A stretch of 62,072 nucleotides of DNA, the filler included. It is 5 parts of 5 records of this genome, joined end to end, with 100 filler letters (N's around TTAATTAATTAA, not from the genome) between each part and the next. Parts side by side here need not be neighbours in the genome. Positions count along the whole stretch, not along the records: positions 21,625 to 37,407 come from DRR723986_9229; 4 more parts are not named here. One strand, written 5' to 3'. Below the pieces are notes generated by a model. The model saw nothing but the letters and a program-made list of their open reading frames with translations. It ran no database searches and was not told where the DNA came from. Positions 1-62,072 of the stretch are shown in pieces. The position numbers and the translations under genes were made by a program. Positions within the stretch are counted from its first letter, which is position 1, and the number at the start of each line of letters is the position of its first letter.

Positions 1-282
1 TTCCTGATAGGCCTCGACCACCTTGTCGCGGACGGTCACGGCGGTTTCGACGGCCAGTTCGGTCTGCGCCAAAGCGGTCACGAGGGAATGCGGATCGGCC
101 CCGGTGGTCAATGCGGCGCGGGCGGTGTCCTCACCCTGCTGGACGGTCTGGGTAAAGCTGCGCACCGCCTGCGAAAACACGTCCGCCGCGCCGCCCTGTG
201 TGCCGCTGTCCTGCGCACTCGGACGAGCAGCGTTTCGCGCCTGTCCATAGCCCTGCGTGGCGAGTGAGGTTCTGATATCCAT
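1..282 (-). CDS. fliE: Flagellar hook-basal body protein FliE (3' end truncated by window edge)
   Basis: Not in the ORF track; translated manually from ATG at 282: MDIRTSLATQGYG...ADPHSLVTALAQTELAVETAVTVRDKVVEAYQE. FliE C-terminal signature; follows flgC. Confidence 0.93.
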   Translation of the reverse strand, partial: MDIRTSLATQGYGQARNAARPSAQDSGTQGGAADVFSQAVRSFTQTVQQGEDTARAALTTGADPHSLVTALAQTELAVETAVTVRDKVVEAYQE

Positions 283-294
283 CCCGTGCCCTCC

Positions 295-684
295 TTACCG
301 GCGCAACAGATCGCTGAGCGATGACGACATCTGCCGGACCTGATCGAAGACCCTCAGATTGGCCTCGTAGCTGCGCTGCGCCTGCCGCGCGTCGGCAATC
401 TCCACCACAAGGTCGACGTTCGATCCCGAATAGTGGCCAGTCGCGTCTGCAAGCGGGTGCGCGGGGTCATAGACCTGCGGCAGCGGCGTCTGATCCAGGC
501 GGACCCGGCCCGTTGTCACCGAGCCCGGCGTCGCCTCCGCGGCGCGGTCGGGCTGAAAACTGATCAGCTTGCGCCGGTAGCCGGGCGTGTCGGCATTGGC
601 GATATTCTCCGATACATGGGTGATGCGGCTGGCCTGACTGCGCATTCCGCTCGCGGCGATGGACAGGGCTGTGGAAAAGCTCAT
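295..684 (-). CDS. flgC: Flagellar basal body rod protein FlgC
   Basis: SENIANADTPGY, YDPAHPLAD and SNVD...RSYEANL rod motifs. Confidence 0.96.
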   Translation of the reverse strand: MSFSTALSIAASGMRSQASRITHVSENIANADTPGYRRKLISFQPDRAAEATPGSVTTGRVRLDQTPLPQVYDPAHPLADATGHYSGSNVDLVVEIADARQAQRSYEANLRVFDQVRQMSSSLSDLLRR

Positions 685-696
685 CTCAAACGCTCC

Positions 697-1044
697 TTAT
701 CGGCCGAGGCTGGTGCGCAGCACGTTCATCGCCGAGCGATAGACGTTCAGGGCACGGCTATGGTCCCGCTGCGCCTGAACAGAGCGGACCATTTCCGCCT
801 CCAGCGAGACGGTGTTGCCATTGGGGGATTCGGGGCCGCCCGCATCCAGCGTACGGAAGTGCAGGCGGGCGGGGTCTGTTCCGCTGTCGGCGGCGCGAAA
901 GACATCCTCGAACGCCGCGATATCGCGGGCGCGATAACCCGGCGTGTCGGCATTGGCGACGTTCATCGCCACCTGCGTTTGACGGGCGGCGGCGTGTCGG
1001 GCGCGGGCCTGTGCCAGGCTGAAGATTTCCAAATTCTCGAACAT
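697..1044 (-). CDS. flgB: Flagellar basal body rod protein FlgB
   Basis: Start chosen at MFENLEIF (1044); NVANADTPGYRARD and PNGNTVSLEAEM motifs. Confidence 0.93.
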   Translation of the reverse strand: MFENLEIFSLAQARARHAAARQTQVAMNVANADTPGYRARDIAAFEDVFRAADSGTDPARLHFRTLDAGGPESPNGNTVSLEAEMVRSVQAQRDHSRALNVYRSAMNVLRTSLGR

Positions 1045-1140
1045 CGGGGCTTCTCCCTCGATTGGATACACCAAGGCTTAACGATGATTCCTTTAGAAAG
1101 CGTAAGCGCCGCCCCGTTTCCCAACCGAAGGCTCCGGATC

Positions 1141-2466
1141 ATGCAGACATTCCTCGACCCGCTCTTGTCCCGCATCGGCCAGATGCGCCCGGTCCACGCC
1201 CTTGGCCGGATCGCAGAGCTTCAGGCAGATTCGCTCTGGGTCGAGGGGCTGAACCGGATTGCGGCACTTGGCGATGCGGTGGAACTGGCGAATTCCCTGC
1301 GCGCCGAGATTGTGCGCATGGTCGATGGCCGCTGTCAGGTTCTGCCCGAGGGCCGCGTCGATGGCTTGCGCATCGGTGACCCTGTGCGCCATCTGGGCCC
1401 GGTTTCCGTGGCGCCGGGGATGCATTGGATCGGGCGGGTGATCGACCCGGATGGGGCGCCGCTGGATGGTCGGCCTCTCTATCCCGGCCCCGCGCCTTGT
1501 TCGCTGCGCGCACAGCCCCCCGCCGCCACCGCCCGCCGCGCCATGGGCGCGCGTTTGCCAACGGGGCTGTCCGTGTTCGATACGTTGCTGCCGATCGTTC
1601 AGGGCCAACGGATCGGGCTGTTTGCAGGCAGCGGCGTGGGCAAATCAACGCTTCTGTCCCGACTGGCGCGCGGCGTCGCGGCGGATGTGATCGTCATTGG
1701 CCTGATCGGCGAACGCGGGCGCGAGGTGCGCGATTTCGTCGAGGATACATTAGGCCCGGAAGGATTGGCGCGGTCCGTCGTCATCGCCGCGACGTCGGAC
1801 CGGTCGGCGCTGGTCCGCCAGCGCGCCGCCTGGACGACGATGGCAGTGGCCGAATTTTTCCGCGATCAGGGCGCACATGTCCTGTTGCTGGCCGATTCCG
1901 TGACCCGGTTCGCACAGGCACACCGGGAAGTCGCCGTCGCCTCGGGCGAACCTGCGACGCTGAACGGCTATCCGGCCTCGATGGCGCAGGCGGTCATGTC
2001 GCTTTGCGAACGCGCGGGACCGGGCGGACCGGGGCAAGGCGACATCACGGCGGTTCTGTCGGTGCTGGTCGCGGGGTCGGATATGGAAGAACCGGTGGCA
2101 GACACCCTACGCGGCGTGCTCGACGGCCATGTGGTGCTGGACCGAGAGATTGCCGAACGCGGGCGCTTTCCGGCGGTGGACCTGTTGCGATCGGTGTCGC
2201 GCAGCCTGCCGCGCGCCGCCAGTGCCGAGGAAAATCGCCTGATCGCCACGGCACGCCGTCACCTGGGCGTCTATGACCGGGCCGAGCTGATGCTACAGGC
2301 GGGGCTTTACGCTCAGGGCTCGGACCCGGCCATCGACGCAGCCTTGTCAGTCTGGCCCGGTCTGGATGGGTTTTTGGCCAGCGACAGCAGCGGCACCGCA
2401 GATGCGTTTGAGCGCCTTACTAACGTTCTGGCCCCCGCAGAACCCGACGATCAGCCCGCGCCCTGA
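1141..2466 (+). CDS. fliI: Flagellar export ATPase FliI
   Basis: Walker A AGSGVGKS, LIGERGREV, DSVTRFA, GVLDGHVVL. Start at 1141 because the upstream ORF extension is antisense to flgBC. Confidence 0.95.
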   Translation: MQTFLDPLLSRIGQMRPVHALGRIAELQADSLWVEGLNRIAALGDAVELANSLRAEIVRMVDGRCQVLPEGRVDGLRIGDPVRHLGPVSVAPGMHWIGRVIDPDGAPLDGRPLYPGPAPCSLRAQPPAATARRAMGARLPTGLSVFDTLLPIVQGQRIGLFAGSGVGKSTLLSRLARGVAADVIVIGLIGERGREVRDFVEDTLGPEGLARSVVIAATSDRSALVRQRAAWTTMAVAEFFRDQGAHVLLLADSVTRFAQAHREVAVASGEPATLNGYPASMAQAVMSLCERAGPGGPGQGDITAVLSVLVAGSDMEEPVADTLRGVLDGHVVLDREIAERGRFPAVDLLRSVSRSLPRAASAEENRLIATARRHLGVYDRAELMLQAGLYAQGSDPAIDAALSVWPGLDGFLASDSSGTADAFERLTNVLAPAEPDDQPAP

Positions 2467-3248
2467 AGCAACGCCAACGCGATAGAGGCAGAGCTTGTCG
2501 TGGCGGGCAACTGGTTCAACTGGGACCGCGCAAGGAACTGACGCACCAGTTCATCCATCCGCTCCGGGTCGGTAAACTGGCTGACTTCGGACGATCCCAG
2601 CAAATCCTCTGCCCGGTCCTGAAAGATCGTCAACTGCCGGTCCAGATCCAGTGTTCCGACAGAGGATGGCAAGCCAAACGCCGTCTCGAACACTTCGCGC
2701 AGGGGCGTGTTGCCCATGATCCGGAACCAGAGCGTTGAATCCTTCCCCCCCTCGGCCGCAAGCGCCGGCAATTCCCGCGTTGCATTCAGGGCGAGGCGCA
2801 TGTCGCCATCCACCTCGCCCACGGCCTGCTCGAAACTTTGTGCCTGGAAGCGGTCAAGGATCTTGTCTGCAAACCCCGGCAGCCGCGACAGGGGTGGCAG
2901 CCCGGTGCCGAAACCGAAGGCCTCGGAAAATTCGCGATAGCGTTTGTCGGCCAACCGGTTTGACAGCGCATCGTCATCCACCACGCCATCATCCAGAATG
3001 CGCTGGATGAAAAACTTGTTGGGCAGATCATCCTGCAACCCGAATGCCGTCAGAGAAACCCTGAGCAGCCGGTAGTCCCCCACCAGCTCCTCTGCACTGG
3101 TCACACCGCCGATGTTGTCGCGGAAATAATCCATGTCGCGCGACAGCGACGGCGTGGCAGCAAGACTGGCGCTCTGATCGTCCATTGTCCGGTTCAGAAA
3201 ACGCCAGCCGGCATAGCCCCCGATCGGTATGACGGGGACAAAGCTCAT
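2451..3248 (-). CDS. DUF1217 family flagellar-associated protein
   Basis: MSFVPVIPIGGYAGWRFL, YFRDNIG and LTAFGL motifs; position after flbT is typical. Confidence 0.85.
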   Translation of the reverse strand: MSFVPVIPIGGYAGWRFLNRTMDDQSASLAATPSLSRDMDYFRDNIGGVTSAEELVGDYRLLRVSLTAFGLQDDLPNKFFIQRILDDGVVDDDALSNRLADKRYREFSEAFGFGTGLPPLSRLPGFADKILDRFQAQSFEQAVGEVDGDMRLALNATRELPALAAEGGKDSTLWFRIMGNTPLREVFETAFGLPSSVGTLDLDRQLTIFQDRAEDLLGSSEVSQFTDPERMDELVRQFLARSQLNQLPATTSSASIALALLQGAG

Positions 3249-3649
3249 TGCGGGCGCGCCGCCATCAGCCGTTCTTCGCGCGGCAACAGCGTGCGCAGGG
3301 CCTTCAGCGCCTGATAAGCATTGCCCGCCACGATCTGATCGGTGGCCATGCCCAGTTGCGACCGGCTGTCAGGATCGGTGAAAACCTGGCTCAACTGTTC
3401 GATCCCGCGAAGGATTTGCATCCGCGCCTCGCTTTCCTCGGCATCCCCGGACAGCACCAGTTGCGCGATGTAGCACACCCGGCGCACCGGCGTTGTCACC
3501 TCTTCAGGATGGATGGCGTCGCGCAGCCGCAGGATGTTGGCATTGGGCGTGACAATGGACAGTCGTGACCTGCGATCGCCGTTTTCGATCACCGCGCCGT
3601 TGATCAGCACCCGTTCTTTCGGGGACAGTTTCAGAACAAGACCACTCAT
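3245..3649 (-). CDS. flbT: Flagellin translational regulator FlbT
   Basis: MSGLVLKLSPKERVLINGAVIENGDRR...YQALKALR; ATGA overlap with flaF. Confidence 0.95.
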   Translation of the reverse strand: MSGLVLKLSPKERVLINGAVIENGDRRSRLSIVTPNANILRLRDAIHPEEVTTPVRRVCYIAQLVLSGDAEESEARMQILRGIEQLSQVFTDPDSRSQLGMATDQIVAGNAYQALKALRTLLPREERLMAARPQ

Positions 3650-4020
3650 GCTGCCTGCGCCTCCCCCCGCAACCCGCGCATCACGGCGGTGTTTATGTCG
3701 ATCAGCGGCGTCAGGGATGCGCCACCGGACAGGGCCTTGCGGCTGTGCTGAAGGGTGAATTCCGCAAGGTAAAAGATCTGTGCCCGCAGGGATTGCGGCA
3801 GGGCATTGCTGGAATCGGCGACGTTGGCGGCCATCAGGGTCCATAGACGGCGATTGTCATGCAAGGCGGTGGCCCTTTGGACAACACTGGCCTCTGGGCG
3901 ATCGGCGCGCGACAATTGCGCGGTGATCCGTTCGAAGGCGGCATGTTCGGTCCCGCGCTCGGTTTTCACGGCGGATTGGACCGGGTTGTAGGCGCTTTGC
4001 GCCAGGTAGGATGACGTCAC
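3646..4020 (-). CDS. flaF: Flagellar biosynthesis regulator FlaF
   Basis: ALHDNRRLW, NALPQSLRAQIFYLAEF and LIDINTAVMRGL motifs. Confidence 0.95.
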   Translation of the reverse strand: MTSSYLAQSAYNPVQSAVKTERGTEHAAFERITAQLSRADRPEASVVQRATALHDNRRLWTLMAANVADSSNALPQSLRAQIFYLAEFTLQHSRKALSGGASLTPLIDINTAVMRGLRGEAQAA

Positions 4021-4098
4021 GGCGATGTTCCTTTCGGGAACTCAGGTCAGGGGGCTGGGGCGGAGGGGCCGGAGAGATTTCCCCGGCCCGGTCTGGCC

Positions 4099-5634
4099 TT
4101 AACGGAACAGCGACAGGATCGACTGTGGCGCCTGATTTGCAATGGACAGCGACTGTGTTGCCAGCTGCTGCTGCACCTGAAGCGCCTGCAGCTTTGCAGA
4201 GGCCTCTTCCATGTTGGCATCGACCAAGGTGCCGATCCCGGCCTTGAGCGAGTCGACGAGACTGTCGATGAAGTTCGACTGTGTCTCAATCCGCCCCTGG
4301 GCAGAGCCGAAGCCAGCAGCCGCATCGATCGCGTTCTGGATCAGTGTTTCCACGTTGTCCAAGGCAGAATCGGCCCCGGCATCAGTGGTCACGTCGATGT
4401 TGTCCAGACCGAACAACCCGCCAGAGGCCGTCCCGCCGGCCTGGCCGTTATCGGCAAGCGCCATCGTCGCACCCGCCGTCGTGTCGGAGCCGTCATAATC
4501 GACCAGGACAGTCCAGCCATCTGTGGCATTCCCGGTCACTTGCGTCGATACGCCGGTTTCACCGCCCGCATCGACGGCCGTCTTCAATCCGCGCGCCACA
4601 TCCTCCATCGATTCGCCCTTTCCGGCGACATAGTCATAGTCATTGCCGTTGACAGAGATTCGATAGCTGTCCCCCTCATTGACGACCGCACTTGTGGACA
4701 GGGCCACTTCCTCGGCCCGGTAGGTCAGCGTGGTGCTGTCGGACCCGATCGCCGCAACCGCACTGTCACCGGTGCCGCTGTTGGCCATGGCCACCGTGTC
4801 AATGCCGCCCGAATTCCAGCCGACGGTAAATTCGTCGAAGCTGTTGGTGTTGGACAGCGTCAGCACGCCCGACCCGTTCGACGACGCCGTGATGCCGGTC
4901 AGGCCAAGGGCGTTGATCTGGCCTTCGGCGTTGTCGATCATCGTTGCGGCGTCGGTGTCGAACGCCACGGTGATGGTCGACCCGTTGATCGACAGTTCCA
5001 GCGAATCGGTGCCCGAGGTGTTGGCATAGGTCAGCGCCACCGCGTTGGCCGCGCCTGTGCTGTCAATCGCGGCGGCCCCGGCGGTGATATTGGTGGCCAG
5101 CGAAGCACCGCTGCCATAGGTGCCCGACGTGGTGGTCAGATCCTGCCGGGCGACGGTGATGTTGCTGGCAGTCACCGACCCGTTTTCCGCCCGGTCGAGC
5201 GACGACAGGACGTTCACGTCATCGGTGCCCTGCACCAGGTTCAGCCCGTTGAACTGCGCCGCGCTGACAACCGAGGTGATCTGATCGCGCAGGGCGGTGA
5301 TATCGGTCTGGATCTTGGCGCGATCGACGTTTTCTTCCTGCGCGGCGACGATCTTGCCTTTGATCTCGGTCAGCAGGTCAGTCACGGTTTCCGATGCGTT
5401 GCGTGCCACGGCGACGGTGGATTCGCCAAGCGACAGGCTTTCAGAAATGCCCTTGAAGCCCTTCACGTCCGATTCCATCACCTTGGAAATGGCCCATACG
5501 GCAGAATTGTCCTTGGCGGTGGCCACGGATTTGCCGGTCGAGATTTCCTCCTGTGTCTTGTTCAGGTTGGTGTTGACGGATTTCAGGGTCTGAAGCGCAA
5601 CCATGGCGCTGGTATTCGTCAGAATGCTGGACAT
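4099..5634 (-). CDS. fliC: Flagellin with large central variable region (511 aa)
   Basis: N-terminal SILTNTSAMVALQTL...ISTGK...AAQFNGLNL; C-terminal LVDANMEEASAKLQALQVQQQLA...SILSLFR. Confidence 0.97.
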   Translation of the reverse strand: MSSILTNTSAMVALQTLKSVNTNLNKTQEEISTGKSVATAKDNSAVWAISKVMESDVKGFKGISESLSLGESTVAVARNASETVTDLLTEIKGKIVAAQEENVDRAKIQTDITALRDQITSVVSAAQFNGLNLVQGTDDVNVLSSLDRAENGSVTASNITVARQDLTTTSGTYGSGASLATNITAGAAAIDSTGAANAVALTYANTSGTDSLELSINGSTITVAFDTDAATMIDNAEGQINALGLTGITASSNGSGVLTLSNTNSFDEFTVGWNSGGIDTVAMANSGTGDSAVAAIGSDSTTLTYRAEEVALSTSAVVNEGDSYRISVNGNDYDYVAGKGESMEDVARGLKTAVDAGGETGVSTQVTGNATDGWTVLVDYDGSDTTAGATMALADNGQAGGTASGGLFGLDNIDVTTDAGADSALDNVETLIQNAIDAAAGFGSAQGRIETQSNFIDSLVDSLKAGIGTLVDANMEEASAKLQALQVQQQLATQSLSIANQAPQSILSLFR

Positions 5635-5792
5635 GATGTGTCCTTCCTCTTCTAGTTCGGCGCCTGAATTCCGCGCCCGTTTCAGACCTGCCTTCGCAGA
5701 TCAGCCCAAAACGTCCTTCTGACGCCTGCGGCGGGCCTTCGCGGCCCGACACGCCACCCAGTACGGTGCAGGGGAACCATCGGCGGAAAGGT

Positions 5793-5808
5793 CTAACAAG
5801 CTCCTAAG
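5793..5808. promoter_or_regulatory. Degenerate CtrA-like box upstream of flagellin
   Basis: CTAA-caagctc-CTAAG compared with consensus TTAA-N7-TTAAC. Confidence 0.4.
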
Positions 5809-5850
5809 ATCACAGGGAATTTCCGGGGGATTTTAGTGAAATCCCAAGCG

Positions 5851-6198
5851 TTATCGGCGGCGTTCGAACCGTGTCTGCGCCGATCCGATCTGGCCGCTGC
5901 GTCCGAACGCATCGTAGCTGGAGAATCCCGATGGCACCGCGATGCTGGACCGGGCGTCCCGCATCCCGGCCATGACCGCGCGCAACAGGTCCGCGACCCG
6001 GCTCGCGCGGATGCGCAAGGATTGCAGGCGGCCCGCTGCCGCCCGGTCCTGCGCGGTAGCCTGCAAGGATTGCATGGCCCGTTCCAATGCGGCCATTGCC
6101 CCGCCAAGGTCTGAAAACCTTCGCTCTCGCAACGCGGTTTCCACCCCGGCCAGGGCCCGTTCGGCAGCTGTCAGACGGTCGGCATGCCCCCAGATCAC
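5851..6198 (-). CDS. FlgN-like flagellar chaperone
   Basis: Helical protein ending FSSYDAFGRS; lies between the rod-binding gene and flagellin, as in Rhodobacteraceae. Confidence 0.6.
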   Translation of the reverse strand: MIWGHADRLTAAERALAGVETALRERRFSDLGGAMAALERAMQSLQATAQDRAAAGRLQSLRIRASRVADLLRAVMAGMRDARSSIAVPSGFSSYDAFGRSGQIGSAQTRFERRR

Positions 6199-6482
6199 GG
6201 GGCCAGCCCTTCACGGGCAGCCAAGGCGTTGAACAGAGATTCGGCCAACCCGATGCCGCCACCTGCCGCCATAGCGCGCGCCTGCTCGGTTCTCAGGAAG
6301 GAGGCAAACTGGTCTTCACCATGCCCGCCGCCGAAACTGTCGCGCGGGGTGCCAAGGCCGCCATGGCGCAGCATTTCCGCCAGAAAGGTGGCCTCCAGCT
6401 CTTGCGCGGCGCGCCTCAACTCGGCCTCATTGCGTGGCGACAAAAGCGGCGAGGGCACAGGCGACAGGGTCAGCTCGGACAT
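6195..6482 (-). CDS. flgJ: Rod-binding protein (short FlgJ)
   Basis: LRRAAQELEATFLAEML...FGGGHGEDQFASFL...GGIGLAESLF; start at MSELTLS. Confidence 0.88.
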   Translation of the reverse strand: MSELTLSPVPSPLLSPRNEAELRRAAQELEATFLAEMLRHGGLGTPRDSFGGGHGEDQFASFLRTEQARAMAAGGGIGLAESLFNALAAREGLAP

Positions 6483-6522
6483 ATCCAATTCTCCGTAATT
6501 GGGCCGACTATCGCGCACCGGG

Positions 6523-6538
6523 GTAAAGAATTGGTAAG
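6523..6538. promoter_or_regulatory. Degenerate CtrA-like box in the flgJ/fliK divergent region
   Basis: GTAA-agaattg-GTAAG. Confidence 0.45.
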
Positions 6539-6587
6539 CTCTGCCGTCGAAACTGCGGACTAACCCGGAAGAAATCTGGATAGATTC

Positions 6588-8684
6588 ATGGATTCGATTG
6601 TGCAGCCGCTGCCACTGATCAACCTGCCTCTGCCCTCGGCTGACGGGGGGCAGGCTTTCGGTATGTCGGGCGATGCGTTTGCCACGGCGTTTCACATGCC
6701 CGACCAGCCACCGGGCGCGTCGGACAGGTCGTTTCCTCTGCGGGGCGCAGGGCGTTTCCTTTGGGCAGAGGCCCCGGGCCACGCAACTGAAGACGCACCC
6801 TTGCCGACGGATGACATCTTGGCGGGGGTCGCGGGTCTAGATGATCTGATCGACCCGGATTCATCCGCTCAGACCGTTGCCATTGCGCTGCCCGAACCTG
6901 CCGTTCCATCTGCGCTGGCATCCTTGGACGATGCGCAGTCAATTCCCGGCCCCTTGCAGATGCTGTCCGCGACGCTGCCCGGGGCGCAGGTGGCAGACAG
7001 CCCGGGCCATCCGCTCCCGAATGCCGCGCCATCCGGCGAGGTCGTTCCAGCCATCCCCTTGGGTCCGAAGCCCCGCACCGATCCAGCAGCCGCGCAGTAT
7101 TCTGCACCCCTCCGGGATCGGAATCCGATGCTCGACCCTCCGGTCGGAAGGAAGGTTGCACCTTCGGGTGACGCGACCGCTTTCAACGGCGCCACCCCAT
7201 CCGGTCCGGGACGCGAGATCCCGCAACCGGACCCACATGCGCAGGTCAGTCCTCTCCGGTCAGTGCCGGACATACGAATTGCGCCCGCTACCCTGACGCC
7301 AGCAACAGACCCAAACGCCCCCGATCGGCGCGCGCCGCATGGCTCGCCGGACCCCACCCGACCGACGCGCAAGGCCACCCTGCCCCGCCTTGAACAGGCG
7401 GTGCTGCCCGTCGAGACCGCTGCCGAAGCTTCCGCATCTGATCCGAACGCAGCGGTCGGGACATCCTTTGCGACCCCGAGCGCCCCAGCCGAAATCGCCG
7501 CTGCCGGAATGCTGGCGCCACAAGGAGATCTTCCCCCTCATCCGCCGATGAAACACGCACAGACGCAGCGGATGGATCCGATGCATTCCCCCCCCACCAC
7601 CGCGAAGCCAATCCTGCCTTTGCCCCCAGACCCGAGCCATCAGCCTCCGCTTCAGACCCATTTGCAGCGGTCCGAACAGCCTGAACCACCCACCCGGCAA
7701 GACGGCCGGGTTCTGCCGGTGCTGTCGGCCCCTAGCGGACAGGCGCAGGAGAATACCGGGCCGGACCACCTCCCGATAGGCACAAGAACGCAGGCCGGGT
7801 TCATTCAACCTGCGGATACGCCAGAGTTGCGCGTTCCTTCGACGGCACCGCGCGCCGCCCCTGACCTCGCCGCTACCGCCCCAATCGCAAACCTTGCGCC
7901 GGCCGACGTTCAGAACACGGGGCCGTCAAGGACCAACAGACCGGTCCCGACTGGCAAGATCGAGCCTATCGGCCCATGGTCGCACGCCCTTTTGCAACAA
8001 CCGCAGCCATCCGTGGCATCCGGGGCGGCACCCAACCCGCCGCCTGAAACGCCCCAGATCGCGACCACACCCGATCCCGTCGGAATCGCAACGCTGCCAG
8101 ACGCACCTCCTCTTCGGACGATGTCGGCCAACACCCCGGCCCCGACCGCCGTGTCGGGCCAGTCCGACCCCGCCTTCATTCTGGACGCCACGCTCGACAC
8201 GCCCCTGCCCGCAACCACCGGTGCAGACAACCGGGCTGCTGACCCCTCCTCCGCCACACCAAGCCCCCGTCCGGAGCCCGTTACGACCCAGATTGCGCAC
8301 AGGATTCTGTCCATGCCCGCGATGACGGAACGGGATGCACCGCTGGAACTGACCCTCGACCCGCCAGAGCTTGGGCAGATCCGGATCTCCGTTACCCGCG
8401 GAACGGATGGGATGATCCTGCACCTGCATGCCGACCAGCCTGAAACGCTGGACCTTCTGCGCCGTCATGGCGGTGCGCTGATGCAGGAATTGCAAAGACA
8501 GGGGCTCGACCATGCCGGGTACAGCTTCTCGGGCCGCGATCAGGGGGGCCAACAGCAAAAGCCGGGCGCAGCCCCCGTCATCACAGCAGAGGACAGCGCC
8601 CAGACTCACCCCACCCGTACCCCGCACCCGACGCAATCCGCGGCCGGGACATCGGGGCAGTCGGGTCTCGATATTCGCCTGTAA
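6588..8684 (+). CDS. fliK: Flagellar hook-length control protein FliK
   Basis: Pro/Ala-rich N-terminus; C-terminal ELTLDPPELGQIRI...ETLDLLRRH...GLDIRL; upstream of flgD. Confidence 0.9.
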   Translation: MDSIVQPLPLINLPLPSADGGQAFGMSGDAFATAFHMPDQPPGASDRSFPLRGAGRFLWAEAPGHATEDAPLPTDDILAGVAGLDDLIDPDSSAQTVAIALPEPAVPSALASLDDAQSIPGPLQMLSATLPGAQVADSPGHPLPNAAPSGEVVPAIPLGPKPRTDPAAAQYSAPLRDRNPMLDPPVGRKVAPSGDATAFNGATPSGPGREIPQPDPHAQVSPLRSVPDIRIAPATLTPATDPNAPDRRAPHGSPDPTRPTRKATLPRLEQAVLPVETAAEASASDPNAAVGTSFATPSAPAEIAAAGMLAPQGDLPPHPPMKHAQTQRMDPMHSPPTTAKPILPLPPDPSHQPPLQTHLQRSEQPEPPTRQDGRVLPVLSAPSGQAQENTGPDHLPIGTRTQAGFIQPADTPELRVPSTAPRAAPDLAATAPIANLAPADVQNTGPSRTNRPVPTGKIEPIGPWSHALLQQPQPSVASGAAPNPPPETPQIATTPDPVGIATLPDAPPLRTMSANTPAPTAVSGQSDPAFILDATLDTPLPATTGADNRAADPSSATPSPRPEPVTTQIAHRILSMPAMTERDAPLELTLDPPELGQIRISVTRGTDGMILHLHADQPETLDLLRRHGGALMQELQRQGLDHAGYSFSGRDQGGQQQKPGAAPVITAEDSAQTHPTRTPHPTQSAAGTSGQSGLDIRL

Positions 8685-8696
8685 CGGAGGACAAAG

Positions 8697-9359
8697 ATGG
8701 ACGTCGTCGCAACAACCCAGACCAGCCAGGCCGCCAGCACATCGACGGCTTCGGAAGATAGCACCCTGATCAATTCCGATTTCCAGACCTTTCTGACCAT
8801 GCTGACCACGCAGATGCAGAACCAGGATCCTCTGAACCCGATGGAATCGACCGAATTTGCCACGCAACTGGCGACGTTCTCGGGCGTGGAACAGCAGGTG
8901 CGTACAAATGATCTTCTCAGCGGTTTGCAAGACAGCATGGCCCTGTCCAGCATGGGGCAGATCGCGGGATGGATCGGCATGGACGCTCGGGCCGAGATGC
9001 CGATGGCCTTCGACGGAGAGCCGCTGACGTTATATGCGGCCGAGAATGTGCTGGCGGATCGGATGGAACTGGTGGTTACGGATGCCGACGGGCAAACGCT
9101 GCAACGGCTTGCGATCCCCGCCACCGAAACCGCATTCCAATGGGCGGGCGTCACCACGGACGGCGAACCGCTGCCAAGTGGCGTTTACGGCTTCCACGTG
9201 GAATATTTCTCCGATGACGTGCCGATCGACACGCAACCGGCGCAGGGATATGCCCGGATCGAAGAAGCGCAGATCGTGAACGGGGATATCTGGTTGTCGA
9301 TGTCGGGCGGCGTGCAGGTCAATGCCTCGCTGGTGCAGGCGGTGCGCAATCCGGCATAA
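8697..9359 (+). CDS. flgD: Flagellar hook capping protein FlgD
   Basis: FLTMLTTQMQNQDPLNPMESTEFATQLATFSGVEQ. Confidence 0.96.
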   Translation: MDVVATTQTSQAASTSTASEDSTLINSDFQTFLTMLTTQMQNQDPLNPMESTEFATQLATFSGVEQQVRTNDLLSGLQDSMALSSMGQIAGWIGMDARAEMPMAFDGEPLTLYAAENVLADRMELVVTDADGQTLQRLAIPATETAFQWAGVTTDGEPLPSGVYGFHVEYFSDDVPIDTQPAQGYARIEEAQIVNGDIWLSMSGGVQVNASLVQAVRNPA

Positions 9360-9398
9360 GGGCAGGCCGCGCGAAACGGCCCGCCCCGTGCGTTCGCC

Positions 9399-10751
9399 TT
9401 ACTTGCCGTCATCCTCCGGGGCAGTGCCGCCACCGGACCCGGCCCCACCGCCGCCACCGATGATCAATTGCGCCTCGGGGTAGCCGACCACGTCATAGGG
9501 TTGCAACGTGCCGACATAAATGTCGTAGCGGCCCTGCGGCGGGGCACCCCAAACGAGGCTCGGGTTGATGCCACCGGCCCCGTTGTCATCGCAATACCAC
9601 TGCCCGTCCGGCCCGTTGATCAACAGGCTGGTGTCGCTCTGCGAGGTCACCGAGAACGACAGCGGCGCGCCAACACCTTGGTAATACACCTGGAAATCCG
9701 GTGCCTCGGCCACGTAACCGGCACAGCCCTGACCGGCGCTGGAGGCTTCAAGCAGACCGCCAGCCAGCAGGTGTTGCAGGTAGGGATCGGGGGCAAAGCC
9801 GCTGGACAGGGTCACGTTCCCGAAGGTCGGCGGCAGGTTGAAGTTGGGCTCGCTCGGGCGCAGATCGACCTGCGGGGTTTCGCCCGCCATGGTCGCCGCG
9901 ATCCAGTCGCTGTAGGCCGAGACGCGGGTATAGGTGCCGTAATGGTCGCCGTCCTGGTGGCAGTAGTTGCCCCCCGACACCAGCCCGACCTGCACATAGC
10001 CCTGCGGGTCAGAGGCCAGCAGCGGCCCGCCGCTATCGCCCCGGCAGGCATCGGCCACGGCCTCCTGGAACCCGGCGCAGATCACCCCGCCTCCGGCATT
10101 GGAGGAACATAGCTGATTATGCACAATCGGCACCGCCGCGCCGAGCAGCACCTGCGACGTGTCCCACATCGACGGCGGCGAAGAGGTCGCGCGTTCCGCT
10201 TGCGTCAGCGGCCCACGGCCACGCGCGATATGCGGCGGCGGGGTCAGGCCCCAGCCGATGATCACGGTCTGACCGCCGATCTGTTCGACCATCGGCGCCA
10301 GCCCCGCATCCGACAGGCGCACCGGGGTAATCCCCGTGGGGCGCGCGATCTCCAGCAGGGCGATATCGTTGATCCCAACCCCCTGATAGCCCGCATGCAC
10401 AAAGACCCGCGACACATCAAAGGCGGTGCCGCCGCCCTGAAGGCTGGAGGTGTTGGTGTAAATCTCCAACCCGTTCGGGTTGTTGGGGGCAACGCTGTCG
10501 ACGCAATGGGCCGCGGTCAGCACCCACCGGTCGGCAATCACCGTGCCGCCGCAGAAATGGCCGTCAAAGCGGCTGCGGGCGTTGGCCTGGTTCAGCGACA
10601 CCATCCAGGGAAAATCGCTGATCGACACGGCACAGCCGCCCATCACCCGATCGGCGGAACAGAATTCCTGTGCCTGGGCGGACTCTGGCGCCGCTAGAAA
10701 ACCAACCGTCAACAGAGCGGCCCCTAGGGTCAAAGATCTCATATCGTTCAT
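9399..10751 (-). CDS. Secreted trypsin-like serine protease (S1) with C-terminal PPC-like module
   Basis: Signal peptide; R-VMGG; HFCGG; catalytic triad LTAAHC / NDIALL / GDSGGP; S1-pocket Asp in DACRGDS. Confidence 0.93.
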   Translation of the reverse strand: MNDMRSLTLGAALLTVGFLAAPESAQAQEFCSADRVMGGCAVSISDFPWMVSLNQANARSRFDGHFCGGTVIADRWVLTAAHCVDSVAPNNPNGLEIYTNTSSLQGGGTAFDVSRVFVHAGYQGVGINDIALLEIARPTGITPVRLSDAGLAPMVEQIGGQTVIIGWGLTPPPHIARGRGPLTQAERATSSPPSMWDTSQVLLGAAVPIVHNQLCSSNAGGGVICAGFQEAVADACRGDSGGPLLASDPQGYVQVGLVSGGNYCHQDGDHYGTYTRVSAYSDWIAATMAGETPQVDLRPSEPNFNLPPTFGNVTLSSGFAPDPYLQHLLAGGLLEASSAGQGCAGYVAEAPDFQVYYQGVGAPLSFSVTSQSDTSLLINGPDGQWYCDDNGAGGINPSLVWGAPPQGRYDIYVGTLQPYDVVGYPEAQLIIGGGGGAGSGGGTAPEDDGK

Positions 10752-10802
10752 CCTTTCTTACCCTGACAGCCCGGCCCATTTCGGGACCGGACCGGAAAAG
10801 TC

Positions 10803-12212
10803 CTAGTCCAATGTCCGTTCAATCGTGGCCTCGGGGTTCAACGCGATAATCGGCGGAACCTCGGTGGGAGAGGCGGCGATCGACCCAATGCCCGCCTCTG
10901 CGTCATCCTGCACAAAGGGCGCGACGACGACCGGCTCTGGCTCTGGCTCAGGCAGCAGTGCCTCGACGATCAGTTCAGCATCGGGCGCAATCGACAGCTC
11001 CCTCTCTGTGCCGACCCAGATGCGATAACTGCCCTCGCTCGGATCGCTCAGGGCGACCACCGGTGCTGACCCGTCCGACATGGTGCCCCGGCACAGCCAC
11101 GTGCCATCGGGGCGGCGCATCACCAGAACGGTGTCTTCATCGCTGAGCGTCGTCAGCCGCAGCGGGCCAAGCTCTGCCTGCCAGTCGAGCTGGAAATCCG
11201 GGCTGCTGGCCACGAAGCCGTGGCAATTGCCGCCAAGCTGCGACGCGTCCTCATACCCGCCGGCCAGCATATCCAGCGCCAATGCGGTTTCCGGCGGGCC
11301 AGAGGCCAGTTCGATCACGCCATATAGCGGCTCGCCCTCATCCTCGATCCCCCGGCCGGGCTTGCCCTCACTTGGCAGACTGTTGGCCACCTGCACGGGC
11401 ACCTCGTTTGTGTCGCCGCGCCCGTCGCCGATCTGAAACTGCGGCGGAATCTCTCCCGCAAAAGCAAACTCCAGCCATGGCACCTGACGGCCCTGCGTGG
11501 CGTTGCGCACCGCGAAAGACACCTCGTACATGATGTCGTCAATGCGCCGCGTGGGCCGTTCCAGCGCCTGCAACAGCGCCCCGGTAAACAGCCCGTTGCG
11601 CCCCTCGCCATCCGAGGAGGTCTGACCCGGTGCGGCGGCATACATGATGAAGGCAGAGGCACCGGCAGGCGTATCCATCGTCGTCAGGCCGATCCCCAGG
11701 TCACGCCCGCCACCGCGTTCGGGCAGTGGGTTATTGCGGCAAGCATCGAGGATGATCACCCCGGTAGCGCCAGTCGCCGCCAGCCGTTCCAGCAGGCGAG
11801 GCGCGGGATAGGCCCAGTCCGGCACATCCTCGGCAAAAGAGATCTCTTCGTCGTCGGTAGGGATAAGATAGTTGGTGCCTTTGTATTCCACCCCGTGCCC
11901 GGCGAAATAGAACACCGCCAGATCACCGGGGTTCAGGCTGCGGGTGAAATCGCGAATCGCCACCTGCATCCCGTGCAGATCCTGGTCCAGAAGCGGCCCG
12001 TCGCCATGCACGCGAAAGCCGATTTCCGACAGGCGTTCGGCCATGTCGGCGGCATCATTGACCGGGTTGATCAGTGGGTGAGACGCATATTCGGAATTGC
12101 CGATAATCAGCGCAACCCGTTCCGCCCGAGCCAGCCCGGGCAGGCATAGCCCGCACAGAACCGTCACAGCAGCCAGCAGAATGTAAGCCAGAAGGCCGCG
12201 GGGGCGCGCCAC
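10803..12212 (-). CDS. Secreted caspase-family (peptidase C14) protein with C-terminal PPC-like module
   Basis: Signal peptide ending ARA; RVALIIGNSEY, NPVNDA; dyad YFAGHG and ILDACRNNP; RNGLFTGAL; QVPW. Confidence 0.9.
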   Translation of the reverse strand: MARPRGLLAYILLAAVTVLCGLCLPGLARAERVALIIGNSEYASHPLINPVNDAADMAERLSEIGFRVHGDGPLLDQDLHGMQVAIRDFTRSLNPGDLAVFYFAGHGVEYKGTNYLIPTDDEEISFAEDVPDWAYPAPRLLERLAATGATGVIILDACRNNPLPERGGGRDLGIGLTTMDTPAGASAFIMYAAAPGQTSSDGEGRNGLFTGALLQALERPTRRIDDIMYEVSFAVRNATQGRQVPWLEFAFAGEIPPQFQIGDGRGDTNEVPVQVANSLPSEGKPGRGIEDEGEPLYGVIELASGPPETALALDMLAGGYEDASQLGGNCHGFVASSPDFQLDWQAELGPLRLTTLSDEDTVLVMRRPDGTWLCRGTMSDGSAPVVALSDPSEGSYRIWVGTERELSIAPDAELIVEALLPEPEPEPVVVAPFVQDDAEAGIGSIAASPTEVPPIIALNPEATIERTLD

Positions 12213-12309
12213 GTCCGTTCTCCCAAAATCACTAACCTAATGCGGCACAGTATGACCGGAAATTTCCGATCCGCCGACTCTTTTTTGTCGGTTCAGGCGG
12301 GGATTAGGT

Positions 12310-13563
12310 TCAAACGGCTAAGAAAATCTGTAGGTCCGCCACGTTGGTGCCGGTGGCCCCGGTCATCAGCAGATCGCCCGAGGCCGTCAGGGCCGCATAG
12401 CTGTCGCTATTGGCCAGGAGAGCACGCGGATCGGCCCCTGCGGCACGCATACGGGCCAGGCTAGCCCCATCCACGACCCCACCCGCCGCATCTGTTGGCC
12501 CGTCGCGCCCGTCGGTGCCACCCGACAGGAACAGCCAGTCGCCGGTCAAGCCCCGCTCCTCGGCCAGCAACGCAACCCGCAGCGCCAGTTCCTGATTGCG
12601 CCCGCCGCGCCCGTCGCCTTGCAGGATCACCGTGGTTTCGCCCCCGAACAGCAGCGCGGTGCCGGGGGGCGTATCGGCAGCAAGGTCCAGCACATGGGCA
12701 GCAGCATCCGTCACCAGCCCGGTCAACGGATCATCCATGACCCGCACGGGCCGGGCGGCGGCAGCGGCCATCGCCGCAACGCTGATCGCGTTTGAACCGA
12801 TCAACTCGGTGTCAGGCATAGGCAGGGGTTCGCGCGCCTCTTGCCGCTCCATCGCAACCCGCGCCGTTTCGGGCATCTGATCCCAAATGCCAAGCCGCCG
12901 GGCCACATCGCGGGCAGTGGCGTGGTCGGCAATCGGCCCCACGGTCGGGCCACTGGCGATCACCCGCAGATCATCGCCCACCACATCCGACAGGATCAGG
13001 CTGCGCACATGCGCCGGCGCGGCCAGCCGCAGCAACCCGCCGCCTTTGAAGCGGGACAGCGCCTGCCTGACAATATTCGTGTCCTCGATATCGGCACCCG
13101 AGGCCAGCAAAAGCCGGTTCACCTCGGCCTTGTCCGCCAGCGTGACGCCCTTGACCGGCCCCGGCAACAAGGCCGATCCCCCGCCCGAGATCAGCGCCAG
13201 AACCAGGTCACCTGCGCCCGCCTCTCGCAGCAGTTTTTCCGCCGCCAGCCCGGCAATCACGCCATTTCCGTCCGGCACCGGGTGCCCCGCCCCGTAACAG
13301 GCAACGCCCGCGATATCGCGATGGTTTTCGTAATTGGTGACGATCAGGCAACGGGTCGCGACGCCCTTGGGCACCGCAGCGCGCGCGGCTTCCATCATCC
13401 CGTTGGCGGCCTTGCCGATGGCCAGCAGGATCAGCGCCCCACCCTCGGGCGCCACCACCGGACGCGTGGCCAATGCCCGCGCGACCGCACCCACCGGGTC
13501 GGCAGCGGCCACACCGGCCATGAAAAGATCGGTCACTTCGGATCGGATCGCATCAAGGGTCAT
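12310..13563 (-). CDS. Glycerate 2-kinase (DUF4147/MOFRL family)
   Basis: IGKAA, ISGGGSAL, SDVVGDD, GGETTV, GGRNQE, TDGRDG, TGTNVAD. Confidence 0.93.
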   Translation of the reverse strand: MTLDAIRSEVTDLFMAGVAAADPVGAVARALATRPVVAPEGGALILLAIGKAANGMMEAARAAVPKGVATRCLIVTNYENHRDIAGVACYGAGHPVPDGNGVIAGLAAEKLLREAGAGDLVLALISGGGSALLPGPVKGVTLADKAEVNRLLLASGADIEDTNIVRQALSRFKGGGLLRLAAPAHVRSLILSDVVGDDLRVIASGPTVGPIADHATARDVARRLGIWDQMPETARVAMERQEAREPLPMPDTELIGSNAISVAAMAAAAARPVRVMDDPLTGLVTDAAAHVLDLAADTPPGTALLFGGETTVILQGDGRGGRNQELALRVALLAEERGLTGDWLFLSGGTDGRDGPTDAAGGVVDGASLARMRAAGADPRALLANSDSYAALTASGDLLMTGATGTNVADLQIFLAV

Positions 13564-13661
13564 CGGGCATCACTCTGGCGGAAAGCTCGCGCGGACAATC
13601 CCAAAGCGCTGCCTCCCTGTCCATCCGCTAATCCCGAAACCTGCGAAACCGGGATGCTGGA

Positions 13662-15194
13662 TCAGAACAGGAATTCCCAGACCGCCACCGACACGAAGGC
13701 CAGCAACACGCCCCCCGCCAGATATCCCAGCCGTTCCCCCACGCGCGACCGCCGGGCGGGCGGCAGCGTATTGGCGCGGGCCAGCAGCGCATCCTGCGCC
13801 ATTTGCGGCAGGCGCGGGCCGAACCGGGACAGCACCATCGCCGTGCGCACAAGGTCACGCACCACCGCCTTGGGGCCGATATTTTCGGTGATGTATTGTT
13901 CCACCACCGGGCGCGCCGTGCTCCAGATATTAATGTTTTCATCCAGCGACCGGGCCACGCCTTCGACCACCACCATGGTGCGTTGCAGCAAGATCAGCTC
14001 GGTCCGGGTTTCCATGCCGAACTGTTCTGTCACCTCAAAGAGGTAAGACAGCAGCCGCGCCATGGAAATCCGGCTGGCATCCATGCCGAAAATCGGCTCT
14101 CCCACTGACCGCAGGGCCTGCGCAAACTCATCAATGTCTCGGTCGGCAGGCACGTAACCGGCCTCGAAATGCACCTCTGCCACGCGGCGATAATCGCGTC
14201 GGATGAAGCCCATCAGGATCTCGGCATAGACCCGGCGGGTATACTCATCGAGCCGCCCCATGATCCCGAAATCCAGCGCCACGATATCGCCGTTCGGCGC
14301 GACCTTTAGGTTTCCCTGATGCATGTCGGCGTGGAAAAATCCGTCGCGCAGCGCGTGGCGCAGGAACATCTGCAAGACACGTTCGGCCAGCGCCGTGCGG
14401 TCATGACCCGCCGCGTCGATGGCCTCGATATCGCTGAAGGACACGCCCTCGGCCCAATCCAGCATCATCACCCGGCGCGAACACAGGAACCAGTTCACCG
14501 CCGGAACGGTAAAACCCTCATCGCCCTCGGTTCGCGCGGCAAATTCCCCGGCGGCTGAGCTTTCGATGCGCAGATCCAACTCTCGCAGAACCACACCCTC
14601 GAAATGTGCGATCACCTCCTGCGGGCGTAGACGGCGCGACGCGGGCGACAGGATCTCGATCCATTGCGCCATCAGGTAAAACGCGTCGATATCCCGCTGA
14701 AAGGCGCGTTCGATGCCGGGGCGCAGCACCTTGACAGCCACCTCCTGCCCGGTGTCGCGCAACCGCGCCCGATGCACCTGCGCGATGGACGCGGCGGCGA
14801 CGGGTTCCGAAAATTCGGTGAACAGCTCCTCGACCGGCATGTCCAGTTCATGCGCGATGGTGCGCTTGGCAATGGCGCTGTCAAAGGCGGGCAGCTTGTC
14901 CTGCAACACCCTGAGTTCCCGCGCCAGATCGGGGCCGACCACGTCGGGGCGGGTGGAAAGGATCTGGCCGAACTTGATATAGGCCGGGCCAAGCGCCGTC
15001 AGCGCCCGGACCAAGGGCGGCAGGCTGGTGTCGCCGCGCAGCCCCAGCCATTTGAACGGCCACGCCAGCACCCGCAGCCCAAGGCGCACACCGCGCGGGG
15101 CATCCATTGCCTCCAGCGCTTCGGCCATGGCGCCGGTGCGTTCGAACGTGGCGCCGGTGCGGATCAGCCGCCAGATGTTGTGCGGTCCCCGCAT
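13662..15194 (-). CDS. ubiB: Ubiquinone biosynthesis kinase-like protein UbiB
   Basis: LGPAYIKFGQ, AAASIAQVH, VAVKV, FFHADMHQGN, DFG; follows ubiE. Confidence 0.96.
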   Translation of the reverse strand: MRGPHNIWRLIRTGATFERTGAMAEALEAMDAPRGVRLGLRVLAWPFKWLGLRGDTSLPPLVRALTALGPAYIKFGQILSTRPDVVGPDLARELRVLQDKLPAFDSAIAKRTIAHELDMPVEELFTEFSEPVAAASIAQVHRARLRDTGQEVAVKVLRPGIERAFQRDIDAFYLMAQWIEILSPASRRLRPQEVIAHFEGVVLRELDLRIESSAAGEFAARTEGDEGFTVPAVNWFLCSRRVMMLDWAEGVSFSDIEAIDAAGHDRTALAERVLQMFLRHALRDGFFHADMHQGNLKVAPNGDIVALDFGIMGRLDEYTRRVYAEILMGFIRRDYRRVAEVHFEAGYVPADRDIDEFAQALRSVGEPIFGMDASRISMARLLSYLFEVTEQFGMETRTELILLQRTMVVVEGVARSLDENINIWSTARPVVEQYITENIGPKAVVRDLVRTAMVLSRFGPRLPQMAQDALLARANTLPPARRSRVGERLGYLAGGVLLAFVSVAVWEFLF

Positions 15195-15195
15195 C

Positions 15196-15584
15196 TCAGA
15201 TCTTCCAGCCCGAATGCAGCGCCGCAATGCCCATGGACAGGTTGCGATACTTGACCATGTCGAAGCCTGCCTCGCGGATCATGCTGGCGAACATCTCCTG
15301 ATCGGGGAATTTGCGGATGCTTTCGACAAGGTACTGATAGCTATCCGCATCCCCCGCAATAACCTTGCCCATCTTCGGAATCACGTTGAACGAATAGAGA
15401 TCGTAAAGCTTCTGCATCCCCTCGTTCGGCAATTGGCTGAATTCCAGCACCATGATCCGCCCGCCGGGTTTCAGCACGCGGTAAGCTTCGGACAGGGCAT
15501 CGGGGATGCGCGTCACGTTCCGAATGCCGAAGCTGATCGTGTAGACGTCAAAGCTGTTGTCCTCGAACGGCAGCGCCATGGCGT
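15196..15584 (-). CDS. ubiE: Ubiquinone/menaquinone C-methyltransferase UbiE (5' truncated by contig end)
   Basis: [20 protein letters not shown]...RVLKPGG...[12 protein letters not shown]. Confidence 0.95.
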
Positions 15585-15684
15585 NNNNNNNNNNNNNNNN
15601 NNNNNNNNNNNNNNNNNNNNNNNNNNNNTTAATTAATTAANNNNNNNNNNNNNNNNNNNNNNNNNNNNNNNNNNNNNNNNNNNN
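15585..15684. other. Artificial contig linker
   Basis: N44-TTAATTAATTAA-N44, with stops in all six frames. Confidence 0.98.
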
Positions 15685-15908
15685 ACCCCATATTCCAGCA
15701 ACCGGTCCTTGGCCCAAGCTCCATCCGCACCAACAGCACCGATATGCATCACCCGCGCCGCGGCACGCGCGGCAGCAACAGACATATTTGCGCCTTTGCC
15801 CCCCAGCCCACGGTCAAAGCCGGTCGCGGCGAGGGTCTCCCCCGGTTCGGGCAAATGCGGCACCCGGTAAAAGTTGTCCGCATTGATCGAACCGAGGTTC
15901 CAGATCAT
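15685..15908 (-). CDS. rbsK: Ribokinase (3' truncated)
   Basis: NLGSINAD...PGETL...GGKGANMSVAAAR...IGAVGADG, PfkB signature. Confidence 0.88.
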
Positions 15909-18163
15909 TTACCAACCTCACACGCCGCAAGGATCGCCATGTTCAGGATGTCGTTGGCTGTCGCGTTGGTCGAGCAAATCTGGATTGATTGATCCAAACC
16001 CGTCAAGATCGGCCCGATCACCGTTGCGCCGCCCATTTCCTGCATCAGCTTAACAGATATGCTGGCCGAGTGCCGCGCAGGAACCACCAGAATGTTCGCA
16101 GGCCCCGTCAAACGCGAGAACGGATAGCTTTTCTGTGCCGCCGCGTTTAGCGCCACATCCACAGTCATTTCGCCCTCGTATTCAAAATCAACGCCACGCG
16201 CATCCAGAACGGTCGGTGCGAGGTGCATCTTTTCTGCGCGTTCCGACACCGGATAGCCAAACGTCGAGAAGCTGACGAAGGCCACACGTGGCTCAAGCCC
16301 CAAATGCCGCGCAACCCGTGCACCGCTTTCTGCGATATTCGCCAGATCATTTTCATCCGGCCATTCATGCACCAGCGTATCGGCAATGAACACGATCCGC
16401 CCCTTGTGCATCAACGCGGTAAACCCTGCCGCGCCATGTTCGGCATTTGCCTCAAACACATGGTTGATCCGCTCCAGCACATGCGCAGATTTGCGCGTTG
16501 CGCCGGTGACAAGACCATCACCATGCCCATGCGCCAGCATCAATGCGCCAAACACATGACGATCACGGGCGGCCAGACGGTGAATGTCTTTTTTGTCAAA
16601 CCCGCGCCGCTGCAAACGGCCATAGAGAAAGTCTTTGTAGCTGTCCAAATGCATGGTGTTGGCTGCGTTCACCACCTCCAGCTCTCGCACTGCATCGGCC
16701 ATACCGGTCGCTTCGAGCTTGGCTTTGACATCATCGGGCCGGCCTACAACCAAAGCTTTGCCAAGGCCGGAGCGTTGATACATCACTGCCGCCCGCAATA
16801 CCCGTGGATCATCCCCCTCAGCAAAGACCATCCGTGCCTGATTGGCCCGTGCACGGGCATTGATGCCGCGCAGGATATTCGCGGTTGGGTCCATGCGGGA
16901 TTTCAGGTTCAGCTCATAGGCATCCATATCAATGATCGGACGTCGGGCCACACCGGTATCCATCCCCGCCCGCGCAACTGCTGGCGGAATGCGGTGGATC
17001 AGCCGTGGATCAAACGGCGTGGGAATGATGTAGTCGCGACCAAAGCTCAGCGTCTTGCCATAGGCCACAGCAACTTCATCTGGCACATCTTCCCGCGCAA
17101 GATTAGCAAGCGCATGGGCGCAGGCGATCTTCATCTCGTCGTTGATCGCACGGGCATGAATATCCAGCGCGCCGCGGAACAGATAGGGAAAGCCCAGAAC
17201 GTTGTTGACCTGATTTGGATAATCGCTGCGCCCGGTGGCGACGATGGCATCCATACGCACCTCATGTGCCTCTTCCGGCGTGATTTCGGGATCAGGGTTT
17301 GCCATGGCAAAGATCACCGGATTGTCCGCCATACTGGCCACCATATCGGGGGTCACGGCGCCTTTGACTGACACGCCAAGGAAGACATCGGCGTCTTTCA
17401 TAGCGTCTTCCAAAGTGCGCAACTTGGTGTTTGCCGCATGGGCCGATTTCCACTGGTTCATACCTTCGGTACGGCCTTGGTAAATCACCCCTTTGGTGTC
17501 ACACATGATGCAATTGTCATGCTTTGCACCCATCGCCTTGAGCAGCTCAAGACAGGCAATACCCGCCGCACCTGCGCCGTTGAGCACGATTTTCACATCT
17601 TCGATCTTTTTGCCGGAGATATGAAGAGCGTTGATCAATCCCGCCGCACAGATCACGGCCGTGCCATGCTGATCATCATGAAAGACAGGGATATCCATCT
17701 CTTCTTTCAGGCGCTGCTCAATGATAAAACACTCCGGCGCTTTGATGTCCTCAAGGTTGATCCCGCCAAAGGTCGGCCCCATCAACTTGCAGGCGTTGAT
17801 AAAGGCTTCGGTGTCTTCGGTATCCAGCTCAATATCGATGGAGTTCACATCGGCAAACCGCTTGAACAGAACCGCCTTGCCCTCCATCACCGGCTTGGAC
17901 GCCAACGCGCCCAGATTGCCAAGCCCCAGAACCGCGGTCCCGTTTGAGATCACCGCCACAAGGTTGCCCTTGTTGGTGTAATCATAAGCCGTTTCGGGCG
18001 TTTCCGCGATTGCCTCACAAGGCACGGCAACACCGGGCGAATAGGCCAGGCTCAAATCGCGTTGGGTGGTCATCGGGACGGTAGCGCTGATCTCAAACTT
18101 GCCGGGGCTGGGTTCAAGGTGGAAGGCAAGCGCTTCTTCTGAGGTAATACGGTTCTTGGTCAC
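15905..18163 (-). CDS. maeB: NADP-dependent malic enzyme with PTA-like C-terminal domain
   Basis: SLAYSPGVA, KPVMEGKAVLFK, HDDQHGTA, TGRSDYPNQVNN; C-terminal VFAEGDD; GTG start at 18163. Confidence 0.95.
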   Translation of the reverse strand: MTKNRITSEEALAFHLEPSPGKFEISATVPMTTQRDLSLAYSPGVAVPCEAIAETPETAYDYTNKGNLVAVISNGTAVLGLGNLGALASKPVMEGKAVLFKRFADVNSIDIELDTEDTEAFINACKLMGPTFGGINLEDIKAPECFIIEQRLKEEMDIPVFHDDQHGTAVICAAGLINALHISGKKIEDVKIVLNGAGAAGIACLELLKAMGAKHDNCIMCDTKGVIYQGRTEGMNQWKSAHAANTKLRTLEDAMKDADVFLGVSVKGAVTPDMVASMADNPVIFAMANPDPEITPEEAHEVRMDAIVATGRSDYPNQVNNVLGFPYLFRGALDIHARAINDEMKIACAHALANLAREDVPDEVAVAYGKTLSFGRDYIIPTPFDPRLIHRIPPAVARAGMDTGVARRPIIDMDAYELNLKSRMDPTANILRGINARARANQARMVFAEGDDPRVLRAAVMYQRSGLGKALVVGRPDDVKAKLEATGMADAVRELEVVNAANTMHLDSYKDFLYGRLQRRGFDKKDIHRLAARDRHVFGALMLAHGHGDGLVTGATRKSAHVLERINHVFEANAEHGAAGFTALMHKGRIVFIADTLVHEWPDENDLANIAESGARVARHLGLEPRVAFVSFSTFGYPVSERAEKMHLAPTVLDARGVDFEYEGEMTVDVALNAAAQKSYPFSRLTGPANILVVPARHSASISVKLMQEMGGATVIGPILTGLDQSIQICSTNATANDILNMAILAACEVGK

Positions 18164-18219
18164 GGGATCGGCTCTCTGCTGTTTAGACGAGTCATAGACA
18201 GCAAAGCACGGGCATACAA

Positions 18220-19950
18220 TCAGGTGACGTATTTGACCCATTTATGTGCGGTAACAAAGTTTTCGTGCCGTTCTGGAAAATCGCGTTCGAGCCGCGACAA
18301 AGCCCAGCGTATCACCTGCGGACGTTCGCACCGGTTTGCACACCAGATCATCCGCACCAAAGTCTGCCAACGGCTGCGATCCGCCTTATAGGCCAGATCC
18401 AGCGCCATCAGTTCTGATTTGGGTTCGTCCAGTTCTTTGTGGCAATCCGCCTTTATCAGACAAAGCTCCGCATCGCGGTCCAAAAACTCCGAATGTTGAT
18501 CGATAAGTTCTGCCGCCCTGTCTGGCGCGCCAGCCTGCAAGACACGGGCAGATGTCTCAACCAGAACCGGCAATTGCGTCAACTTTGGATAGTGACCAAG
18601 CAGGGTCACAACAAAGGCCATAATCCCGGCTGTCGCTGCCTCTCCCAAACGGACCGGAACAATCCCATCTTGCTTGAAACTTGGCTCTAACAAGGGGTTT
18701 TCTATGTTGTGATCTGCAAAAAAGCTGATGTATCGACACCGCGCCGCATTCGCCAATGGCCAGAAATCACCCCAGCGAAATTGTGCGGTTTGCAGCGTGC
18801 CCAGCTCAATCACATAGGCATCAGGATTGGCGAACAACATGTTGGTAAATCCCGCTCCGTGATAGGAAATCATCACCTCGGCCTGGGCCATGATCGCCAC
18901 CTGCTCCAGCGGGGACAGGTTTTCAAACACCACATATTCAAAGTCAAACAGCCGCAGATGCTCAAACAGCAGATCCTCGCCCTCCATGTGCCGCGCCCGG
19001 CTTTGGCGATCATCGCGCCCCACAAAGAACCGTTTCGGCAGATGGCTGAAATCTTGCCCCTCGACTGCCGCCAATCCCCGGTTTCGCAGTGCAATCAGCG
19101 GCGAACTGACGCAGTTCATGGCAAGGACCGCCTGACCACTCACATTTGCCAAACCGTCCGCGTCTGCAAACGGTTTTGGCGCATAATCCTCCATTCCACT
19201 GATGCTCTCACGCGGCGCCTGATAGTGCCCGCCCAAAAACTCATAGGTAGATATGACGTTGTCATACTCCTTCGGCGTCCGTTCAAAAAACACCCGCCCC
19301 GCAAGCTCAGGAAACAACGCATCGACAAATGCCTGCGCGAACGGCCTTTGTTTTTCTTCTTGGTTTGGAAAATGGAAATAAACATTTCCCGTGAAATTGA
19401 GCCCATCAAGAACAGTCAATTGTGACAACGACTCTGTGATGAAGTGGTAAAAATTAAACGTGTTCCGGCATTCGATAGCAACGTGTGTATCCGTCTCTAA
19501 CTCAGGCAAAACAGATGGAAGTACACGATTTTTGTTCACATTCTGACAGGCCGCAAGGTAGGTCTGTACCTGATCAACACTGTTTTCCTCCGCCTCTTCG
19601 TTCTCCCAGTGAAACCGGTTGATCAACCGCACACCTGATGCGCCATTGAGCAACATTCGATCATGAACCATGATGTGCGATTTTCGAAAGCTCGCTTGCT
19701 CAAGATAGACCGGGGCGGCGTTGTATTCGATCGCCTTGCTAAAGGTTTTTTGCCGCTTCGTGACCTTCAGAAAGGATCGGATCTTCTTGTTGACCTGCTC
19801 GTGCGCGCTGACGGCGAAACCTTCAATCACCGCCCGCTCTCTGGGCCTCCAGATAAATTCCGGCATGTTCAGCAGAAAAAACCCTGGATCGCTCCAGGGA
19901 TTGTGAAACAAGGTTTCTGGCGGCAACGACAGGTCAATCTTGTTGCGCAC
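18220..19950 (-). CDS. Glycosyltransferase family 61 (DUF563) with TPR-like C-terminus
   Basis: NFYHFITE, RFFVGR, ENLSPLEQVAIMAQAEVMISYHGAGFTNMLFA. Confidence 0.78.
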   Translation of the reverse strand: MRNKIDLSLPPETLFHNPWSDPGFFLLNMPEFIWRPRERAVIEGFAVSAHEQVNKKIRSFLKVTKRQKTFSKAIEYNAAPVYLEQASFRKSHIMVHDRMLLNGASGVRLINRFHWENEEAEENSVDQVQTYLAACQNVNKNRVLPSVLPELETDTHVAIECRNTFNFYHFITESLSQLTVLDGLNFTGNVYFHFPNQEEKQRPFAQAFVDALFPELAGRVFFERTPKEYDNVISTYEFLGGHYQAPRESISGMEDYAPKPFADADGLANVSGQAVLAMNCVSSPLIALRNRGLAAVEGQDFSHLPKRFFVGRDDRQSRARHMEGEDLLFEHLRLFDFEYVVFENLSPLEQVAIMAQAEVMISYHGAGFTNMLFANPDAYVIELGTLQTAQFRWGDFWPLANAARCRYISFFADHNIENPLLEPSFKQDGIVPVRLGEAATAGIMAFVVTLLGHYPKLTQLPVLVETSARVLQAGAPDRAAELIDQHSEFLDRDAELCLIKADCHKELDEPKSELMALDLAYKADRSRWQTLVRMIWCANRCERPQVIRWALSRLERDFPERHENFVTAHKWVKYVT

Positions 19951-20089
19951 GGGCGGCTGGATCTCTCATCAGGTGGTGTTAACCCGATTTTAACACGAAG
20001 AATGCGCCGGTCTAGCAACATCTCTGACGGCCGCCCTCTTTCCTCAGACCGCTTGGTTTTGTACAGACAGGCATGCGGGGGAGAATTCA

Positions 20090-21524
20090 GTGAGCGAAGA
20101 AAAAGTCACGCCGATGATGGCGCAATATCTTGAGCTCAAGGCCGGATATGCCGATGCGCTTTTGTTTTATCGCATGGGTGATTTCTATGAGATGTTCTTT
20201 GATGACGCGGTCGCCGCCGCCGAGGCGCTGGATATCGCCCTCACCAAACGCGGCAAACACGCCGGCAAGGACATTCCGATGTGCGGCGTACCAGTTCATG
20301 CCGCCGAGGGGTATCTGCTTACGCTGATCCGCAAAGGGTTTCGTGTTGCCGTTTGCGAACAAATGGAAAGCCCGGCCGAAGCGAAAAAGCGCGGCTACAA
20401 ATCCGTGGTCAAAAGAGATGTTGTCCGCCTTGTCACCCCCGGCACCCTGACCGAGGAAGCCCTTCTTGAACCACGCCGCCACAACTACCTCGCCGCATTT
20501 GCAGAGGTGCGCGATGCTTCAGCTTTGGCATGGGTCGACATATCCACCGGCGCCTTTCATGTCATGCCACTGGCCACCGTTCGGCTCAGCCCGGAGTTGG
20601 CGCGTCTTTCTCCGTCAGAGTTGATCGTATCTGAGGCGAAAGAGACGGAACTCTCCGATTTAGTCTCTGATTTTGGTCTCGCGCTGACGGGTATCGCACG
20701 ATCTGCATTTGATAGCACAGCCGCGGAAAAACGGATTTGCGATCTGTTTAGCATCGCCACACTTGATGCCTTTGGCGGTTTTTCGAGGGCCGAGATTTCC
20801 GCAATGGGCGCTCTCATCGATTATTTGGAGATAACCCAAAAAGGCAAATTGCCGCTTCTGCGCCCTCCTCAAAAAGAAAGCGAGACACGCAGCGTTCAAA
20901 TTGACGCCGCAACCCGCCGCAATCTCGAACTGACTCACAGCATGACAGGCGGCCGCGCCGGATCGCTTTTGTCGATCATGGATCGCACCTGCACCGCCGG
21001 TGGTGCAAGACTTCTTGAGCGCCGGATCGCAAGTCCATCACGTGCATTAGAGACTGTTATCAAGCGACTTGACGCGATTTCATTCTGCACAGAGCAGCGC
21101 CGGCTGGTACAGGATGTTCGCGATCATTTGCGCAAAGTGCCTGATCTGGATCGCGCCCTTTCGCGCCTTTCTCTTGATCGTGGTGGCCCGCGCGATCTGG
21201 CGGCAATCCGCAATGGGCTCGCCGAGGCGGAGCTTTTGTCAAGCCAACTTGGGTCATCCGAATTGCCCGATCTGTTAGACACCGCTGCCAAAAGCCTGAC
21301 GGGTCATACTGATTTGATCGCACTGCTTGACGCAGCATTGGTGGCAGAGCCGCCGCTATTGGCCCGCGACGGCGGCTTTATTGCCGAAGGTTATAACGAT
21401 GACCTGGATGAATCGCGAAAGCTGCGCGATGAGGGGCGGTCAGTCATTGCAGAAATGCAGCAGAGTTTCGTCTCTGTTACAGGGATTTCGACACTGAAGA
21501 TCAAGCACAACAACGTGCTGGGCT
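20090..21524 (+). CDS. mutS: DNA mismatch repair protein MutS (3' truncated)
   Basis: TPMMAQY, FYRMGDFYEMF, PMCGVP, RLVTPGTL, LKIKHNNVLG. Confidence 0.97.
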
Positions 21525-21624
21525 NNNNNNNNNNNNNNNNNNNNNNNNNNNNNNNNNNNNNNNNNNNNTTAATTAATTAANNNNNNNNNNNNNNNNNNNN
21601 NNNNNNNNNNNNNNNNNNNNNNNN
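21525..21624. other. Artificial contig linker
   Basis: N44-TTAATTAATTAA-N44. Confidence 0.98.
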
Positions 21625-21682
21625 TTAGAGCGCTGGATTGTGGATCCAGAGGTCTCCCGTTCAAACCGGGAAGGCGGTACCA
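21625..21682 (+). tRNA. tRNA-His (GUG), 5' part lost at contig start
   Basis: TTAGAGC (D-arm end), anticodon arm CTGGA-TT-GTG-GA-TCCAG, T arm TCCCG-TTCAAAC-CGGGA, acceptor 3' strand AGGCGGT-A-CCA. Confidence 0.92.
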
Positions 21683-21715
21683 CCTCCCCCTTTTCAGTCT
21701 TCGCCGTCGGGCAGG

Positions 21716-22291
21716 TCAGCGTGATGTCTGATCCGCGACGCAGCGTGCCAACGCGCGTTCACGGGCTTCGGTTTCCTCAAGAAGGCGAGGTTCTGACTGA
21801 TCCATGCACCAGGCATAGTGATCGTTCAGGTCACCGTGCCATGCGTCGCCGGCAAACCCGCAGCCGTTTATTTGATTCTGTTGCGCATGTTCGCGCGCCA
21901 TGCTCGCGTAGCGTCGGCAGTCGAGCCGCTGATCCGTGCAGGACAGAAGCGCCGCTTCGCGGGTCAGGGTCTCTTGCGCGGGCAGGTCGGGGGCTTGGGA
22001 CAGGCACCAGTCCCAATGGGCATTCCAGTCCTGATGCCATGCCTCGCCGGTATTGCCGCATTGGGCTTGCAGATTGACCTCTGCCTGCTCGGTCGCACGC
22101 CCCGCATATCGGTGGCAATACTGTTCCAGGGCCCGGATATTCGGCGGCGGCGTTCGCATCACATAATCCCAGGTGTAGTCATCGCGCAGGACGACTTGCG
22201 CGCCGTCGGGCAAGGTCACGACCTGATCCGCCAGACCGCTGATTGCGCCAAGGCCGAGGATGGTTGCCAAAGCCAGAGTTGCCGGTTTCAT
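21716..22291 (-). CDS. Secreted protein with DUF3157-like N-terminal motif and two 60-aa four-Cys repeats
   Basis: Signal peptide; VTLPDGAQVVLRDDYTWDY; repeats C59-C118 and C125-C184. Confidence 0.8.
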   Translation of the reverse strand: MKPATLALATILGLGAISGLADQVVTLPDGAQVVLRDDYTWDYVMRTPPPNIRALEQYCHRYAGRATEQAEVNLQAQCGNTGEAWHQDWNAHWDWCLSQAPDLPAQETLTREAALLSCTDQRLDCRRYASMAREHAQQNQINGCGFAGDAWHGDLNDHYAWCMDQSEPRLLEETEARERALARCVADQTSR

Positions 22292-22386
22292 GATCGCCTC
22301 CCCATGGTGATTTCATGGGGAAATCATTGCAAACCGATCCGGCCCGAAGCCATGATCTGCATCAAGCCCGGGCCGGAACCAATTGG

Positions 22387-23889
22387 TCAGATGTCGAAGG
22401 TGACGCCCTGCGCCAGCGGCAGCTCGGCGGAATAGTTCACCGTGTTGGTCTGGCGTCGCATATAGGCCTTCCACGCGTCAGACCCGCTTTCGCGCCCGCC
22501 ACCGGTTTCCTTTTCACCTCCGAAAGCACCGCCGATTTCCGCACCCGAAGGCCCGATATTGACGTTGGCAATGCCACAATCGGACCCGTCATCGGACATG
22601 AACCGCTCTGCCTCGCGCATGTTCATGGTGAACACACAGGACGACAGGCCCTGCGGCACGGCGTTTTGCATGTCCAGCGCCTCGTCGAAGCTGTCATAGG
22701 ACATGACATAAAGGATGGGCGCGAAGGTCTCGGTCTTTACCACGTCGCTTTGCGACGGCATCACCGCAATTGCGGGCTGCATGTAGACGCCGCCCTCAGG
22801 CACATCCTTGGTCACGCGCGCGCCGCCATACACCGTTCCGCCAGATTGGCGGGCAACGGTCAGCGCCTGCTCCATCGCCTGCCCCGCAGCTTCATCCACC
22901 AGCGGGCCGACCAGCGTTCCCGCTTGCAAAGGATGGCCAATGGGCAGGCCCGCATAGGCCTTGACCAGACGCGTCACCAGTTCATCCCGGATCGAGTGGT
23001 GCACGATCAGGCGGCGCAGGGATGTGCAGCGCTGCCCGGCGGTGCCGACGGCGGAAAAGACGATGGCCCGCACGGCCATTTCCAGATCGGCAGAGGGCGC
23101 GACGATCATCGCGTTGTTGCCGCCCAGTTCGAGGATCGACCGGCCAAAGCGCGCCGCGACACGCGGGCCAACGGCGCGGCCCATGCGGGTCGATCCGGTG
23201 GCCGAGATGATCGGCACGTCTGCGCTGTCCACCAAGGCTTCACCCAGATCGGCGCGGCCAATGATGGTCTGCAACAGCCCGTCGGGCGCATCATCCCCTA
23301 ACCGGGCCACGGCACGGGCAAAGATATTGGCACAGGCCAGCGCAGTCAGCGGCGACTTTTCAGACGGTTTCCAGATCACCGGGTTGCCGCAAACCAGCGC
23401 CAGCGCGGTGTTCCATGACCAGACCGCGACGGGGAAATTGAAGGCGGTGATGACGCCCACGGGCCCCATCGGGTGCCATGTTTCCATCATCCGGTGGCCG
23501 GGCCGTTCCGAGGCGATGGTAAGGCCATAAAGCTGGCGGCTGAGACCCACGGCGAAATCACAGATGTCGATCATCTCCTGCACTTCGCCAAGCCCTTCAG
23601 AGGTGATCTTGCCGGCCTCGTAGCTGACCAGCCGGCCCAGATCGTCCTTGGCGGCGCGCAGTTCTTCACCCAACAGGCGCACCAGTTCCCCCCGGCGCGG
23701 CGCAGGCACGGTGCGCCACGCTTTGAACGCGGTCTGGGATGCGGCGATGATGGCGGGCATGTCGCTGGCCTGTGTCTCCGCCAGATCGGCCAGCACCGCG
23801 CCGTCAATGGGCGAGGTGACGGTCAGGCTGCCGCCGGTCAGCATGTCTTCGGTCAGGCCGAGCGCGGCCAGCGTGTCTTTTGCAGTCAT
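22387..23889 (-). CDS. Aminoadipate-semialdehyde / piperideine-6-carboxylate dehydrogenase (ALDH7 type)
   Basis: GEVQEMIDICDFAVGLSRQL, TAFNFPVAV, LELGGNNA, GQRCT, GAEIGGAFGGEKETGGGRESGSD. Confidence 0.93.
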   Translation of the reverse strand: MTAKDTLAALGLTEDMLTGGSLTVTSPIDGAVLADLAETQASDMPAIIAASQTAFKAWRTVPAPRRGELVRLLGEELRAAKDDLGRLVSYEAGKITSEGLGEVQEMIDICDFAVGLSRQLYGLTIASERPGHRMMETWHPMGPVGVITAFNFPVAVWSWNTALALVCGNPVIWKPSEKSPLTALACANIFARAVARLGDDAPDGLLQTIIGRADLGEALVDSADVPIISATGSTRMGRAVGPRVAARFGRSILELGGNNAMIVAPSADLEMAVRAIVFSAVGTAGQRCTSLRRLIVHHSIRDELVTRLVKAYAGLPIGHPLQAGTLVGPLVDEAAGQAMEQALTVARQSGGTVYGGARVTKDVPEGGVYMQPAIAVMPSQSDVVKTETFAPILYVMSYDSFDEALDMQNAVPQGLSSCVFTMNMREAERFMSDDGSDCGIANVNIGPSGAEIGGAFGGEKETGGGRESGSDAWKAYMRRQTNTVNYSAELPLAQGVTFDI

Positions 23890-23905
23890 GATCTTGATCC
23901 TTGTC

Positions 23906-25015
23906 TCAGGCGGCGCTTACCAGGCGGGTCAGTTCACCCTTGCCGTAGTAGCGGCCGAATTCGGTCTGCATGAAATCGTTCAGGCTGACGTCCTCTTGCC
24001 GGACGAAGCCTTGTGCGGACAGTTTGCCCTGACGCATCAGGTCCATCACGCCAGTGACGCCCGCCGCTGTTGTCAGCTGGATCGCACCCCAGGTCTTGCC
24101 GTTGACCTGACCGGCCAGCGATTTGTTGACGAAGCTGCGTTCGCGGTACTCGCCGTCGATCCAGCCCGTCGCGGTGGAGAAGATCAGCACCACGTCCTGA
24201 TCGGTGCGGGGCAGGGCGGTCTCGAATATCTGGCCCATCAGGTCGCGGCGGGTGTCCAGTTGCAGGTCTTGCAGCAGCATCTTGATGATGGCGCGGTGAC
24301 CGGGATAGCGGATCGTCCGGTAGGACACTTTACGCGCCTTGCCCAAAAGCGTTTCGGTCAGGGTGCCAAGGCCGCCAGACGTGTTGAAGCATTCGTAATC
24401 TACCCCGTCGAGGCCGAATTCCTCTAACGATTCCAGCGGTGCGGCCTTGATCCGCTCGCCACCCTCGATCACGTCGCAGGGGTTGCAGTATTCGTTGATC
24501 AGCCCGTCGGTGGACCATGTCAGGTTGTATTTCAGCGCGTTGGTCGGGTAGAGCGGCAGCGCGCCAACCCTAAGCGCCAGCGTGTCGAGCTTGTCGAACT
24601 GCGCCGCCAGATGTGCGCCCGAGATGCCGACAAAACCCGGCGCCAGACCGCATTGCGGCATGAAGGCGGTTTTGCTGTCCTTGGCCAGTTCGCGCACGGC
24701 CTCGGTCGCGGCCACGTCCTCGGTCAGGTCAAAATAATGCGCGCCAGCGGCCTTGGCGGCGGCGGCAATTGTGGGCGTCAGGAAGAAGGGCGCGGCGCTG
24801 ATCACCGCGTCGAACCCGTCCAGCGTGCGGGTCATGGCGGCCACATCGCTGGCATCCGCCTGCGCCACCTTGAACCCTGCCTGCTGGAAGGGCGCGAGGT
24901 TGGCGAACTCGGCGTCGACGATGGTTACGGAATAGTTGGGTGATGCTTTCAAAAGCTCGGCAATCATTGTGCCGATCTTGCCAGCGCCGACGATGCAAAC
25001 GGTCCAGTTGCGCAT
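23906..25015 (-). CDS. Saccharopine dehydrogenase-family protein, likely lysine 6-dehydrogenase
   Basis: [51 protein letters not shown]. Confidence 0.88.
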
Positions 25016-25122
25016 TTTCCTGCCTCATCTGTGGGGTCATTTCCCAAAGCCTGAGGCAGGATGTGTCGTGTCGTCCTCTACCGATTGTTCGCGGTTGAGA
25101 CGATTTCCGGCAAAATGCCGGG

Positions 25123-25617
25123 CTAGCCCGCGTCGATTGTCGACATCGCCTGCATCTGGCGAAAAATTCGCTCTGCCGTTTCATCCGAGCGGCGATCAAT
25201 GCGACGCCCGAACACCACCGATGTGGTGGTGCGCACGACGCCGGGGATCTCTCCGATCTCGTCGATCAGGATATCGAGGTCTTCCACCCGTGGGGCCTCT
25301 GCCGACAGGAACAGGTCAAACTCGCCGTTGATTGAGAAAACCACTTGGATTTCGGGGTATGTGTTCAGCCGTTGCAGCACCTTTCGGGTGTCTTGCTGGC
25401 GAATCTCCAGCATCATCAGGATCTGCACGGTTTCCTCGCCGGGATTGCGGCTGAGAACCACGGAATAGCCTGCAATGGTGCCGTCCTTTTCCATCCGTGC
25501 AATACGTTCATGCACGGTGGACCGGGCGACCCCGAGGGCCTGGGCGATATTCGACGTGGATTCGCGGGCATTGCGCTGAAGTTCACGGATGATCCGTTTA
25601 TCGAGTGTATCCCGCAT
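25123..25617 (-). CDS. Lrp/AsnC family transcriptional regulator
   Basis: DTLDKRIIRELQRNAR...IAQALGVARSTVHERIARME...GEFD. Confidence 0.93.
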   Translation of the reverse strand: MRDTLDKRIIRELQRNARESTSNIAQALGVARSTVHERIARMEKDGTIAGYSVVLSRNPGEETVQILMMLEIRQQDTRKVLQRLNTYPEIQVVFSINGEFDLFLSAEAPRVEDLDILIDEIGEIPGVVRTTTSVVFGRRIDRRSDETAERIFRQMQAMSTIDAG

Positions 25618-25889
25618 GCATTTTATCGCTTCTTCCGATGAATTGCCGGAAAACTGACGGAATGCGCCGAAATGTCAAGGGTTCTGGCGGCGCGCGCTGG
25701 AATGGCGGCTCCGCCGGCCGGATCACACCTTCGTGAGCAGCATTTTACCCGCAAGTCATGGAATGCTGCCATTGCACGGCGGCGGGAATCGTTGCAGCAT
25801 CAAGACTCGGAAAAACAAGGTTGTTTTGGATTGGGACGGGGTCTGAAACGAGCCGGGGACCAGATATTTTGGAGCTGGATTTAGACGGA

Positions 25890-27647
25890 ATGACATTTAC
25901 AGGAAAACGCGCACTGAATGCGGTCGGGCTGAGCGCCCTTTTCATGATTTTCACGGGCTCCGCTTTCGCCAATGGCATCGGCTTGCCCGATGAAGAAACG
26001 CTTCAGGCCCAGATGGAGGTCTATAACTCTGACGCACCGGGGTCGATCTACGCGCTGCAGCCCTTCCGCAACGAGATGTCGCTGACCGGTGACAACGGGC
26101 TGGAGATCACGCTGACCTCTATGAACCCGATGGTAAACGCCTGGTTCATCCTGCGTGTGGACAGCGATGACCTGTCTCGCCCGCGCTATTACCATCTTGA
26201 AAACGCCGCGCCTGATTTCTGGCAGATCTCGCTGGAGATGGATGGCGACGATCCGATGATCCTGATCGAGAACGATGGCGACGAGGTGGAATGCGCACCG
26301 TGGGAAGGCCGTAGCCCGGAGCTGGAAGAGGCCCGAGAAGAAACGCTGCCCTACGCCCCGATCTGCGACAGCACGATGTACCTGCGCAACCGCGTGTCGG
26401 GGTCACGGACCACGCGCGAGGCGGTTGCCGAATTCCTGCGCGAAAACGTTCTCTTTGGGGATTCCATCGTCAACCTGATCAAGGGCACCCTGTTCCGCGA
26501 CGCCTATCTTGAAAGCGCGGACGAGTCCGAATCCGAAGACCCCGGCGCAGTCGTCGAAGCGCTCGGTCAGGCCAATCTGGGCCGTTTCCCGGTCATGCGC
26601 GCAGCCCCCGGCTTTGATCTTGTGGGTGCCGAAGGCGGCATGGAGGCGGGCAGCTGGTATCAGGTGGAAGACGCGCCCGGTATCTACGCCAGCATGATGC
26701 AACCCGGCATGATCAGCGACGACATCCTGAACCGATCGGGCGAAACAAACTGGCTGGATGGTGTGGAACGCGGGGCGAATGTCTACCTCGTGGCCTTCGA
26801 CATGCGCGAGTTTGAAATCGGCTATGAGCTTGGCACCGATCACCCCGGGTTCGAATGGTCATCGCGCCCGCACGGGGCAGGCCGCGACTGGTCTATCCCC
26901 GGACCCGATGGCATCAGTTCGCCCGATCCGCTGGTCATGGTGGGGATGCTCAGCCCCTCGCTGACCGACCGGGTCGCCGCGACCTTTACCGGCGGTTACA
27001 AGCGCGATCACGGTGCGTTCCGCTATGGGGATATGGCGACCTTCAACCACGGACATCACTATGGGTTTCTGGTCAACGGCACGGTGCTGAGCCGCCTTTG
27101 GCCGGGGCTCTCGACGATTTACGTCACCAATGACGGCACCTTCGGCATGACCACCTGGTCAGAAGAACTGAACGAGGAACTGCTGCCGCATCTGCGGTTT
27201 GCTCGCCAGAACGGCGTTCCGCTGATCAACCCCGACCCGGAAACCGGTGAAGGCGTGCCCGGAGATCGCGTCACCCAATGGGGCCCTGGCAACTGGTCCG
27301 GGTCCGCGGATGCACAGCTGCGCACCCTGCGCGCCGGGTCGTGCCTGCGAGAGGTCGATGGCCGTCAGTTCCTGATCTACGCCTATTTCTCGACCGCCAC
27401 GCCCTCGGCGATGGCGCGGACGTTCCAAGCCTATCATTGCGACTATGCGATGCTGATGGACATGAACAGCCAGGAACATACCTACATGGCTCTCTACCCC
27501 GAGACCGAGGATGATGACTGGATCGAGGCCGAGCATCTGGTCAGCGGCATGAGCCACGTGGATCAGGACACGCGCAACGGCACGATCCCGCGTTTCGTGG
27601 GCTTCGCTGACAACCGCGATTTCTTCTACCTGCTGAGACGAGAGTAA
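25890..27647 (+). CDS. Secreted hypothetical protein with a phosphodiester glycosidase (NAGPA/DUF2233)-like C-terminal domain
   Basis: Signal peptide ending AFA; AATFTGGYKRDHG, RQNGVPLI, WG..NWSG..RTLRAG, YAMLMDMNS and RDFFYL motifs. The domain call is by eye. Confidence 0.62.
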   Translation: MTFTGKRALNAVGLSALFMIFTGSAFANGIGLPDEETLQAQMEVYNSDAPGSIYALQPFRNEMSLTGDNGLEITLTSMNPMVNAWFILRVDSDDLSRPRYYHLENAAPDFWQISLEMDGDDPMILIENDGDEVECAPWEGRSPELEEAREETLPYAPICDSTMYLRNRVSGSRTTREAVAEFLRENVLFGDSIVNLIKGTLFRDAYLESADESESEDPGAVVEALGQANLGRFPVMRAAPGFDLVGAEGGMEAGSWYQVEDAPGIYASMMQPGMISDDILNRSGETNWLDGVERGANVYLVAFDMREFEIGYELGTDHPGFEWSSRPHGAGRDWSIPGPDGISSPDPLVMVGMLSPSLTDRVAATFTGGYKRDHGAFRYGDMATFNHGHHYGFLVNGTVLSRLWPGLSTIYVTNDGTFGMTTWSEELNEELLPHLRFARQNGVPLINPDPETGEGVPGDRVTQWGPGNWSGSADAQLRTLRAGSCLREVDGRQFLIYAYFSTATPSAMARTFQAYHCDYAMLMDMNSQEHTYMALYPETEDDDWIEAEHLVSGMSHVDQDTRNGTIPRFVGFADNRDFFYLLRRE

Positions 27648-27672
27648 CCCCCAAGCACAAGGAGTGCCCCCT

Positions 27673-28668
27673 ATGAGATATCTCACCCGAACCCTTGTGG
27701 CCCTGATCATTGGCGTCATGGGCGCCGGGGCGGGGGGTGCGCAAAGCCTGCAAGAACTGAACGAACAGATGTTCGATCAGATGCGGCAGGTGCGCGGCGT
27801 GTCCAATGCCGAGATCCAGCGTATCCGGCAGATCTTTGCCGGGTCGTCTTATATCGGGCAAGGCAACCCGGCGGTGACCCGCCATGCGATGACGCCCGAG
27901 GAAGCGGCGGCGCGGATTGGTGGCTCGGTCGCCAGCGTGCAGCAGAGCTATCGCAATGCCAGGTGGGAACGCATCTGCGGCGGCCCCTATCGCGCGCCGC
28001 TCTACGATCCCGCCACCGAAAGCCCCGAGGATGCCGAGGTGTGCGTGGACATGTTCGAGTATCCGAATATCCCCATGGTTTACCCGGTGGTCTGGGTTCG
28101 GGCGAACGAGGCGCATATGCTGTGCGCTGCGGAAGGCGGCCGGATGGGCGATGCCCATGAATGGGAAGGGGCGGCGGCAGGGGCGCTGCTGGAGCCCGAT
28201 TACCGTTTCGATCTGGGCAGTCCGCAGGCCATGCGCGCCTGGCACAATGCGGAATGGGCGCATACGCGCAATACCTATAGCATTGGCCAGTGGCGGTCCG
28301 GGGTCTGCGCGACAGGCAGTTTCAAATCGGCCAGCTGCAATGGCGGCAGTTTCACCGGCTGCGGGTCCAACACTTATCCGGCCGGGTCGTTTCCGCAGTG
28401 CCACAGCCCGCTTGGGGCCTATGACATCGACGGCAATGCGGCCGAGCATATGAACCTGCCGCTGTCACCTGACCAGATGGCCAGCCGCGGGTCCACCACG
28501 CTTGGCGTGACCGAGATGAAGGGCAGCTGGTTCATCTGGGACACGGTCCGCGCGCATGAACATTGGGCCCGTTGGCGGGCGCCGTTCTGGCATGGCAGCC
28601 GGGTGATGTCTCCATCCAGCCATCGGAACTATCACCTTGGGTTCCGATGCTTTTATGACGTCGATTGA
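27673..28668 (+). CDS. Secreted FGE-sulfatase (SUMF1/PvdO, C-type-lectin-like fold) domain protein
   Basis: CVDMFEYPN, PVVWV..EA..LC...GR....HEWEGA, C.SPLGAYDIDGNAAEH, KGSWF, HLGFRC. Confidence 0.8.
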   Translation: MRYLTRTLVALIIGVMGAGAGGAQSLQELNEQMFDQMRQVRGVSNAEIQRIRQIFAGSSYIGQGNPAVTRHAMTPEEAAARIGGSVASVQQSYRNARWERICGGPYRAPLYDPATESPEDAEVCVDMFEYPNIPMVYPVVWVRANEAHMLCAAEGGRMGDAHEWEGAAAGALLEPDYRFDLGSPQAMRAWHNAEWAHTRNTYSIGQWRSGVCATGSFKSASCNGGSFTGCGSNTYPAGSFPQCHSPLGAYDIDGNAAEHMNLPLSPDQMASRGSTTLGVTEMKGSWFIWDTVRAHEHWARWRAPFWHGSRVMSPSSHRNYHLGFRCFYDVD

Positions 28669-28676
28669 GGCGGGGA

Positions 28677-28716
28677 AAATTCCGTGACGGAATTTGGCGA
28701 GGGCGCGCGCCCTCGC
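28677..28716. repeat. Two adjacent perfect palindromes (REP-like)
   Basis: AAATTCCGT-G-ACGGAATTT (28677-28695) and GCGAGGGCGCGCGCCCTCGC (28697-28716). Confidence 0.6.
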
Positions 28717-28745
28717 GCCCGCCCGTTCTCCGCGTCAGTCAAAAT

Positions 28746-28776
28746 AAAAACCCCGTCCGTGTGAGACGGGGTTTTT
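28746..28776. terminator. Bidirectional intrinsic terminator
   Basis: AAAAA-CCCCGTC-loop-GACGGGG-TTTTT between convergent genes. Confidence 0.88.
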
Positions 28777-28798
28777 CGTTACTGTCGGGACATGATCC

Positions 28799-30313
28799 TC
28801 AGCGCGAGGCGATCTGAATTGCAGGCCGTCCGATCGGGCCTTCGGAATTCAGCAAGCCAGCATAGGTGCCATCCATCAGCAAGTCTTGCAGATCGACGGC
28901 GCGGCCATCGACAAAGGCAGTGCGGCTGATCAGGCGGATGCCGTGGCTGTAATCGGCATATTCGGCGCCGTGCACGGTGGACAGCGGCTGGATCGGGTTT
29001 CCGCCGGGACGGTGCCAGCCATAGATCGCCACGCGGCCGGGCGCGCTGGACAGGCGGTTGGTCAGGACAAGATCCTTCTTGTGACCGGAAACCAGCATCC
29101 CAAGGCGGCCGCCCGCATTCTGACGCTGGCCTTCCACGGTGGCATTATGGCGCATGAAATAGGTGGTCGAGGACATCTGCGAGCCCGGCGTCATCGGCGA
29201 GGGCGACAGGCGCAGGTCGGCCTGTGCATAGATCGCGTCGACCATGCGTGTGGTCGGCAGCATCATGTTGAACTCTTCCGCCACCCGCGCAGCGGCGGTC
29301 AGGCCAAGCGGTACGCGCACGAAATCGCTGTCGCTGCCGACGGCCAGATAATCGGGCGTCACGCAAATGGTGATCTGGGCACTACGGCCATTGGGCAGGA
29401 CGCCGTTGAAGGTGACCGGCGCAAGGTCGCGCAGGAAGGCAGGCACATTGCCGCGCAGAATTTCGCGCGCGATGGCCGCATCGCGGGTGGTGCCCGACGC
29501 ATTCTCCAGCGAGGCGATGAAGGCCTGCCCGCCGGCGGCGCTGCCAGCACGGCGCGGGATTTCCCGCGACAGGCGTCGGGTGCAGGCATTGGCGCTGCGG
29601 TCAAAAGCGGGCCCAAGCGCGGCCGGTTCGTCCGGGGTCAGCGCGGCCAGGGTCACGTTTTCGGTCGGGTCGGTGGCACGGGCGACAAGGCTCGGGGCCG
29701 TGGTTACATCCAGATCGGCGGGGCGGACGGCGGGTCGCGGGCTGATGATGGTGGCCAGCGGCGAGGCGACTGCCAGTTCGATCACCGGCTGTTCGGGGGT
29801 CGGATCGAACGGGCGCTGTTCCGGGCGCAAGGCGGCGACATTCGCCGGGTCGCTAAAGCTGCGTGCGGCGGCGGCCAGTGCCACGATATGGGCGGGGCGT
29901 GGCACAGCCTCGACCGGTGGACGGCCAGCGATGATGGTCGGGGCAGGGTCTTGCGGGCGGGTGTCGATGGCGGGATCGGCCAGCACATAATCGCGGCCCG
30001 GTGCCATCGGCGGCAGCGCGGTCGGCATCAACCGTTCCGGCCCCTGATCGGCCCCTGCAATGGTCGCGCCCATGCCGTCGGTCACAGGCAGCGCCCCAAG
30101 GCTTGCCTGCGGGATCTCCACGCGGGCGGGTTCGATGCCAAGCGTGGCAATCCGAACCGCCGGGGCGATCTTGGTGACCGTGAGTGTCAGGATGGTCGCG
30201 CAGACAAGCGCCGAGGCCGCAAGCGTCGTGAGGACGGCTGCGGGCGACTCCATGAACTCAGGTTTGTTGTCAACGGCCCGCTGTCCCAGCAGGTCAAAAT
30301 ATCTGTCCCTCAT
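28799..30313 (-). CDS. Membrane-anchored hypothetical protein with Pro/Ala linker and a motif-rich C-terminal domain
   Basis: N-terminal TM segment; SPRPAVRP-type linker; PDYLAVGSD.DFVRVP, LPTTRMVDAIY, GHKKD, VAIYGWH, IQPLSTVH, YADYSHGIRL. Confidence 0.8.
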   Translation of the reverse strand: MRDRYFDLLGQRAVDNKPEFMESPAAVLTTLAASALVCATILTLTVTKIAPAVRIATLGIEPARVEIPQASLGALPVTDGMGATIAGADQGPERLMPTALPPMAPGRDYVLADPAIDTRPQDPAPTIIAGRPPVEAVPRPAHIVALAAAARSFSDPANVAALRPEQRPFDPTPEQPVIELAVASPLATIISPRPAVRPADLDVTTAPSLVARATDPTENVTLAALTPDEPAALGPAFDRSANACTRRLSREIPRRAGSAAGGQAFIASLENASGTTRDAAIAREILRGNVPAFLRDLAPVTFNGVLPNGRSAQITICVTPDYLAVGSDSDFVRVPLGLTAAARVAEEFNMMLPTTRMVDAIYAQADLRLSPSPMTPGSQMSSTTYFMRHNATVEGQRQNAGGRLGMLVSGHKKDLVLTNRLSSAPGRVAIYGWHRPGGNPIQPLSTVHGAEYADYSHGIRLISRTAFVDGRAVDLQDLLMDGTYAGLLNSEGPIGRPAIQIASR

Positions 30314-30459
30314 GGCAAAAGGGATACACCCACATTTTTAACGAAACAAGAATGCCAGTCGGATTAAGGCAGCCCCGCCACATTTGCGGCGGAAATCTGC
30401 CGTTTTGCTGCAAGTGCGAGCGATTTTCTGCGTGTGCGAAATGGCGGGAGCTGTGACGT

Positions 30460-31194
30460 TCAGATGCTGGTCTTCTTGAAAACCATCTCGGGCACCGCGC
30501 AGATGATCGACATAACAAGCCACCAGATCGGCCGTACGTATATGATATTGCGCCGTTTTTCCACGGCCTTGACGATGGCCGCCGCAACCTCGTCCGGTTC
30601 TGCCGTCAGCCTGGCAGGCAAGTCCAGATGGGCGGTCATGGCAGTGTTCACGAAACCGGGTTTGATCGTCACCACATGTACATTCTGCTTGGCCAAGCGG
30701 TTACGCAGACCCGACAGGAACGCGGTGAAGCCCGCCTTGGCCGATCCGTAGACATAGTTCGACGCCCGCCCACGGTCGCCCGCGACGGAACTGATTCCCA
30801 CCAATGTGCCCGATCCCCGGTTAACAAACCGTTCCGCCAGCACCCCGAAAACGATCGCGGGGCCCTCGAAATTGGATCGCAAGACCGCGACCGCCTTGGC
30901 CGGGTCTTTTTCGTTTTCGTCCTGCTCGCCCATGGTGCCAACGGCACAGATTGCGATGCGGGGCAGGACCGGCAGACCGTCGACGAACGCTTCATGCCCG
31001 TTCACATCAAGCGCGTCGAATTCATGCAAAGTGACCGCGACCCCGTACCGGGTTTCCAGATCGGCTTTCTCCAACTCCATGCTGTCTGCATCGCGGGCGG
31101 CCAGCTGGACGGGGTGGCCGAGCGCTGCGAAGGCACGGGCAGTGGCGCGGGCCATGTCGGACCGGGCGCCGAGGATCAGAACTGGTTGGGTCAC
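30460..31194 (-). CDS. SDR oxidoreductase, DprE2-like
   Basis: ILGARSDMARA, SSVAGDRGRASNYVYGSAKAG, KPGFVNTAMT; GTGA overlap with the upstream gene. Confidence 0.88.
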   Translation of the reverse strand: MTQPVLILGARSDMARATARAFAALGHPVQLAARDADSMELEKADLETRYGVAVTLHEFDALDVNGHEAFVDGLPVLPRIAICAVGTMGEQDENEKDPAKAVAVLRSNFEGPAIVFGVLAERFVNRGSGTLVGISSVAGDRGRASNYVYGSAKAGFTAFLSGLRNRLAKQNVHVVTIKPGFVNTAMTAHLDLPARLTAEPDEVAAAIVKAVEKRRNIIYVRPIWWLVMSIICAVPEMVFKKTSI

Positions 31195-32513
31195 AGGTAG
31201 AGCCTTTCGGATTGGGCCGAGGCGAAGGCGTCGGCAAGGCCGTTCTCCCTCCGCCACTGGGCAAATGCAGCGGCGCGGGGGTCGGCGGTGGCAAAGGTGT
31301 CAGCAGGAACCCGGCTGTCCTTGGCGAGGTAGAAGCGCCCGCCATGATCCAGCGTGATCGCGTCCAGTTCCGGCATCAATGCAATGGCACGGGGATGGCG
31401 GGGAAAATCGAGCGCCAGGGTGTAGCCTTCCATCGGGAAGGAAAACGGACTGTCCTGCGGGCCAAAGCGTTTCAGGACCGACAGGAACGACGCCTGGCCG
31501 GACTCGGAAATCGCTGACATCAGCCGGTGCAACCCTTCGCGCGCAGTGTCTTTCGGCAGGACGCATTGGAACTGCATGAACCCCTTGCGGCCATAAAGCC
31601 GGTTCCATTTCAGGATCGCGTCGAGAGGGTAGAAATAGCCGTCCCAATCGACGATGGACTGCCCCTCCTGCCGCGATCCGTTCCAGAAATAGAGCGCGTT
31701 GAAGGCCCGGACTGAAAGCGGGTTCAGCGCAAAGCCCGGCGCGTTCATCGGGAAGGTTTTCTTGCGGCGGCGGTTTGCTTGAAACGGGGTCGCGCGGAAG
31801 CGGGGCGGCACCTCGCCCGGTTCGATATGTTCCCCCAGCATCACCAGCGACCGGCCAAGCGCGTCGCCCTTGGCGGCGCAGTCGATCCAGGCCACGGAAT
31901 AGGTTGCGGCCATGTTGTCCTCGAACGCGGCAATGGCCTCGTCCAGATTGGCGGCGGGAATCATCGTCTGCCGAATCCAGCCCGATTTGACGGGCCGCAA
32001 CCGGATCGCACAGCGCAGGATGACGCCGGTCAGCCCCATGCCGCCGATGGTCCAGCCGAAAAGTTCCGGGTTTTCATCACGTGAACACCGGGTCACGGAC
32101 CCGTCCGGCCCCATCAGGTCGATCCAGTCCACACAGGCGCGGAAACTGCCGTCGATATGGTGGTTCTTGCCATGCACATCCGCCGCGATGGCGCCGCCCA
32201 GGGTAATCAGCTTGGTGCCCGGCGTGACCATGGGAAACCAGCCGCGCGGCAGGAAACTGTCGATCACATCGGCCAGCATCACGCCCGCCTCGGCCACCAA
32301 TTGCCCGGTCGACACATTGAAGGACAGCATCCGGTCGAAATGGCGCATGTCCAATGTGCGCGCCGCCCCGATGGCGCTGTCGCCGTAGGACCGCCCATTG
32401 CCGCGCGCGATGGCGTGGCCTTGCCTGACTTGCTCGGCCACCTCTGCCTCGGTTCGCGGCGCGGTCAGTTGTGTTGTGCGTTTCGGGAAGTTGCCCCATC
32501 CGGTCAGTTGCAT
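31191..32513 (-). CDS. FAD-binding oxidoreductase, DprE1-like
   Basis: RGNGRSYGD, VTPGTKLITLGGAIAADVHGKNHH, YSVAWID, FMQFQ, GGRFYLAKD; start at MQLTGWG. Confidence 0.9.
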   Translation of the reverse strand: MQLTGWGNFPKRTTQLTAPRTEAEVAEQVRQGHAIARGNGRSYGDSAIGAARTLDMRHFDRMLSFNVSTGQLVAEAGVMLADVIDSFLPRGWFPMVTPGTKLITLGGAIAADVHGKNHHIDGSFRACVDWIDLMGPDGSVTRCSRDENPELFGWTIGGMGLTGVILRCAIRLRPVKSGWIRQTMIPAANLDEAIAAFEDNMAATYSVAWIDCAAKGDALGRSLVMLGEHIEPGEVPPRFRATPFQANRRRKKTFPMNAPGFALNPLSVRAFNALYFWNGSRQEGQSIVDWDGYFYPLDAILKWNRLYGRKGFMQFQCVLPKDTAREGLHRLMSAISESGQASFLSVLKRFGPQDSPFSFPMEGYTLALDFPRHPRAIALMPELDAITLDHGGRFYLAKDSRVPADTFATADPRAAAFAQWRRENGLADAFASAQSERLYL

Positions 32514-32938
32514 CACGCCCCCTCTGCCTGCAAGCGGTCGTCGGTAAAGACGAAGCGGCGATCCAGCATGTATTTGGTCACATAGCCCACCATCAGGCCC
32601 AGAACGGCCCCAAGTTCCCGCATCGCATCGGTGCCCCAGATCAGCCAGAAGGCGGTTTCCGAGCCCCAGAAGATGCAGGTCGTGATCAGCCCCATGGCGG
32701 TATAAAGCGCAAACTTGCGGCTGTGCGCTTTCACGCCGGTGGACTGGTCGAAAAAGATCCAGCGCTTGTCCAGCACGTATTTCACCACCAGCCCCACCAG
32801 GGTTCCTGCGGCCACGGCCAGGGCGAAGATCACGGCGGTTTCGCCAAAGGCCAACACCATCCGTTGGGTTCCAAGATTTGCCACGGTCGCAATCACTGCA
32901 AACAGGGCATAGCGCAGGGCGAGGCTTGTTGTGCTCAT
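32513..32938 (-). CDS. GtrA family lipid-linked sugar flippase
   Basis: Four hydrophobic segments; KYVLDKRWIF and KYMLDRRFVF. Confidence 0.88.
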   Translation of the reverse strand: MSTTSLALRYALFAVIATVANLGTQRMVLAFGETAVIFALAVAAGTLVGLVVKYVLDKRWIFFDQSTGVKAHSRKFALYTAMGLITTCIFWGSETAFWLIWGTDAMRELGAVLGLMVGYVTKYMLDRRFVFTDDRLQAEGA

Positions 32939-34383
32939 AGGAAAAGGGCCCCTGCCGCGAGCGCCAGCATCGCAAGGAAGGTCGCCTGACTGGTGCGGTC
33001 GGTCACTGCGAAGACCATCGGGTCATCGTTCATCTTGCCCCTGTGGGTAACAAAGACCATCCGCGTAACCCAGAACATCAGCAATACACAGACCCCCCAC
33101 AGATAAGTGGGAGACAGATAGTTTTCGCGGATATCGGGCGTATTGATGTAAAGCGCCAGAACCAGCACCGACAAAAGGCCCGAACTGGTGGCGATCTGGG
33201 TGATGATCGGCAGATCCTCCAGCCCGTATCCCCTGCCCACGGCCTTTTCTTGCCCGGTGGATTTCAGATGCACCAGTTCCGCCTGCCGTTTGACGGCGGC
33301 AAGGGAGAAGAAGAAGAACATCGAGAAGGCCAGCAGCCACAGCGACAAGGGAATGCCGGTTGCCACGCCGCCCGCCACGATGCGCAGCGTGTAAAGCCCG
33401 GCCAGCACGCAGATATCGACGATCACCCGGCGCTTGAGCCAGAGCGAATAGCTCATCGTCATCAGGAAATAGAAGAAGATCACGCCAAGGAATTTAAGGC
33501 TGAGCGTGGCGGCGGTGGCGAGGCCTACGGCCAGCAGGATCGGGAACAGCACAGTGCCTTGTGGCACCTGCAATCGGCCCGAGGCCAGCGGGCGGCGGCA
33601 TTTGCGGGCATGCGCCCGGTCGGGACCAAGGTCCAGCAGGTCGTTCAGCACATAGCCGGATGAGGCCACAAGCCCGAATGCCAGAAACGCCAGCAGACAT
33701 TGAAGAAGGCTGGCAGCGCTGACGGAGTGATTGGCCATCACCGGGACGAAGACGAGGATGTTTTTCAGCCATTGATGCAGGCGCATTGCCTTGCTGATCG
33801 GAATCAGCGGATGTTCGGGCGGGCTGATATGCGTGACGTCGGCATTGACTGCGGCCACCTTCGCCCGAAACCCCTTGGTTGCGCCAACGGTCACGGCGGC
33901 TTTGGAGCGCGACCAGACCTTCAGGTCGGCATGGCTGTCGCCGACGTAGATATAACCACCTGGACCATAGTGGTTGTCCAGGAACTCGGCCTTGCGCTCG
34001 GCCTTCAGATTGTTGCCCGGTTCGCTTCCGAACACCTCGTCAAAGAGACCCAGATGTGCGGCGATCCGATCCGCGAGGATCTGGTCTGACGCTGTCACCA
34101 GTGCGGTCTTGCCGCCTTCGGCCCGCCACGCCTCGATATGGGCGATAACCTCGGCGTCGTAGGGCAGACGGGCGATATCGGGGCAGGACGTTTCAGCCAG
34201 CGCGCGTTTCAGCTCGGGGATGCCCTGGGACAGGGCCTTGGCGGCGATGAGCGGCGTGCGCCAGTTGCGCGCGGCACAGGCCCAGAAGCATTCGAACAGC
34301 ATATCCGAACGCAGCAATGTTCCGTCCAGATCGACGACCAGAACGCTGTCTTTGGTGCCGGAATCGCGCATCTTCCCGTTCAT
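32935..34383 (-). CDS. HAD-UbiA fusion, polyprenyl-phosphate phosphoribosyltransferase-like
   Basis: N-terminal VVDLDGTL...VTAS...YVGDS..D; C-terminal RLHQWLKN, YVLNDLLD..DRAH..K..RPLASG, MNDDP. Confidence 0.9.
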   Translation of the reverse strand: MNGKMRDSGTKDSVLVVDLDGTLLRSDMLFECFWACAARNWRTPLIAAKALSQGIPELKRALAETSCPDIARLPYDAEVIAHIEAWRAEGGKTALVTASDQILADRIAAHLGLFDEVFGSEPGNNLKAERKAEFLDNHYGPGGYIYVGDSHADLKVWSRSKAAVTVGATKGFRAKVAAVNADVTHISPPEHPLIPISKAMRLHQWLKNILVFVPVMANHSVSAASLLQCLLAFLAFGLVASSGYVLNDLLDLGPDRAHARKCRRPLASGRLQVPQGTVLFPILLAVGLATAATLSLKFLGVIFFYFLMTMSYSLWLKRRVIVDICVLAGLYTLRIVAGGVATGIPLSLWLLAFSMFFFFSLAAVKRQAELVHLKSTGQEKAVGRGYGLEDLPIITQIATSSGLLSVLVLALYINTPDIRENYLSPTYLWGVCVLLMFWVTRMVFVTHRGKMNDDPMVFAVTDRTSQATFLAMLALAAGALFL

Positions 34384-34596
34384 CTTCCCGGCTTGGGGCT
34401 GCCTTTGCGCACCTTCGCCGTCCTGCTCTGCATTTCGATTAATTTTATAAGGCCCGCGAAAGCTTGCATAGCGTTAAGGCATTGGCCAGCCGTTTCTGTG
34501 GTTTTCTTGGGAAAGGATGGGGCAAGACTGTCGACAGAGGTGGGCGGAATTGGCTAGGGTTTGGCTTGTATTTCAATTACAAACCGGTCTGCTGCC

Positions 34597-35676
34597 ATGA
34601 AAATTTCTCTTTCCTCCGCGCTTCCACGGGTTGCCATGACCCTTGCGCTATCCGTCAGCCCGCTGGCACTTGCCGCCCAAACCGCGTCTGAAACCGCCGC
34701 TGCACTATGCGCCGAGACGGCCGGTGTGCCCAATGCCGGTGTGCCGATCAGCCCAGAGGCGCAAGACGCGTTGGAAGCGGCGTTGGTTGAAGCCGCGCCC
34801 TATTGTGAACAGGCGTTGGAGGAGGGCAGCGAAGATCCGGTCGTGCTGTTCCATATCGGCGCGATCCGGCAGGCCAATGGCGATCATGAAGAGGCCGTGG
34901 CCGCGTTTGAGGCTGCCGCCGCCGCAGGGTTGGCTGCTGCAAATACCAAACTTGGCGATTATCACCTGTTCGGCATCGGTCCCCTGCGCCGCGATGCAGA
35001 CGAGGCTGCCGGCTATTTCGCCGCTGCCGCCGAAGGTGGCGACCCCGCCGGTCAGATGACGCTTGGCCTTTTGCACCGGATCGGCGCGGGCGTGCCGCGT
35101 GATACAGGGCGTATGGTGGAACTGATGCGCGATGCGGCTGATGGCGGCTATCACTTTGCCCAATATCGGCTTGGTCAGACTTATCTGACGGGCGATGGCA
35201 TTCCCGGTGGTGAAGATGCCTCGCTTGGCATTCCTGATCGGGACGAGGCCGCGCGCTATCTGTCGATGGCGGCCGAGCAAGGGAATATCGAGGCGGTGCT
35301 GGATCTCGCACGGATCTATTCCGAACTGGACGGCCCCGGCACCGGCGACGCGGAGCAGCAGTTCCGCTGGACAGAACGCGCGGTCGAGGCTGGTTTGCCC
35401 GATGCGGTGGCGGCGCTCGGCTTTCTTTACGAACGCGGGCGCGGGGTCGAGGCCGATCCGGAACAGGCGGCGGCGCTCTATGTGCAGGCGCTTGAAACCG
35501 GTGACGTGGATATGGACGACCTGCGCGGACGTATCGGCGGGTATGAGCCTCCCTGGGACCGGGCCACGGCAATTGCTTTCCAGGTGATCTTGCAGGACCG
35601 GGGGCTGTATCTCGGCGCGATTGACGGCATCATCGGCCCGATGTCACGGGCGGCTGCGGCGGCGCTGGACGACTAG
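34597..35676 (+). CDS. Secreted Sel1-repeat protein with C-terminal peptidoglycan-binding motif
   Basis: Repeated LG..Y..G.G...D...A...(F/Y)..AA..G units; ends LQDRGLYLGAIDGIIGPMSRAA. Confidence 0.85.
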   Translation: MKISLSSALPRVAMTLALSVSPLALAAQTASETAAALCAETAGVPNAGVPISPEAQDALEAALVEAAPYCEQALEEGSEDPVVLFHIGAIRQANGDHEEAVAAFEAAAAAGLAAANTKLGDYHLFGIGPLRRDADEAAGYFAAAAEGGDPAGQMTLGLLHRIGAGVPRDTGRMVELMRDAADGGYHFAQYRLGQTYLTGDGIPGGEDASLGIPDRDEAARYLSMAAEQGNIEAVLDLARIYSELDGPGTGDAEQQFRWTERAVEAGLPDAVAALGFLYERGRGVEADPEQAAALYVQALETGDVDMDDLRGRIGGYEPPWDRATAIAFQVILQDRGLYLGAIDGIIGPMSRAAAAALDD

Positions 35677-35984
35677 GGTGTCGTGATCTCGACATTTTGG
35701 CGCAGCTCGCCGCTGGCGCGGTCGAAAATCAGGATGCGGTCGTCATCTGTCACGACCGCATACCAGCCCTCGCCCATTGTGATCGCTCTGGCGCGCACTC
35801 CCTCAGGCAAGGTCACTTGATCGGGCAGGCTGACACCATCGCCACCCGGGAAACGGGTGACAAAGGTGATCACGACCGCTATCAGCCCGACAATCATCAC
35901 CACCGTCAGGACCGTCACGAGGATGCGCAGCACCCTCAGGTTCAGCGGGTCCTTGTCGTCCTCTGTCAACGGAGCGTCCTGCAT
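35673..35984 (-). CDS. DUF6476-like small membrane protein
   Basis: NLRVLRILVTVLTVVMIVG...LPDQVTLPEG...WYAVVTDDDRILIFDR; divergent from rluD. Confidence 0.78.
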   Translation of the reverse strand: MQDAPLTEDDKDPLNLRVLRILVTVLTVVMIVGLIAVVITFVTRFPGGDGVSLPDQVTLPEGVRARAITMGEGWYAVVTDDDRILIFDRASGELRQNVEITTP

Positions 35985-37017
35985 GTCCGGCCTTTCGTCC
36001 AAGATCGTCTCGGTCCGTATTGGCCCGGACCCTGCACCGCGCCTTGATAAGGCACTGGCCCGCGATGTGCCAGAGGACGCGTCACTCAGCCGGTCGCGGC
36101 TGGCGAAACTGATCGCCGAGGGCATGGTGTCCGTGAATGGCGCGGTTGTGACCGACGCCAAGGCGAAGCTGGCCGAGGATGATCTGGTCGAAATCACGGT
36201 GGAAGAAGCCGCCGATGTCGCCACGCTGCCAGAAGATATCCCTCTGGAGATTCTCTATGAAGACGACGACCTGATCGTCATCAACAAACCCGTGGGCATG
36301 GTGGTGCATCCGGCCCCCGGTACGCCGTCGGGCACATTGGTCAACGCGCTGCTGCACCATTTTGGCGGCAACCTGTCCGGCGTCGGCGGCGAAAAGCGTC
36401 CGGGTATCGTCCACCGGATCGACAAGGACACGTCCGGCCTGCTGGTCGTTGCCAAATCTGACCGCGCCCATCACGGGCTTGCCGCACAGTTTGAAAAGCA
36501 CACAGTTGACCGCCACTATCTGGCGCTTTGCCATGGCGAACCCGATGCGTCCGACCCCCGGTTGAGGGGGGTCAGAGGCACCAGTTTCGAAATGGGCGGC
36601 ATCCTTAAAATCACCACCCAACTGGCACGCCACAAGACCGACCGGCAGCGGCAGGCGGTGCTGTTTTCCGGCGGTCGCCACGCGGTCACGCGGGCGCGGG
36701 TTGAAGAAGGGTTCGGTGCCGTGGCGCTGATCAATTGCTGGCTGGAAACCGGACGCACCCACCAGATCCGGGTGCATCTGTCCCATGCCGGTCACGCCTT
36801 GGTGGGGGATCAGACCTATGGCGGGCGGCGCAAGGTGGCCCCGAAGGTGATGGGCGAATCCCTGGCGGCAGAGCTGAACAGCTTTCCCCGGCAGGCGCTG
36901 CACGCGGCAACGCTTGGCTTTGTGCATCCGGTCAGCGGCGACTACCTGAGCTTCGAGGCCCCCTTGCCGGAAGACATGGCGACAATCCTCGAAAAACTCC
37001 GCGAAACTGCCCGCTAA
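35983..37017 (+). CDS. rluD: RluA-family pseudouridine synthase RluD
   Basis: S4 domain RLDKAL; NKPVGMVVHP, HRIDKDTSG, LETGRTHQIRVH, RQALHA. Confidence 0.95.
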   Translation: MSGLSSKIVSVRIGPDPAPRLDKALARDVPEDASLSRSRLAKLIAEGMVSVNGAVVTDAKAKLAEDDLVEITVEEAADVATLPEDIPLEILYEDDDLIVINKPVGMVVHPAPGTPSGTLVNALLHHFGGNLSGVGGEKRPGIVHRIDKDTSGLLVVAKSDRAHHGLAAQFEKHTVDRHYLALCHGEPDASDPRLRGVRGTSFEMGGILKITTQLARHKTDRQRQAVLFSGGRHAVTRARVEEGFGAVALINCWLETGRTHQIRVHLSHAGHALVGDQTYGGRRKVAPKVMGESLAAELNSFPRQALHAATLGFVHPVSGDYLSFEAPLPEDMATILEKLRETAR

Positions 37018-37109
37018 ACTGTGCGCAATTGCACGTGAGAAGCCTGTAACATCCATTGCGGTGCGCGGGCTTCTCGGAATATTGTCTTCAGGAATTCGTT
37101 GGCAGACCT

Positions 37110-37138
37110 CTTGAAAGGCTCCGTTAACGCTCCCATCT
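37110..37138 (+). promoter_or_regulatory. Sigma-32-type promoter upstream of rpoH
   Basis: CTTGAA-N16-CCCATCT. Confidence 0.6.
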
Positions 37139-37194
37139 TAGGTTAAGTTAATCAGATTTACATCTGAGGATGTCGAACAGGGGATCCGAAATAC

Positions 37195-37407
37195 ATGAGC
37201 AGCTATGCAAATCTCCCGGCACCGTCGCCGGAACAGGGCCTGAACCGCTACCTTCAGGAAATCCGCAAGTTTCCAATGCTGGAACCGGAACAGGAATACA
37301 TGCTTGCCAAACGGTGGGTGGACCACGAAGACACTGATGCCGCGCATCAGATGGTGACATCGCACCTGCGTCTGGCCGCCAAGATCGCCATGGGCTATCG
37401 CGGCTAT
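37195..37407 (+). CDS. rpoH: RNA polymerase sigma factor RpoH (3' truncated)
   Basis: GLNRYLQEIRKFPMLEPEQEYMLAKRW...VTSHLRLAAKIAMGYRGY. Confidence 0.95.
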
Positions 37408-37507
37408 NNNNNNNNNNNNNNNNNNNNNNNNNNNNNNNNNNNNNNNNNNNNTTAATTAATTAANNNNNNNNNNNNNNNNNNNNNNNNNNNNNNNNNNNNN
37501 NNNNNNN
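37408..37507. other. Artificial contig linker
   Basis: N44-TTAATTAATTAA-N44. Confidence 0.98.
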
Positions 37508-37509
37508 GC

Positions 37510-38010
37510 GGCAACGACACGACCCGCAATTCCATGACCGGTGGGGTGCTGGCCCTGAACCGGTTCCCTCAGGAGTTCGATCGCCTGAAGCAGGACCCCT
37601 CCCTGATACCGTCCATGGTGTCGGAAATCATCCGCTGGCAAACCCCGTTGGCCTACATGCGCCGGGTTGCGACCCAGGACGTTGAGCTCCGGGGCCAGAC
37701 CATCCGCAAGGGCGACAAAGTGGTGATGTGGTATGCCTCCGGCAACCGGGATGAGCGGGCCATCGAAGACCCGGACCAGTTCCGGATTGACCGGAAAGAC
37801 GCCCGCAAGCATCTGGCCTTTGGCTTCGGGGTGCACCGCTGCATGGGCAACCGGCTGGCGGAGATGCAGCTGCGGATTCTCTGGGAGGAACTGCTCGCCC
37901 GGTTTGACCGGATTGAGGTGGTGGATGAGCCGGAATGCGTGCAGTCCAATTTCGTGCGCGGCTATACCCGTATGAACGTCCGGCTGGGCAAGCGGGATGC
38001 GGCTGGTTAA
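37510..38010 (+). CDS. Cytochrome P450, CYP153-like (5' truncated)
   Basis: GNDTTRNSM, EIIRWQTPLAYMRR, heme motif FGFGVHRCMGNRLAE. Confidence 0.9.
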   Translation, partial: GNDTTRNSMTGGVLALNRFPQEFDRLKQDPSLIPSMVSEIIRWQTPLAYMRRVATQDVELRGQTIRKGDKVVMWYASGNRDERAIEDPDQFRIDRKDARKHLAFGFGVHRCMGNRLAEMQLRILWEELLARFDRIEVVDEPECVQSNFVRGYTRMNVRLGKRDAAG

Positions 38011-40613
38011 TCCGACCAGCTTGCGTTGCGACTTTCTTCAGGCTGCCGTTGTTTTTCCAGCCAGTCGACGGTGTCTGTCAGCGATTGCGGGCGGCACAGG
38101 CAGAAGCCCTGCAACAGGTCCGCGCCCATGGCTTTCAGGCGGGCGGCGTCCTGGCCGCTCTCCACGCCTTCGGCCACTACCTGATAGCCCAGGGTGTGGC
38201 CCATGGTGATGGCGGTCTCGACAATCACCCGGGCGCTGTCACTGGCCTGGATGTCGTGTGCCAGGGTGCGGTCGAGCTTGAGTTCCGAGGCGGGGATCTG
38301 CTTCAGGTACGACAATGACGAATAGCCGGCCCCGAAATCGTCGATGGAGATACGCAGGCCCAGGGCGGACAGTCTGCCCAGTGCCTCCAGCCCTTTCTCA
38401 GGATCGTCCATGGCGGCCGTCTCGGTGAGTTCCACGGTGACATGGCCGGCCTCCAGTTGATGCCGAGCCAGGCTCTGGGCGAACTGTTCTTCCAGCCCCG
38501 CCGAGAGCAGATCCCGCGCTGAGACATTGATGGCCATCCCCAGGCCTGGCTGTATCTTCTGCAGGGTACGGAGATCGCTCAGGGCCTGGTCGATGACCCA
38601 GTGAGTGAGCTGCGTGATCACCCCGGTTTTCTCTGCCAGCGGAATGAAATCAATCGGAGGTACCCAGCCACGCTCCGGGTGTTGCCAGCGGATTAGGGCT
38701 TCAAAGCCGATGATCTGCCCGCTGCGGAGGTCCATTTTGGGTTGATAGTGAAGCTCGGTGGTGCCGCTGGTCAGGGCTTCTTTTAGGTCCGACATCAGGG
38801 TAAGCCGGCGCTCATCGTAGATATCGTTGCTGCGTGAGTAAAAGCCGGTTTCAAAGGGGCCGTGGGGCGCCATTTCCATGCCGACATGGGCGTTACGGAT
38901 CAGTTCACTGGCTTTGCGGCCGTGCTCGGGATAACTGGCGGCCCCAAATCGTGGGTGCGGTTCAATGGCCAGGTGGTCCAGCAGTACCGGCTCGGCCAGT
39001 TGTTTGAGGGCCTGGTCCAGGGGCTGAAAATTGTCGCCAGCCCGTTCCACGTCGACCAACAGGCCAAAGCTGTCGCCGGAGAGCTGGTATACCCGTTCCA
39101 CACGGCCCTGTTGGTCGACACTGGTGTGTAGCATGGGGAGCTGTTTGGCCAGTGCGGACATATGCTCGGCGATGGACCGTAACAGCCGCTCACTGCGCTC
39201 CAGGCCCAGGGTGCGGTTGATGTCTTTCAGGCGGGTAATACGGGCGACGCCGACCATGTAGCGGCGCTCCGGGTGGGCCCGAAGCTCTTCATCGATCATC
39301 CATTCAAACCGGTTCCGGTTGGGCAGGCCGGTAACCGGGTCGTGGCTCATGACGTCGTTCAGGCGGTCCTGGGCTTCGCTGTGGGCTTTTTCCTGTCGCA
39401 GGCTGTCGGCCTGGGCCCGGATTTTCTGTTCCCGTTCCCGGTACAGTCGGTCGGCCAGGGCCAGCGTGAGAATGAACGCTTCCAGCCCGGAGCCAATCTG
39501 CATGGCGTATTCGGTAAAAAAGGTTTCGGGAAACAGCCCCAGTGCGCGCCCGGAGGTGGCGAGCACGCCAATGGTTAATGGGGTCCAGGCAAGGGTAAAG
39601 AATATGCCGGCGCGCACGCCGGCGGCCCAGGCAATCGGGCCGGCGACCAGCAGCAGGGAAAAGAACACCAGCGCAGACACCGAGGCGAGCTGGATCCCGG
39701 TGTTGTAATTCATGAAAGGAACCGACACAAAATAGCTGATTTCAAACACCAGCATGGCAATGAGCGCCTTCCGTAACCGGGGGCTGTGCTGTCGCACCTT
39801 CAGGAATTCCATGCAGAACAGAATGGAAAACATGGCCAGGAATGGCATGGACAACATCAGTACATGGGCATGCAGGTCGGGCGCGTTGGGATAAAGGTGC
39901 TGGAATGAAAACCCGCGGATGGACGCAAAAAACGCCAGGTAGCCGAAAATGGCGAGCGCATAGAACAGGTAGAGTTTTTCCCGGAGCGTCAGGAAGACCG
40001 CCAGGTTGATCAGAATGATGACGGACAGGCAGCCGTAGTAGAAAAAATGCAGCTTCTGTTCATCAGCGACCGACTCGAAAAACTCGTGTTCGCGCCAGAT
40101 GGTCAGGGGCAGCACCATGGTCCCCTGGGTGGCCACCCGAATCATCAGCGTGGTGGTCTCTCCGGGTTCCAGTGCAAACCGCAACAGGTTGTTGGGGTGG
40201 TTTACATCCCTGGGGTAAAAGGGCCGGGTATCCCCGGTTTCCAGTGTCCGTGTAACGCTGCCGCCATCCAGCAGATAAAACCGGACATCGTCCAGTTGGG
40301 AGTAGCCGAGTTCTGCCACCAGGTTGAGCCGGGTGTCGGCCGCATTTTCGACAGGGATCCGGAGCCAGTATGCGGAGGAGGTAATGCCCAGGGTGGCTTT
40401 GCCATCCGGCTGGCGGCTCCAGCGGGCGTCTGGCAGTGCCAGCACGTCCTGGAGGGAGGCGGACGCATCAGGATCTTCCCAGTACTGGAACTGGCTGGCA
40501 ATGGGTTGTTCGGCGCTGATGACAACGGTTGGCGAATTGGCATAGGCGGTTTGGCTGCACAGAACGAGCAGTACAACCAGGACCGTGCGACATGCGTGTT
40601 GCAGGTTCACCAA
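38007..40613 (-). CDS. 7TMR-DISM sensor with degenerate GGDEF and intact EAL domain
   Basis: DISMED2 motif (AYWLRI), multi-TM region, HDPVTGLPNR, SGDSF, FEALIRW, ELTE, IDDFGAGYSSL, KLD, VAEGVE. Confidence 0.9.
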   Translation of the reverse strand: MVNLQHACRTVLVVLLVLCSQTAYANSPTVVISAEQPIASQFQYWEDPDASASLQDVLALPDARWSRQPDGKATLGITSSAYWLRIPVENAADTRLNLVAELGYSQLDDVRFYLLDGGSVTRTLETGDTRPFYPRDVNHPNNLLRFALEPGETTTLMIRVATQGTMVLPLTIWREHEFFESVADEQKLHFFYYGCLSVIILINLAVFLTLREKLYLFYALAIFGYLAFFASIRGFSFQHLYPNAPDLHAHVLMLSMPFLAMFSILFCMEFLKVRQHSPRLRKALIAMLVFEISYFVSVPFMNYNTGIQLASVSALVFFSLLLVAGPIAWAAGVRAGIFFTLAWTPLTIGVLATSGRALGLFPETFFTEYAMQIGSGLEAFILTLALADRLYREREQKIRAQADSLRQEKAHSEAQDRLNDVMSHDPVTGLPNRNRFEWMIDEELRAHPERRYMVGVARITRLKDINRTLGLERSERLLRSIAEHMSALAKQLPMLHTSVDQQGRVERVYQLSGDSFGLLVDVERAGDNFQPLDQALKQLAEPVLLDHLAIEPHPRFGAASYPEHGRKASELIRNAHVGMEMAPHGPFETGFYSRSNDIYDERRLTLMSDLKEALTSGTTELHYQPKMDLRSGQIIGFEALIRWQHPERGWVPPIDFIPLAEKTGVITQLTHWVIDQALSDLRTLQKIQPGLGMAINVSARDLLSAGLEEQFAQSLARHQLEAGHVTVELTETAAMDDPEKGLEALGRLSALGLRISIDDFGAGYSSLSYLKQIPASELKLDRTLAHDIQASDSARVIVETAITMGHTLGYQVVAEGVESGQDAARLKAMGADLLQGFCLCRPQSLTDTVDWLEKQRQPEESRNASWSD

Positions 40614-40763
40614 AAGCCGACCTCGCTAGCCAACTCTGACATTGTTTATTGTTATGTCTACCCCGTCAGTCTAGCAATGCTGGGCCGCGAGGGAAGCGCC
40701 ACGTGCGGTTTTTAATGTAGCAAAATGTGTCACATTGCTAAGTATTTGATGCGTCTTAGGGTT

Positions 40764-41573
40764 TTACTGCTTCTTCCGGCTGAGCGCCTCCATCATGCGG
40801 TTGACGGCTTCCAGGTGTTCCGGTTCGTTGTGGCTCATGCCCTGGAAACAGGCGCAGATATCCAGGAAATCCCGCAGTTCCGTGCGTTGGGCCATTTTCA
40901 TCAGGCGCTTGGTCAGCCGGGTGGCCTTGGCGGGCTGCTGGGCGATACTGCGGGCAAGTGTCATGGCCGCGTCCATTAGCTGATCGGCAGGCACCACGTC
41001 CATCACGATACCAAGTTGTTTGGCTTCGTTGGCGTCGATCACGCGGCCGGTCAGGGTCAGCTCAAACGCTTTCTGGTAGCCGATCAGGCGTTGAAGGAAC
41101 CAGGCCCCGCCGTCACCGGGTATGATGCCCAGGTTCAGGAAGGTTTCGCCAAACTTCGCGTTGTCTGCGGCCAGGCGAAGATCCGCCATGTTGGCCAGAT
41201 CAAATCCTGCGCCGATGGCCGGGCCGTTCACCGCCGCAATCACCGGCACTTCCACGGCGTCCAGTGCCAGGGGGATGCGCTGGATGCCCTTTCGGTAGCG
41301 CTCGGCGCATTCCGCCGGGTCGCCTGCGAAGTCCCCGCCCCGTTCCGCCATATCGCGAATATTACCCCCGGCACTGAAGGCCGAGCCTGCACCGGTGATC
41401 ACCAGCACGGATACCTCCTCGCAGCTGCTCACCCACTCGGCCGTGACAACTATATCGTCGATCAGATGGGAGCCGGTGAGCGCGTTGCGCAGGTCGTGGC
41501 GGTTCATGGTGAGCGTGGCCACTCGGTTTTCCAGAGTCAGCAGGGCATCGGTGAGTTGGGGCAGGGTACTCAT
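40764..41573 (-). CDS. Enoyl-CoA hydratase/isomerase family protein
   Basis: AFSAGGNI, IAAVNGPAIGAG, LGIIPGDGG. Confidence 0.92.
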   Translation of the reverse strand: MSTLPQLTDALLTLENRVATLTMNRHDLRNALTGSHLIDDIVVTAEWVSSCEEVSVLVITGAGSAFSAGGNIRDMAERGGDFAGDPAECAERYRKGIQRIPLALDAVEVPVIAAVNGPAIGAGFDLANMADLRLAADNAKFGETFLNLGIIPGDGGAWFLQRLIGYQKAFELTLTGRVIDANEAKQLGIVMDVVPADQLMDAAMTLARSIAQQPAKATRLTKRLMKMAQRTELRDFLDICACFQGMSHNEPEHLEAVNRMMEALSRKKQ

Positions 41574-41728
41574 AGTGGCTCCTTGTTGTTCGCGGTTGCC
41601 CCGATTGTGTCCTGACTGGCCGGCGGTTACCAGCAACCTTTGGTGGAAGACGCATCCAGTGTAATGAGGTGATGTGGTGGTTTTCTGATCAAATTTGAAA
41701 TCCCTGTCACGTTTCTGTAGCCTTTAAT

Positions 41729-41748
41729 TTAATTGAACGTTCAATTAA
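41729..41748. promoter_or_regulatory. BetI operator
   Basis: Perfect 20-bp palindrome TTAATTGAACGTTCAATTAA, 21 bp upstream of betI. Confidence 0.85.
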
Positions 41749-41769
41749 TAAAGATTGGATGGAAAGCCC

Positions 41770-42363
41770 ATGCCGAAAGTCGGAATGAAAGACACCCGCC
41801 GCCAGCAACTGATCGACGCCACCATGGAGTCCATCGCTGAACTGGGGATGCAGAACACCACGATCGTGAGCATCAGCAAGCGGGCGGGAATGTCGTCCGG
41901 CATCATCAGCCATTATTTCGGGGGCAAGCAGGGGCTGATTGAGGCCGCCTTGCGCTACCTGCTGGACCAGTTAGGCAAGGAGCTGCGGGAGCGCATGGCG
42001 AAAACTGATCGCTCCCCGGCTCAGCGGCTGGACTGCATCATCGAGTCCAACTTTTCCGAGTTCCAGCGTTCGGCGCTGGCGGCGAAAACCTGGCTCAGCT
42101 TCTGGGCCCGCTCGATGCACGAGCCGGGGCTGAAGCGTTTGCAGCAGATCAACAACGCCCGGCTGTACAGTAACCTGCGTTATTCCTTCGCGCAGGTGCT
42201 GCCGCAGGCCGAGGCGACAGCGGCGGCCCGGCAAACGGCGGCGATGATCGACGGGTTCTGGTTGCGCAGTGCCCTGAGCCTGGACCCGGCCGAGAGCTTT
42301 GAAGCCGGCGAGCGGCTGTGCAAGCAGTTTGTCCACGAGACACTGGCCCGGGCTGGCGCCTGA
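41770..42363 (+). CDS. betI: Choline-responsive repressor BetI
   Basis: MPKVGM...RRQQLIDAT, GIISHYFGGK, WLSFW, RLYSNL, IDGFWLR. Confidence 0.96.
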   Translation: MPKVGMKDTRRQQLIDATMESIAELGMQNTTIVSISKRAGMSSGIISHYFGGKQGLIEAALRYLLDQLGKELRERMAKTDRSPAQRLDCIIESNFSEFQRSALAAKTWLSFWARSMHEPGLKRLQQINNARLYSNLRYSFAQVLPQAEATAAARQTAAMIDGFWLRSALSLDPAESFEAGERLCKQFVHETLARAGA

Positions 42364-42425
42364 GCCAATTTGAATTCCACGGCCCACAAGGCCTGAAGAC
42401 ACCGAACAGAGGTTACCAACGCGCT

Positions 42426-42804
42426 ATGTCTGCATCTCTTCCTGTGGTTCAGAACTTTGTCCACGGCCGGTTTCTGGCCAACAGCACCGGCGAGACCTTC
42501 CCGGTGGTGAATCCGGCCACGGGCCAGGTGATCTATGAAGTGGAAGTGGCGGATGAGTCTGTGCAACAGGCCGCCATCGAGAGCGCCCGCGCCGGTTTTG
42601 CCCAGTGGGCCGCCACACCCGCCATTGAGCGCAGCCGTATTCTGCTGAAAGCGGTGGCTTTGCTCCGCGAGCGCAACGACGAGCTGGCGGCAGTGGAAGT
42701 GCGTGACACCGGTAAACCCTGGCAGGAAGCGGAAGCTGTGGATGTGGTGACCGGCGCCGATGCCATTGAGTTCTTTGCCGGCCTGGCACCGTCCATCGAA
42801 GGTA
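42426..42804 (+). CDS. betB: Betaine aldehyde dehydrogenase (3' truncated)
   Basis: NPATG, ERSRILLKAVALLRERNDELA...DTGKP..E...VDVVTGADAIEFFAGLA; follows betI. Confidence 0.92.
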
Positions 42805-42904
42805 NNNNNNNNNNNNNNNNNNNNNNNNNNNNNNNNNNNNNNNNNNNNTTAATTAATTAANNNNNNNNNNNNNNNNNNNNNNNNNNNNNNNNNNNNNNNN
42901 NNNN
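42805..42904. other. Artificial contig linker
   Basis: N44-TTAATTAATTAA-N44. Confidence 0.98.
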
Positions 42905-43004
42905 GGCTCGACCATGGCATCCATGCCGATGCAAAACGACACGGCAACGCCTATCCATTTTGAAAGGCCAGGGAATGGATTGCCGGATCAAGTCCGGCAA
43001 TGAC
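42905..43004. repeat. Alphaproteobacterial REP/RIME-like palindromic element (left end truncated)
   Basis: Left half GGCTCGACCATGGCATCCA; right half ATGG-ATTGCCGGA-TCAAG-TCCGGCAAT-GAC. Confidence 0.7.
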
Positions 43005-43045
43005 GGGCCCCAGAATAGTTTGAAAGTCCGCCTTCCTTGCTCTCA

Positions 43046-43072
43046 ACAGAAAAGCGCCGCAAAATGCGGCGC
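43046..43072 (-). terminator. Intrinsic terminator of the Fe3+-binding protein gene
   Basis: GCGCCGCA-AAA-TGCGGCGC stem followed by a T-run on the minus strand. Confidence 0.65.
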
Positions 43073-43095
43073 CCGTCTTTTTTGTCGATATGGCC

Positions 43096-44139
43096 TCAGG
43101 AGGCCGGGCCGTCATCAAAGCCGACTTCGTCGATCAGCTCGCTGGCGGTCTTGCGGTTCTTGGCAATGTCGGCAAGTGACAGGGTGTCTTTCTTGAACTC
43201 GCCCCAGCTTGCAACGCGCTCGGAAACCGCTACGCCCGGCTTGACCGGATATTCATGGTTGGTTTCGGCGTAGATCTGCTGCGCTTCATCGGAGGACAGG
43301 AACTCGATCAGCTTGACAGCATTGTCCTGGTTCGGTGCGTTCTTCGTCAGGATGACGCCGGCAACATTCACGTGGCTGCCACGGTCGTCGGTGTTCGGGA
43401 ACAGGATGCGGACGCTGTCGGCCCAGGTCTGCTGTTCCGGTTCCTTCTCGTTGGTCTGCATCAGGCCCATGTAATAGGTGTTGCCGAGTGCGATGTCGCA
43501 TTCGCCGGCGAAGATGGCCTTGACCTGGGCGCGGTCGTTGCCGGCAGGCTTGCGGGCAAGGTTGTCGCGAACGCCTTCAAGCCACTTTTCGGTTTCTTCC
43601 GCACCATGATGGGCGACCATCGAGGCGACCAGTCCGACGGTGTACACATGCTGACCGGAACGGGTGCACAGGCGGCCCTTCCACTTCGGATCGGCAAGTT
43701 CCTCATAGGTGATGCTGTCCTGCTCGACACGTTCCTTGGAAGCGTAGATCACGCGGGCACGGTTGGTCAGGCCGATCCAGTGGCCTTCCGGATCGCGGAA
43801 TTCTGCCGGAACGTTTGCATTGACGATTTCAGAAACAACCGGCTGCGAAATGCCGAGCTGTTTGGCACCGTCCAGGCGCCCGATGTCGACGGTCAAGAGA
43901 ACGTCGGCCGGAGAGTTGGCGCCTTCTGCCGCAATACGCTCGCCCAGGCCTTCAGCCGCAAAGACCACGTTGGTCTTGATGCCGGTTTCCTTGGTGAAAG
44001 CGTCGAGCAGCGGCTCGATGAGATAAGGCTGGCGATAGGAGTAGATGTTCACTTCCCCGTCGGCAAATGCGGGTACAGCGGTAAGGGTTGCCGAAGACAG
44101 CAGGGCAGCGCCTGCCAGGATGCGGAAAGTGGAATTCAT
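43096..44139 (-). CDS. Fe(III) ABC transporter substrate-binding protein (FutA/FbpA type)
   Basis: EVNIYSYRQ, SPADVLLTVDIGRL, RSGQHVY, GNDRAQ, NTYY, EYP. Confidence 0.93.
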   Translation of the reverse strand: MNSTFRILAGAALLSSATLTAVPAFADGEVNIYSYRQPYLIEPLLDAFTKETGIKTNVVFAAEGLGERIAAEGANSPADVLLTVDIGRLDGAKQLGISQPVVSEIVNANVPAEFRDPEGHWIGLTNRARVIYASKERVEQDSITYEELADPKWKGRLCTRSGQHVYTVGLVASMVAHHGAEETEKWLEGVRDNLARKPAGNDRAQVKAIFAGECDIALGNTYYMGLMQTNEKEPEQQTWADSVRILFPNTDDRGSHVNVAGVILTKNAPNQDNAVKLIEFLSSDEAQQIYAETNHEYPVKPGVAVSERVASWGEFKKDTLSLADIAKNRKTASELIDEVGFDDGPAS

Positions 44140-44248
44140 GTAACTCTCCCGTTGATATGGTTCTTGTTGCTCGGACGCGGGGTCCGAAGCTTGCCGGGAA
44201 TATGTCGCTAGCGGGACTTCAAGTCAATAAAACTAGTAAAATCAATAC

Positions 44249-44265
44249 TTTAGAATGATTCAAAA
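44249..44265. promoter_or_regulatory. Irr-binding iron control element (ICE)
   Basis: TTTAGAA-TGA-TTCAAAA compared with consensus TTTAGAA-N3-TTCTAAA; upstream of an iron uptake gene. Confidence 0.75.
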
Positions 44266-44408
44266 CTAACTGGAGGATTGCATTCCACTATTTTGCCGAA
44301 AACCGGTGAGAATACAGGAGTTTAAGACTCGACTTTAGGTCTGATGGTCATTGAAGCTTGCTTCGAAAGGCTGATCACGAACGCGTTACCGGCTGGCGTG
44401 AAAAACTG

Positions 44409-45128
44409 TCACACCCAGGCAAGCGCCTGCCGCAGGAAGGCTGTGCCATTGCCTGGCTGCCAAACGCCGTGCGCCATGATCACCCTTTCCGGTGTCCAGG
44501 TAAGGATCCTGTCCCGGCAGGTTCGGGCCTTTCGGCGGTCGAAAAAGCTCAGCCGCCATTCCAGGGGCGCATAGCCCTTGCCTTCGACAATGCCCCATAG
44601 ACCGGCAATCCAGCGCTGCCAGGGTTTCCAGTGCCGGTGCAAAAAACCTTGCGAGAAATGCTCGCTGAGATCGGCCAGGATGACCGTTGCCGAGGGCCGG
44701 TGCAGAAACACCAACTCGTCCATCACCGGAGAACCGGAAAAGCGCACCATGTCGATGACGCCTTCGAATGCATCTGGCACCGCCTTGTCCAGCGCCGGTT
44801 CGAAGGCGAGATCCGTACGCTTGGTAATGGTGCTCTGTGGTCCCCAGAGCCTCGCCTCCGGCCACGCCGCCTTCCAGTCCTGCAGAAAGAGATGGTGGAT
44901 CTTGTTGGGACTGACGAGATGTGCCGGGGTTCCGAGGGCATCGATCTGCTGCCGGACCGCCGGCGTCAAGGCGATGGGTGACCAGACCCACAGCTTGCCG
45001 GACGGCAGGCGAATGATCACACAGCGGGTCGGGTAACAAAATCCGTAGAAGGAGACAGTGTCCCCTTCAAGGATCCAGATATTGCTGTCGACTTCAACCA
45101 AGGCGCTCTCCTCTCGGGAGCCCGGCAT
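44409..45128 (-). CDS. DUF4336 family protein
   Basis: TRCVIIRLPSGKLWVWSP, LVSPNKIHHLFL..W, ELVFLH..S.T.ILAD, VIMAHG; TAATG overlap with the kinase stop. Confidence 0.82.
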   Translation of the reverse strand: MPGSREESALVEVDSNIWILEGDTVSFYGFCYPTRCVIIRLPSGKLWVWSPIALTPAVRQQIDALGTPAHLVSPNKIHHLFLQDWKAAWPEARLWGPQSTITKRTDLAFEPALDKAVPDAFEGVIDMVRFSGSPVMDELVFLHRPSATVILADLSEHFSQGFLHRHWKPWQRWIAGLWGIVEGKGYAPLEWRLSFFDRRKARTCRDRILTWTPERVIMAHGVWQPGNGTAFLRQALAWV

Positions 45129-48100
45129 TACTCCGAAAGCACCCGCTGTGTCGGGAAGATGATTTCCACCAGGGTGCCCTGATCCGGCGTGGAATCGATA
45201 TGGAAGCTGGCCCGGTTGGCTTCCACCAGTGCCTTGGTCAGCGGCAGGCCAAGCCCGGTTCCACCGCCGCGGCTGGAGGTATGCAGCTGCCGGAACGGCT
45301 CAAGCGCCGCAGCCAGCTGCTTGGCTGTCATGCCGGTGCCGGTATCGCGAACCCGCAGCGCGACTTCGCCGTTGCTTTCCAGCGCCGTCGACAGGATCAC
45401 CTGCCCACCGGACTTGTTGTATTTGATCGCGTTGGACAGAAGGTTCAGCACGATCTGGCGCAGAGACCGCGGATCAGCCACGACATCGGGCACGGATTCC
45501 GGCAGGCTGGCACGGATGATGACACGCTCCCGGTTGGCCTGCGGCTGCATCAGGGCAACGCATTCGTTGATGACGTCGTTGGTCGAGACGGCGGAGAACT
45601 TCAGATCCAGCTTGCCCGCCTCGATCTTGGACAGGTCCAGGAGATCGTTGATCAGGCTCATGATGTGCGAGCCGGATGTGCGGATATCCTTGAGATAGTC
45701 CTTGTAGCGGTCATTGCCGATCGGGCCGAAGCGCTCTTCCATCATGACTTCCGAAAAGCCGATGATCGCGTTCAGCGGGGTGCGGATTTCGTGACTGATC
45801 TTCGCCAGGAAATCGGACTTCTGAGAGCTGGCGTTTTCAGCCTGGCGCTTGGCCTGGGTCAGCTCTTCTTCTGCCGTCTTCCATTGGGTGATGTCGCGCA
45901 GCACCGCACAGTATTTGACGTCGTCCTTGTTGCCGCTGATCCGGCCGATGGTCATGAACAGCGGGATGAGTCCGCCGGTCGGAACCTTGCCAAGCACTTC
46001 GCGGCCATCGTTCAGGATCGAGGCAACGCCGTTACGCGACAATCCGTCCAGATAGTCGGCCGCCGCCCGGTGGCTTTCGGGCGCCAGGAAATCCGTGAAG
46101 GGCGCTCCGATCATGTCGGACCGGTTGGCGCTGAAAAGCGCCTCCGCGGAGCCGTTCACTTTCAGGATCGTGCCGTTCTGATCAAGCACGAGAACACCGT
46201 CGGTCGCCGTTTCCAGAATGGTGTCCATCTCGGCGATCTGGTTTCGCGCGCTATCAAGTTCCGAGCGGACTTCCGCAAAGAAGTTTGGCGAAGACGGAGC
46301 AGCGGTCGCAGGTGCCGGCTTGGCCTTGCGTTCGGTGATGGAAATCATCAGACCGCGCGTGCCGTTCCACGGAACGGAATGCATATGAGCATCCACATTG
46401 AGGACACCGCCATCCGACAGGCGCATCTTCATGGTCTCATCGACTTCACCATCCATGCCTTCGGCGTCCGGCAGCTCTTCAGCATCGTCGATGAAAAGTG
46501 CTTCCAACCCGCCAGCCTCGGAGAGCGCGGTGATCGACTTGTAGCCAAGCATGCTCAGCAGCGCCTTGTTGGCGTAGAGAACTTCCCGGTCATGGGCAAT
46601 GGCGATGCCGATGGGCAGGCGGTCCAGGAGGCTCGGGTCGATAGGGCCGGCTTCCGGAACTTCGGGCGGCAGCTCTTCGACCGGTTCCACCGGATCGGGC
46701 GCATCGAAATCTTCAAGGTCGCCCTCCAGCCGTGCTCCAAGGGCTTCGGCGATCTTGCGGAAGGCCTGACGTTCGGGCCGGGAAAGACCGGAGGTATCCA
46801 CCGGAACAACGCGCGGTTTCACCGTTGCGAGCGGGATGACCTGGCCTGTCGGTTTCGGTTCGGCCGGCTCATCGGCGTCGGCGGTTTCGGCAGCCTTGTC
46901 CTCGCTCTCGAAGGCAGCGGTTTCTTCGAAGAACTCGCGCTCTTCAGCCGCATCGTCCGTTTCCAATGACGCAGCCACGGCTTCGATCTCGCGGTCTTCT
47001 TCCTCAACAAGATCGAAATGGCTGTCTTCAAAGGCAGGCTCGGGCTCGAACAGATCTTCGTCGCCAGCCGAAGCCTCATCGGTTCCCGTTTGCTGGTCCT
47101 CGTCACTTCCGGCAGTTGCGACGGCTGTGGACGACATGTCGTCGTCTTCCGGGGCCGTGGGGTCTTCTTCTTCCTCAAAGAGGTCGCGAGACTTCTTTTC
47201 CGCCTCTTTGTAAGCCTTGGCGAGCGACTTGACCGCGCTTTCGATTTCAGCCGGTTTCAGCGCCGCTGGCCCGGAGATACCGGTTGGTTCGGCACTCGCT
47301 GGAGTGGGCACTGCAACGGCTGTGGTGGTGTCCCCTGTCTCATCACCGGTCAGCTCGTCGCTCTCAGCATCGGTTTCGCTGTCGGCGTCCGCTTCGTCTT
47401 CGTAATCATCGATGGCGGTGTCTTCGCTCGCTGTGTCGCTGACCTCGTCTTCAGGATCTTCGTCCTCAGCAACTGCATTAGCGTCATCGACGACTGCTTC
47501 TGCCACGTCGTCCGTTTCGTCGGTTGCAGTTCCGGTGTCCTCAGCGCTTTCACTGTCCTCAGGAACGGTTTCATCGCTGCCGGAGACGGGTTTGTCTTCG
47601 GCAGTCTCCGGAAGGTCGCTTTCCTCGGGAAGATCTTCGTCTTCCGGTGCATCTTGCAGGCCGGATTCCAGGGCCTTGAACTTGCTGTCGAGAGCTGCGC
47701 CGGGCAGATCGTCGAAATCCTTGACGGCATCCGGGGCAACGTCCTCTGGAGACGTGTCGGTTTCAATGTGTCGGGTATCCGCCTTGGCGGGCTCGTCTGC
47801 CTTTACCGGCGGGTCTGCCGGGCGCTGCGGGGCCTTGCCGGTGAACTTTGCCAGGGACCCGACGAGAGCAGCCGCACTTGCACCAAGAAAGGTCTTTCCC
47901 GCGAAAGAATCCGGTTTTGCCGGCTTCAATTCCGCAAGCTTGGCTGCTGCCTCCGCGGTTGCCTGCTGCTCTGCTGCGTCTGGTGAACCAGCTTCATCGG
48001 TACCAGCCTGACCAGTTGATGTATCTGTCGTCTCATCACCTGTTTCAGAGCGGACGTTTTCATGTCCGTTGTCATCGACCGCGGTGGCAATGTCGTCTTC

Positions 48101-49831
48101 CACCTCTGGCACTACGGGCACTTCGTCAGCTTCGGCACCGGGCGCGCCTTCCTGCAGCGTTGCAGCGACGTGGGTGGTTTCGTCTTCCGCAAGTGTGTCG
48201 CGTCCGGTTTCGTCCCTGTCAGTGTCAGTGTCAGTGTCAATGTCAGTGTCAGATGCCCCGACAACGGCCAGCGCCGGGCCGGAGGGCTGGCTGCCATGCT
48301 CCGGCACGGCATCCGCGGTCCGGCAAACACCGAAGCCGCGATAGCCTTCGAATTTCCGGTTCCGGTCAAAGGCGGGCAGGGCGGCCATGTCGACAGGTAC
48401 ACGCAGGTCCGCACCGGAGACCGGCCAGTCGATTGTCTTTCCGCTCCAGGTGTCGCGTCGGTCGAGTGCCCGCGCAATATGGCCACGGGGATCGAGAACG
48501 AAAGCGTCGGACACTTCCTTCCAGGTCAGACCGATAATGTCGGTTGAAGAAGGGCCAAGAACTTCCGCAAACTCGTCGGACAGAAAGGTGAAGCGCTGGT
48601 CGATGTCCATCTTCCAGGCAAAGCGCACAGGTCTGCGCCGTGGCTGAAAGACAAAGCCGTCCCCACCTTCCATTGCAGCGTCATCAGAGGTGTCTTCGTC
48701 CACGACTTTGGCGGTCGTTTCCTCAAGGACACTTTCCTCGAGGCCGAGTTCTTCGAGGCCGTCGTCCTCTTCAGCATCGGCCGAGACGTCTTCTGCCGTC
48801 TCGCCGTCGTCGTCTTCCAGGTCGGACAACGCGGCTTCAAGGTCCGCCTCTCCGGCATCCATCGGGGAGATGTCGTCTGAGGTGACAACACCAGCAGCAA
48901 TGGATTGCTCACTGGCAGCCAGGTCGTCGAGGTCTTCCTCAACAGGTTCTTCAACGGGTGGGGCAGGGGCGGCCTGCGTTGCGGCCATGTCGTCAGCGGT
49001 TTCAAACTCGTCTTCGTCGGCCCGTACCCAACCGGCGTCGTCCTCACCGATCTGGGAAACTGTTTCCTCGTCCGCGGACGAAGTGTCAGCGGCAACTGCA
49101 GCTCCGGCGGCAACGCCTGCGGCCAGCAGCCCGGCTTCAATTGCTGAGGCGTCCGCTTCTTGCGCGCTTTCAGAGCTGTCTTCCCCGGCTTCAGTGCCGG
49201 GATCCGCCAGAGGCAGGTTTTCCAGGACCACCAGCTTCTGGCGGTCCGTCACCTTCAGAACAACGCCCTCATGAAAGTCACCATCGAGTTCCAGAGGACC
49301 GAAAAGCGCCGTCTGCCCGTCCGGCAGGTCAAGGTCTTCCGGCGTTCCCTTCAGTTCGCCAAAGCAGCCTTCCACCGAACCGGCATCCGTCACGAACACG
49401 GTGGCATCATCGGCACGCAGTATCTGTGCAAAAGCCGGCACCGGGTCCTTCGTCATGGACAGACCCTTGTCACCGCACACAATCAAGGCAGCGGCTTCAC
49501 CGTTTTCCAGCTCGATACGCATGCACTGACAGGTCAGCAGCATGACCCTGAGACCCCGGTAAAACCGCAGCCGGTCGATGCTGAACTTGTCTGTAGGGCC
49601 GGATTCGGCGATGCGGGCGATATGCGGACGGGCGGGTGAGCGCTCGAGCGACGTCAGGTTGGCCAGGTCGGCTACGGACTGTGCGGAGAAAAAGGAAGCA
49701 CCGGCAGCATTCGCCCATAGAATACGCGCCCCGTCGGCCGACCAGAGCCAGGCTGCCCTTTTGTCGGCGACAAGCTGAACCAGATCATCCATGGCAGTCA
49801 GTTCCAGGAATGATAGGGTTTGTTCGTCCAT
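45128..49831 (-). CDS. PAS-domain histidine kinase, PdhS/CbrA (PleC-DivJ homologue) type, with long acidic linkers
   Basis: AWLWSADGARILWANAAG, RFAW..D, PVDMAALPAFDRNR.FEGYRGFG, H-box FLAKISHEIRTPLNAIIGFSE, NLLSNAIK, GTGLGLP. Confidence 0.9.
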   Translation of the reverse strand: MDEQTLSFLELTAMDDLVQLVADKRAAWLWSADGARILWANAAGASFFSAQSVADLANLTSLERSPARPHIARIAESGPTDKFSIDRLRFYRGLRVMLLTCQCMRIELENGEAAALIVCGDKGLSMTKDPVPAFAQILRADDATVFVTDAGSVEGCFGELKGTPEDLDLPDGQTALFGPLELDGDFHEGVVLKVTDRQKLVVLENLPLADPGTEAGEDSSESAQEADASAIEAGLLAAGVAAGAAVAADTSSADEETVSQIGEDDAGWVRADEDEFETADDMAATQAAPAPPVEEPVEEDLDDLAASEQSIAAGVVTSDDISPMDAGEADLEAALSDLEDDDGETAEDVSADAEEDDGLEELGLEESVLEETTAKVVDEDTSDDAAMEGGDGFVFQPRRRPVRFAWKMDIDQRFTFLSDEFAEVLGPSSTDIIGLTWKEVSDAFVLDPRGHIARALDRRDTWSGKTIDWPVSGADLRVPVDMAALPAFDRNRKFEGYRGFGVCRTADAVPEHGSQPSGPALAVVGASDTDIDTDTDTDRDETGRDTLAEDETTHVAATLQEGAPGAEADEVPVVPEVEDDIATAVDDNGHENVRSETGDETTDTSTGQAGTDEAGSPDAAEQQATAEAAAKLAELKPAKPDSFAGKTFLGASAAALVGSLAKFTGKAPQRPADPPVKADEPAKADTRHIETDTSPEDVAPDAVKDFDDLPGAALDSKFKALESGLQDAPEDEDLPEESDLPETAEDKPVSGSDETVPEDSESAEDTGTATDETDDVAEAVVDDANAVAEDEDPEDEVSDTASEDTAIDDYEDEADADSETDAESDELTGDETGDTTTAVAVPTPASAEPTGISGPAALKPAEIESAVKSLAKAYKEAEKKSRDLFEEEEDPTAPEDDDMSSTAVATAGSDEDQQTGTDEASAGDEDLFEPEPAFEDSHFDLVEEEDREIEAVAASLETDDAAEEREFFEETAAFESEDKAAETADADEPAEPKPTGQVIPLATVKPRVVPVDTSGLSRPERQAFRKIAEALGARLEGDLEDFDAPDPVEPVEELPPEVPEAGPIDPSLLDRLPIGIAIAHDREVLYANKALLSMLGYKSITALSEAGGLEALFIDDAEELPDAEGMDGEVDETMKMRLSDGGVLNVDAHMHSVPWNGTRGLMISITERKAKPAPATAAPSSPNFFAEVRSELDSARNQIAEMDTILETATDGVLVLDQNGTILKVNGSAEALFSANRSDMIGAPFTDFLAPESHRAAADYLDGLSRNGVASILNDGREVLGKVPTGGLIPLFMTIGRISGNKDDVKYCAVLRDITQWKTAEEELTQAKRQAENASSQKSDFLAKISHEIRTPLNAIIGFSEVMMEERFGPIGNDRYKDYLKDIRTSGSHIMSLINDLLDLSKIEAGKLDLKFSAVSTNDVINECVALMQPQANRERVIIRASLPESVPDVVADPRSLRQIVLNLLSNAIKYNKSGGQVILSTALESNGEVALRVRDTGTGMTAKQLAAALEPFRQLHTSSRGGGTGLGLPLTKALVEANRASFHIDSTPDQGTLVEIIFPTQRVLSE
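48217..48252. repeat. In-frame hexanucleotide tandem repeat (TGTCAG x6, one variant unit)
   Basis: Encodes DTDIDTDTDTD inside the kinase linker. Confidence 0.9.
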
Positions 49832-49898
49832 GGCTCTGCTCCAAACTGGTCTGCAACACCGGTTGACGGGTGCGTGGCGGCCGGATTTGCCCAAAGTG

Positions 49899-49914
49899 GT
49901 AAACACTCCGTTAA
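49899..49914 (-). promoter_or_regulatory. CtrA-like box upstream of the PdhS-like kinase
   Basis: Minus strand reads TTAA-cggagtg-TTTAC. Confidence 0.55.
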
Positions 49915-50092
49915 TACAAGCAATCTCCAACACAGTCCACGTAAAGCAAGGTTGCTAAAGGGGTTACATGAAGGCGTGGTTAATCCGACCGGACAAGTTT
50001 GCCGGAATGCCATCGTCGTGTTACGAATTTTTGGCATGGAAGGATTTCAGGATACCCGCCTGACATCTTTCGTCGACCTGAGGAGCGCCGAC

Positions 50093-50479
50093 ATGAGCAC
50101 AGACAAGACCGGTTTTGAAATTCCCGACCAGATGCGCGATTTCGCGGAAAAGAGCGTCGACCAGGCCCGCAAGGCCTTTGACGACTTCATGGGCGCGACC
50201 CACAAGGCTGTCAGCAATGCGGAAGACAGCGCGAATGCGGTTCAGGCCGGTGCTGCGGATGTAAACAAGAAGGCGCTGAACTATGCTGAAGAGCATGTCG
50301 ATGCGGCATTCAAGTTTGCGCAGGAACTGGTCAAGGCACAAAATGTCGAGGACATGATGAAGCTGCAGCAGGACTATCTGCGCCGGCAGATGGAATCCCT
50401 CGGCGAACAGGCGCGCGAGTTTTCCAACTCGGCGACGAAGGCCGTTCAGGACGCGGCCAAGGCCACCCAGAAAAAATAA
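50093..50479 (+). CDS. phaP: Phasin (PHA granule protein)
   Basis: FEIPDQMRDFAEKSVDQARKAF...LQQDYLRRQM; RBS GAGGAG. Confidence 0.9.
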   Translation: MSTDKTGFEIPDQMRDFAEKSVDQARKAFDDFMGATHKAVSNAEDSANAVQAGAADVNKKALNYAEEHVDAAFKFAQELVKAQNVEDMMKLQQDYLRRQMESLGEQAREFSNSATKAVQDAAKATQKK

Positions 50480-50704
50480 TCCGGCCGGCATTTTTCCTTG
50501 CGCAGGGCGCCAGAGCCCCGCGCAAGGTGTCACAAGTGTTTCATTGAATATTTCCTGCTTTGGTTGTAATGTTTTTCCGGTCCTGATTGCCTGTTTTCGT
50601 CTTCCCTTGTCCAGCCAATGGCTTACCGACAAAGGGCTGCAGTCCGCTCCGCTTTTTGCAGAACGGAACCGACGAAACACTAGAAATCCCCGACGGTAAG
50701 TTTG

Positions 50705-50746
50705 TTGTGCAGTGCAAAAAAATGTTGCAATGCAGCACGGCATGCA
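50705..50746. promoter_or_regulatory. Putative PhaR-binding TGC/GCA-rich sites
   Basis: TGCAGTGCA, TGCAATGCAGCA and GCATGCA clustered upstream of a phasin. Confidence 0.6.
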
Positions 50747-50845
50747 CTATGTAGTGTTTGCGGATGACGACAGGGTCCGCCGGCACACGTATCGGCGGAA
50801 TGAACTTGCACCAATGATCGCATCCGGACTCAAGGAGATGAGATC

Positions 50846-51364
50846 ATGACTGACACCACAACCACTGCTCCGGCAAAGCCGGCGCCGAAAGCTCGCACCA
50901 CCAAAGCCAAAACCGCTGCTGCTGGTGTAGCTTTCCCTGACTTTGAGGCTTTTGCTATGCCGAAAATGGAAGTTCCGGCCATGTTCCGTGAAGCAACCGA
51001 AAAAGGCATCGAGAACGCTCGCGAAGCCTATGCAAAAGTGAAAAACGCTGCTGAAGACGCAACCGACCTGATGGAAGACACTTTCGAGACTTCCCGCCAG
51101 GGCGTTGTCGAATTCAACCACAAGGCCGTTGATGCTGCCAAAGCCAACGCCGACGCAACTTTCACTTTCGTGAAGGACATCATGTCTGCGAAGAGCCTGG
51201 CTGAAGCTATCGAGCTGCAGTCCACGTTTGCTCGCCAGCAGTTTGACGCTCTGAGCGCCCAGTCCAAGGAAATGCACGAACTGGCTACCAAGCTCGGTAC
51301 CGACGTTTCCGCACCGGTCAAGGAAGCGTTCGAGAAGTCCTTCAAGGACATCAAGGTCAACTAA
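50846..51364 (+). CDS. phaP: Phasin (PHA granule protein)
   Basis: MEVPAMFREATEKGIENAREAYAK...AKSLAEAIELQSTFARQQF. Confidence 0.92.
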   Translation: MTDTTTTAPAKPAPKARTTKAKTAAAGVAFPDFEAFAMPKMEVPAMFREATEKGIENAREAYAKVKNAAEDATDLMEDTFETSRQGVVEFNHKAVDAAKANADATFTFVKDIMSAKSLAEAIELQSTFARQQFDALSAQSKEMHELATKLGTDVSAPVKEAFEKSFKDIKVN

Positions 51365-51440
51365 TCCGGCGTCCGGCCGTCCGCAGTCACCTGATTGCGG
51401 TTCGGCAGGGCCATGCCGATGACATCGGCAAACGGTTGTT

Positions 51441-51473
51441 ATGCCCGGGGCAACGCTCCGGGCATTTGCTTTT
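51441..51473 (+). terminator. Intrinsic terminator after phasin
   Basis: ATGCCCGG...CCGGGCAT followed by TTGCTTTT. Confidence 0.65.
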
Positions 51474-51590
51474 CAACAGCTCGAAAATTTCCGCAAATTC
51501 CCGCTTGCGGGTTGGAAAAAACGAGTTTAGAAGACGCCCTTGCAAATGGCGGCACGGGTCAGTATGGTCCGCGTCACCTCACGCCTTTAA

Positions 51591-51667
51591 GCAGACGTAG
51601 CTCAGTTGGTTAGAGCGTCGGATTGTGGCTCCGAAGGTCGGTGGTTCGAATCCACTCGTCTGTACCA
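51591..51667 (+). tRNA. tRNA-His (GUG)
   Basis: Full cloverleaf: acceptor GCAGACG/CGTCTGT, anticodon arm TCGGA-TT-GTG-GC-TCCGA, TTCGAAT loop, encoded CCA. Confidence 0.97.
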
Positions 51668-52018
51668 TTTCCCTCTTCATTCGTTTTGAAACTGAATATG
51701 GTCCCACGCAGGGCTCCCTTGCGGCTGGCGACATGATTTTCTGTGTTGGGTATGCGGCAGCCGGATTGTCCGAAGCTGTTGAGACATAATCCTTCACCAT
51801 CAAATTCAGAACCGCCGGCAGAAAGACTGTAACCGGGGCGGCAATCCCTGTTGTCCGCAAGCCGATCTCCAATGGCGCATACAGGCTGTCCCTGACCTTC
51901 AGCGACGGGTTCTCGGATTTGACAACAAGAAACGGATAGTTCGGCTCGGCCCGTTCATGACACCTGTCGCTCGGACCCTGGCTTTTGCCGGGTCCAATGA
52001 CAGACAGGAGAAAACGTC

Positions 52019-52777
52019 ATGGAACTCGAAAACAAGTCGATCATCATCACCGGGGCAAGCAGCGGGATCGGGGCTGCAGCAGCGAGCCTTTTTGCGGCCG
52101 AAGGAGCGAACGTCATCCTCGGTGCCAGGCGTACCGCGGAACTTGAGGCTGTTGCGTCCAAAATCCGTGAAGCCGGCGGCACCGCCGTTTTCCTGGAGGG
52201 GGACGTCAAGGACGAAGGTTATGCCGCGGCACTGGTCGACCTTGCCCTGAAGGAGTTCGGGCGACTGGACGGTGCCTTCAACAATGCAGGCATTGTCGGG
52301 GCCATGGAGCCGGTTCCGGACATGGGTATCGGCAACTGGAACGAGGTCCTGACTGTCAATTTGACAGCGGCGTTTCTGGCTGCAAAAGCGCAGATACCGG
52401 TCATGAAGAAAACCGGCGGTGGCTCGATCGTCTTCACATCGTCATTTGTTGGTTTCAGCAACGCGGGCATGCCTGGCATGGGCGCTTACGCGGCTTCCAA
52501 GGCCGGTCTCAACGGCTTGGTGCAATCACTTGCCTCCGACCACGCCGCGGAGGGTATTCGGGCTCATGCCTTGATGCCGGGTGGCACAATTACACCGGCC
52601 GGTGGCGAAGGAAATCCGGACGTCTTGGCGTTCATTGCAGGTTTGCACCCCATGAAACGCATGGCGGACGCAAGGGAGATCGCACAGGCTGCGCTTTTCC
52701 TGCTGTCCGACCGCGCAAGTTTCATGACGGGCAGCCCGACGATTGTCGATGGCGGCATGTCCATTCGGCTGACCTGA
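52019..52777 (+). CDS. Short-chain dehydrogenase/reductase
   Basis: TGASSGIG, FNNAG, YAASK. Confidence 0.93.
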   Translation: MELENKSIIITGASSGIGAAAASLFAAEGANVILGARRTAELEAVASKIREAGGTAVFLEGDVKDEGYAAALVDLALKEFGRLDGAFNNAGIVGAMEPVPDMGIGNWNEVLTVNLTAAFLAAKAQIPVMKKTGGGSIVFTSSFVGFSNAGMPGMGAYAASKAGLNGLVQSLASDHAAEGIRAHALMPGGTITPAGGEGNPDVLAFIAGLHPMKRMADAREIAQAALFLLSDRASFMTGSPTIVDGGMSIRLT

Positions 52778-53031
52778 CCGGACGCTTTGTCACAAGGCGG
52801 AGCGCCGCCTTGTGGCAAATCCCGGACCGCCTGTTTCAGGCAACAGCGCCTTTTCAACAGACTTGAACGGAGCCTCCGCTCCGTCCCTTGCCTTGAAATT
52901 CAAATATGCCAGCAGCTCGGAAAACGGGTCGCTGAAGGTCCCGATTTGAAGGTAAGGACCGGAGTGCACGGTCGAGAAACCGGTGACAGGATTGGCGAAG
53001 TTGACGACAACAATTTCGGGAAGACGCACCA

Positions 53032-54108
53032 ATGGAAGCCTTGAACGACAATCAGACCAAGCTGCCTCTGGCAGAGGACCCTCGATGGGCGCGCATAGCA
53101 GCCCGTGACAAGACCGCAGACGGCCAGTTCTGGTATTCGGTGTCGACAACCGGTGTCTATTGTCGCCCGTCGTGCCCTTCGCGCCTGGCCAATCCGAAAA
53201 ACGTAGAGCTTCACACCACGCTCGAAAGTGCCCGGGCGACCGGTTTCAGGGCGTGCAAGCGCTGCAAGCCGGAAGGCTTGCCTGCCGGTGCCGAGAATGT
53301 AGCTATTGTCGCAAAGGCCTGCCGCATCATTGAAGGCAGCGAAGAAGAGCCTTCACTGGATGATCTTGCTCGCTCCGTCGGTCGTAGCCCCAGCTACTTT
53401 CACCGGGTGTTCAAGGCGACAACCGGGCTCACGCCAAAAGACTATGCGTCAGCGCATCGGGCCAACAAGGTCCGTGATGGACTTGGTTCCGGCATAACGG
53501 TGACCGAGGCAATCTATGACGCAGGCTTCAATTCCAGCGGACGGTTCTATGAAAAATCCACCGGGATGCTGGGTATGACACCCACGCAATACCGTGCCGG
53601 CGGAGCCGACGAGGAGATCAGGTTCGCGGTTGGCCAGACGACGCTTGGTGCCATTCTGGTCGCGTCCAGCAAGAAAGGCGTTGTATCGATTCTTCTCGGA
53701 AGTGACCCGGGGGATTTGGTCCGGGATCTGCAGGACCGGTTTCCCAAGGCAACACTGCTTGGGGCGGATCGCGACTATGAAGGTCTGGTGGCCCGGGTGG
53801 TGGGCTTCGTCGAATGTCCAAAGATCGGTCTTGACCTGCCTTTGGATGTCCGCGGAACCGTCTTTCAACAACGGGTATGGCAAGCTCTTCAGGAAATCCC
53901 TGCCGGAGAAACGGTCTCCTATGCCGAGATTGCCCGGCGTATCAAGGCACCCAAGGCATCACGGGTTGTTGCCCGGGCTTGTGCTGCCAACAAGCTCGCA
54001 GTGGCAATCCCCTGCCACCGTGTGGTTCGAACCAGCGGTGCACTTTCCGGCTACGCATGGGGTGTGGAGCGCAAGCGCGATCTCATCGAGAGGGAGAAAC
54101 GGGCATGA
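53032..54108 (+). CDS. ada: Bifunctional regulator / O6-methylguanine methyltransferase Ada
   Basis: TTGVYCRPSC...FRACKRC Zn site, AraC HTH, GTVFQQRVW, IPCHRV. Confidence 0.95.
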   Translation: MEALNDNQTKLPLAEDPRWARIAARDKTADGQFWYSVSTTGVYCRPSCPSRLANPKNVELHTTLESARATGFRACKRCKPEGLPAGAENVAIVAKACRIIEGSEEEPSLDDLARSVGRSPSYFHRVFKATTGLTPKDYASAHRANKVRDGLGSGITVTEAIYDAGFNSSGRFYEKSTGMLGMTPTQYRAGGADEEIRFAVGQTTLGAILVASSKKGVVSILLGSDPGDLVRDLQDRFPKATLLGADRDYEGLVARVVGFVECPKIGLDLPLDVRGTVFQQRVWQALQEIPAGETVSYAEIARRIKAPKASRVVARACAANKLAVAIPCHRVVRTSGALSGYAWGVERKRDLIEREKRA

Positions 54109-54857
54109 GAAAGCTTACCGCCAACGAGGATCGTTCGGATGCTTTGGCGACCTCTTTAGAGGCTCGGGTTGCCGGATATGATTGGGCTGCTATCCACCAA
54201 GAGCTGAACGATTTCGGCTGTGCCAAGCTGCCTCAGCTCTTGTCGCCCGGGGAATGTCGTGCCCTTTCGTCGCTTTATGCCGAGGAAGAGCATTTCCGAA
54301 GCCATGTCGTCATGGCGCGGCACGGCTTCGGCAAGGGGGAATACCGTTATTTCGAATATCCGCTGCCGGATATTCTGGGTGGATTGCGGACCGCCCTTTA
54401 TCCCCGCTTCGCCGGTCTTGCCAACACGTGGAACGAGGCCATGGGCTTCGATCAACGATTTCCGGCTACTCACGACGCGTATCTGGAGCAATGCCACAAG
54501 GCGGGCCAGGTCCGGCCGACCCCTTTGTTGCTGCAGTATGGCGCAGGCGACTTCAACTGCCTTCACCAGGATCTGTACGGCGATCTGGTGTTTCCGATTC
54601 AGGTCGCGATTTTGCTATCGGAACCGGGCAAGGATTTCTCGGGTGGCGAGTTCTGCATGACCGAACAGCGCCCGCGCATGCAGAGCCGCGTTGAGGTTGT
54701 CAGCCTGCGCCAGGGGGATGCCGTGGCCTTTGCCGTTCACAACCGGCCTGTCCAGGGAACGAGAGGTAGTTACCGCGTGAACCTGCGCCACGGCGTGAGC
54801 CGCGTGCGCTCCGGCACGAGACACACCGCAGGGATCATCTTTCACGACGCGAAATAG
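54105..54857 (+). CDS. 2OG-Fe(II) oxygenase (DUF2086 type)
   Basis: RPTPLLL.Y..GD.NCLHQDLYG, GGEF, EQRPRMQSR, RHGVS, IIFHDA; ATGA overlap with ada. Confidence 0.88.
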   Translation: MRKLTANEDRSDALATSLEARVAGYDWAAIHQELNDFGCAKLPQLLSPGECRALSSLYAEEEHFRSHVVMARHGFGKGEYRYFEYPLPDILGGLRTALYPRFAGLANTWNEAMGFDQRFPATHDAYLEQCHKAGQVRPTPLLLQYGAGDFNCLHQDLYGDLVFPIQVAILLSEPGKDFSGGEFCMTEQRPRMQSRVEVVSLRQGDAVAFAVHNRPVQGTRGSYRVNLRHGVSRVRSGTRHTAGIIFHDAK

Positions 54858-54934
54858 ACACCTGCTCCGTGCTTGGCGAGCCGTCTTGAAGTTTGATGGT
54901 ACCCGGCAGCAGGTTGATAGCTGCCGAAGCGCGA

Positions 54935-55129
54935 TCATGTCTTCCTGAAAGACTTGATGAGCAGGACAATGGCGCTGCAGCCGAGAAGTACGCCGGCGAT
55001 GAAACACATCAATGGAGCCAGCAGGCCAAAGTCCGCCTTGAGCGCCTCGTAGTTCTGGTTGCCGTACTTGAAGAGGGCGGACGTCATCCAGAGGAACAAT
55101 ATTGCTGTGATCAGGCGGCCGTAGTTCAT
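54935..55129 (-). CDS. Small two-TM hypothetical membrane protein
   Basis: 64 aa, two hydrophobic segments, fills the intergenic gap. Confidence 0.55.
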   Translation of the reverse strand: MNYGRLITAILFLWMTSALFKYGNQNYEALKADFGLLAPLMCFIAGVLLGCSAIVLLIKSFRKT

Positions 55130-55378
55130 CCGTGCCCTATCGGTGTTTTGAATGGGAACGGAGTAACCCTTTTTCCGTTAAAGGTAGGTGTCGTTTCCCG
55201 GATAAAGTGTAGGCTGGGCTACAGGCGGAAGATACCAGGGGCGCTGATACGGTGAACGGATGGTCGGTTGGTTCTCCCAAGAAATCAGGTCTTTCTGACG
55301 GTTCACGGGCCGGGAGGCCGTTGTGTGTCATGCGGGACTCTGTCTGAATGAGAGCACCTGATCTCTAAGGAGCATGCA

Positions 55379-55867
55379 ATGTCCTATCACGATGCCCCCG
55401 GCCTTGGCCGCCGTCTGGTCCGTTTGCCCGGCCAGTTGCTTCTGGCGCTCGTGAATGCGACGGCGCTGCTTGTCATTGCAGCCTGCGTGCTTTCGCTCCT
55501 TGTATTAAACAGGGTCGATACAGCGGGCGAACGTATCGCCGGCAATGTGACAGAAGCCGCGCTCGCCCGGTTGCAGGTCTCTCCGGGCGAATTCAAGTCC
55601 CGGATCGAAGCGCTCGACGGCAAGATCTCCACGCTTGCTGCGCAACTCTCTGATCCCGACCTCAAGGATCATTGGGAAGTGGCGCAGCAACTGAAGGAAC
55701 TCAATCGGAACCTTGCCGACATCAGGCTGGCGGCCGTTGGTCTGAGCGCAGCCGGTCCGGAAATCACCGACACCGCTTTCGAACAGGCCGGCGACATGCT
55801 GACCAGTGCGCTCTACACCTTGCGGGGGTGCGAGACGGCGGTAGAGGACAGCGAGCCTTCGAGCTGA
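55379..55867 (+). CDS. Hypothetical membrane-anchored coiled-coil protein
   Basis: RBS AAGGAG, N-terminal TM segment, heptad-like region. Confidence 0.7.
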   Translation: MSYHDAPGLGRRLVRLPGQLLLALVNATALLVIAACVLSLLVLNRVDTAGERIAGNVTEAALARLQVSPGEFKSRIEALDGKISTLAAQLSDPDLKDHWEVAQQLKELNRNLADIRLAAVGLSAAGPEITDTAFEQAGDMLTSALYTLRGCETAVEDSEPSS

Positions 55868-55883
55868 GCATGTTTCTTTTCGC

Positions 55884-56189
55884 CTAGGCCTGAAACACAT
55901 CCGCCCATTCGGGGTGCTTGCGCCGCTGCGCATTCACATAAGGACACAGCGGCACGATCTTCACTTGCTTGCGACGGGCGTCATCAACAAGCCTTTCCAC
56001 CAGTGCCTTGCCAACCCCCATGCCACGCATGCTGTCCGGCACACCGGTGTGATCGGCAATGATCAGGTGTTCGTTGACAATGGAAAAGGTCAGTTCGGCC
56101 GGCTCGGTGATCCCGCCTACCTTCGCCACATAGCGGCCTTTGCTGCCATCCTGTTCCAGGGTGATGTCGGGGGAAGTTGTCTCTACCAT
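55884..56189 (-). CDS. GNAT N-acetyltransferase (YjdJ-like)
   Basis: IADHTGVP...RGMGVGKALV...KIVPLCPY; RBS AGGAG before ATG at 56189. Confidence 0.88.
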   Translation of the reverse strand: MVETTSPDITLEQDGSKGRYVAKVGGITEPAELTFSIVNEHLIIADHTGVPDSMRGMGVGKALVERLVDDARRKQVKIVPLCPYVNAQRRKHPEWADVFQA

Positions 56190-56304
56190 TGTCGGTCTCC
56201 TGAAGTGGATGAACGCAATTGCTCTGATCCTGAGTTCAATCTGGCTGTTCGTTTCCAGGGAAGTACATGGGGATGGGGCGGGAACAATCCCGCCCCAATT
56301 CGTG

Positions 56305-57009
56305 TCAGGCTGCCAGGTCGAACAGCAGGAATTCGGCATTCTCACTGGCTGTCAGCGAGATCGCGCCTGTCTGAAGCAGGCCGAGACCGTCGCCTGCGGA
56401 AAGCGGCTGGTCATTGACGCTGATCTTGCCTTTCACCAGTTGCAGCCAGACCTTCCTGCCGGGACGGATGTCGAAGGCCAGGCTGCGATCCGCGGACAGA
56501 AGCGACGCGTAGAGATCGACATCCTGGTGAATGGTAACGGATCCGTCCCGCCCGTCGCGCGATCCGATCAGGCGCAGCGCATCGCGGCGGCCGTCTTCCG
56601 GAAAGGCCTTCTGCTCGTAGCTTGGCGAGATTCCGTCAGCTTCCGGAACGATCCAGATCTGCAGGAAGTGGACCGGATCCGTGTCCGAGTGATTGTACTC
56701 GCTGTGGCGGACACCGGTGCCGGCGCTCATGCGCTGCAGTTCTCCCGGCCGGATGACGGAGCCCGTACCGAGCGAATCCTTGTGTTCCAGACCACCGGAA
56801 ACGACATAGGAGATGATCTCCATGTTCTGGTGCGGGTGGGTCGGGAAGCCGGCGCTGGGGGCAACACGGTCTTCGTTAATCACCCGCAGGGCACCGAAAC
56901 CGATGTGGTTCGGGTCAAAATAGGACCCGAAGGAGAAAGTGTGCTTGCTCTTCAACCAGCCGAAATCGGCATCGCCGCGAGCATCCGAAGGACGGAGTAT
57001 CTGGTTCAT
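56305..57009 (-). CDS. Pirin family protein (YhhW-like)
   Basis: GWL.SKHTFSF, LRVINED, THPHQNMEI, MSAGTGVRHSE, LQIW. Confidence 0.94.
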   Translation of the reverse strand: MNQILRPSDARGDADFGWLKSKHTFSFGSYFDPNHIGFGALRVINEDRVAPSAGFPTHPHQNMEIISYVVSGGLEHKDSLGTGSVIRPGELQRMSAGTGVRHSEYNHSDTDPVHFLQIWIVPEADGISPSYEQKAFPEDGRRDALRLIGSRDGRDGSVTIHQDVDLYASLLSADRSLAFDIRPGRKVWLQLVKGKISVNDQPLSAGDGLGLLQTGAISLTASENAEFLLFDLAA

Positions 57010-57137
57010 GGTTCAATCCTTTCCCAATCTCTGGCACGGGAATGTCCGTGCGCTGTTGGACCTAAGATTGCCATTGCGGGATTGTTTTACAATTCTGCCA
57101 AATCTGGACAATTAGTCATCGATTTTTGAACAATTCC

Positions 57138-57704
57138 CTATTGAACAGCCTTGGGAGCTTCGGTCCGGGTCCGGTTTCGTTCCGCGATCTGTTTCGATAC
57201 GCCGCCGTTCACTGTTGTGGGCTTTCCGGAAGGATCGAAAGCGGACTTGAATGTGAAGGCCGCGGGCGTGGGGCCCGCGTCGCCCAGGCGTTCGAAACGG
57301 TCGATCGCCTCCACCCAGTCCGGTTGGTGGCCTTCCGGCACCCACCACAGAGCATAGGCAGGGTAGGCGTGGTCTTCGCGCATGAAGTCCGGACCCTTTT
57401 TCAGGATTTCGGCGTGCGGCCCTCGGTAGACGGCGGCAAGCGCTGATTCCAGGTCTTGCCAAAGCGAGATGGTGGAGGGTGCCCAGCCGTCGCCATTGTC
57501 CTGCCAGTACCTGGGAAAAACCTGCTCGCCCCAGCTGTCCGGTCCCGGTTCGTCTTCGTAGCCGGAGCGGGCGACGAAACCCTCGGCGCGCTCCATCGCA
57601 GCCCACACAAGCGGCTCGGCCTGGTGAAAGGGTTCCACAACCGGGTGGTCCGCCCGCGTACGGAATTGGCCGAATGTATAGAGCGCAAGCCAGTGACCGT
57701 TCAT
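57138..57704 (-). CDS. DUF3291 family protein
   Basis: AEGFVAR, TISLWQDLE, ALWWV, GPTPAAFTF; start at MNGHWL. Confidence 0.8.
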   Translation of the reverse strand: MNGHWLALYTFGQFRTRADHPVVEPFHQAEPLVWAAMERAEGFVARSGYEDEPGPDSWGEQVFPRYWQDNGDGWAPSTISLWQDLESALAAVYRGPHAEILKKGPDFMREDHAYPAYALWWVPEGHQPDWVEAIDRFERLGDAGPTPAAFTFKSAFDPSGKPTTVNGGVSKQIAERNRTRTEAPKAVQ

Positions 57705-57891
57705 GCTTCCTCGCCGCTGAATGACACCCGGCAGAGACTGGCTGCAATTCACCCGTGTCGCAAGAGGTTGCAAGCGTCGCAAAACAGATAGTCCACGCAT
57801 GCGGCTGGAAAAATTCGCGCAGCTGGTCTAAGCGCTGGAAGAAGACTTTGGTGGCCGGCATGAGCGCGGCACCGGCAACGAGGATAATCGC

Positions 57892-58719
57892 GTGGAAGAT
57901 CTCAGCCTTTTCTCCCTTGGCCTTCTGGCTGTTGCGCTGCTGGCAACCGGGCTTGTGGCCGGGATCATTGCAGGCCTGCTCGGCGTCGGTGGCGGCATCG
58001 TCATCGTGCCGGTGCTCTATTACATGTTCACCGCCCTGAAGATCGACCCGTCGGTTCTGATGCATGTGGCCGTGGGAACGTCGCTCGCAACCATTCTGGC
58101 GACCGGCACGTCGTCGGCGCGCGCCCACTACAATCGTGGCAGCGTCGACATGGATCTCCTGAAACGCTGGTGGTGGGCGATCGCTCTTGGTGTCATCGCC
58201 GGGGGAACACTCGCGGGGAACATTTCGGGTGGCGCACTGACGCTGGTCTTCGGGATTGTCGCTCTGGCCGTGTCGGCCAACATGATGTTCCGCAAGGATG
58301 GCTCTCATCTGGCCGACAAGCTTCCCGGGTCTCCGATCAAGGAAACGCTGGGTTTCCTGATTGGCGGGATCTCGGTGATGATGGGCATTGGCGGTGGAAC
58401 GCTCGGCGTTCCGACATTGACCCTTTTCAATTATCCGATCCGCAAGGCGGTTGGCACCGCGGCGGCCATCGGCCTCATCATTGCCGTTCCGGGCACTCTG
58501 CTGTCGATCTTCTTCGGCTGGGGCGAGGAGGGGCGCCCGCCGTTCTCGCTCGGGTATGTCAACCTGATCGGCTTCTTCCTGATCATTCCGGCCAGCACCC
58601 TTGCTGCACCCTGGGGCGCGAAGATCGCCCATGCCATCGATCCGTCGAAGCTGAAACTCGTGTTCGCGCTGTTCCTCGGTTTTACCGGCCTGCGCATGAT
58701 CTACGGCGTCGTGTTCTGA
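57892..58719 (+). CDS. Sulfite exporter TauE/SafE family membrane protein
   Basis: AGLLGVGGGIVIVP, AVGTSLA, MGIGGG, AVGTAA. Confidence 0.92.
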   Translation: MEDLSLFSLGLLAVALLATGLVAGIIAGLLGVGGGIVIVPVLYYMFTALKIDPSVLMHVAVGTSLATILATGTSSARAHYNRGSVDMDLLKRWWWAIALGVIAGGTLAGNISGGALTLVFGIVALAVSANMMFRKDGSHLADKLPGSPIKETLGFLIGGISVMMGIGGGTLGVPTLTLFNYPIRKAVGTAAAIGLIIAVPGTLLSIFFGWGEEGRPPFSLGYVNLIGFFLIIPASTLAAPWGAKIAHAIDPSKLKLVFALFLGFTGLRMIYGVVF

Positions 58720-58851
58720 CCGGTGGCCTGGTCCCGGCTACAGGATCGCTGATGGGTAAATCAAAAGGTTTCATTGGTTCTGAGGCGATTTATCAGCAAT
58801 ACTGACCTTTCTTTGCGGGGGCTGCCCGCCGCCTGACACTCTTGGACAGAC

Positions 58852-59553
58852 ATGTTGAACAAAAATGTGACCCTCAGCCTGCAAGGCTGCGTGCGGGGCG
58901 CCACGATGTGCATTCCGGTATCCCCGGGCATCATCGCGCTTGGACTGGTCTTCGGAACGGTCGCCGCGCAAAAGGGGCTGACCTTCCTCGAAACGATCAT
59001 GATCAACTCGCTGGTTTTCGCCGGCGCCAGCCAGTTCGTCGCGATGGAAGTCTACAGCGATCCGCTCAATTATGCTCTCGTCGTGGCCATGATCGGGGTT
59101 ACCGCTGCCGTCAACATGCGCATGCTGCTGATCGGCGCGAGCCTGCGGCCCTGGCTTGGCCAGGTGCCGGCCTGGCAGACCTATCCTTCCCTGTTTCTGC
59201 TGACGGACCTCAACTGGTTGCTGGCCTTGTCGGAATACGACAAGGGCACGCGCGACTGGGGGATCTATCTCGGCAGCGGTCTTTTCACCTGGTCGGTCTG
59301 GTCGCTTTCCGTCGTTCCGGGCTATTTCGCAGGCAGTCTCGTGTCGGACCCGAAGGTCTATGGCCTCGATGTGGTTCTGCCGGCTTTCTTCGCCGCACTT
59401 CTGGTGCCGCTCTGGAAGGGCAAGCGCCAGACAGTCAGCTGGCTGTTCGCCGGCGGTATCGCCGCGCTGACCTGGTATCTGGTCGGTGGCTACTGGAGCA
59501 TTTTCACCGGTGCCATCGCCGGTGCTTTCGCGGGGGCCTATCTCGATGACTGA
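58852..59553 (+). CDS. azlC: AzlC family branched-chain amino acid exporter
   Basis: VFAGASQF, NMRMLL.GASL, LTD, GLD...PAFF. Confidence 0.9.
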   Translation: MLNKNVTLSLQGCVRGATMCIPVSPGIIALGLVFGTVAAQKGLTFLETIMINSLVFAGASQFVAMEVYSDPLNYALVVAMIGVTAAVNMRMLLIGASLRPWLGQVPAWQTYPSLFLLTDLNWLLALSEYDKGTRDWGIYLGSGLFTWSVWSLSVVPGYFAGSLVSDPKVYGLDVVLPAFFAALLVPLWKGKRQTVSWLFAGGIAALTWYLVGGYWSIFTGAIAGAFAGAYLDD

Positions 59554-59866
59554 GGGAGCATTCACCGCCGACCCGATCTTCGTCCTGGCCGTGCTTGGCA
59601 TGACGGCGGTCACTTATGCCCTGAGGGCGGGTGGATACTGGGTCATGGGCCGGCTGCCCATCACGCCGCGGGTGCGCCGGGGGCTGGAAGCCTTGCCGGG
59701 CGCGATCATCGTTTCCACCATCCTGCCTATCGTGTTGAAGGGCGGGCTGGCCGTGGCGCTGTGCCTTGTCGTTGCTGCAGCGGCTCAGGTGACCCTGCGC
59801 AAGGAATATGTCGCCGTCTTCTGTGCAGCCGGAGCCGCGGCAGCCCTCAGGGCTGCCGGACTGTAG
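59546..59866 (+). CDS. azlD: AzlD family small subunit
   Basis: MTAVTYALRAGG...LEALPGAIIVS; overlaps the azlC end. Confidence 0.85.
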   Translation: MTEGAFTADPIFVLAVLGMTAVTYALRAGGYWVMGRLPITPRVRRGLEALPGAIIVSTILPIVLKGGLAVALCLVVAAAAQVTLRKEYVAVFCAAGAAAALRAAGL

Positions 59867-59867
59867 T

Positions 59868-61418
59868 CTACTGGCGGTTCAGGATTTTCCGAACCTGTCC
59901 GGCGGTTTCGTCGACATTGCTGCCCGCGTCGATTTCCACCCAGTTCATCTGGCCGAGGTCGTAGCCAAGCTGGGTATCGACAACGTCAGCGTTTGCGTCC
60001 GAGGCATCGTCCCCGCGCACGGAGACCCGGGCTTTCAGGATGTTTGCCGGCGCAGTCAGCCACAGGCCGCAGAAACCGCATTCAACATTATTCGCGATGG
60101 CCTCGATACGGTCCCGTTCGCTCTCGGCGGCAAAAACGGCATCGAAGATTGCCGAGTGACCCGCTGCGAGGACGGTCTGAATGGTGTCGTCCAGCGCGTG
60201 GTAGACCTTCTGGGACGCCTCCAGCGTATAGGCTTCCGCCGGCGCCTTTTCCGTTTCTTCAATGCCCAGCAGGCGCTTTCGCATCACGTCCGTGCGCAGC
60301 ACGCGCGCGCCGGGTGCCCGGCCGATGCCGGGGGCAATTTCGTAGGCAAGCGTGGTCTTGCCGGTGCCGGAAAGGCCGCCGATGGCAACCAGTTGTGGGC
60401 GTGAGGGATCCAGAAAGTCCACTGCGTGGCGGAAATAGGCCTGGGCCTGGTCGCGCTCACGTTGTTTCTGGTTCGGGTCCGACTGGTTGAGAGCGGAGCT
60501 GGCGGCGATCTTGGAGCGGATCGCCGCGCGCATCATCAGGTAGAAGGGCAGGGCTGCCAGGCCCTCCGAATGCGTGTCCAGGCGGCTCTTGTCCATGTAG
60601 CGGTTGAACACCCGGTTGGCCGCACGCTGTTGACCCCGGTCCCACAGGTCCATCAGCAGGAAGGCGAGATCGTAAAGAACATCGCCGGTAGCAATCGCAT
60701 CTGAAAATTCAACCGCATCGAACAGGACCGGGGTTTCATCAACCATGACGATGTTGCGAAGGTGGGCGTCTCCGTGGCAACGACGGACAAGGCCCTGTTC
60801 GCCCCGGCGCAGGATCAGCTCGTGCAGAGCCGACAAGACAGTGCGGGAAGTCTCGGTCAGATGCCGGACCGCCTCGGCTTCGAACAGATCGGGGTGCTCG
60901 CGAAAGGCGGCGTCGTTCTGCTCCACATAGCTTGCAAGCTCCGCGTAGAAGCCGTTGCCCTGCCGTAGTGGCGCGGCGTCATGAGCAGTCACCATCATGT
61001 CCGCCAGCCTGTCCGTCAGAGTGTCCGGAAGCGGGCCGATTGCAGCGACGGAGTCCAGTTCGTGCTGTCGTTCGAACCGGCTCATTTCAACTGCCCATTC
61101 GATGGGCTCTCCAGTGCCGCCAAGATCCAGCGAGCCATCTGCCTCCCGCGTCACAGGCAAGGCCTGCCGGTAGATCTGTGGTGCGTTCGGCTGGTTGAAG
61201 GTTATCTCCGCCTTGCAGGCTTTTTCGCGCAAGGGCAATGTCGAATAATCGAGAAAGGGAAACTTGACCGACCGTTTGACCTTGTAGGCCTTGCTGCCCA
61301 CCAGAAAGACGATATTGGCATGGGTGTCGATCCGCTTCACCTCGGGCCGCGCCGGATCGTCGGACGGCAGGCTGCCGAGGAACTCGAGCGCCTGGTTCTG
61401 GGTTTCGACCTGATCCAT
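59868..61418 (-). CDS. Aminoglycoside phosphotransferase-like / P-loop kinase (AAA_33) fusion
   Basis: IDTHA, AYKVKR, RRCHGDAHLRNI, FDAVEF, DLAFLLMD; GGLSGTGKTT. Confidence 0.9.
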   Translation of the reverse strand: MDQVETQNQALEFLGSLPSDDPARPEVKRIDTHANIVFLVGSKAYKVKRSVKFPFLDYSTLPLREKACKAEITFNQPNAPQIYRQALPVTREADGSLDLGGTGEPIEWAVEMSRFERQHELDSVAAIGPLPDTLTDRLADMMVTAHDAAPLRQGNGFYAELASYVEQNDAAFREHPDLFEAEAVRHLTETSRTVLSALHELILRRGEQGLVRRCHGDAHLRNIVMVDETPVLFDAVEFSDAIATGDVLYDLAFLLMDLWDRGQQRAANRVFNRYMDKSRLDTHSEGLAALPFYLMMRAAIRSKIAASSALNQSDPNQKQRERDQAQAYFRHAVDFLDPSRPQLVAIGGLSGTGKTTLAYEIAPGIGRAPGARVLRTDVMRKRLLGIEETEKAPAEAYTLEASQKVYHALDDTIQTVLAAGHSAIFDAVFAAESERDRIEAIANNVECGFCGLWLTAPANILKARVSVRGDDASDANADVVDTQLGYDLGQMNWVEIDAGSNVDETAGQVRKILNRQ

Positions 61419-61475
61419 CTTCCGTCCCTTTTGCTGACACGTGGCAATACATGCCTCACATGCAAACGACCCGGT

Positions 61476-61489
61476 TTGATCCTTCTCAA
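61476..61489. promoter_or_regulatory. FNR/FixK-type box in divergent intergenic region
   Basis: TTGAT-cctt-CTCAA compared with TTGAT-N4-ATCAA. Confidence 0.65.
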
Positions 61490-61546
61490 TGTGAGGTGCC
61501 CCGGATGTGGCACAAATAAACCGGATTGTCAGTAAAGGAGGGCCCC

Positions 61547-61927
61547 ATGAGCGACTATCCGGCTTTGAAGAAGATCAGGTTGAACCTGGCCAGAACCAAG
61601 GATTTCCCGCAAGGTTCGGCGAACCACGGTTATGAATTCACCGCTCCGCTTGACGAAACCGGCCATATCGACGCCGGCCTTTGGAAGAAGCAGCGCGACC
61701 ATTGCCGTGTGCGGCGATTCTGGGGCGCCGAGGAAGAGGAAGTCGGCCACCTCATCCACCGTCCGGGTGGCTCCTGGGCATTCCATTACGATATCGACGG
61801 CGAGGACGACGACGAGGCGGGCTACCGTTTCGGCGCTCATGCCTTCAACCCGGGTGAATACGTCTCCATCAAGGACGAGGATGGTGAGATGCACACCTTC
61901 CAGGTGGTGACAGTTCAGTCGATCTGA
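61547..61927 (+). CDS. Hypothetical protein
   Basis: RBS AAGGAGG; IRLNLART.DFPQGS..HGYEF.APL, CRVRRFW, WAFHYD, GEYVSI. Confidence 0.82.
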   Translation: MSDYPALKKIRLNLARTKDFPQGSANHGYEFTAPLDETGHIDAGLWKKQRDHCRVRRFWGAEEEEVGHLIHRPGGSWAFHYDIDGEDDDEAGYRFGAHAFNPGEYVSIKDEDGEMHTFQVVTVQSI

Positions 61928-61967
61928 GATCAGCTTCCCATAACAAGACATAACAACGAATGGGGGC

Positions 61968-61998
61968 AGGGGTACCGGGAAACCGGTGCCCCTTTTTT
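61968..61998 (+). terminator. Intrinsic terminator
   Basis: GGGGTACCGG-GAAA-CCGGTGCCCC-TTTTTT. Confidence 0.88.
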
Positions 61999-62072
61999 GT
62001 TTGCAGCGCCGGTGCTTACCGGCAAGGCTGGCCATGACATGAGGCCCATCCTTCGAGACAGCGCTTCGCGCT

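Follow-up and report, generated by a model that had tools for sequence, protein, structure and literature searches.

A conserved three-gene envelope module linked to a candidate pathway for a polyprenyl-phosphate pentofuranose donor

Three genes, here termed A, B, and C, may constitute the extracytoplasmic part of a conserved module, whose cytoplasmic-membrane part would be a polyprenyl-phosphate ribofuranose synthase of the PRP-PPPRS (HAD-UbiA) type, accompanied in the Nioella-type genome analyzed here by putative DprE1/DprE2 enzymes, which would convert ribose to arabinose, and by a putative flippase of the GtrA type. We propose that the 3 proteins form a periplasmic system, with A as its catalytic component, that uses or processes lipid-linked ribo- or arabinofuranose, and assign this full reading, including the mechanism set out below, a probability of roughly 0.45. 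That the trio is functionally coupled to the donor pathway is, by itself, highly probable, whereas direct action of A on the lipid-linked donor is doubtful. The evidence comprises the genes themselves, the export signals and folds of their products, and the close association of the trio with the synthase, both in genome content and in gene position, among distantly related lineages. The linkage of the trio with a donor enzyme suggests that the cell envelope has a so far undescribed means of handling five-carbon sugars; we found no published description of the A-B-C module in the literature.

Gene content and organization

The window, the whole stretch of 62,072 nucleotides that was analyzed, contains A and B in the same orientation and C converging on them (Table 1). 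As proposed in the initial annotation, all 3 products are exported or membrane-anchored (A and B by signal peptides, C by a membrane anchor), A and B are separated by exactly 25 bp (27648-27672), and B and C share a candidate terminator, a hairpin with an A-run on one side and a T-run on the other, which could therefore act in both directions. The N-terminus of A reads MTFTGKRALNAVGLSALFMIFTGSAFA/NG, with a hydrophobic stretch at residues 8-26, and its 585-aa start is supported by homologues of 585-586 aa that cover 100% of the query; in B, the hydrophobic stretch likewise spans residues 8-26 and the signal peptide runs from residue 1 to about 23. The 3 open reading frames have a GC3 of 0.74-0.78, as high as in real genes of the window, as well as thousands of homologues each, and their alignments contain many invariant His, Asp, Lys, and Trp columns, in line with the dense motifs of these residues described initially. 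RNA-library contigs span A as well as the A/B junction and include C in a single 1544-nt contig, with contigs of C ending at 28721 and 28768; because contigs do not prove transcription, we regard them as weak evidence of expression.

Table 1. Coordinates of the module, the candidate donor operon, and neighboring features (positions in the window).
Feature	Positions	Strand	Description
Gene A	25890..27647	+	585 aa, exported; ATG 25890, stop 27647; signal peptide 1-27, small beta-domain ~54-166, predicted NAGPA/DUF2233-fold domain 223-585
Motif D524-M-N-S-Q of A	27459..27473	+	Position of the DGGGS sugar-phosphate loop in canonical NAGPA proteins
Gene B	27673..28668	+	331 aa, exported; ATG 27673 after AGGAG, stop 28668
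Hairpin	28746..28776	.	Between convergent B and C; 13-pair stem, 6 GC pairs; candidate bidirectional intrinsic terminator
Gene C	28799..30313	-	504 aa; start 30313, end 28799; membrane anchor (single hydrophobic segment) 23-41 (30191-30247), Pro/Ala-rich linker 42-244
YADYSHG domain of C	28802-29581	-	C-terminal, 260 aa; contains ...YADYSHGIRL
DprE2-like short-chain dehydrogenase	30460..31257	-	adh_short; last gene before C
DprE1-like FAD oxidase	31191..32516	-	FAD_binding_4
GtrA-family small membrane protein	32516..32938	-	PF04138, E 3.9e-11; candidate flippase for lipid-linked pentose
HAD(PRP)-UbiA(PPPRS) fusion	32935..34383	-	HAD + UbiA Pfam; candidate polyprenyl-phosphate phosphoribosyltransferase plus 5'-phosphatase
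Sel1/TPR-repeat protein	34561..35676	+	Sel1 Pfam match

The arabinofuranose-donor operon reported to abut these genes is present and fuller than first described, comprising the HAD-UbiA, GtrA, DprE1-like, and DprE2-like genes. Gene C lies 146 bp downstream of this operon in the same direction and hence belongs with it at least as much as with A and B. The placement of the trio in an accessory block downstream of tRNA-His does not hold, the only tRNA in the window, tRNA-His, being located 21 kb away (51591-51667). The HAD-UbiA protein, with 9 hydrophobic segments, matches NCBIfam PRK08238 at 605.9 bits (cut-off 351) and the decaprenyl-phosphate phosphoribosyltransferase models at 146-148 bits, under their cut-offs. 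It carries the motifs DLDGT (D18) and NDLLDLGPD (N247/D248/D251/D255), thus retaining the catalytic residues of its characterized homologue, C. youngae ORF15, in which the equivalent positions have been mutated (PMC11127046). GtrA reaches 176 bits against NCBIfam gtrA_1 (cut-off 50); the DprE1-like protein matches the DprE1 equivalog model over its full length (385.7 bits, E 3.6e-115), under the cut-off of 500; and the DprE2-like protein scores 197.5 bits with the DprE2 model (cut-off 250) and 345.8 bits with the SDR model PRK07102 (cut-off 267).

Predicted folds of the three proteins

Neither Pfam nor NCBIfam contains a model that matches protein A at E≤1. The AF2 model of A (pLDDT 77.9, pTM 0.81) indicates a very divergent version of the NAGPA/DUF2233 fold, NAGPA being the sugar-phosphate "uncovering enzyme", consistent with the original NAGPA-like label: Foldseek retrieved 3ohg (E 2.1e-9) and NAGPA structures (E ~5e-7), and VIA ranked 3ohg first (Z 18.7, 248 residues aligned, rmsd 4.1), followed by 5h3k (Z 17.2), 6pkg (Z 14.8), 6u11 (Z 14.5), and 6ozd (Z 14.2), after which the next match drops to Z 5.7. 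Residues 166-205 form a conserved segment of low model confidence. Sub-threshold PF09992 matches were obtained for 4 of 19 distant A homologues, all stopping at profile position 137. An hhalign comparison of the A alignment (A1) with 7 canonical PF09992 proteins was collinear and placed D524-M-N-S-Q on LDGGGS, with E 0.015 and a probability of 3%; at the D524 position, LD[MLI]N[AS] occurs in all 28 distant homologues inspected.

The FGE/CLec-like designation of B is upheld by PF03781 (FGE-sulfatase), which matches residues 138-291 (29 bits, cut-off 23.3, E 1.1e-6) as well as 25/25 orthologues, and by the profile of the B alignment (A3), which matches pFGE 1y4j (E 0.00098). The 260-aa domain of C, which has no Pfam or NCBIfam match, yielded an AF2 model (pLDDT 95.8, pTM 0.93) predicted to fold like a C-type lectin; the best VIA matches were the Bd2740 C-terminal domain (Z 8.5, 107 aligned, rmsd 2.3), PvdO (Z 7.6), PorK (Z 7.4), Mtd (Z 7.0), and pFGE (Z 6.8), followed by EgtB-type enzymes and C-type lectin domains. 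The domain has matches in 2923 clusters at 50% identity.

Co-occurrence and co-location across genomes

The initial annotation had named, as a test of its proposal, whether the 3 genes co-locate in other genomes or each match a characterized, unrelated family; the results do not refute the proposal. A (alignment A1), B (A3, E≤1e-10), and the C domain (A2) were found in the identical 22 of 201 sampled family genomes, and in a phylum sample of 401 genomes B was present in 7, the 5 additional ones all carrying A and C as well. HAD-UbiA accompanies 21/22 ABC-positive versus 68/179 ABC-negative genomes (Fisher p 1.2e-7, uncorrected for kinship), the sole positive genome without it (G316) having fragmented copies of A, B, C, and GtrA. 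Because the positive family genomes may all belong to one clade, these counts are non-independent events.

Among 80 Rhodobacterales-type loci, B is the same-strand neighbor of A in 75 of the 76 with room. C is convergent beside B in 59/67; in 5 it lies at another position in the locus, and in 3 it was not detected. The trio is adjacent in most of the 80 loci. Donor genes are absent beside the trio in 11 of 55 loci with room, and the genes upstream of A are unconserved, each cluster being found in at most 18 of the 74 loci with a called A gene. The Sel1 gene, present in 53/55 Rhodobacterales-type loci with room and in only 6 of the metagenome loci (best 80 of 599), is syntenic in the former alone and falls outside the wider core.

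Co-location recurs in 80 metagenome loci (GC 0.39-0.77), selected solely with the pattern Y[AVS]DYSHG[VIL]R and, as query, a stand-alone C-like protein of distant relationship; they are a non-random sample, the best 80 among 599 confirmed hits of that single query. Within this set, homologues of B (45-84% identity) occur in 48/65 loci offering at least 500 bp of room, A in 35/46 and A plus B in 34/46 with at least 1.8 kb, and HAD-UbiA in 21/32 with at least 4.5 kb. The absence of B from 17/65 and of A from 11/46 of these loci (best 80 of 599) suggests that the C-like domain also works outside the module. Where HAD-UbiA is present in these loci (best 80 of 599), the order is mostly HAD-UbiA, A, and B facing C, and the synthase frequently heads the A-B operon; one named relative of an A protein from such loci belongs to Terriglobales. 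The gene set also stays together in rearranged architectures. In G494, a single strand carries HAD-UbiA-DprE1-DprE2-C-A', and another A-B pair lies at a different site; in G361, C is followed by B and A and then by divergent HAD-UbiA and GtrA. In L141 and L144, B and A lie on the opposite side of C, and L155 and L164 have the order HAD-UbiA-DprE1-DprE2-C. PRPP synthetase genes occur in 4 and NAD-dependent epimerase genes in 8 of the metagenome loci (best 80 of 599). The latter belong to the family of the ORF13 Xylf epimerase.

Proposed mechanism and alternative explanations

A periplasmic glycan or sugar-phosphodiester system, as first suggested, is still the most economical reading, proposed from gene linkage and folds, and because the PRP-PPPRS synthase gene travels with the trio, it can be narrowed to polyprenyl-phosphate-linked ribo- or arabinofuranose. 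The conserved catalytic motifs of the synthase and its homologue ORF15 suggest that it would convert PRPP into polyprenyl-P-Ribf; the kept ORF15 residues, together with the PRPP synthetase and epimerase neighbors, support a PRPP-based pentose donor. Judging from family membership, DprE1/E2 would epimerize this product to polyprenyl-P-Araf, and GtrA would flip it to the periplasm. Since NAGPA enzymes cleave exactly such glycosidic bonds, A might then act on the sugar-1-phosphate bond of the lipid-linked donor, or on a derived sugar-1-phosphodiester, either transferring the pentofuranose to an envelope acceptor or releasing it. B and C may bind the acceptor or the cell wall, or may carry out a second reaction, with C presenting a putative lectin fold on a long Pro/Ala stalk anchored in the inner membrane; the one observation in favor of these roles is the fusion of other C-like domains to peptidoglycan-binding modules.

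A less likely scenario is that an unlinked GT-C enzyme adds the pentofuranose and that A, B, and C act later on the finished polymer, A trimming or "uncovering" a sugar-1-phosphodiester in an envelope glycan, or hydrolyzing surplus donor and recycling polyprenyl phosphate, and B and C serving as lectin-like binding or anchoring proteins. All characterized pentofuranose systems use GT-C (PMC11127046), and NAGPA is described in the available part of PMC13474241 as a hydrolase rather than a transferase. The frequency of HAD-UbiA in genomes devoid of A, B, and C (68/179) implies that the donor pathway clearly has other users, presumably GT-C enzymes. Two weak PF13231 matches of ~22 bits were found in Nioella genomes, at other loci; however, nothing exceeded the PF13231 cut-off throughout 4 carrier genomes. 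Moreover, no multi-pass membrane ORF other than HAD-UbiA, and no GT-C-like ORF within 8-10 kb, is conserved in either 80-locus set (metagenome, best 80 of 599), which argues that no GT-C is encoded nearby, and the position of the synthase at the head of the A-B operon in many distant loci (best 80 of 599) fits a direct donor-user relationship better than late trimming.

We consider it improbable that the module acts on peptidoglycan, with C binding or modifying the wall, A cleaving a linkage unit of the GlcNAc-1-phosphate type through which a secondary polymer is joined to muramic acid, and the pentofuranose donor building that polymer, as a Gram-negative analogue of arabinogalactan attachment. 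The ~200-residue Pro/Ala stalk of C could reach the wall, and the NAGPA fold acts on sugar-1-phosphodiesters, according to the accessible text of PMC13474241. Among 23 scanned C-like proteins of other lineages, chosen non-randomly as long or short, 7 contain PG_binding_1 (5 above cut-off), 1 SH3_3, and 1 Amidase_3 plus a weak Peptidase_S11 match, but 13 have no accessory domain, and no peptidoglycan enzyme is conserved around the module. To our knowledge, no wall-linked polymer of this kind exists in these bacteria. Finally, although the positive family genomes may have a single-clade origin and the syntenic Sel1 gene (53/55) shows that some local synteny is merely inherited, the notion of unrelated neighbors kept together by vertical inheritance of a syntenic block is very improbable and largely contradicted by linkage retained at 40-48% (A) and 50-60% (B) identity, across GC 0.39-0.77 and unrelated flanks, through several rearrangements and despite upstream-of-A genes that vary even within the family, and by the joint fragmentation of all genes in G316.

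Comparison with known systems

In NAGPA, the DGGGS loop binds the sugar-phosphate and is invariant in the family, as stated in the available part of PMC13474241, whereas A lacks DGGGS and has D-M-N-S-Q in its place, so that A may bind another ligand or be noncatalytic. FGE possesses a cysteine pair, whereas B, with its predicted FGE/lectin fold, lacks that pair, its protein sequence having no cysteine between C243 and C326.

Three genes for exported proteins beside a pentofuranose donor operon

The window derives from a marine, Nioella-type alphaproteobacterium: protein A shares 95% to 96% identity with proteins from N. ostreopsis, N. aestuarii, and N. sediminis, with unchanged gene order. The 3 genes for exported or membrane-anchored proteins (A, B, and C) that the initial annotation had placed at 25890-30313 are all real, being open reading frames (ORFs) with a GC3 of 0.74 to 0.78, as in the genuine genes of the window. 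A and B lie on the same strand and are separated by exactly 25 bp, as originally described. C is co-directional with a complete minus-strand donor operon, 146 bp downstream of it, a point absent from the earlier description; the operon consists of HAD-UbiA, the candidate gene for a polyprenyl-phosphate ribofuranose synthase (PRP-PPPRS), and of GtrA, DprE1-like, and DprE2-like genes. A 594-aa ORF first listed as DprE1 is in reality GtrA together with the 441-aa DprE1-like gene. The proposed placement of the block by a tRNA-His did not hold, since the only tRNA of the window, a tRNA-His at 51591-51667, is not near the A-B-C block.

Positions of the genes and other features discussed, counted along the window
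Feature	Position	Strand	Description
Gene A	25890-27647	+	585 aa; N-terminal signal peptide ending AFA/NG
Gene B	27673-28668	+	331 aa; signal peptide; AGGAG precedes start
Hairpin between convergent B and C	28746-28776		13-pair stem; A-run on one side, T-run on the other
Gene C	28799-30313	-	504 aa; hydrophobic segment 23-41, Pro/Ala-rich stretch of about 200 residues, 260-residue C-terminal domain
DprE2-like	30460-31257	-	donor operon
DprE1-like	31191-32516	-	donor operon; 441 aa
GtrA	32516-32938	-	donor operon
HAD-UbiA	32935-34383	-	donor operon
ubiE piece	15196-15579		profile positions 108-233 only
PfkB piece	15636-15908		91 aa
Malic enzyme-PTA fusion	15908-18241		intact, flanked by fragments
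GT61 glycosyltransferase	18223-19950		flanked by fragments
MutS	20090-21577		domains I-IV, no ATPase domain

The genes listed at the foot of the table lie in a run of gene fragments at 15196-21580, where the GC content is 0.53 to 0.57, compared with 0.62 to 0.66 around it; this region looks like a rearrangement, an insertion, or an assembly joint. A 158-aa ORF at 37534-38010, which matches a cytochrome P450 profile at positions 324-435 only, is probably a gene fragment as well.

Co-occurrence and co-location of A, B, and C

Of 201 genomes sampled from the family of N. ostreopsis (G001), 22 have a match to A, and the genomes matched by B and by the C domain are the very same 22. One of them, G316, bears a fragmented trio (locus L185, G316:C9:76985-80887), with A in 2 reading frames, B in 2 pieces, C shortened, and GtrA reduced to residues 60-131; the entire module has decayed together there, or the assembly is poor. 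In a class-level sample of 301 genomes, A matches 3 and C matches 2, and the genome G214 has an A protein of 39% identity, whereas neither B nor C was seen in the 12.7 kb readable. B is found in 7 of 401 genomes sampled across the phylum, and the 5 new ones among them all carry A and C.

Gene order was compared in the 80 best genome loci with A, whose genus-level and family-level titles are all Rhodobacterales-type, the others being labeled to class or phylum only. In these loci, A and B are co-oriented neighbors in 75 of the 76 with room; C is the convergent neighbor of B in 59 of 67, occupies another place in the locus in 5, and was not found in 3. A Sel1 gene is present in 53/55 loci, HAD-UbiA in some form in 41/55, DprE1 and DprE2 together in 31/55, and GtrA in 35/80; all of the donor genes are missing from 11/55 of the loci, and the side upstream of A displays no conservation.

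Stand-alone C-like proteins of distant origin (alignment A4; pattern Y[AVS]DYSHG[VIL]R) were the sole seed of the metagenome scan, and the resulting set comprises the best 80 of 599 confirmed matches, a non-random choice with GC contents of 0.39 to 0.77. B homologues (45% to 84% identity) occur in 48 of the 65 loci with at least 500 bp past the C-like gene, which they adjoin in nearly always convergent orientation. Homologues of A (40% to 79% identity) occur in 35 of the 46 loci with at least 1.8 kb, A and B together in 34 of these 46, and HAD-UbiA in 21 of the 32 that extend for 4.5 kb or more, where it usually precedes A immediately, co-oriented with it and separated by short gaps. The co-location in other genomes that the initial annotation had made the touchstone of its proposed system was recovered, the genes adjoining in most of the Rhodobacterales-type loci and again in metagenome loci found via distant C-like proteins. 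Recurrent neighbors are NAD-dependent epimerases (8 loci), DUF362 proteins (8 loci), PRPP synthetases (4 loci), and DprE1/E2-like pairs. A search with one metagenome A protein returned 3491 relatives, the single organism-named one being from Terriglobales (Acidobacteriota), so that the link between the trio and the synthase extends to at least 1 phylum beyond the marine Rhodobacterales.

Clusters of 445-aa to 491-aa and 356-aa to 398-aa "ORFs" in the metagenome loci were discarded as Arg-rich antisense artefacts of crude ORF calling. Beside the module in locus L142 (L142:8409-9248), and also in L145, L110, and L115, lies a gene for a 279-aa exported protein that ends with LPKTG, a hydrophobic stretch, and RRR; the tail is an LPXTG-like sorting signal, in a contig that is probably of Acidobacteriota type. 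Complex prediction for mature A and mature B, run with alignments unused, gave no answer (score 0.00 twice) and is uninformative either way.

Association with the donor synthase

The HAD-UbiA protein of the window scores 605.9 bits against NCBIfam PRK08238 (cut-off 351) and carries the motifs DLDGT, with D18, and NDLLDLGPD, with N247, D248, D251, and D255. PMC11127046 describes mutation of the equivalents of these residues in ORF15, the characterized polyprenyl phosphoribofuranose synthase of Citrobacter youngae. A HAD-UbiA match is present in 21/22 ABC-positive genomes of the family sample versus 68/179 ABC-negative ones (Fisher p 1.2e-7, uncorrected for kinship), which suggests that the trio needs the synthase and that the synthase is independent of the trio. 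The single ABC-positive genome without a HAD-UbiA match is G316, the bearer of the fragmented trio. We consider it well supported that A, B, and C function together and that their function is linked to a lipid-bound pentofuranose donor.

RNA-library contigs from 2 runs of one transcriptomic sample cover A at 25947-27820, one of them spanning the A/B junction, and C is covered by a single 1544-nt contig (28721-30264) from the same runs. The A/B junction is also spanned by contigs of 2 metatranscriptomes at 90% to 95% identity. Coverage of most of B and of the donor operon by such contigs is thin or nil, and we do not read these gaps as silence. The contigs are a weak hint that the trio is transcribed; they prove neither transcription nor operon structure. 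The C contigs stop at 30264-30276, short of the upstream ATG annotated at 30313, and translation of C may start at Met21 (30253), a weak indication as contig ends are unreliable.

Protein A, a divergent member of the NAGPA fold

At E ≤ 1, neither Pfam nor NCBIfam contains a match for protein A, all of its homologues are labeled hypothetical, and a PDB sequence search with the alignment of A (A1) returned nothing usable, the only match being a PQQ dehydrogenase at E 0.6. From the AF2 model (pLDDT 77.9, pTM 0.81), residues 223-585 are firmly predicted to adopt the NAGPA/DUF2233 fold. Foldseek matches range from 2e-9 to 1e-6, with E 2.1e-9 (probability 1.00) for 3ohg and about 5e-7 for vertebrate NAGPA. 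The structure aligner VIA gave Z 18.7 for 3ohg (248 of 285 residues aligned, rmsd 4.1) and Z 17.2, 14.8 (6pkg), 14.5 (6u11), and 14.2 for further NAGPA/DUF2233 structures, the next unrelated structure having Z 5.7. The Atlas gave the same indication.

The profile of this family, PF09992, has a gathering score of 25 bits; the window protein has no match to it at E ≤ 1, 4 of 19 distant A homologues score 13 to 20 bits and none reaches 25, and the homologue in G214 scores 22.9 bits, also under 25. Each of these sub-threshold matches ends at profile position 137, the Asp of the DGGGS loop; the remote sequence kinship of A with NAGPA is visible in the most divergent A members only. According to a 2026 NAGPA structure paper (PMC13474241), this loop holds the sugar-phosphate and is strictly invariant. 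An hhalign comparison of A1 with 7 canonical proteins aligned D524-M-N-S-Q of A to LDGGGS, collinearly and with a probability of only 3%, and the mapping of the D524 motif depends both on this alignment and on the fold matches; with only one canonical NAGPA sequence as the counterpart of A1, hhalign gave no information. All 28 distant A homologues inspected have LD[MLI]N[AS] at the loop position. Because the Asp (D524) is kept and the loop altered in all 28, we consider A a new deep branch of the NAGPA fold with a rebuilt substrate loop, and the rebuilding would be compatible with a changed substrate and equally with loss of the ancestral activity. An ordinary PF09992 protein (281 aa, 73 bits) is encoded elsewhere in the Nioella genomes (L086 G003:C1:4021639-4022070; L087 G001:C27:16463-16894). 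Its loop reads DGRVS, compared with DGG[GP]S in canonical alphaproteobacterial PF09992 proteins, so that the "invariant" motif varies in bacteria.

The N-terminal part of A contains a small beta-domain (residues 54-166), for which VIA found weak structural matches only. Residues 166-205 (26385-26504) are among the best conserved of the alignment (R166, N167, G171, R176, E177, F182-R184, N186, G190, K198, G199, and D204 are invariant), yet the AF2 pLDDT is 30 to 42; by analogy with the NAGPA propeptide, this segment could form an interface or occupy a groove.

Protein B, a member of the FGE-sulfatase superfamily

Protein B matches PF03781 (FGE-sulfatase) over residues 138-291 with 29 bits (cut-off 23.3; E 1.1e-6), as do 25 of 25 B orthologues, with a best E of 2.9e-9. 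The B profile (A3) finds pFGE, and the GN..E and LGFRC motifs are recognizable in B. From the Pfam match, B probably has an FGE-type fold. B has no cysteine between C243 and C326, and after K283-G-S-W its sequence reads FIWDTVRAHEHWARWR. The copper-binding cysteine pair of true FGEs, located just after the GGS motif in the region corresponding to C243-C326, is absent, and B is therefore a superfamily member and not a formylglycine-generating enzyme. B also contains an invariant His/Trp-rich stretch, RAHEHWARWR. A PDB sequence search with B alone gave nothing, and hhalign showed no sequence kinship of B with the C domain (probability 0.2%).

Protein C, bearer of a possibly wall-associated domain outside Pfam

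The C-terminal domain of protein C falls outside Pfam and NCBIfam, and its family comprises 2923 clusters at 50% identity with E ≤ 1e-3, 929 of them with E ≤ 1e-30. A LacI match in the PDB sequence search (E 0.013) was taken as chance. The domain has 24 invariant positions, including the YADYSHG.R motif and D, H, K, Y, and R residues, and therefore looks more enzyme-like than a variable binding tip. Its model (pLDDT 95.8) aligned in VIA with the Bd2740 tip (Z 8.5), PvdO (7.6), PorK (7.4), Mtd (7.0), and pFGE (6.8), as well as with EgtB; animal C-type lectin domains gave Z 4.4 to 5.4. The Z values of 8.5 to 5.0 in this set lie within the chance range of the aligner, for which 7 to 8 is often chance. 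Nearly all 50 VIA matches listed have the C-type-lectin-like fold class in common. The best Foldseek match was Mtd (E 0.0097, probability 0.92), with nothing at E ≤ 0.001. The matches are moderate but consistent, and the modeled domain may belong to the C-type-lectin/FGE fold class.

In 23 C-like proteins of other lineages, chosen by length, a scan for accessory domains found PG_binding_1 in 7 (5 above cut-off), and SH3_3, Amidase_3, and pentapeptide repeats in 1 each; 13 of the 23 contain no other domain. Fusions with PG_binding_1, SH3_3, PPC, or Amidase_3 are seen in the C-like proteins P0347 (1877 aa), P0314, P0301, P0320, P0297, P0333, and P0377. These fusions suggest a cell-wall-associated role for the C-domain family as a whole. 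The names attached to the clusters looked up are limited to "hypothetical protein," "N-acetylmuramoyl-L-alanine amidase" (the 1877-aa fusion), and "peptidoglycan-binding protein [Planctomycetota]," and the commonest labels of C-like clusters in the Atlas are Acidobacteriota and Bacteroidota.

Proposed role of the module and alternatives

NAGPA-fold enzymes cleave the glycosidic bond of sugar-1-phosphodiesters (PMC13474241). Polyprenyl-P-Ribf/Araf is such a compound and the module encodes no GT-C, from which we infer that A may be a pentofuranose-removing enzyme. The most economical idea is that A would take the pentofuranose off the lipid phosphate and pass it onto an acceptor or onto water, with B and C supplying binding or a second step and C possibly reaching from the inner membrane toward the wall. 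In its full form, this would make A a new enzyme class, a NAGPA-fold protein that moves pentofuranose from polyprenyl-phosphate Ribf/Araf to an envelope acceptor free of any GT-C, with the lectin-type-fold proteins B and C as acceptor-recognition and anchoring subunits; we assign this reading a probability of roughly 1 in 5. NAGPA retains the anomeric configuration, and an A-type transfer system, if real, could therefore make beta-linked pentofuranosides, which, to our knowledge, the known inverting GT-C systems do not.

In the main rival reading, pentofuranose transfer would be the work of an unlinked GT-C, with the trio acting later. Besides HAD-UbiA, neither 80-locus set contains a conserved multi-pass membrane ORF, and PF13231 (PMT_2), a GT-C proxy that represents one GT-C family only, gave nothing above cut-off in the carrier genomes G001, G002, G003, and G494. 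A peptidoglycan-centered role of the module has a single line of evidence in its favor, the domain fusions of C-like proteins. The same gene set recurs in several gene orders, which makes inheritance as a frozen block hard to uphold, and a chance neighborhood of A, B, and C is largely excluded.

According to PMC11127046, the extracytoplasmic addition of ribo-, arabino-, and xylofuranose has recently been generalized as a three-component scheme, in which a synthase, a flippase, and a GT-C transferase may be joined by epimerases giving Xylf or Araf. We rate the trio and its synthase as belonging among these extracytoplasmic pentofuranose systems, as an undescribed variant; in the literature, the supplements of PMC11127046 aside (e.g., the candidate-system list of Fig. 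S11), no account of A, B, or C alongside a PPPRS came to light. A donor synthase is here tied to 3 exported proteins outside characterized families, which have thousands of homologues, those with a name all being labeled hypothetical. Should the trio use the lipid-linked donor, periplasmic glycosylation would have a second, non-GT-C solution, and functions would follow for 2 families outside Pfam and for an orphan branch of the FGE superfamily. The proposal is directly testable, as a farnesyl-phosphate-ribose assay exists and several carrier genera, among them Nioella, Roseicyclus, and Maritimibacter, are in culture.

Comparison with known systems

The closest parallel is the ORF15-ORF14-ORF12 system (GT136) of Citrobacter youngae O1/O2 (Kelly et al., PNAS 2024, PMC11127046), which has the same HAD(PRP)-UbiA(PPPRS) catalytic residues as the window protein. 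In both, epimerases are optional (DprE1/E2 in the window, NAD-dependent epimerases in distant loci), a flippase or flippase candidate is present (a small GtrA-type protein as the candidate in the window, MATE in Citrobacter), and the donor is used outside the cytoplasm, as predicted here from the genes. The GT-C that defines the Citrobacter system is not encoded in the module, which instead specifies 3 exported non-GT-C proteins, with predicted NAGPA, FGE, and lectin folds.

Each of these proteins has relatives of its own. With NAGPA/DUF2233 proteins (PF09992; 3ohg, 6pkg, 6u11, 5h3k, and 6ozd), A has in common export, the predicted fold of residues 223-585, the conserved Arg-Thr...Gly strand (R478, T479, and G483), and the LD-motif Asp (D524), but differs in having D-[MLI]-N-[AS] for DGGGS, an extra N-terminal beta-domain, and the conserved, poorly modeled 40-residue segment. 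B passes the PF03781 threshold of the FGE-sulfatase superfamily (FGE, pFGE/SUMF2, PvdO, PorK/GldK, and the C-terminal domains of EgtB and SenA) without the cysteine pair of FGE. The modeled C domain aligns with bacterial C-type-lectin folds (Bdellovibrio Bd2740 fibre tip, Bordetella phage Mtd, Treponema TvpA, and the C-terminal domain of Legionella Lcl) at Z 8.5 to 6.8, but has roughly double the length of a lectin domain, and no sequence similarity to any of these proteins was found.

The best-known arabinofuranose donors are those of the mycobacterial cell wall. The decaprenyl-phospho-arabinose pathway (Rv3806c, Rv3807c, DprE1, DprE2, Rv3789, and Emb/Aft GT-Cs), as outlined in PMC11127046, resembles the window operon. 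In the window, by contrast, a fused HAD domain serves as the phosphatase, the matches to DprE1 and DprE2 score under the NCBIfam equivalog cut-offs, no Emb-type or Aft-type transferase lies near the operon, and the host is a marine alphaproteobacterium. Common to both is the order of the chemistry: a PRPP-dependent UbiA enzyme, dephosphorylation, 2-step 2'-epimerization, and a GtrA-like flippase.
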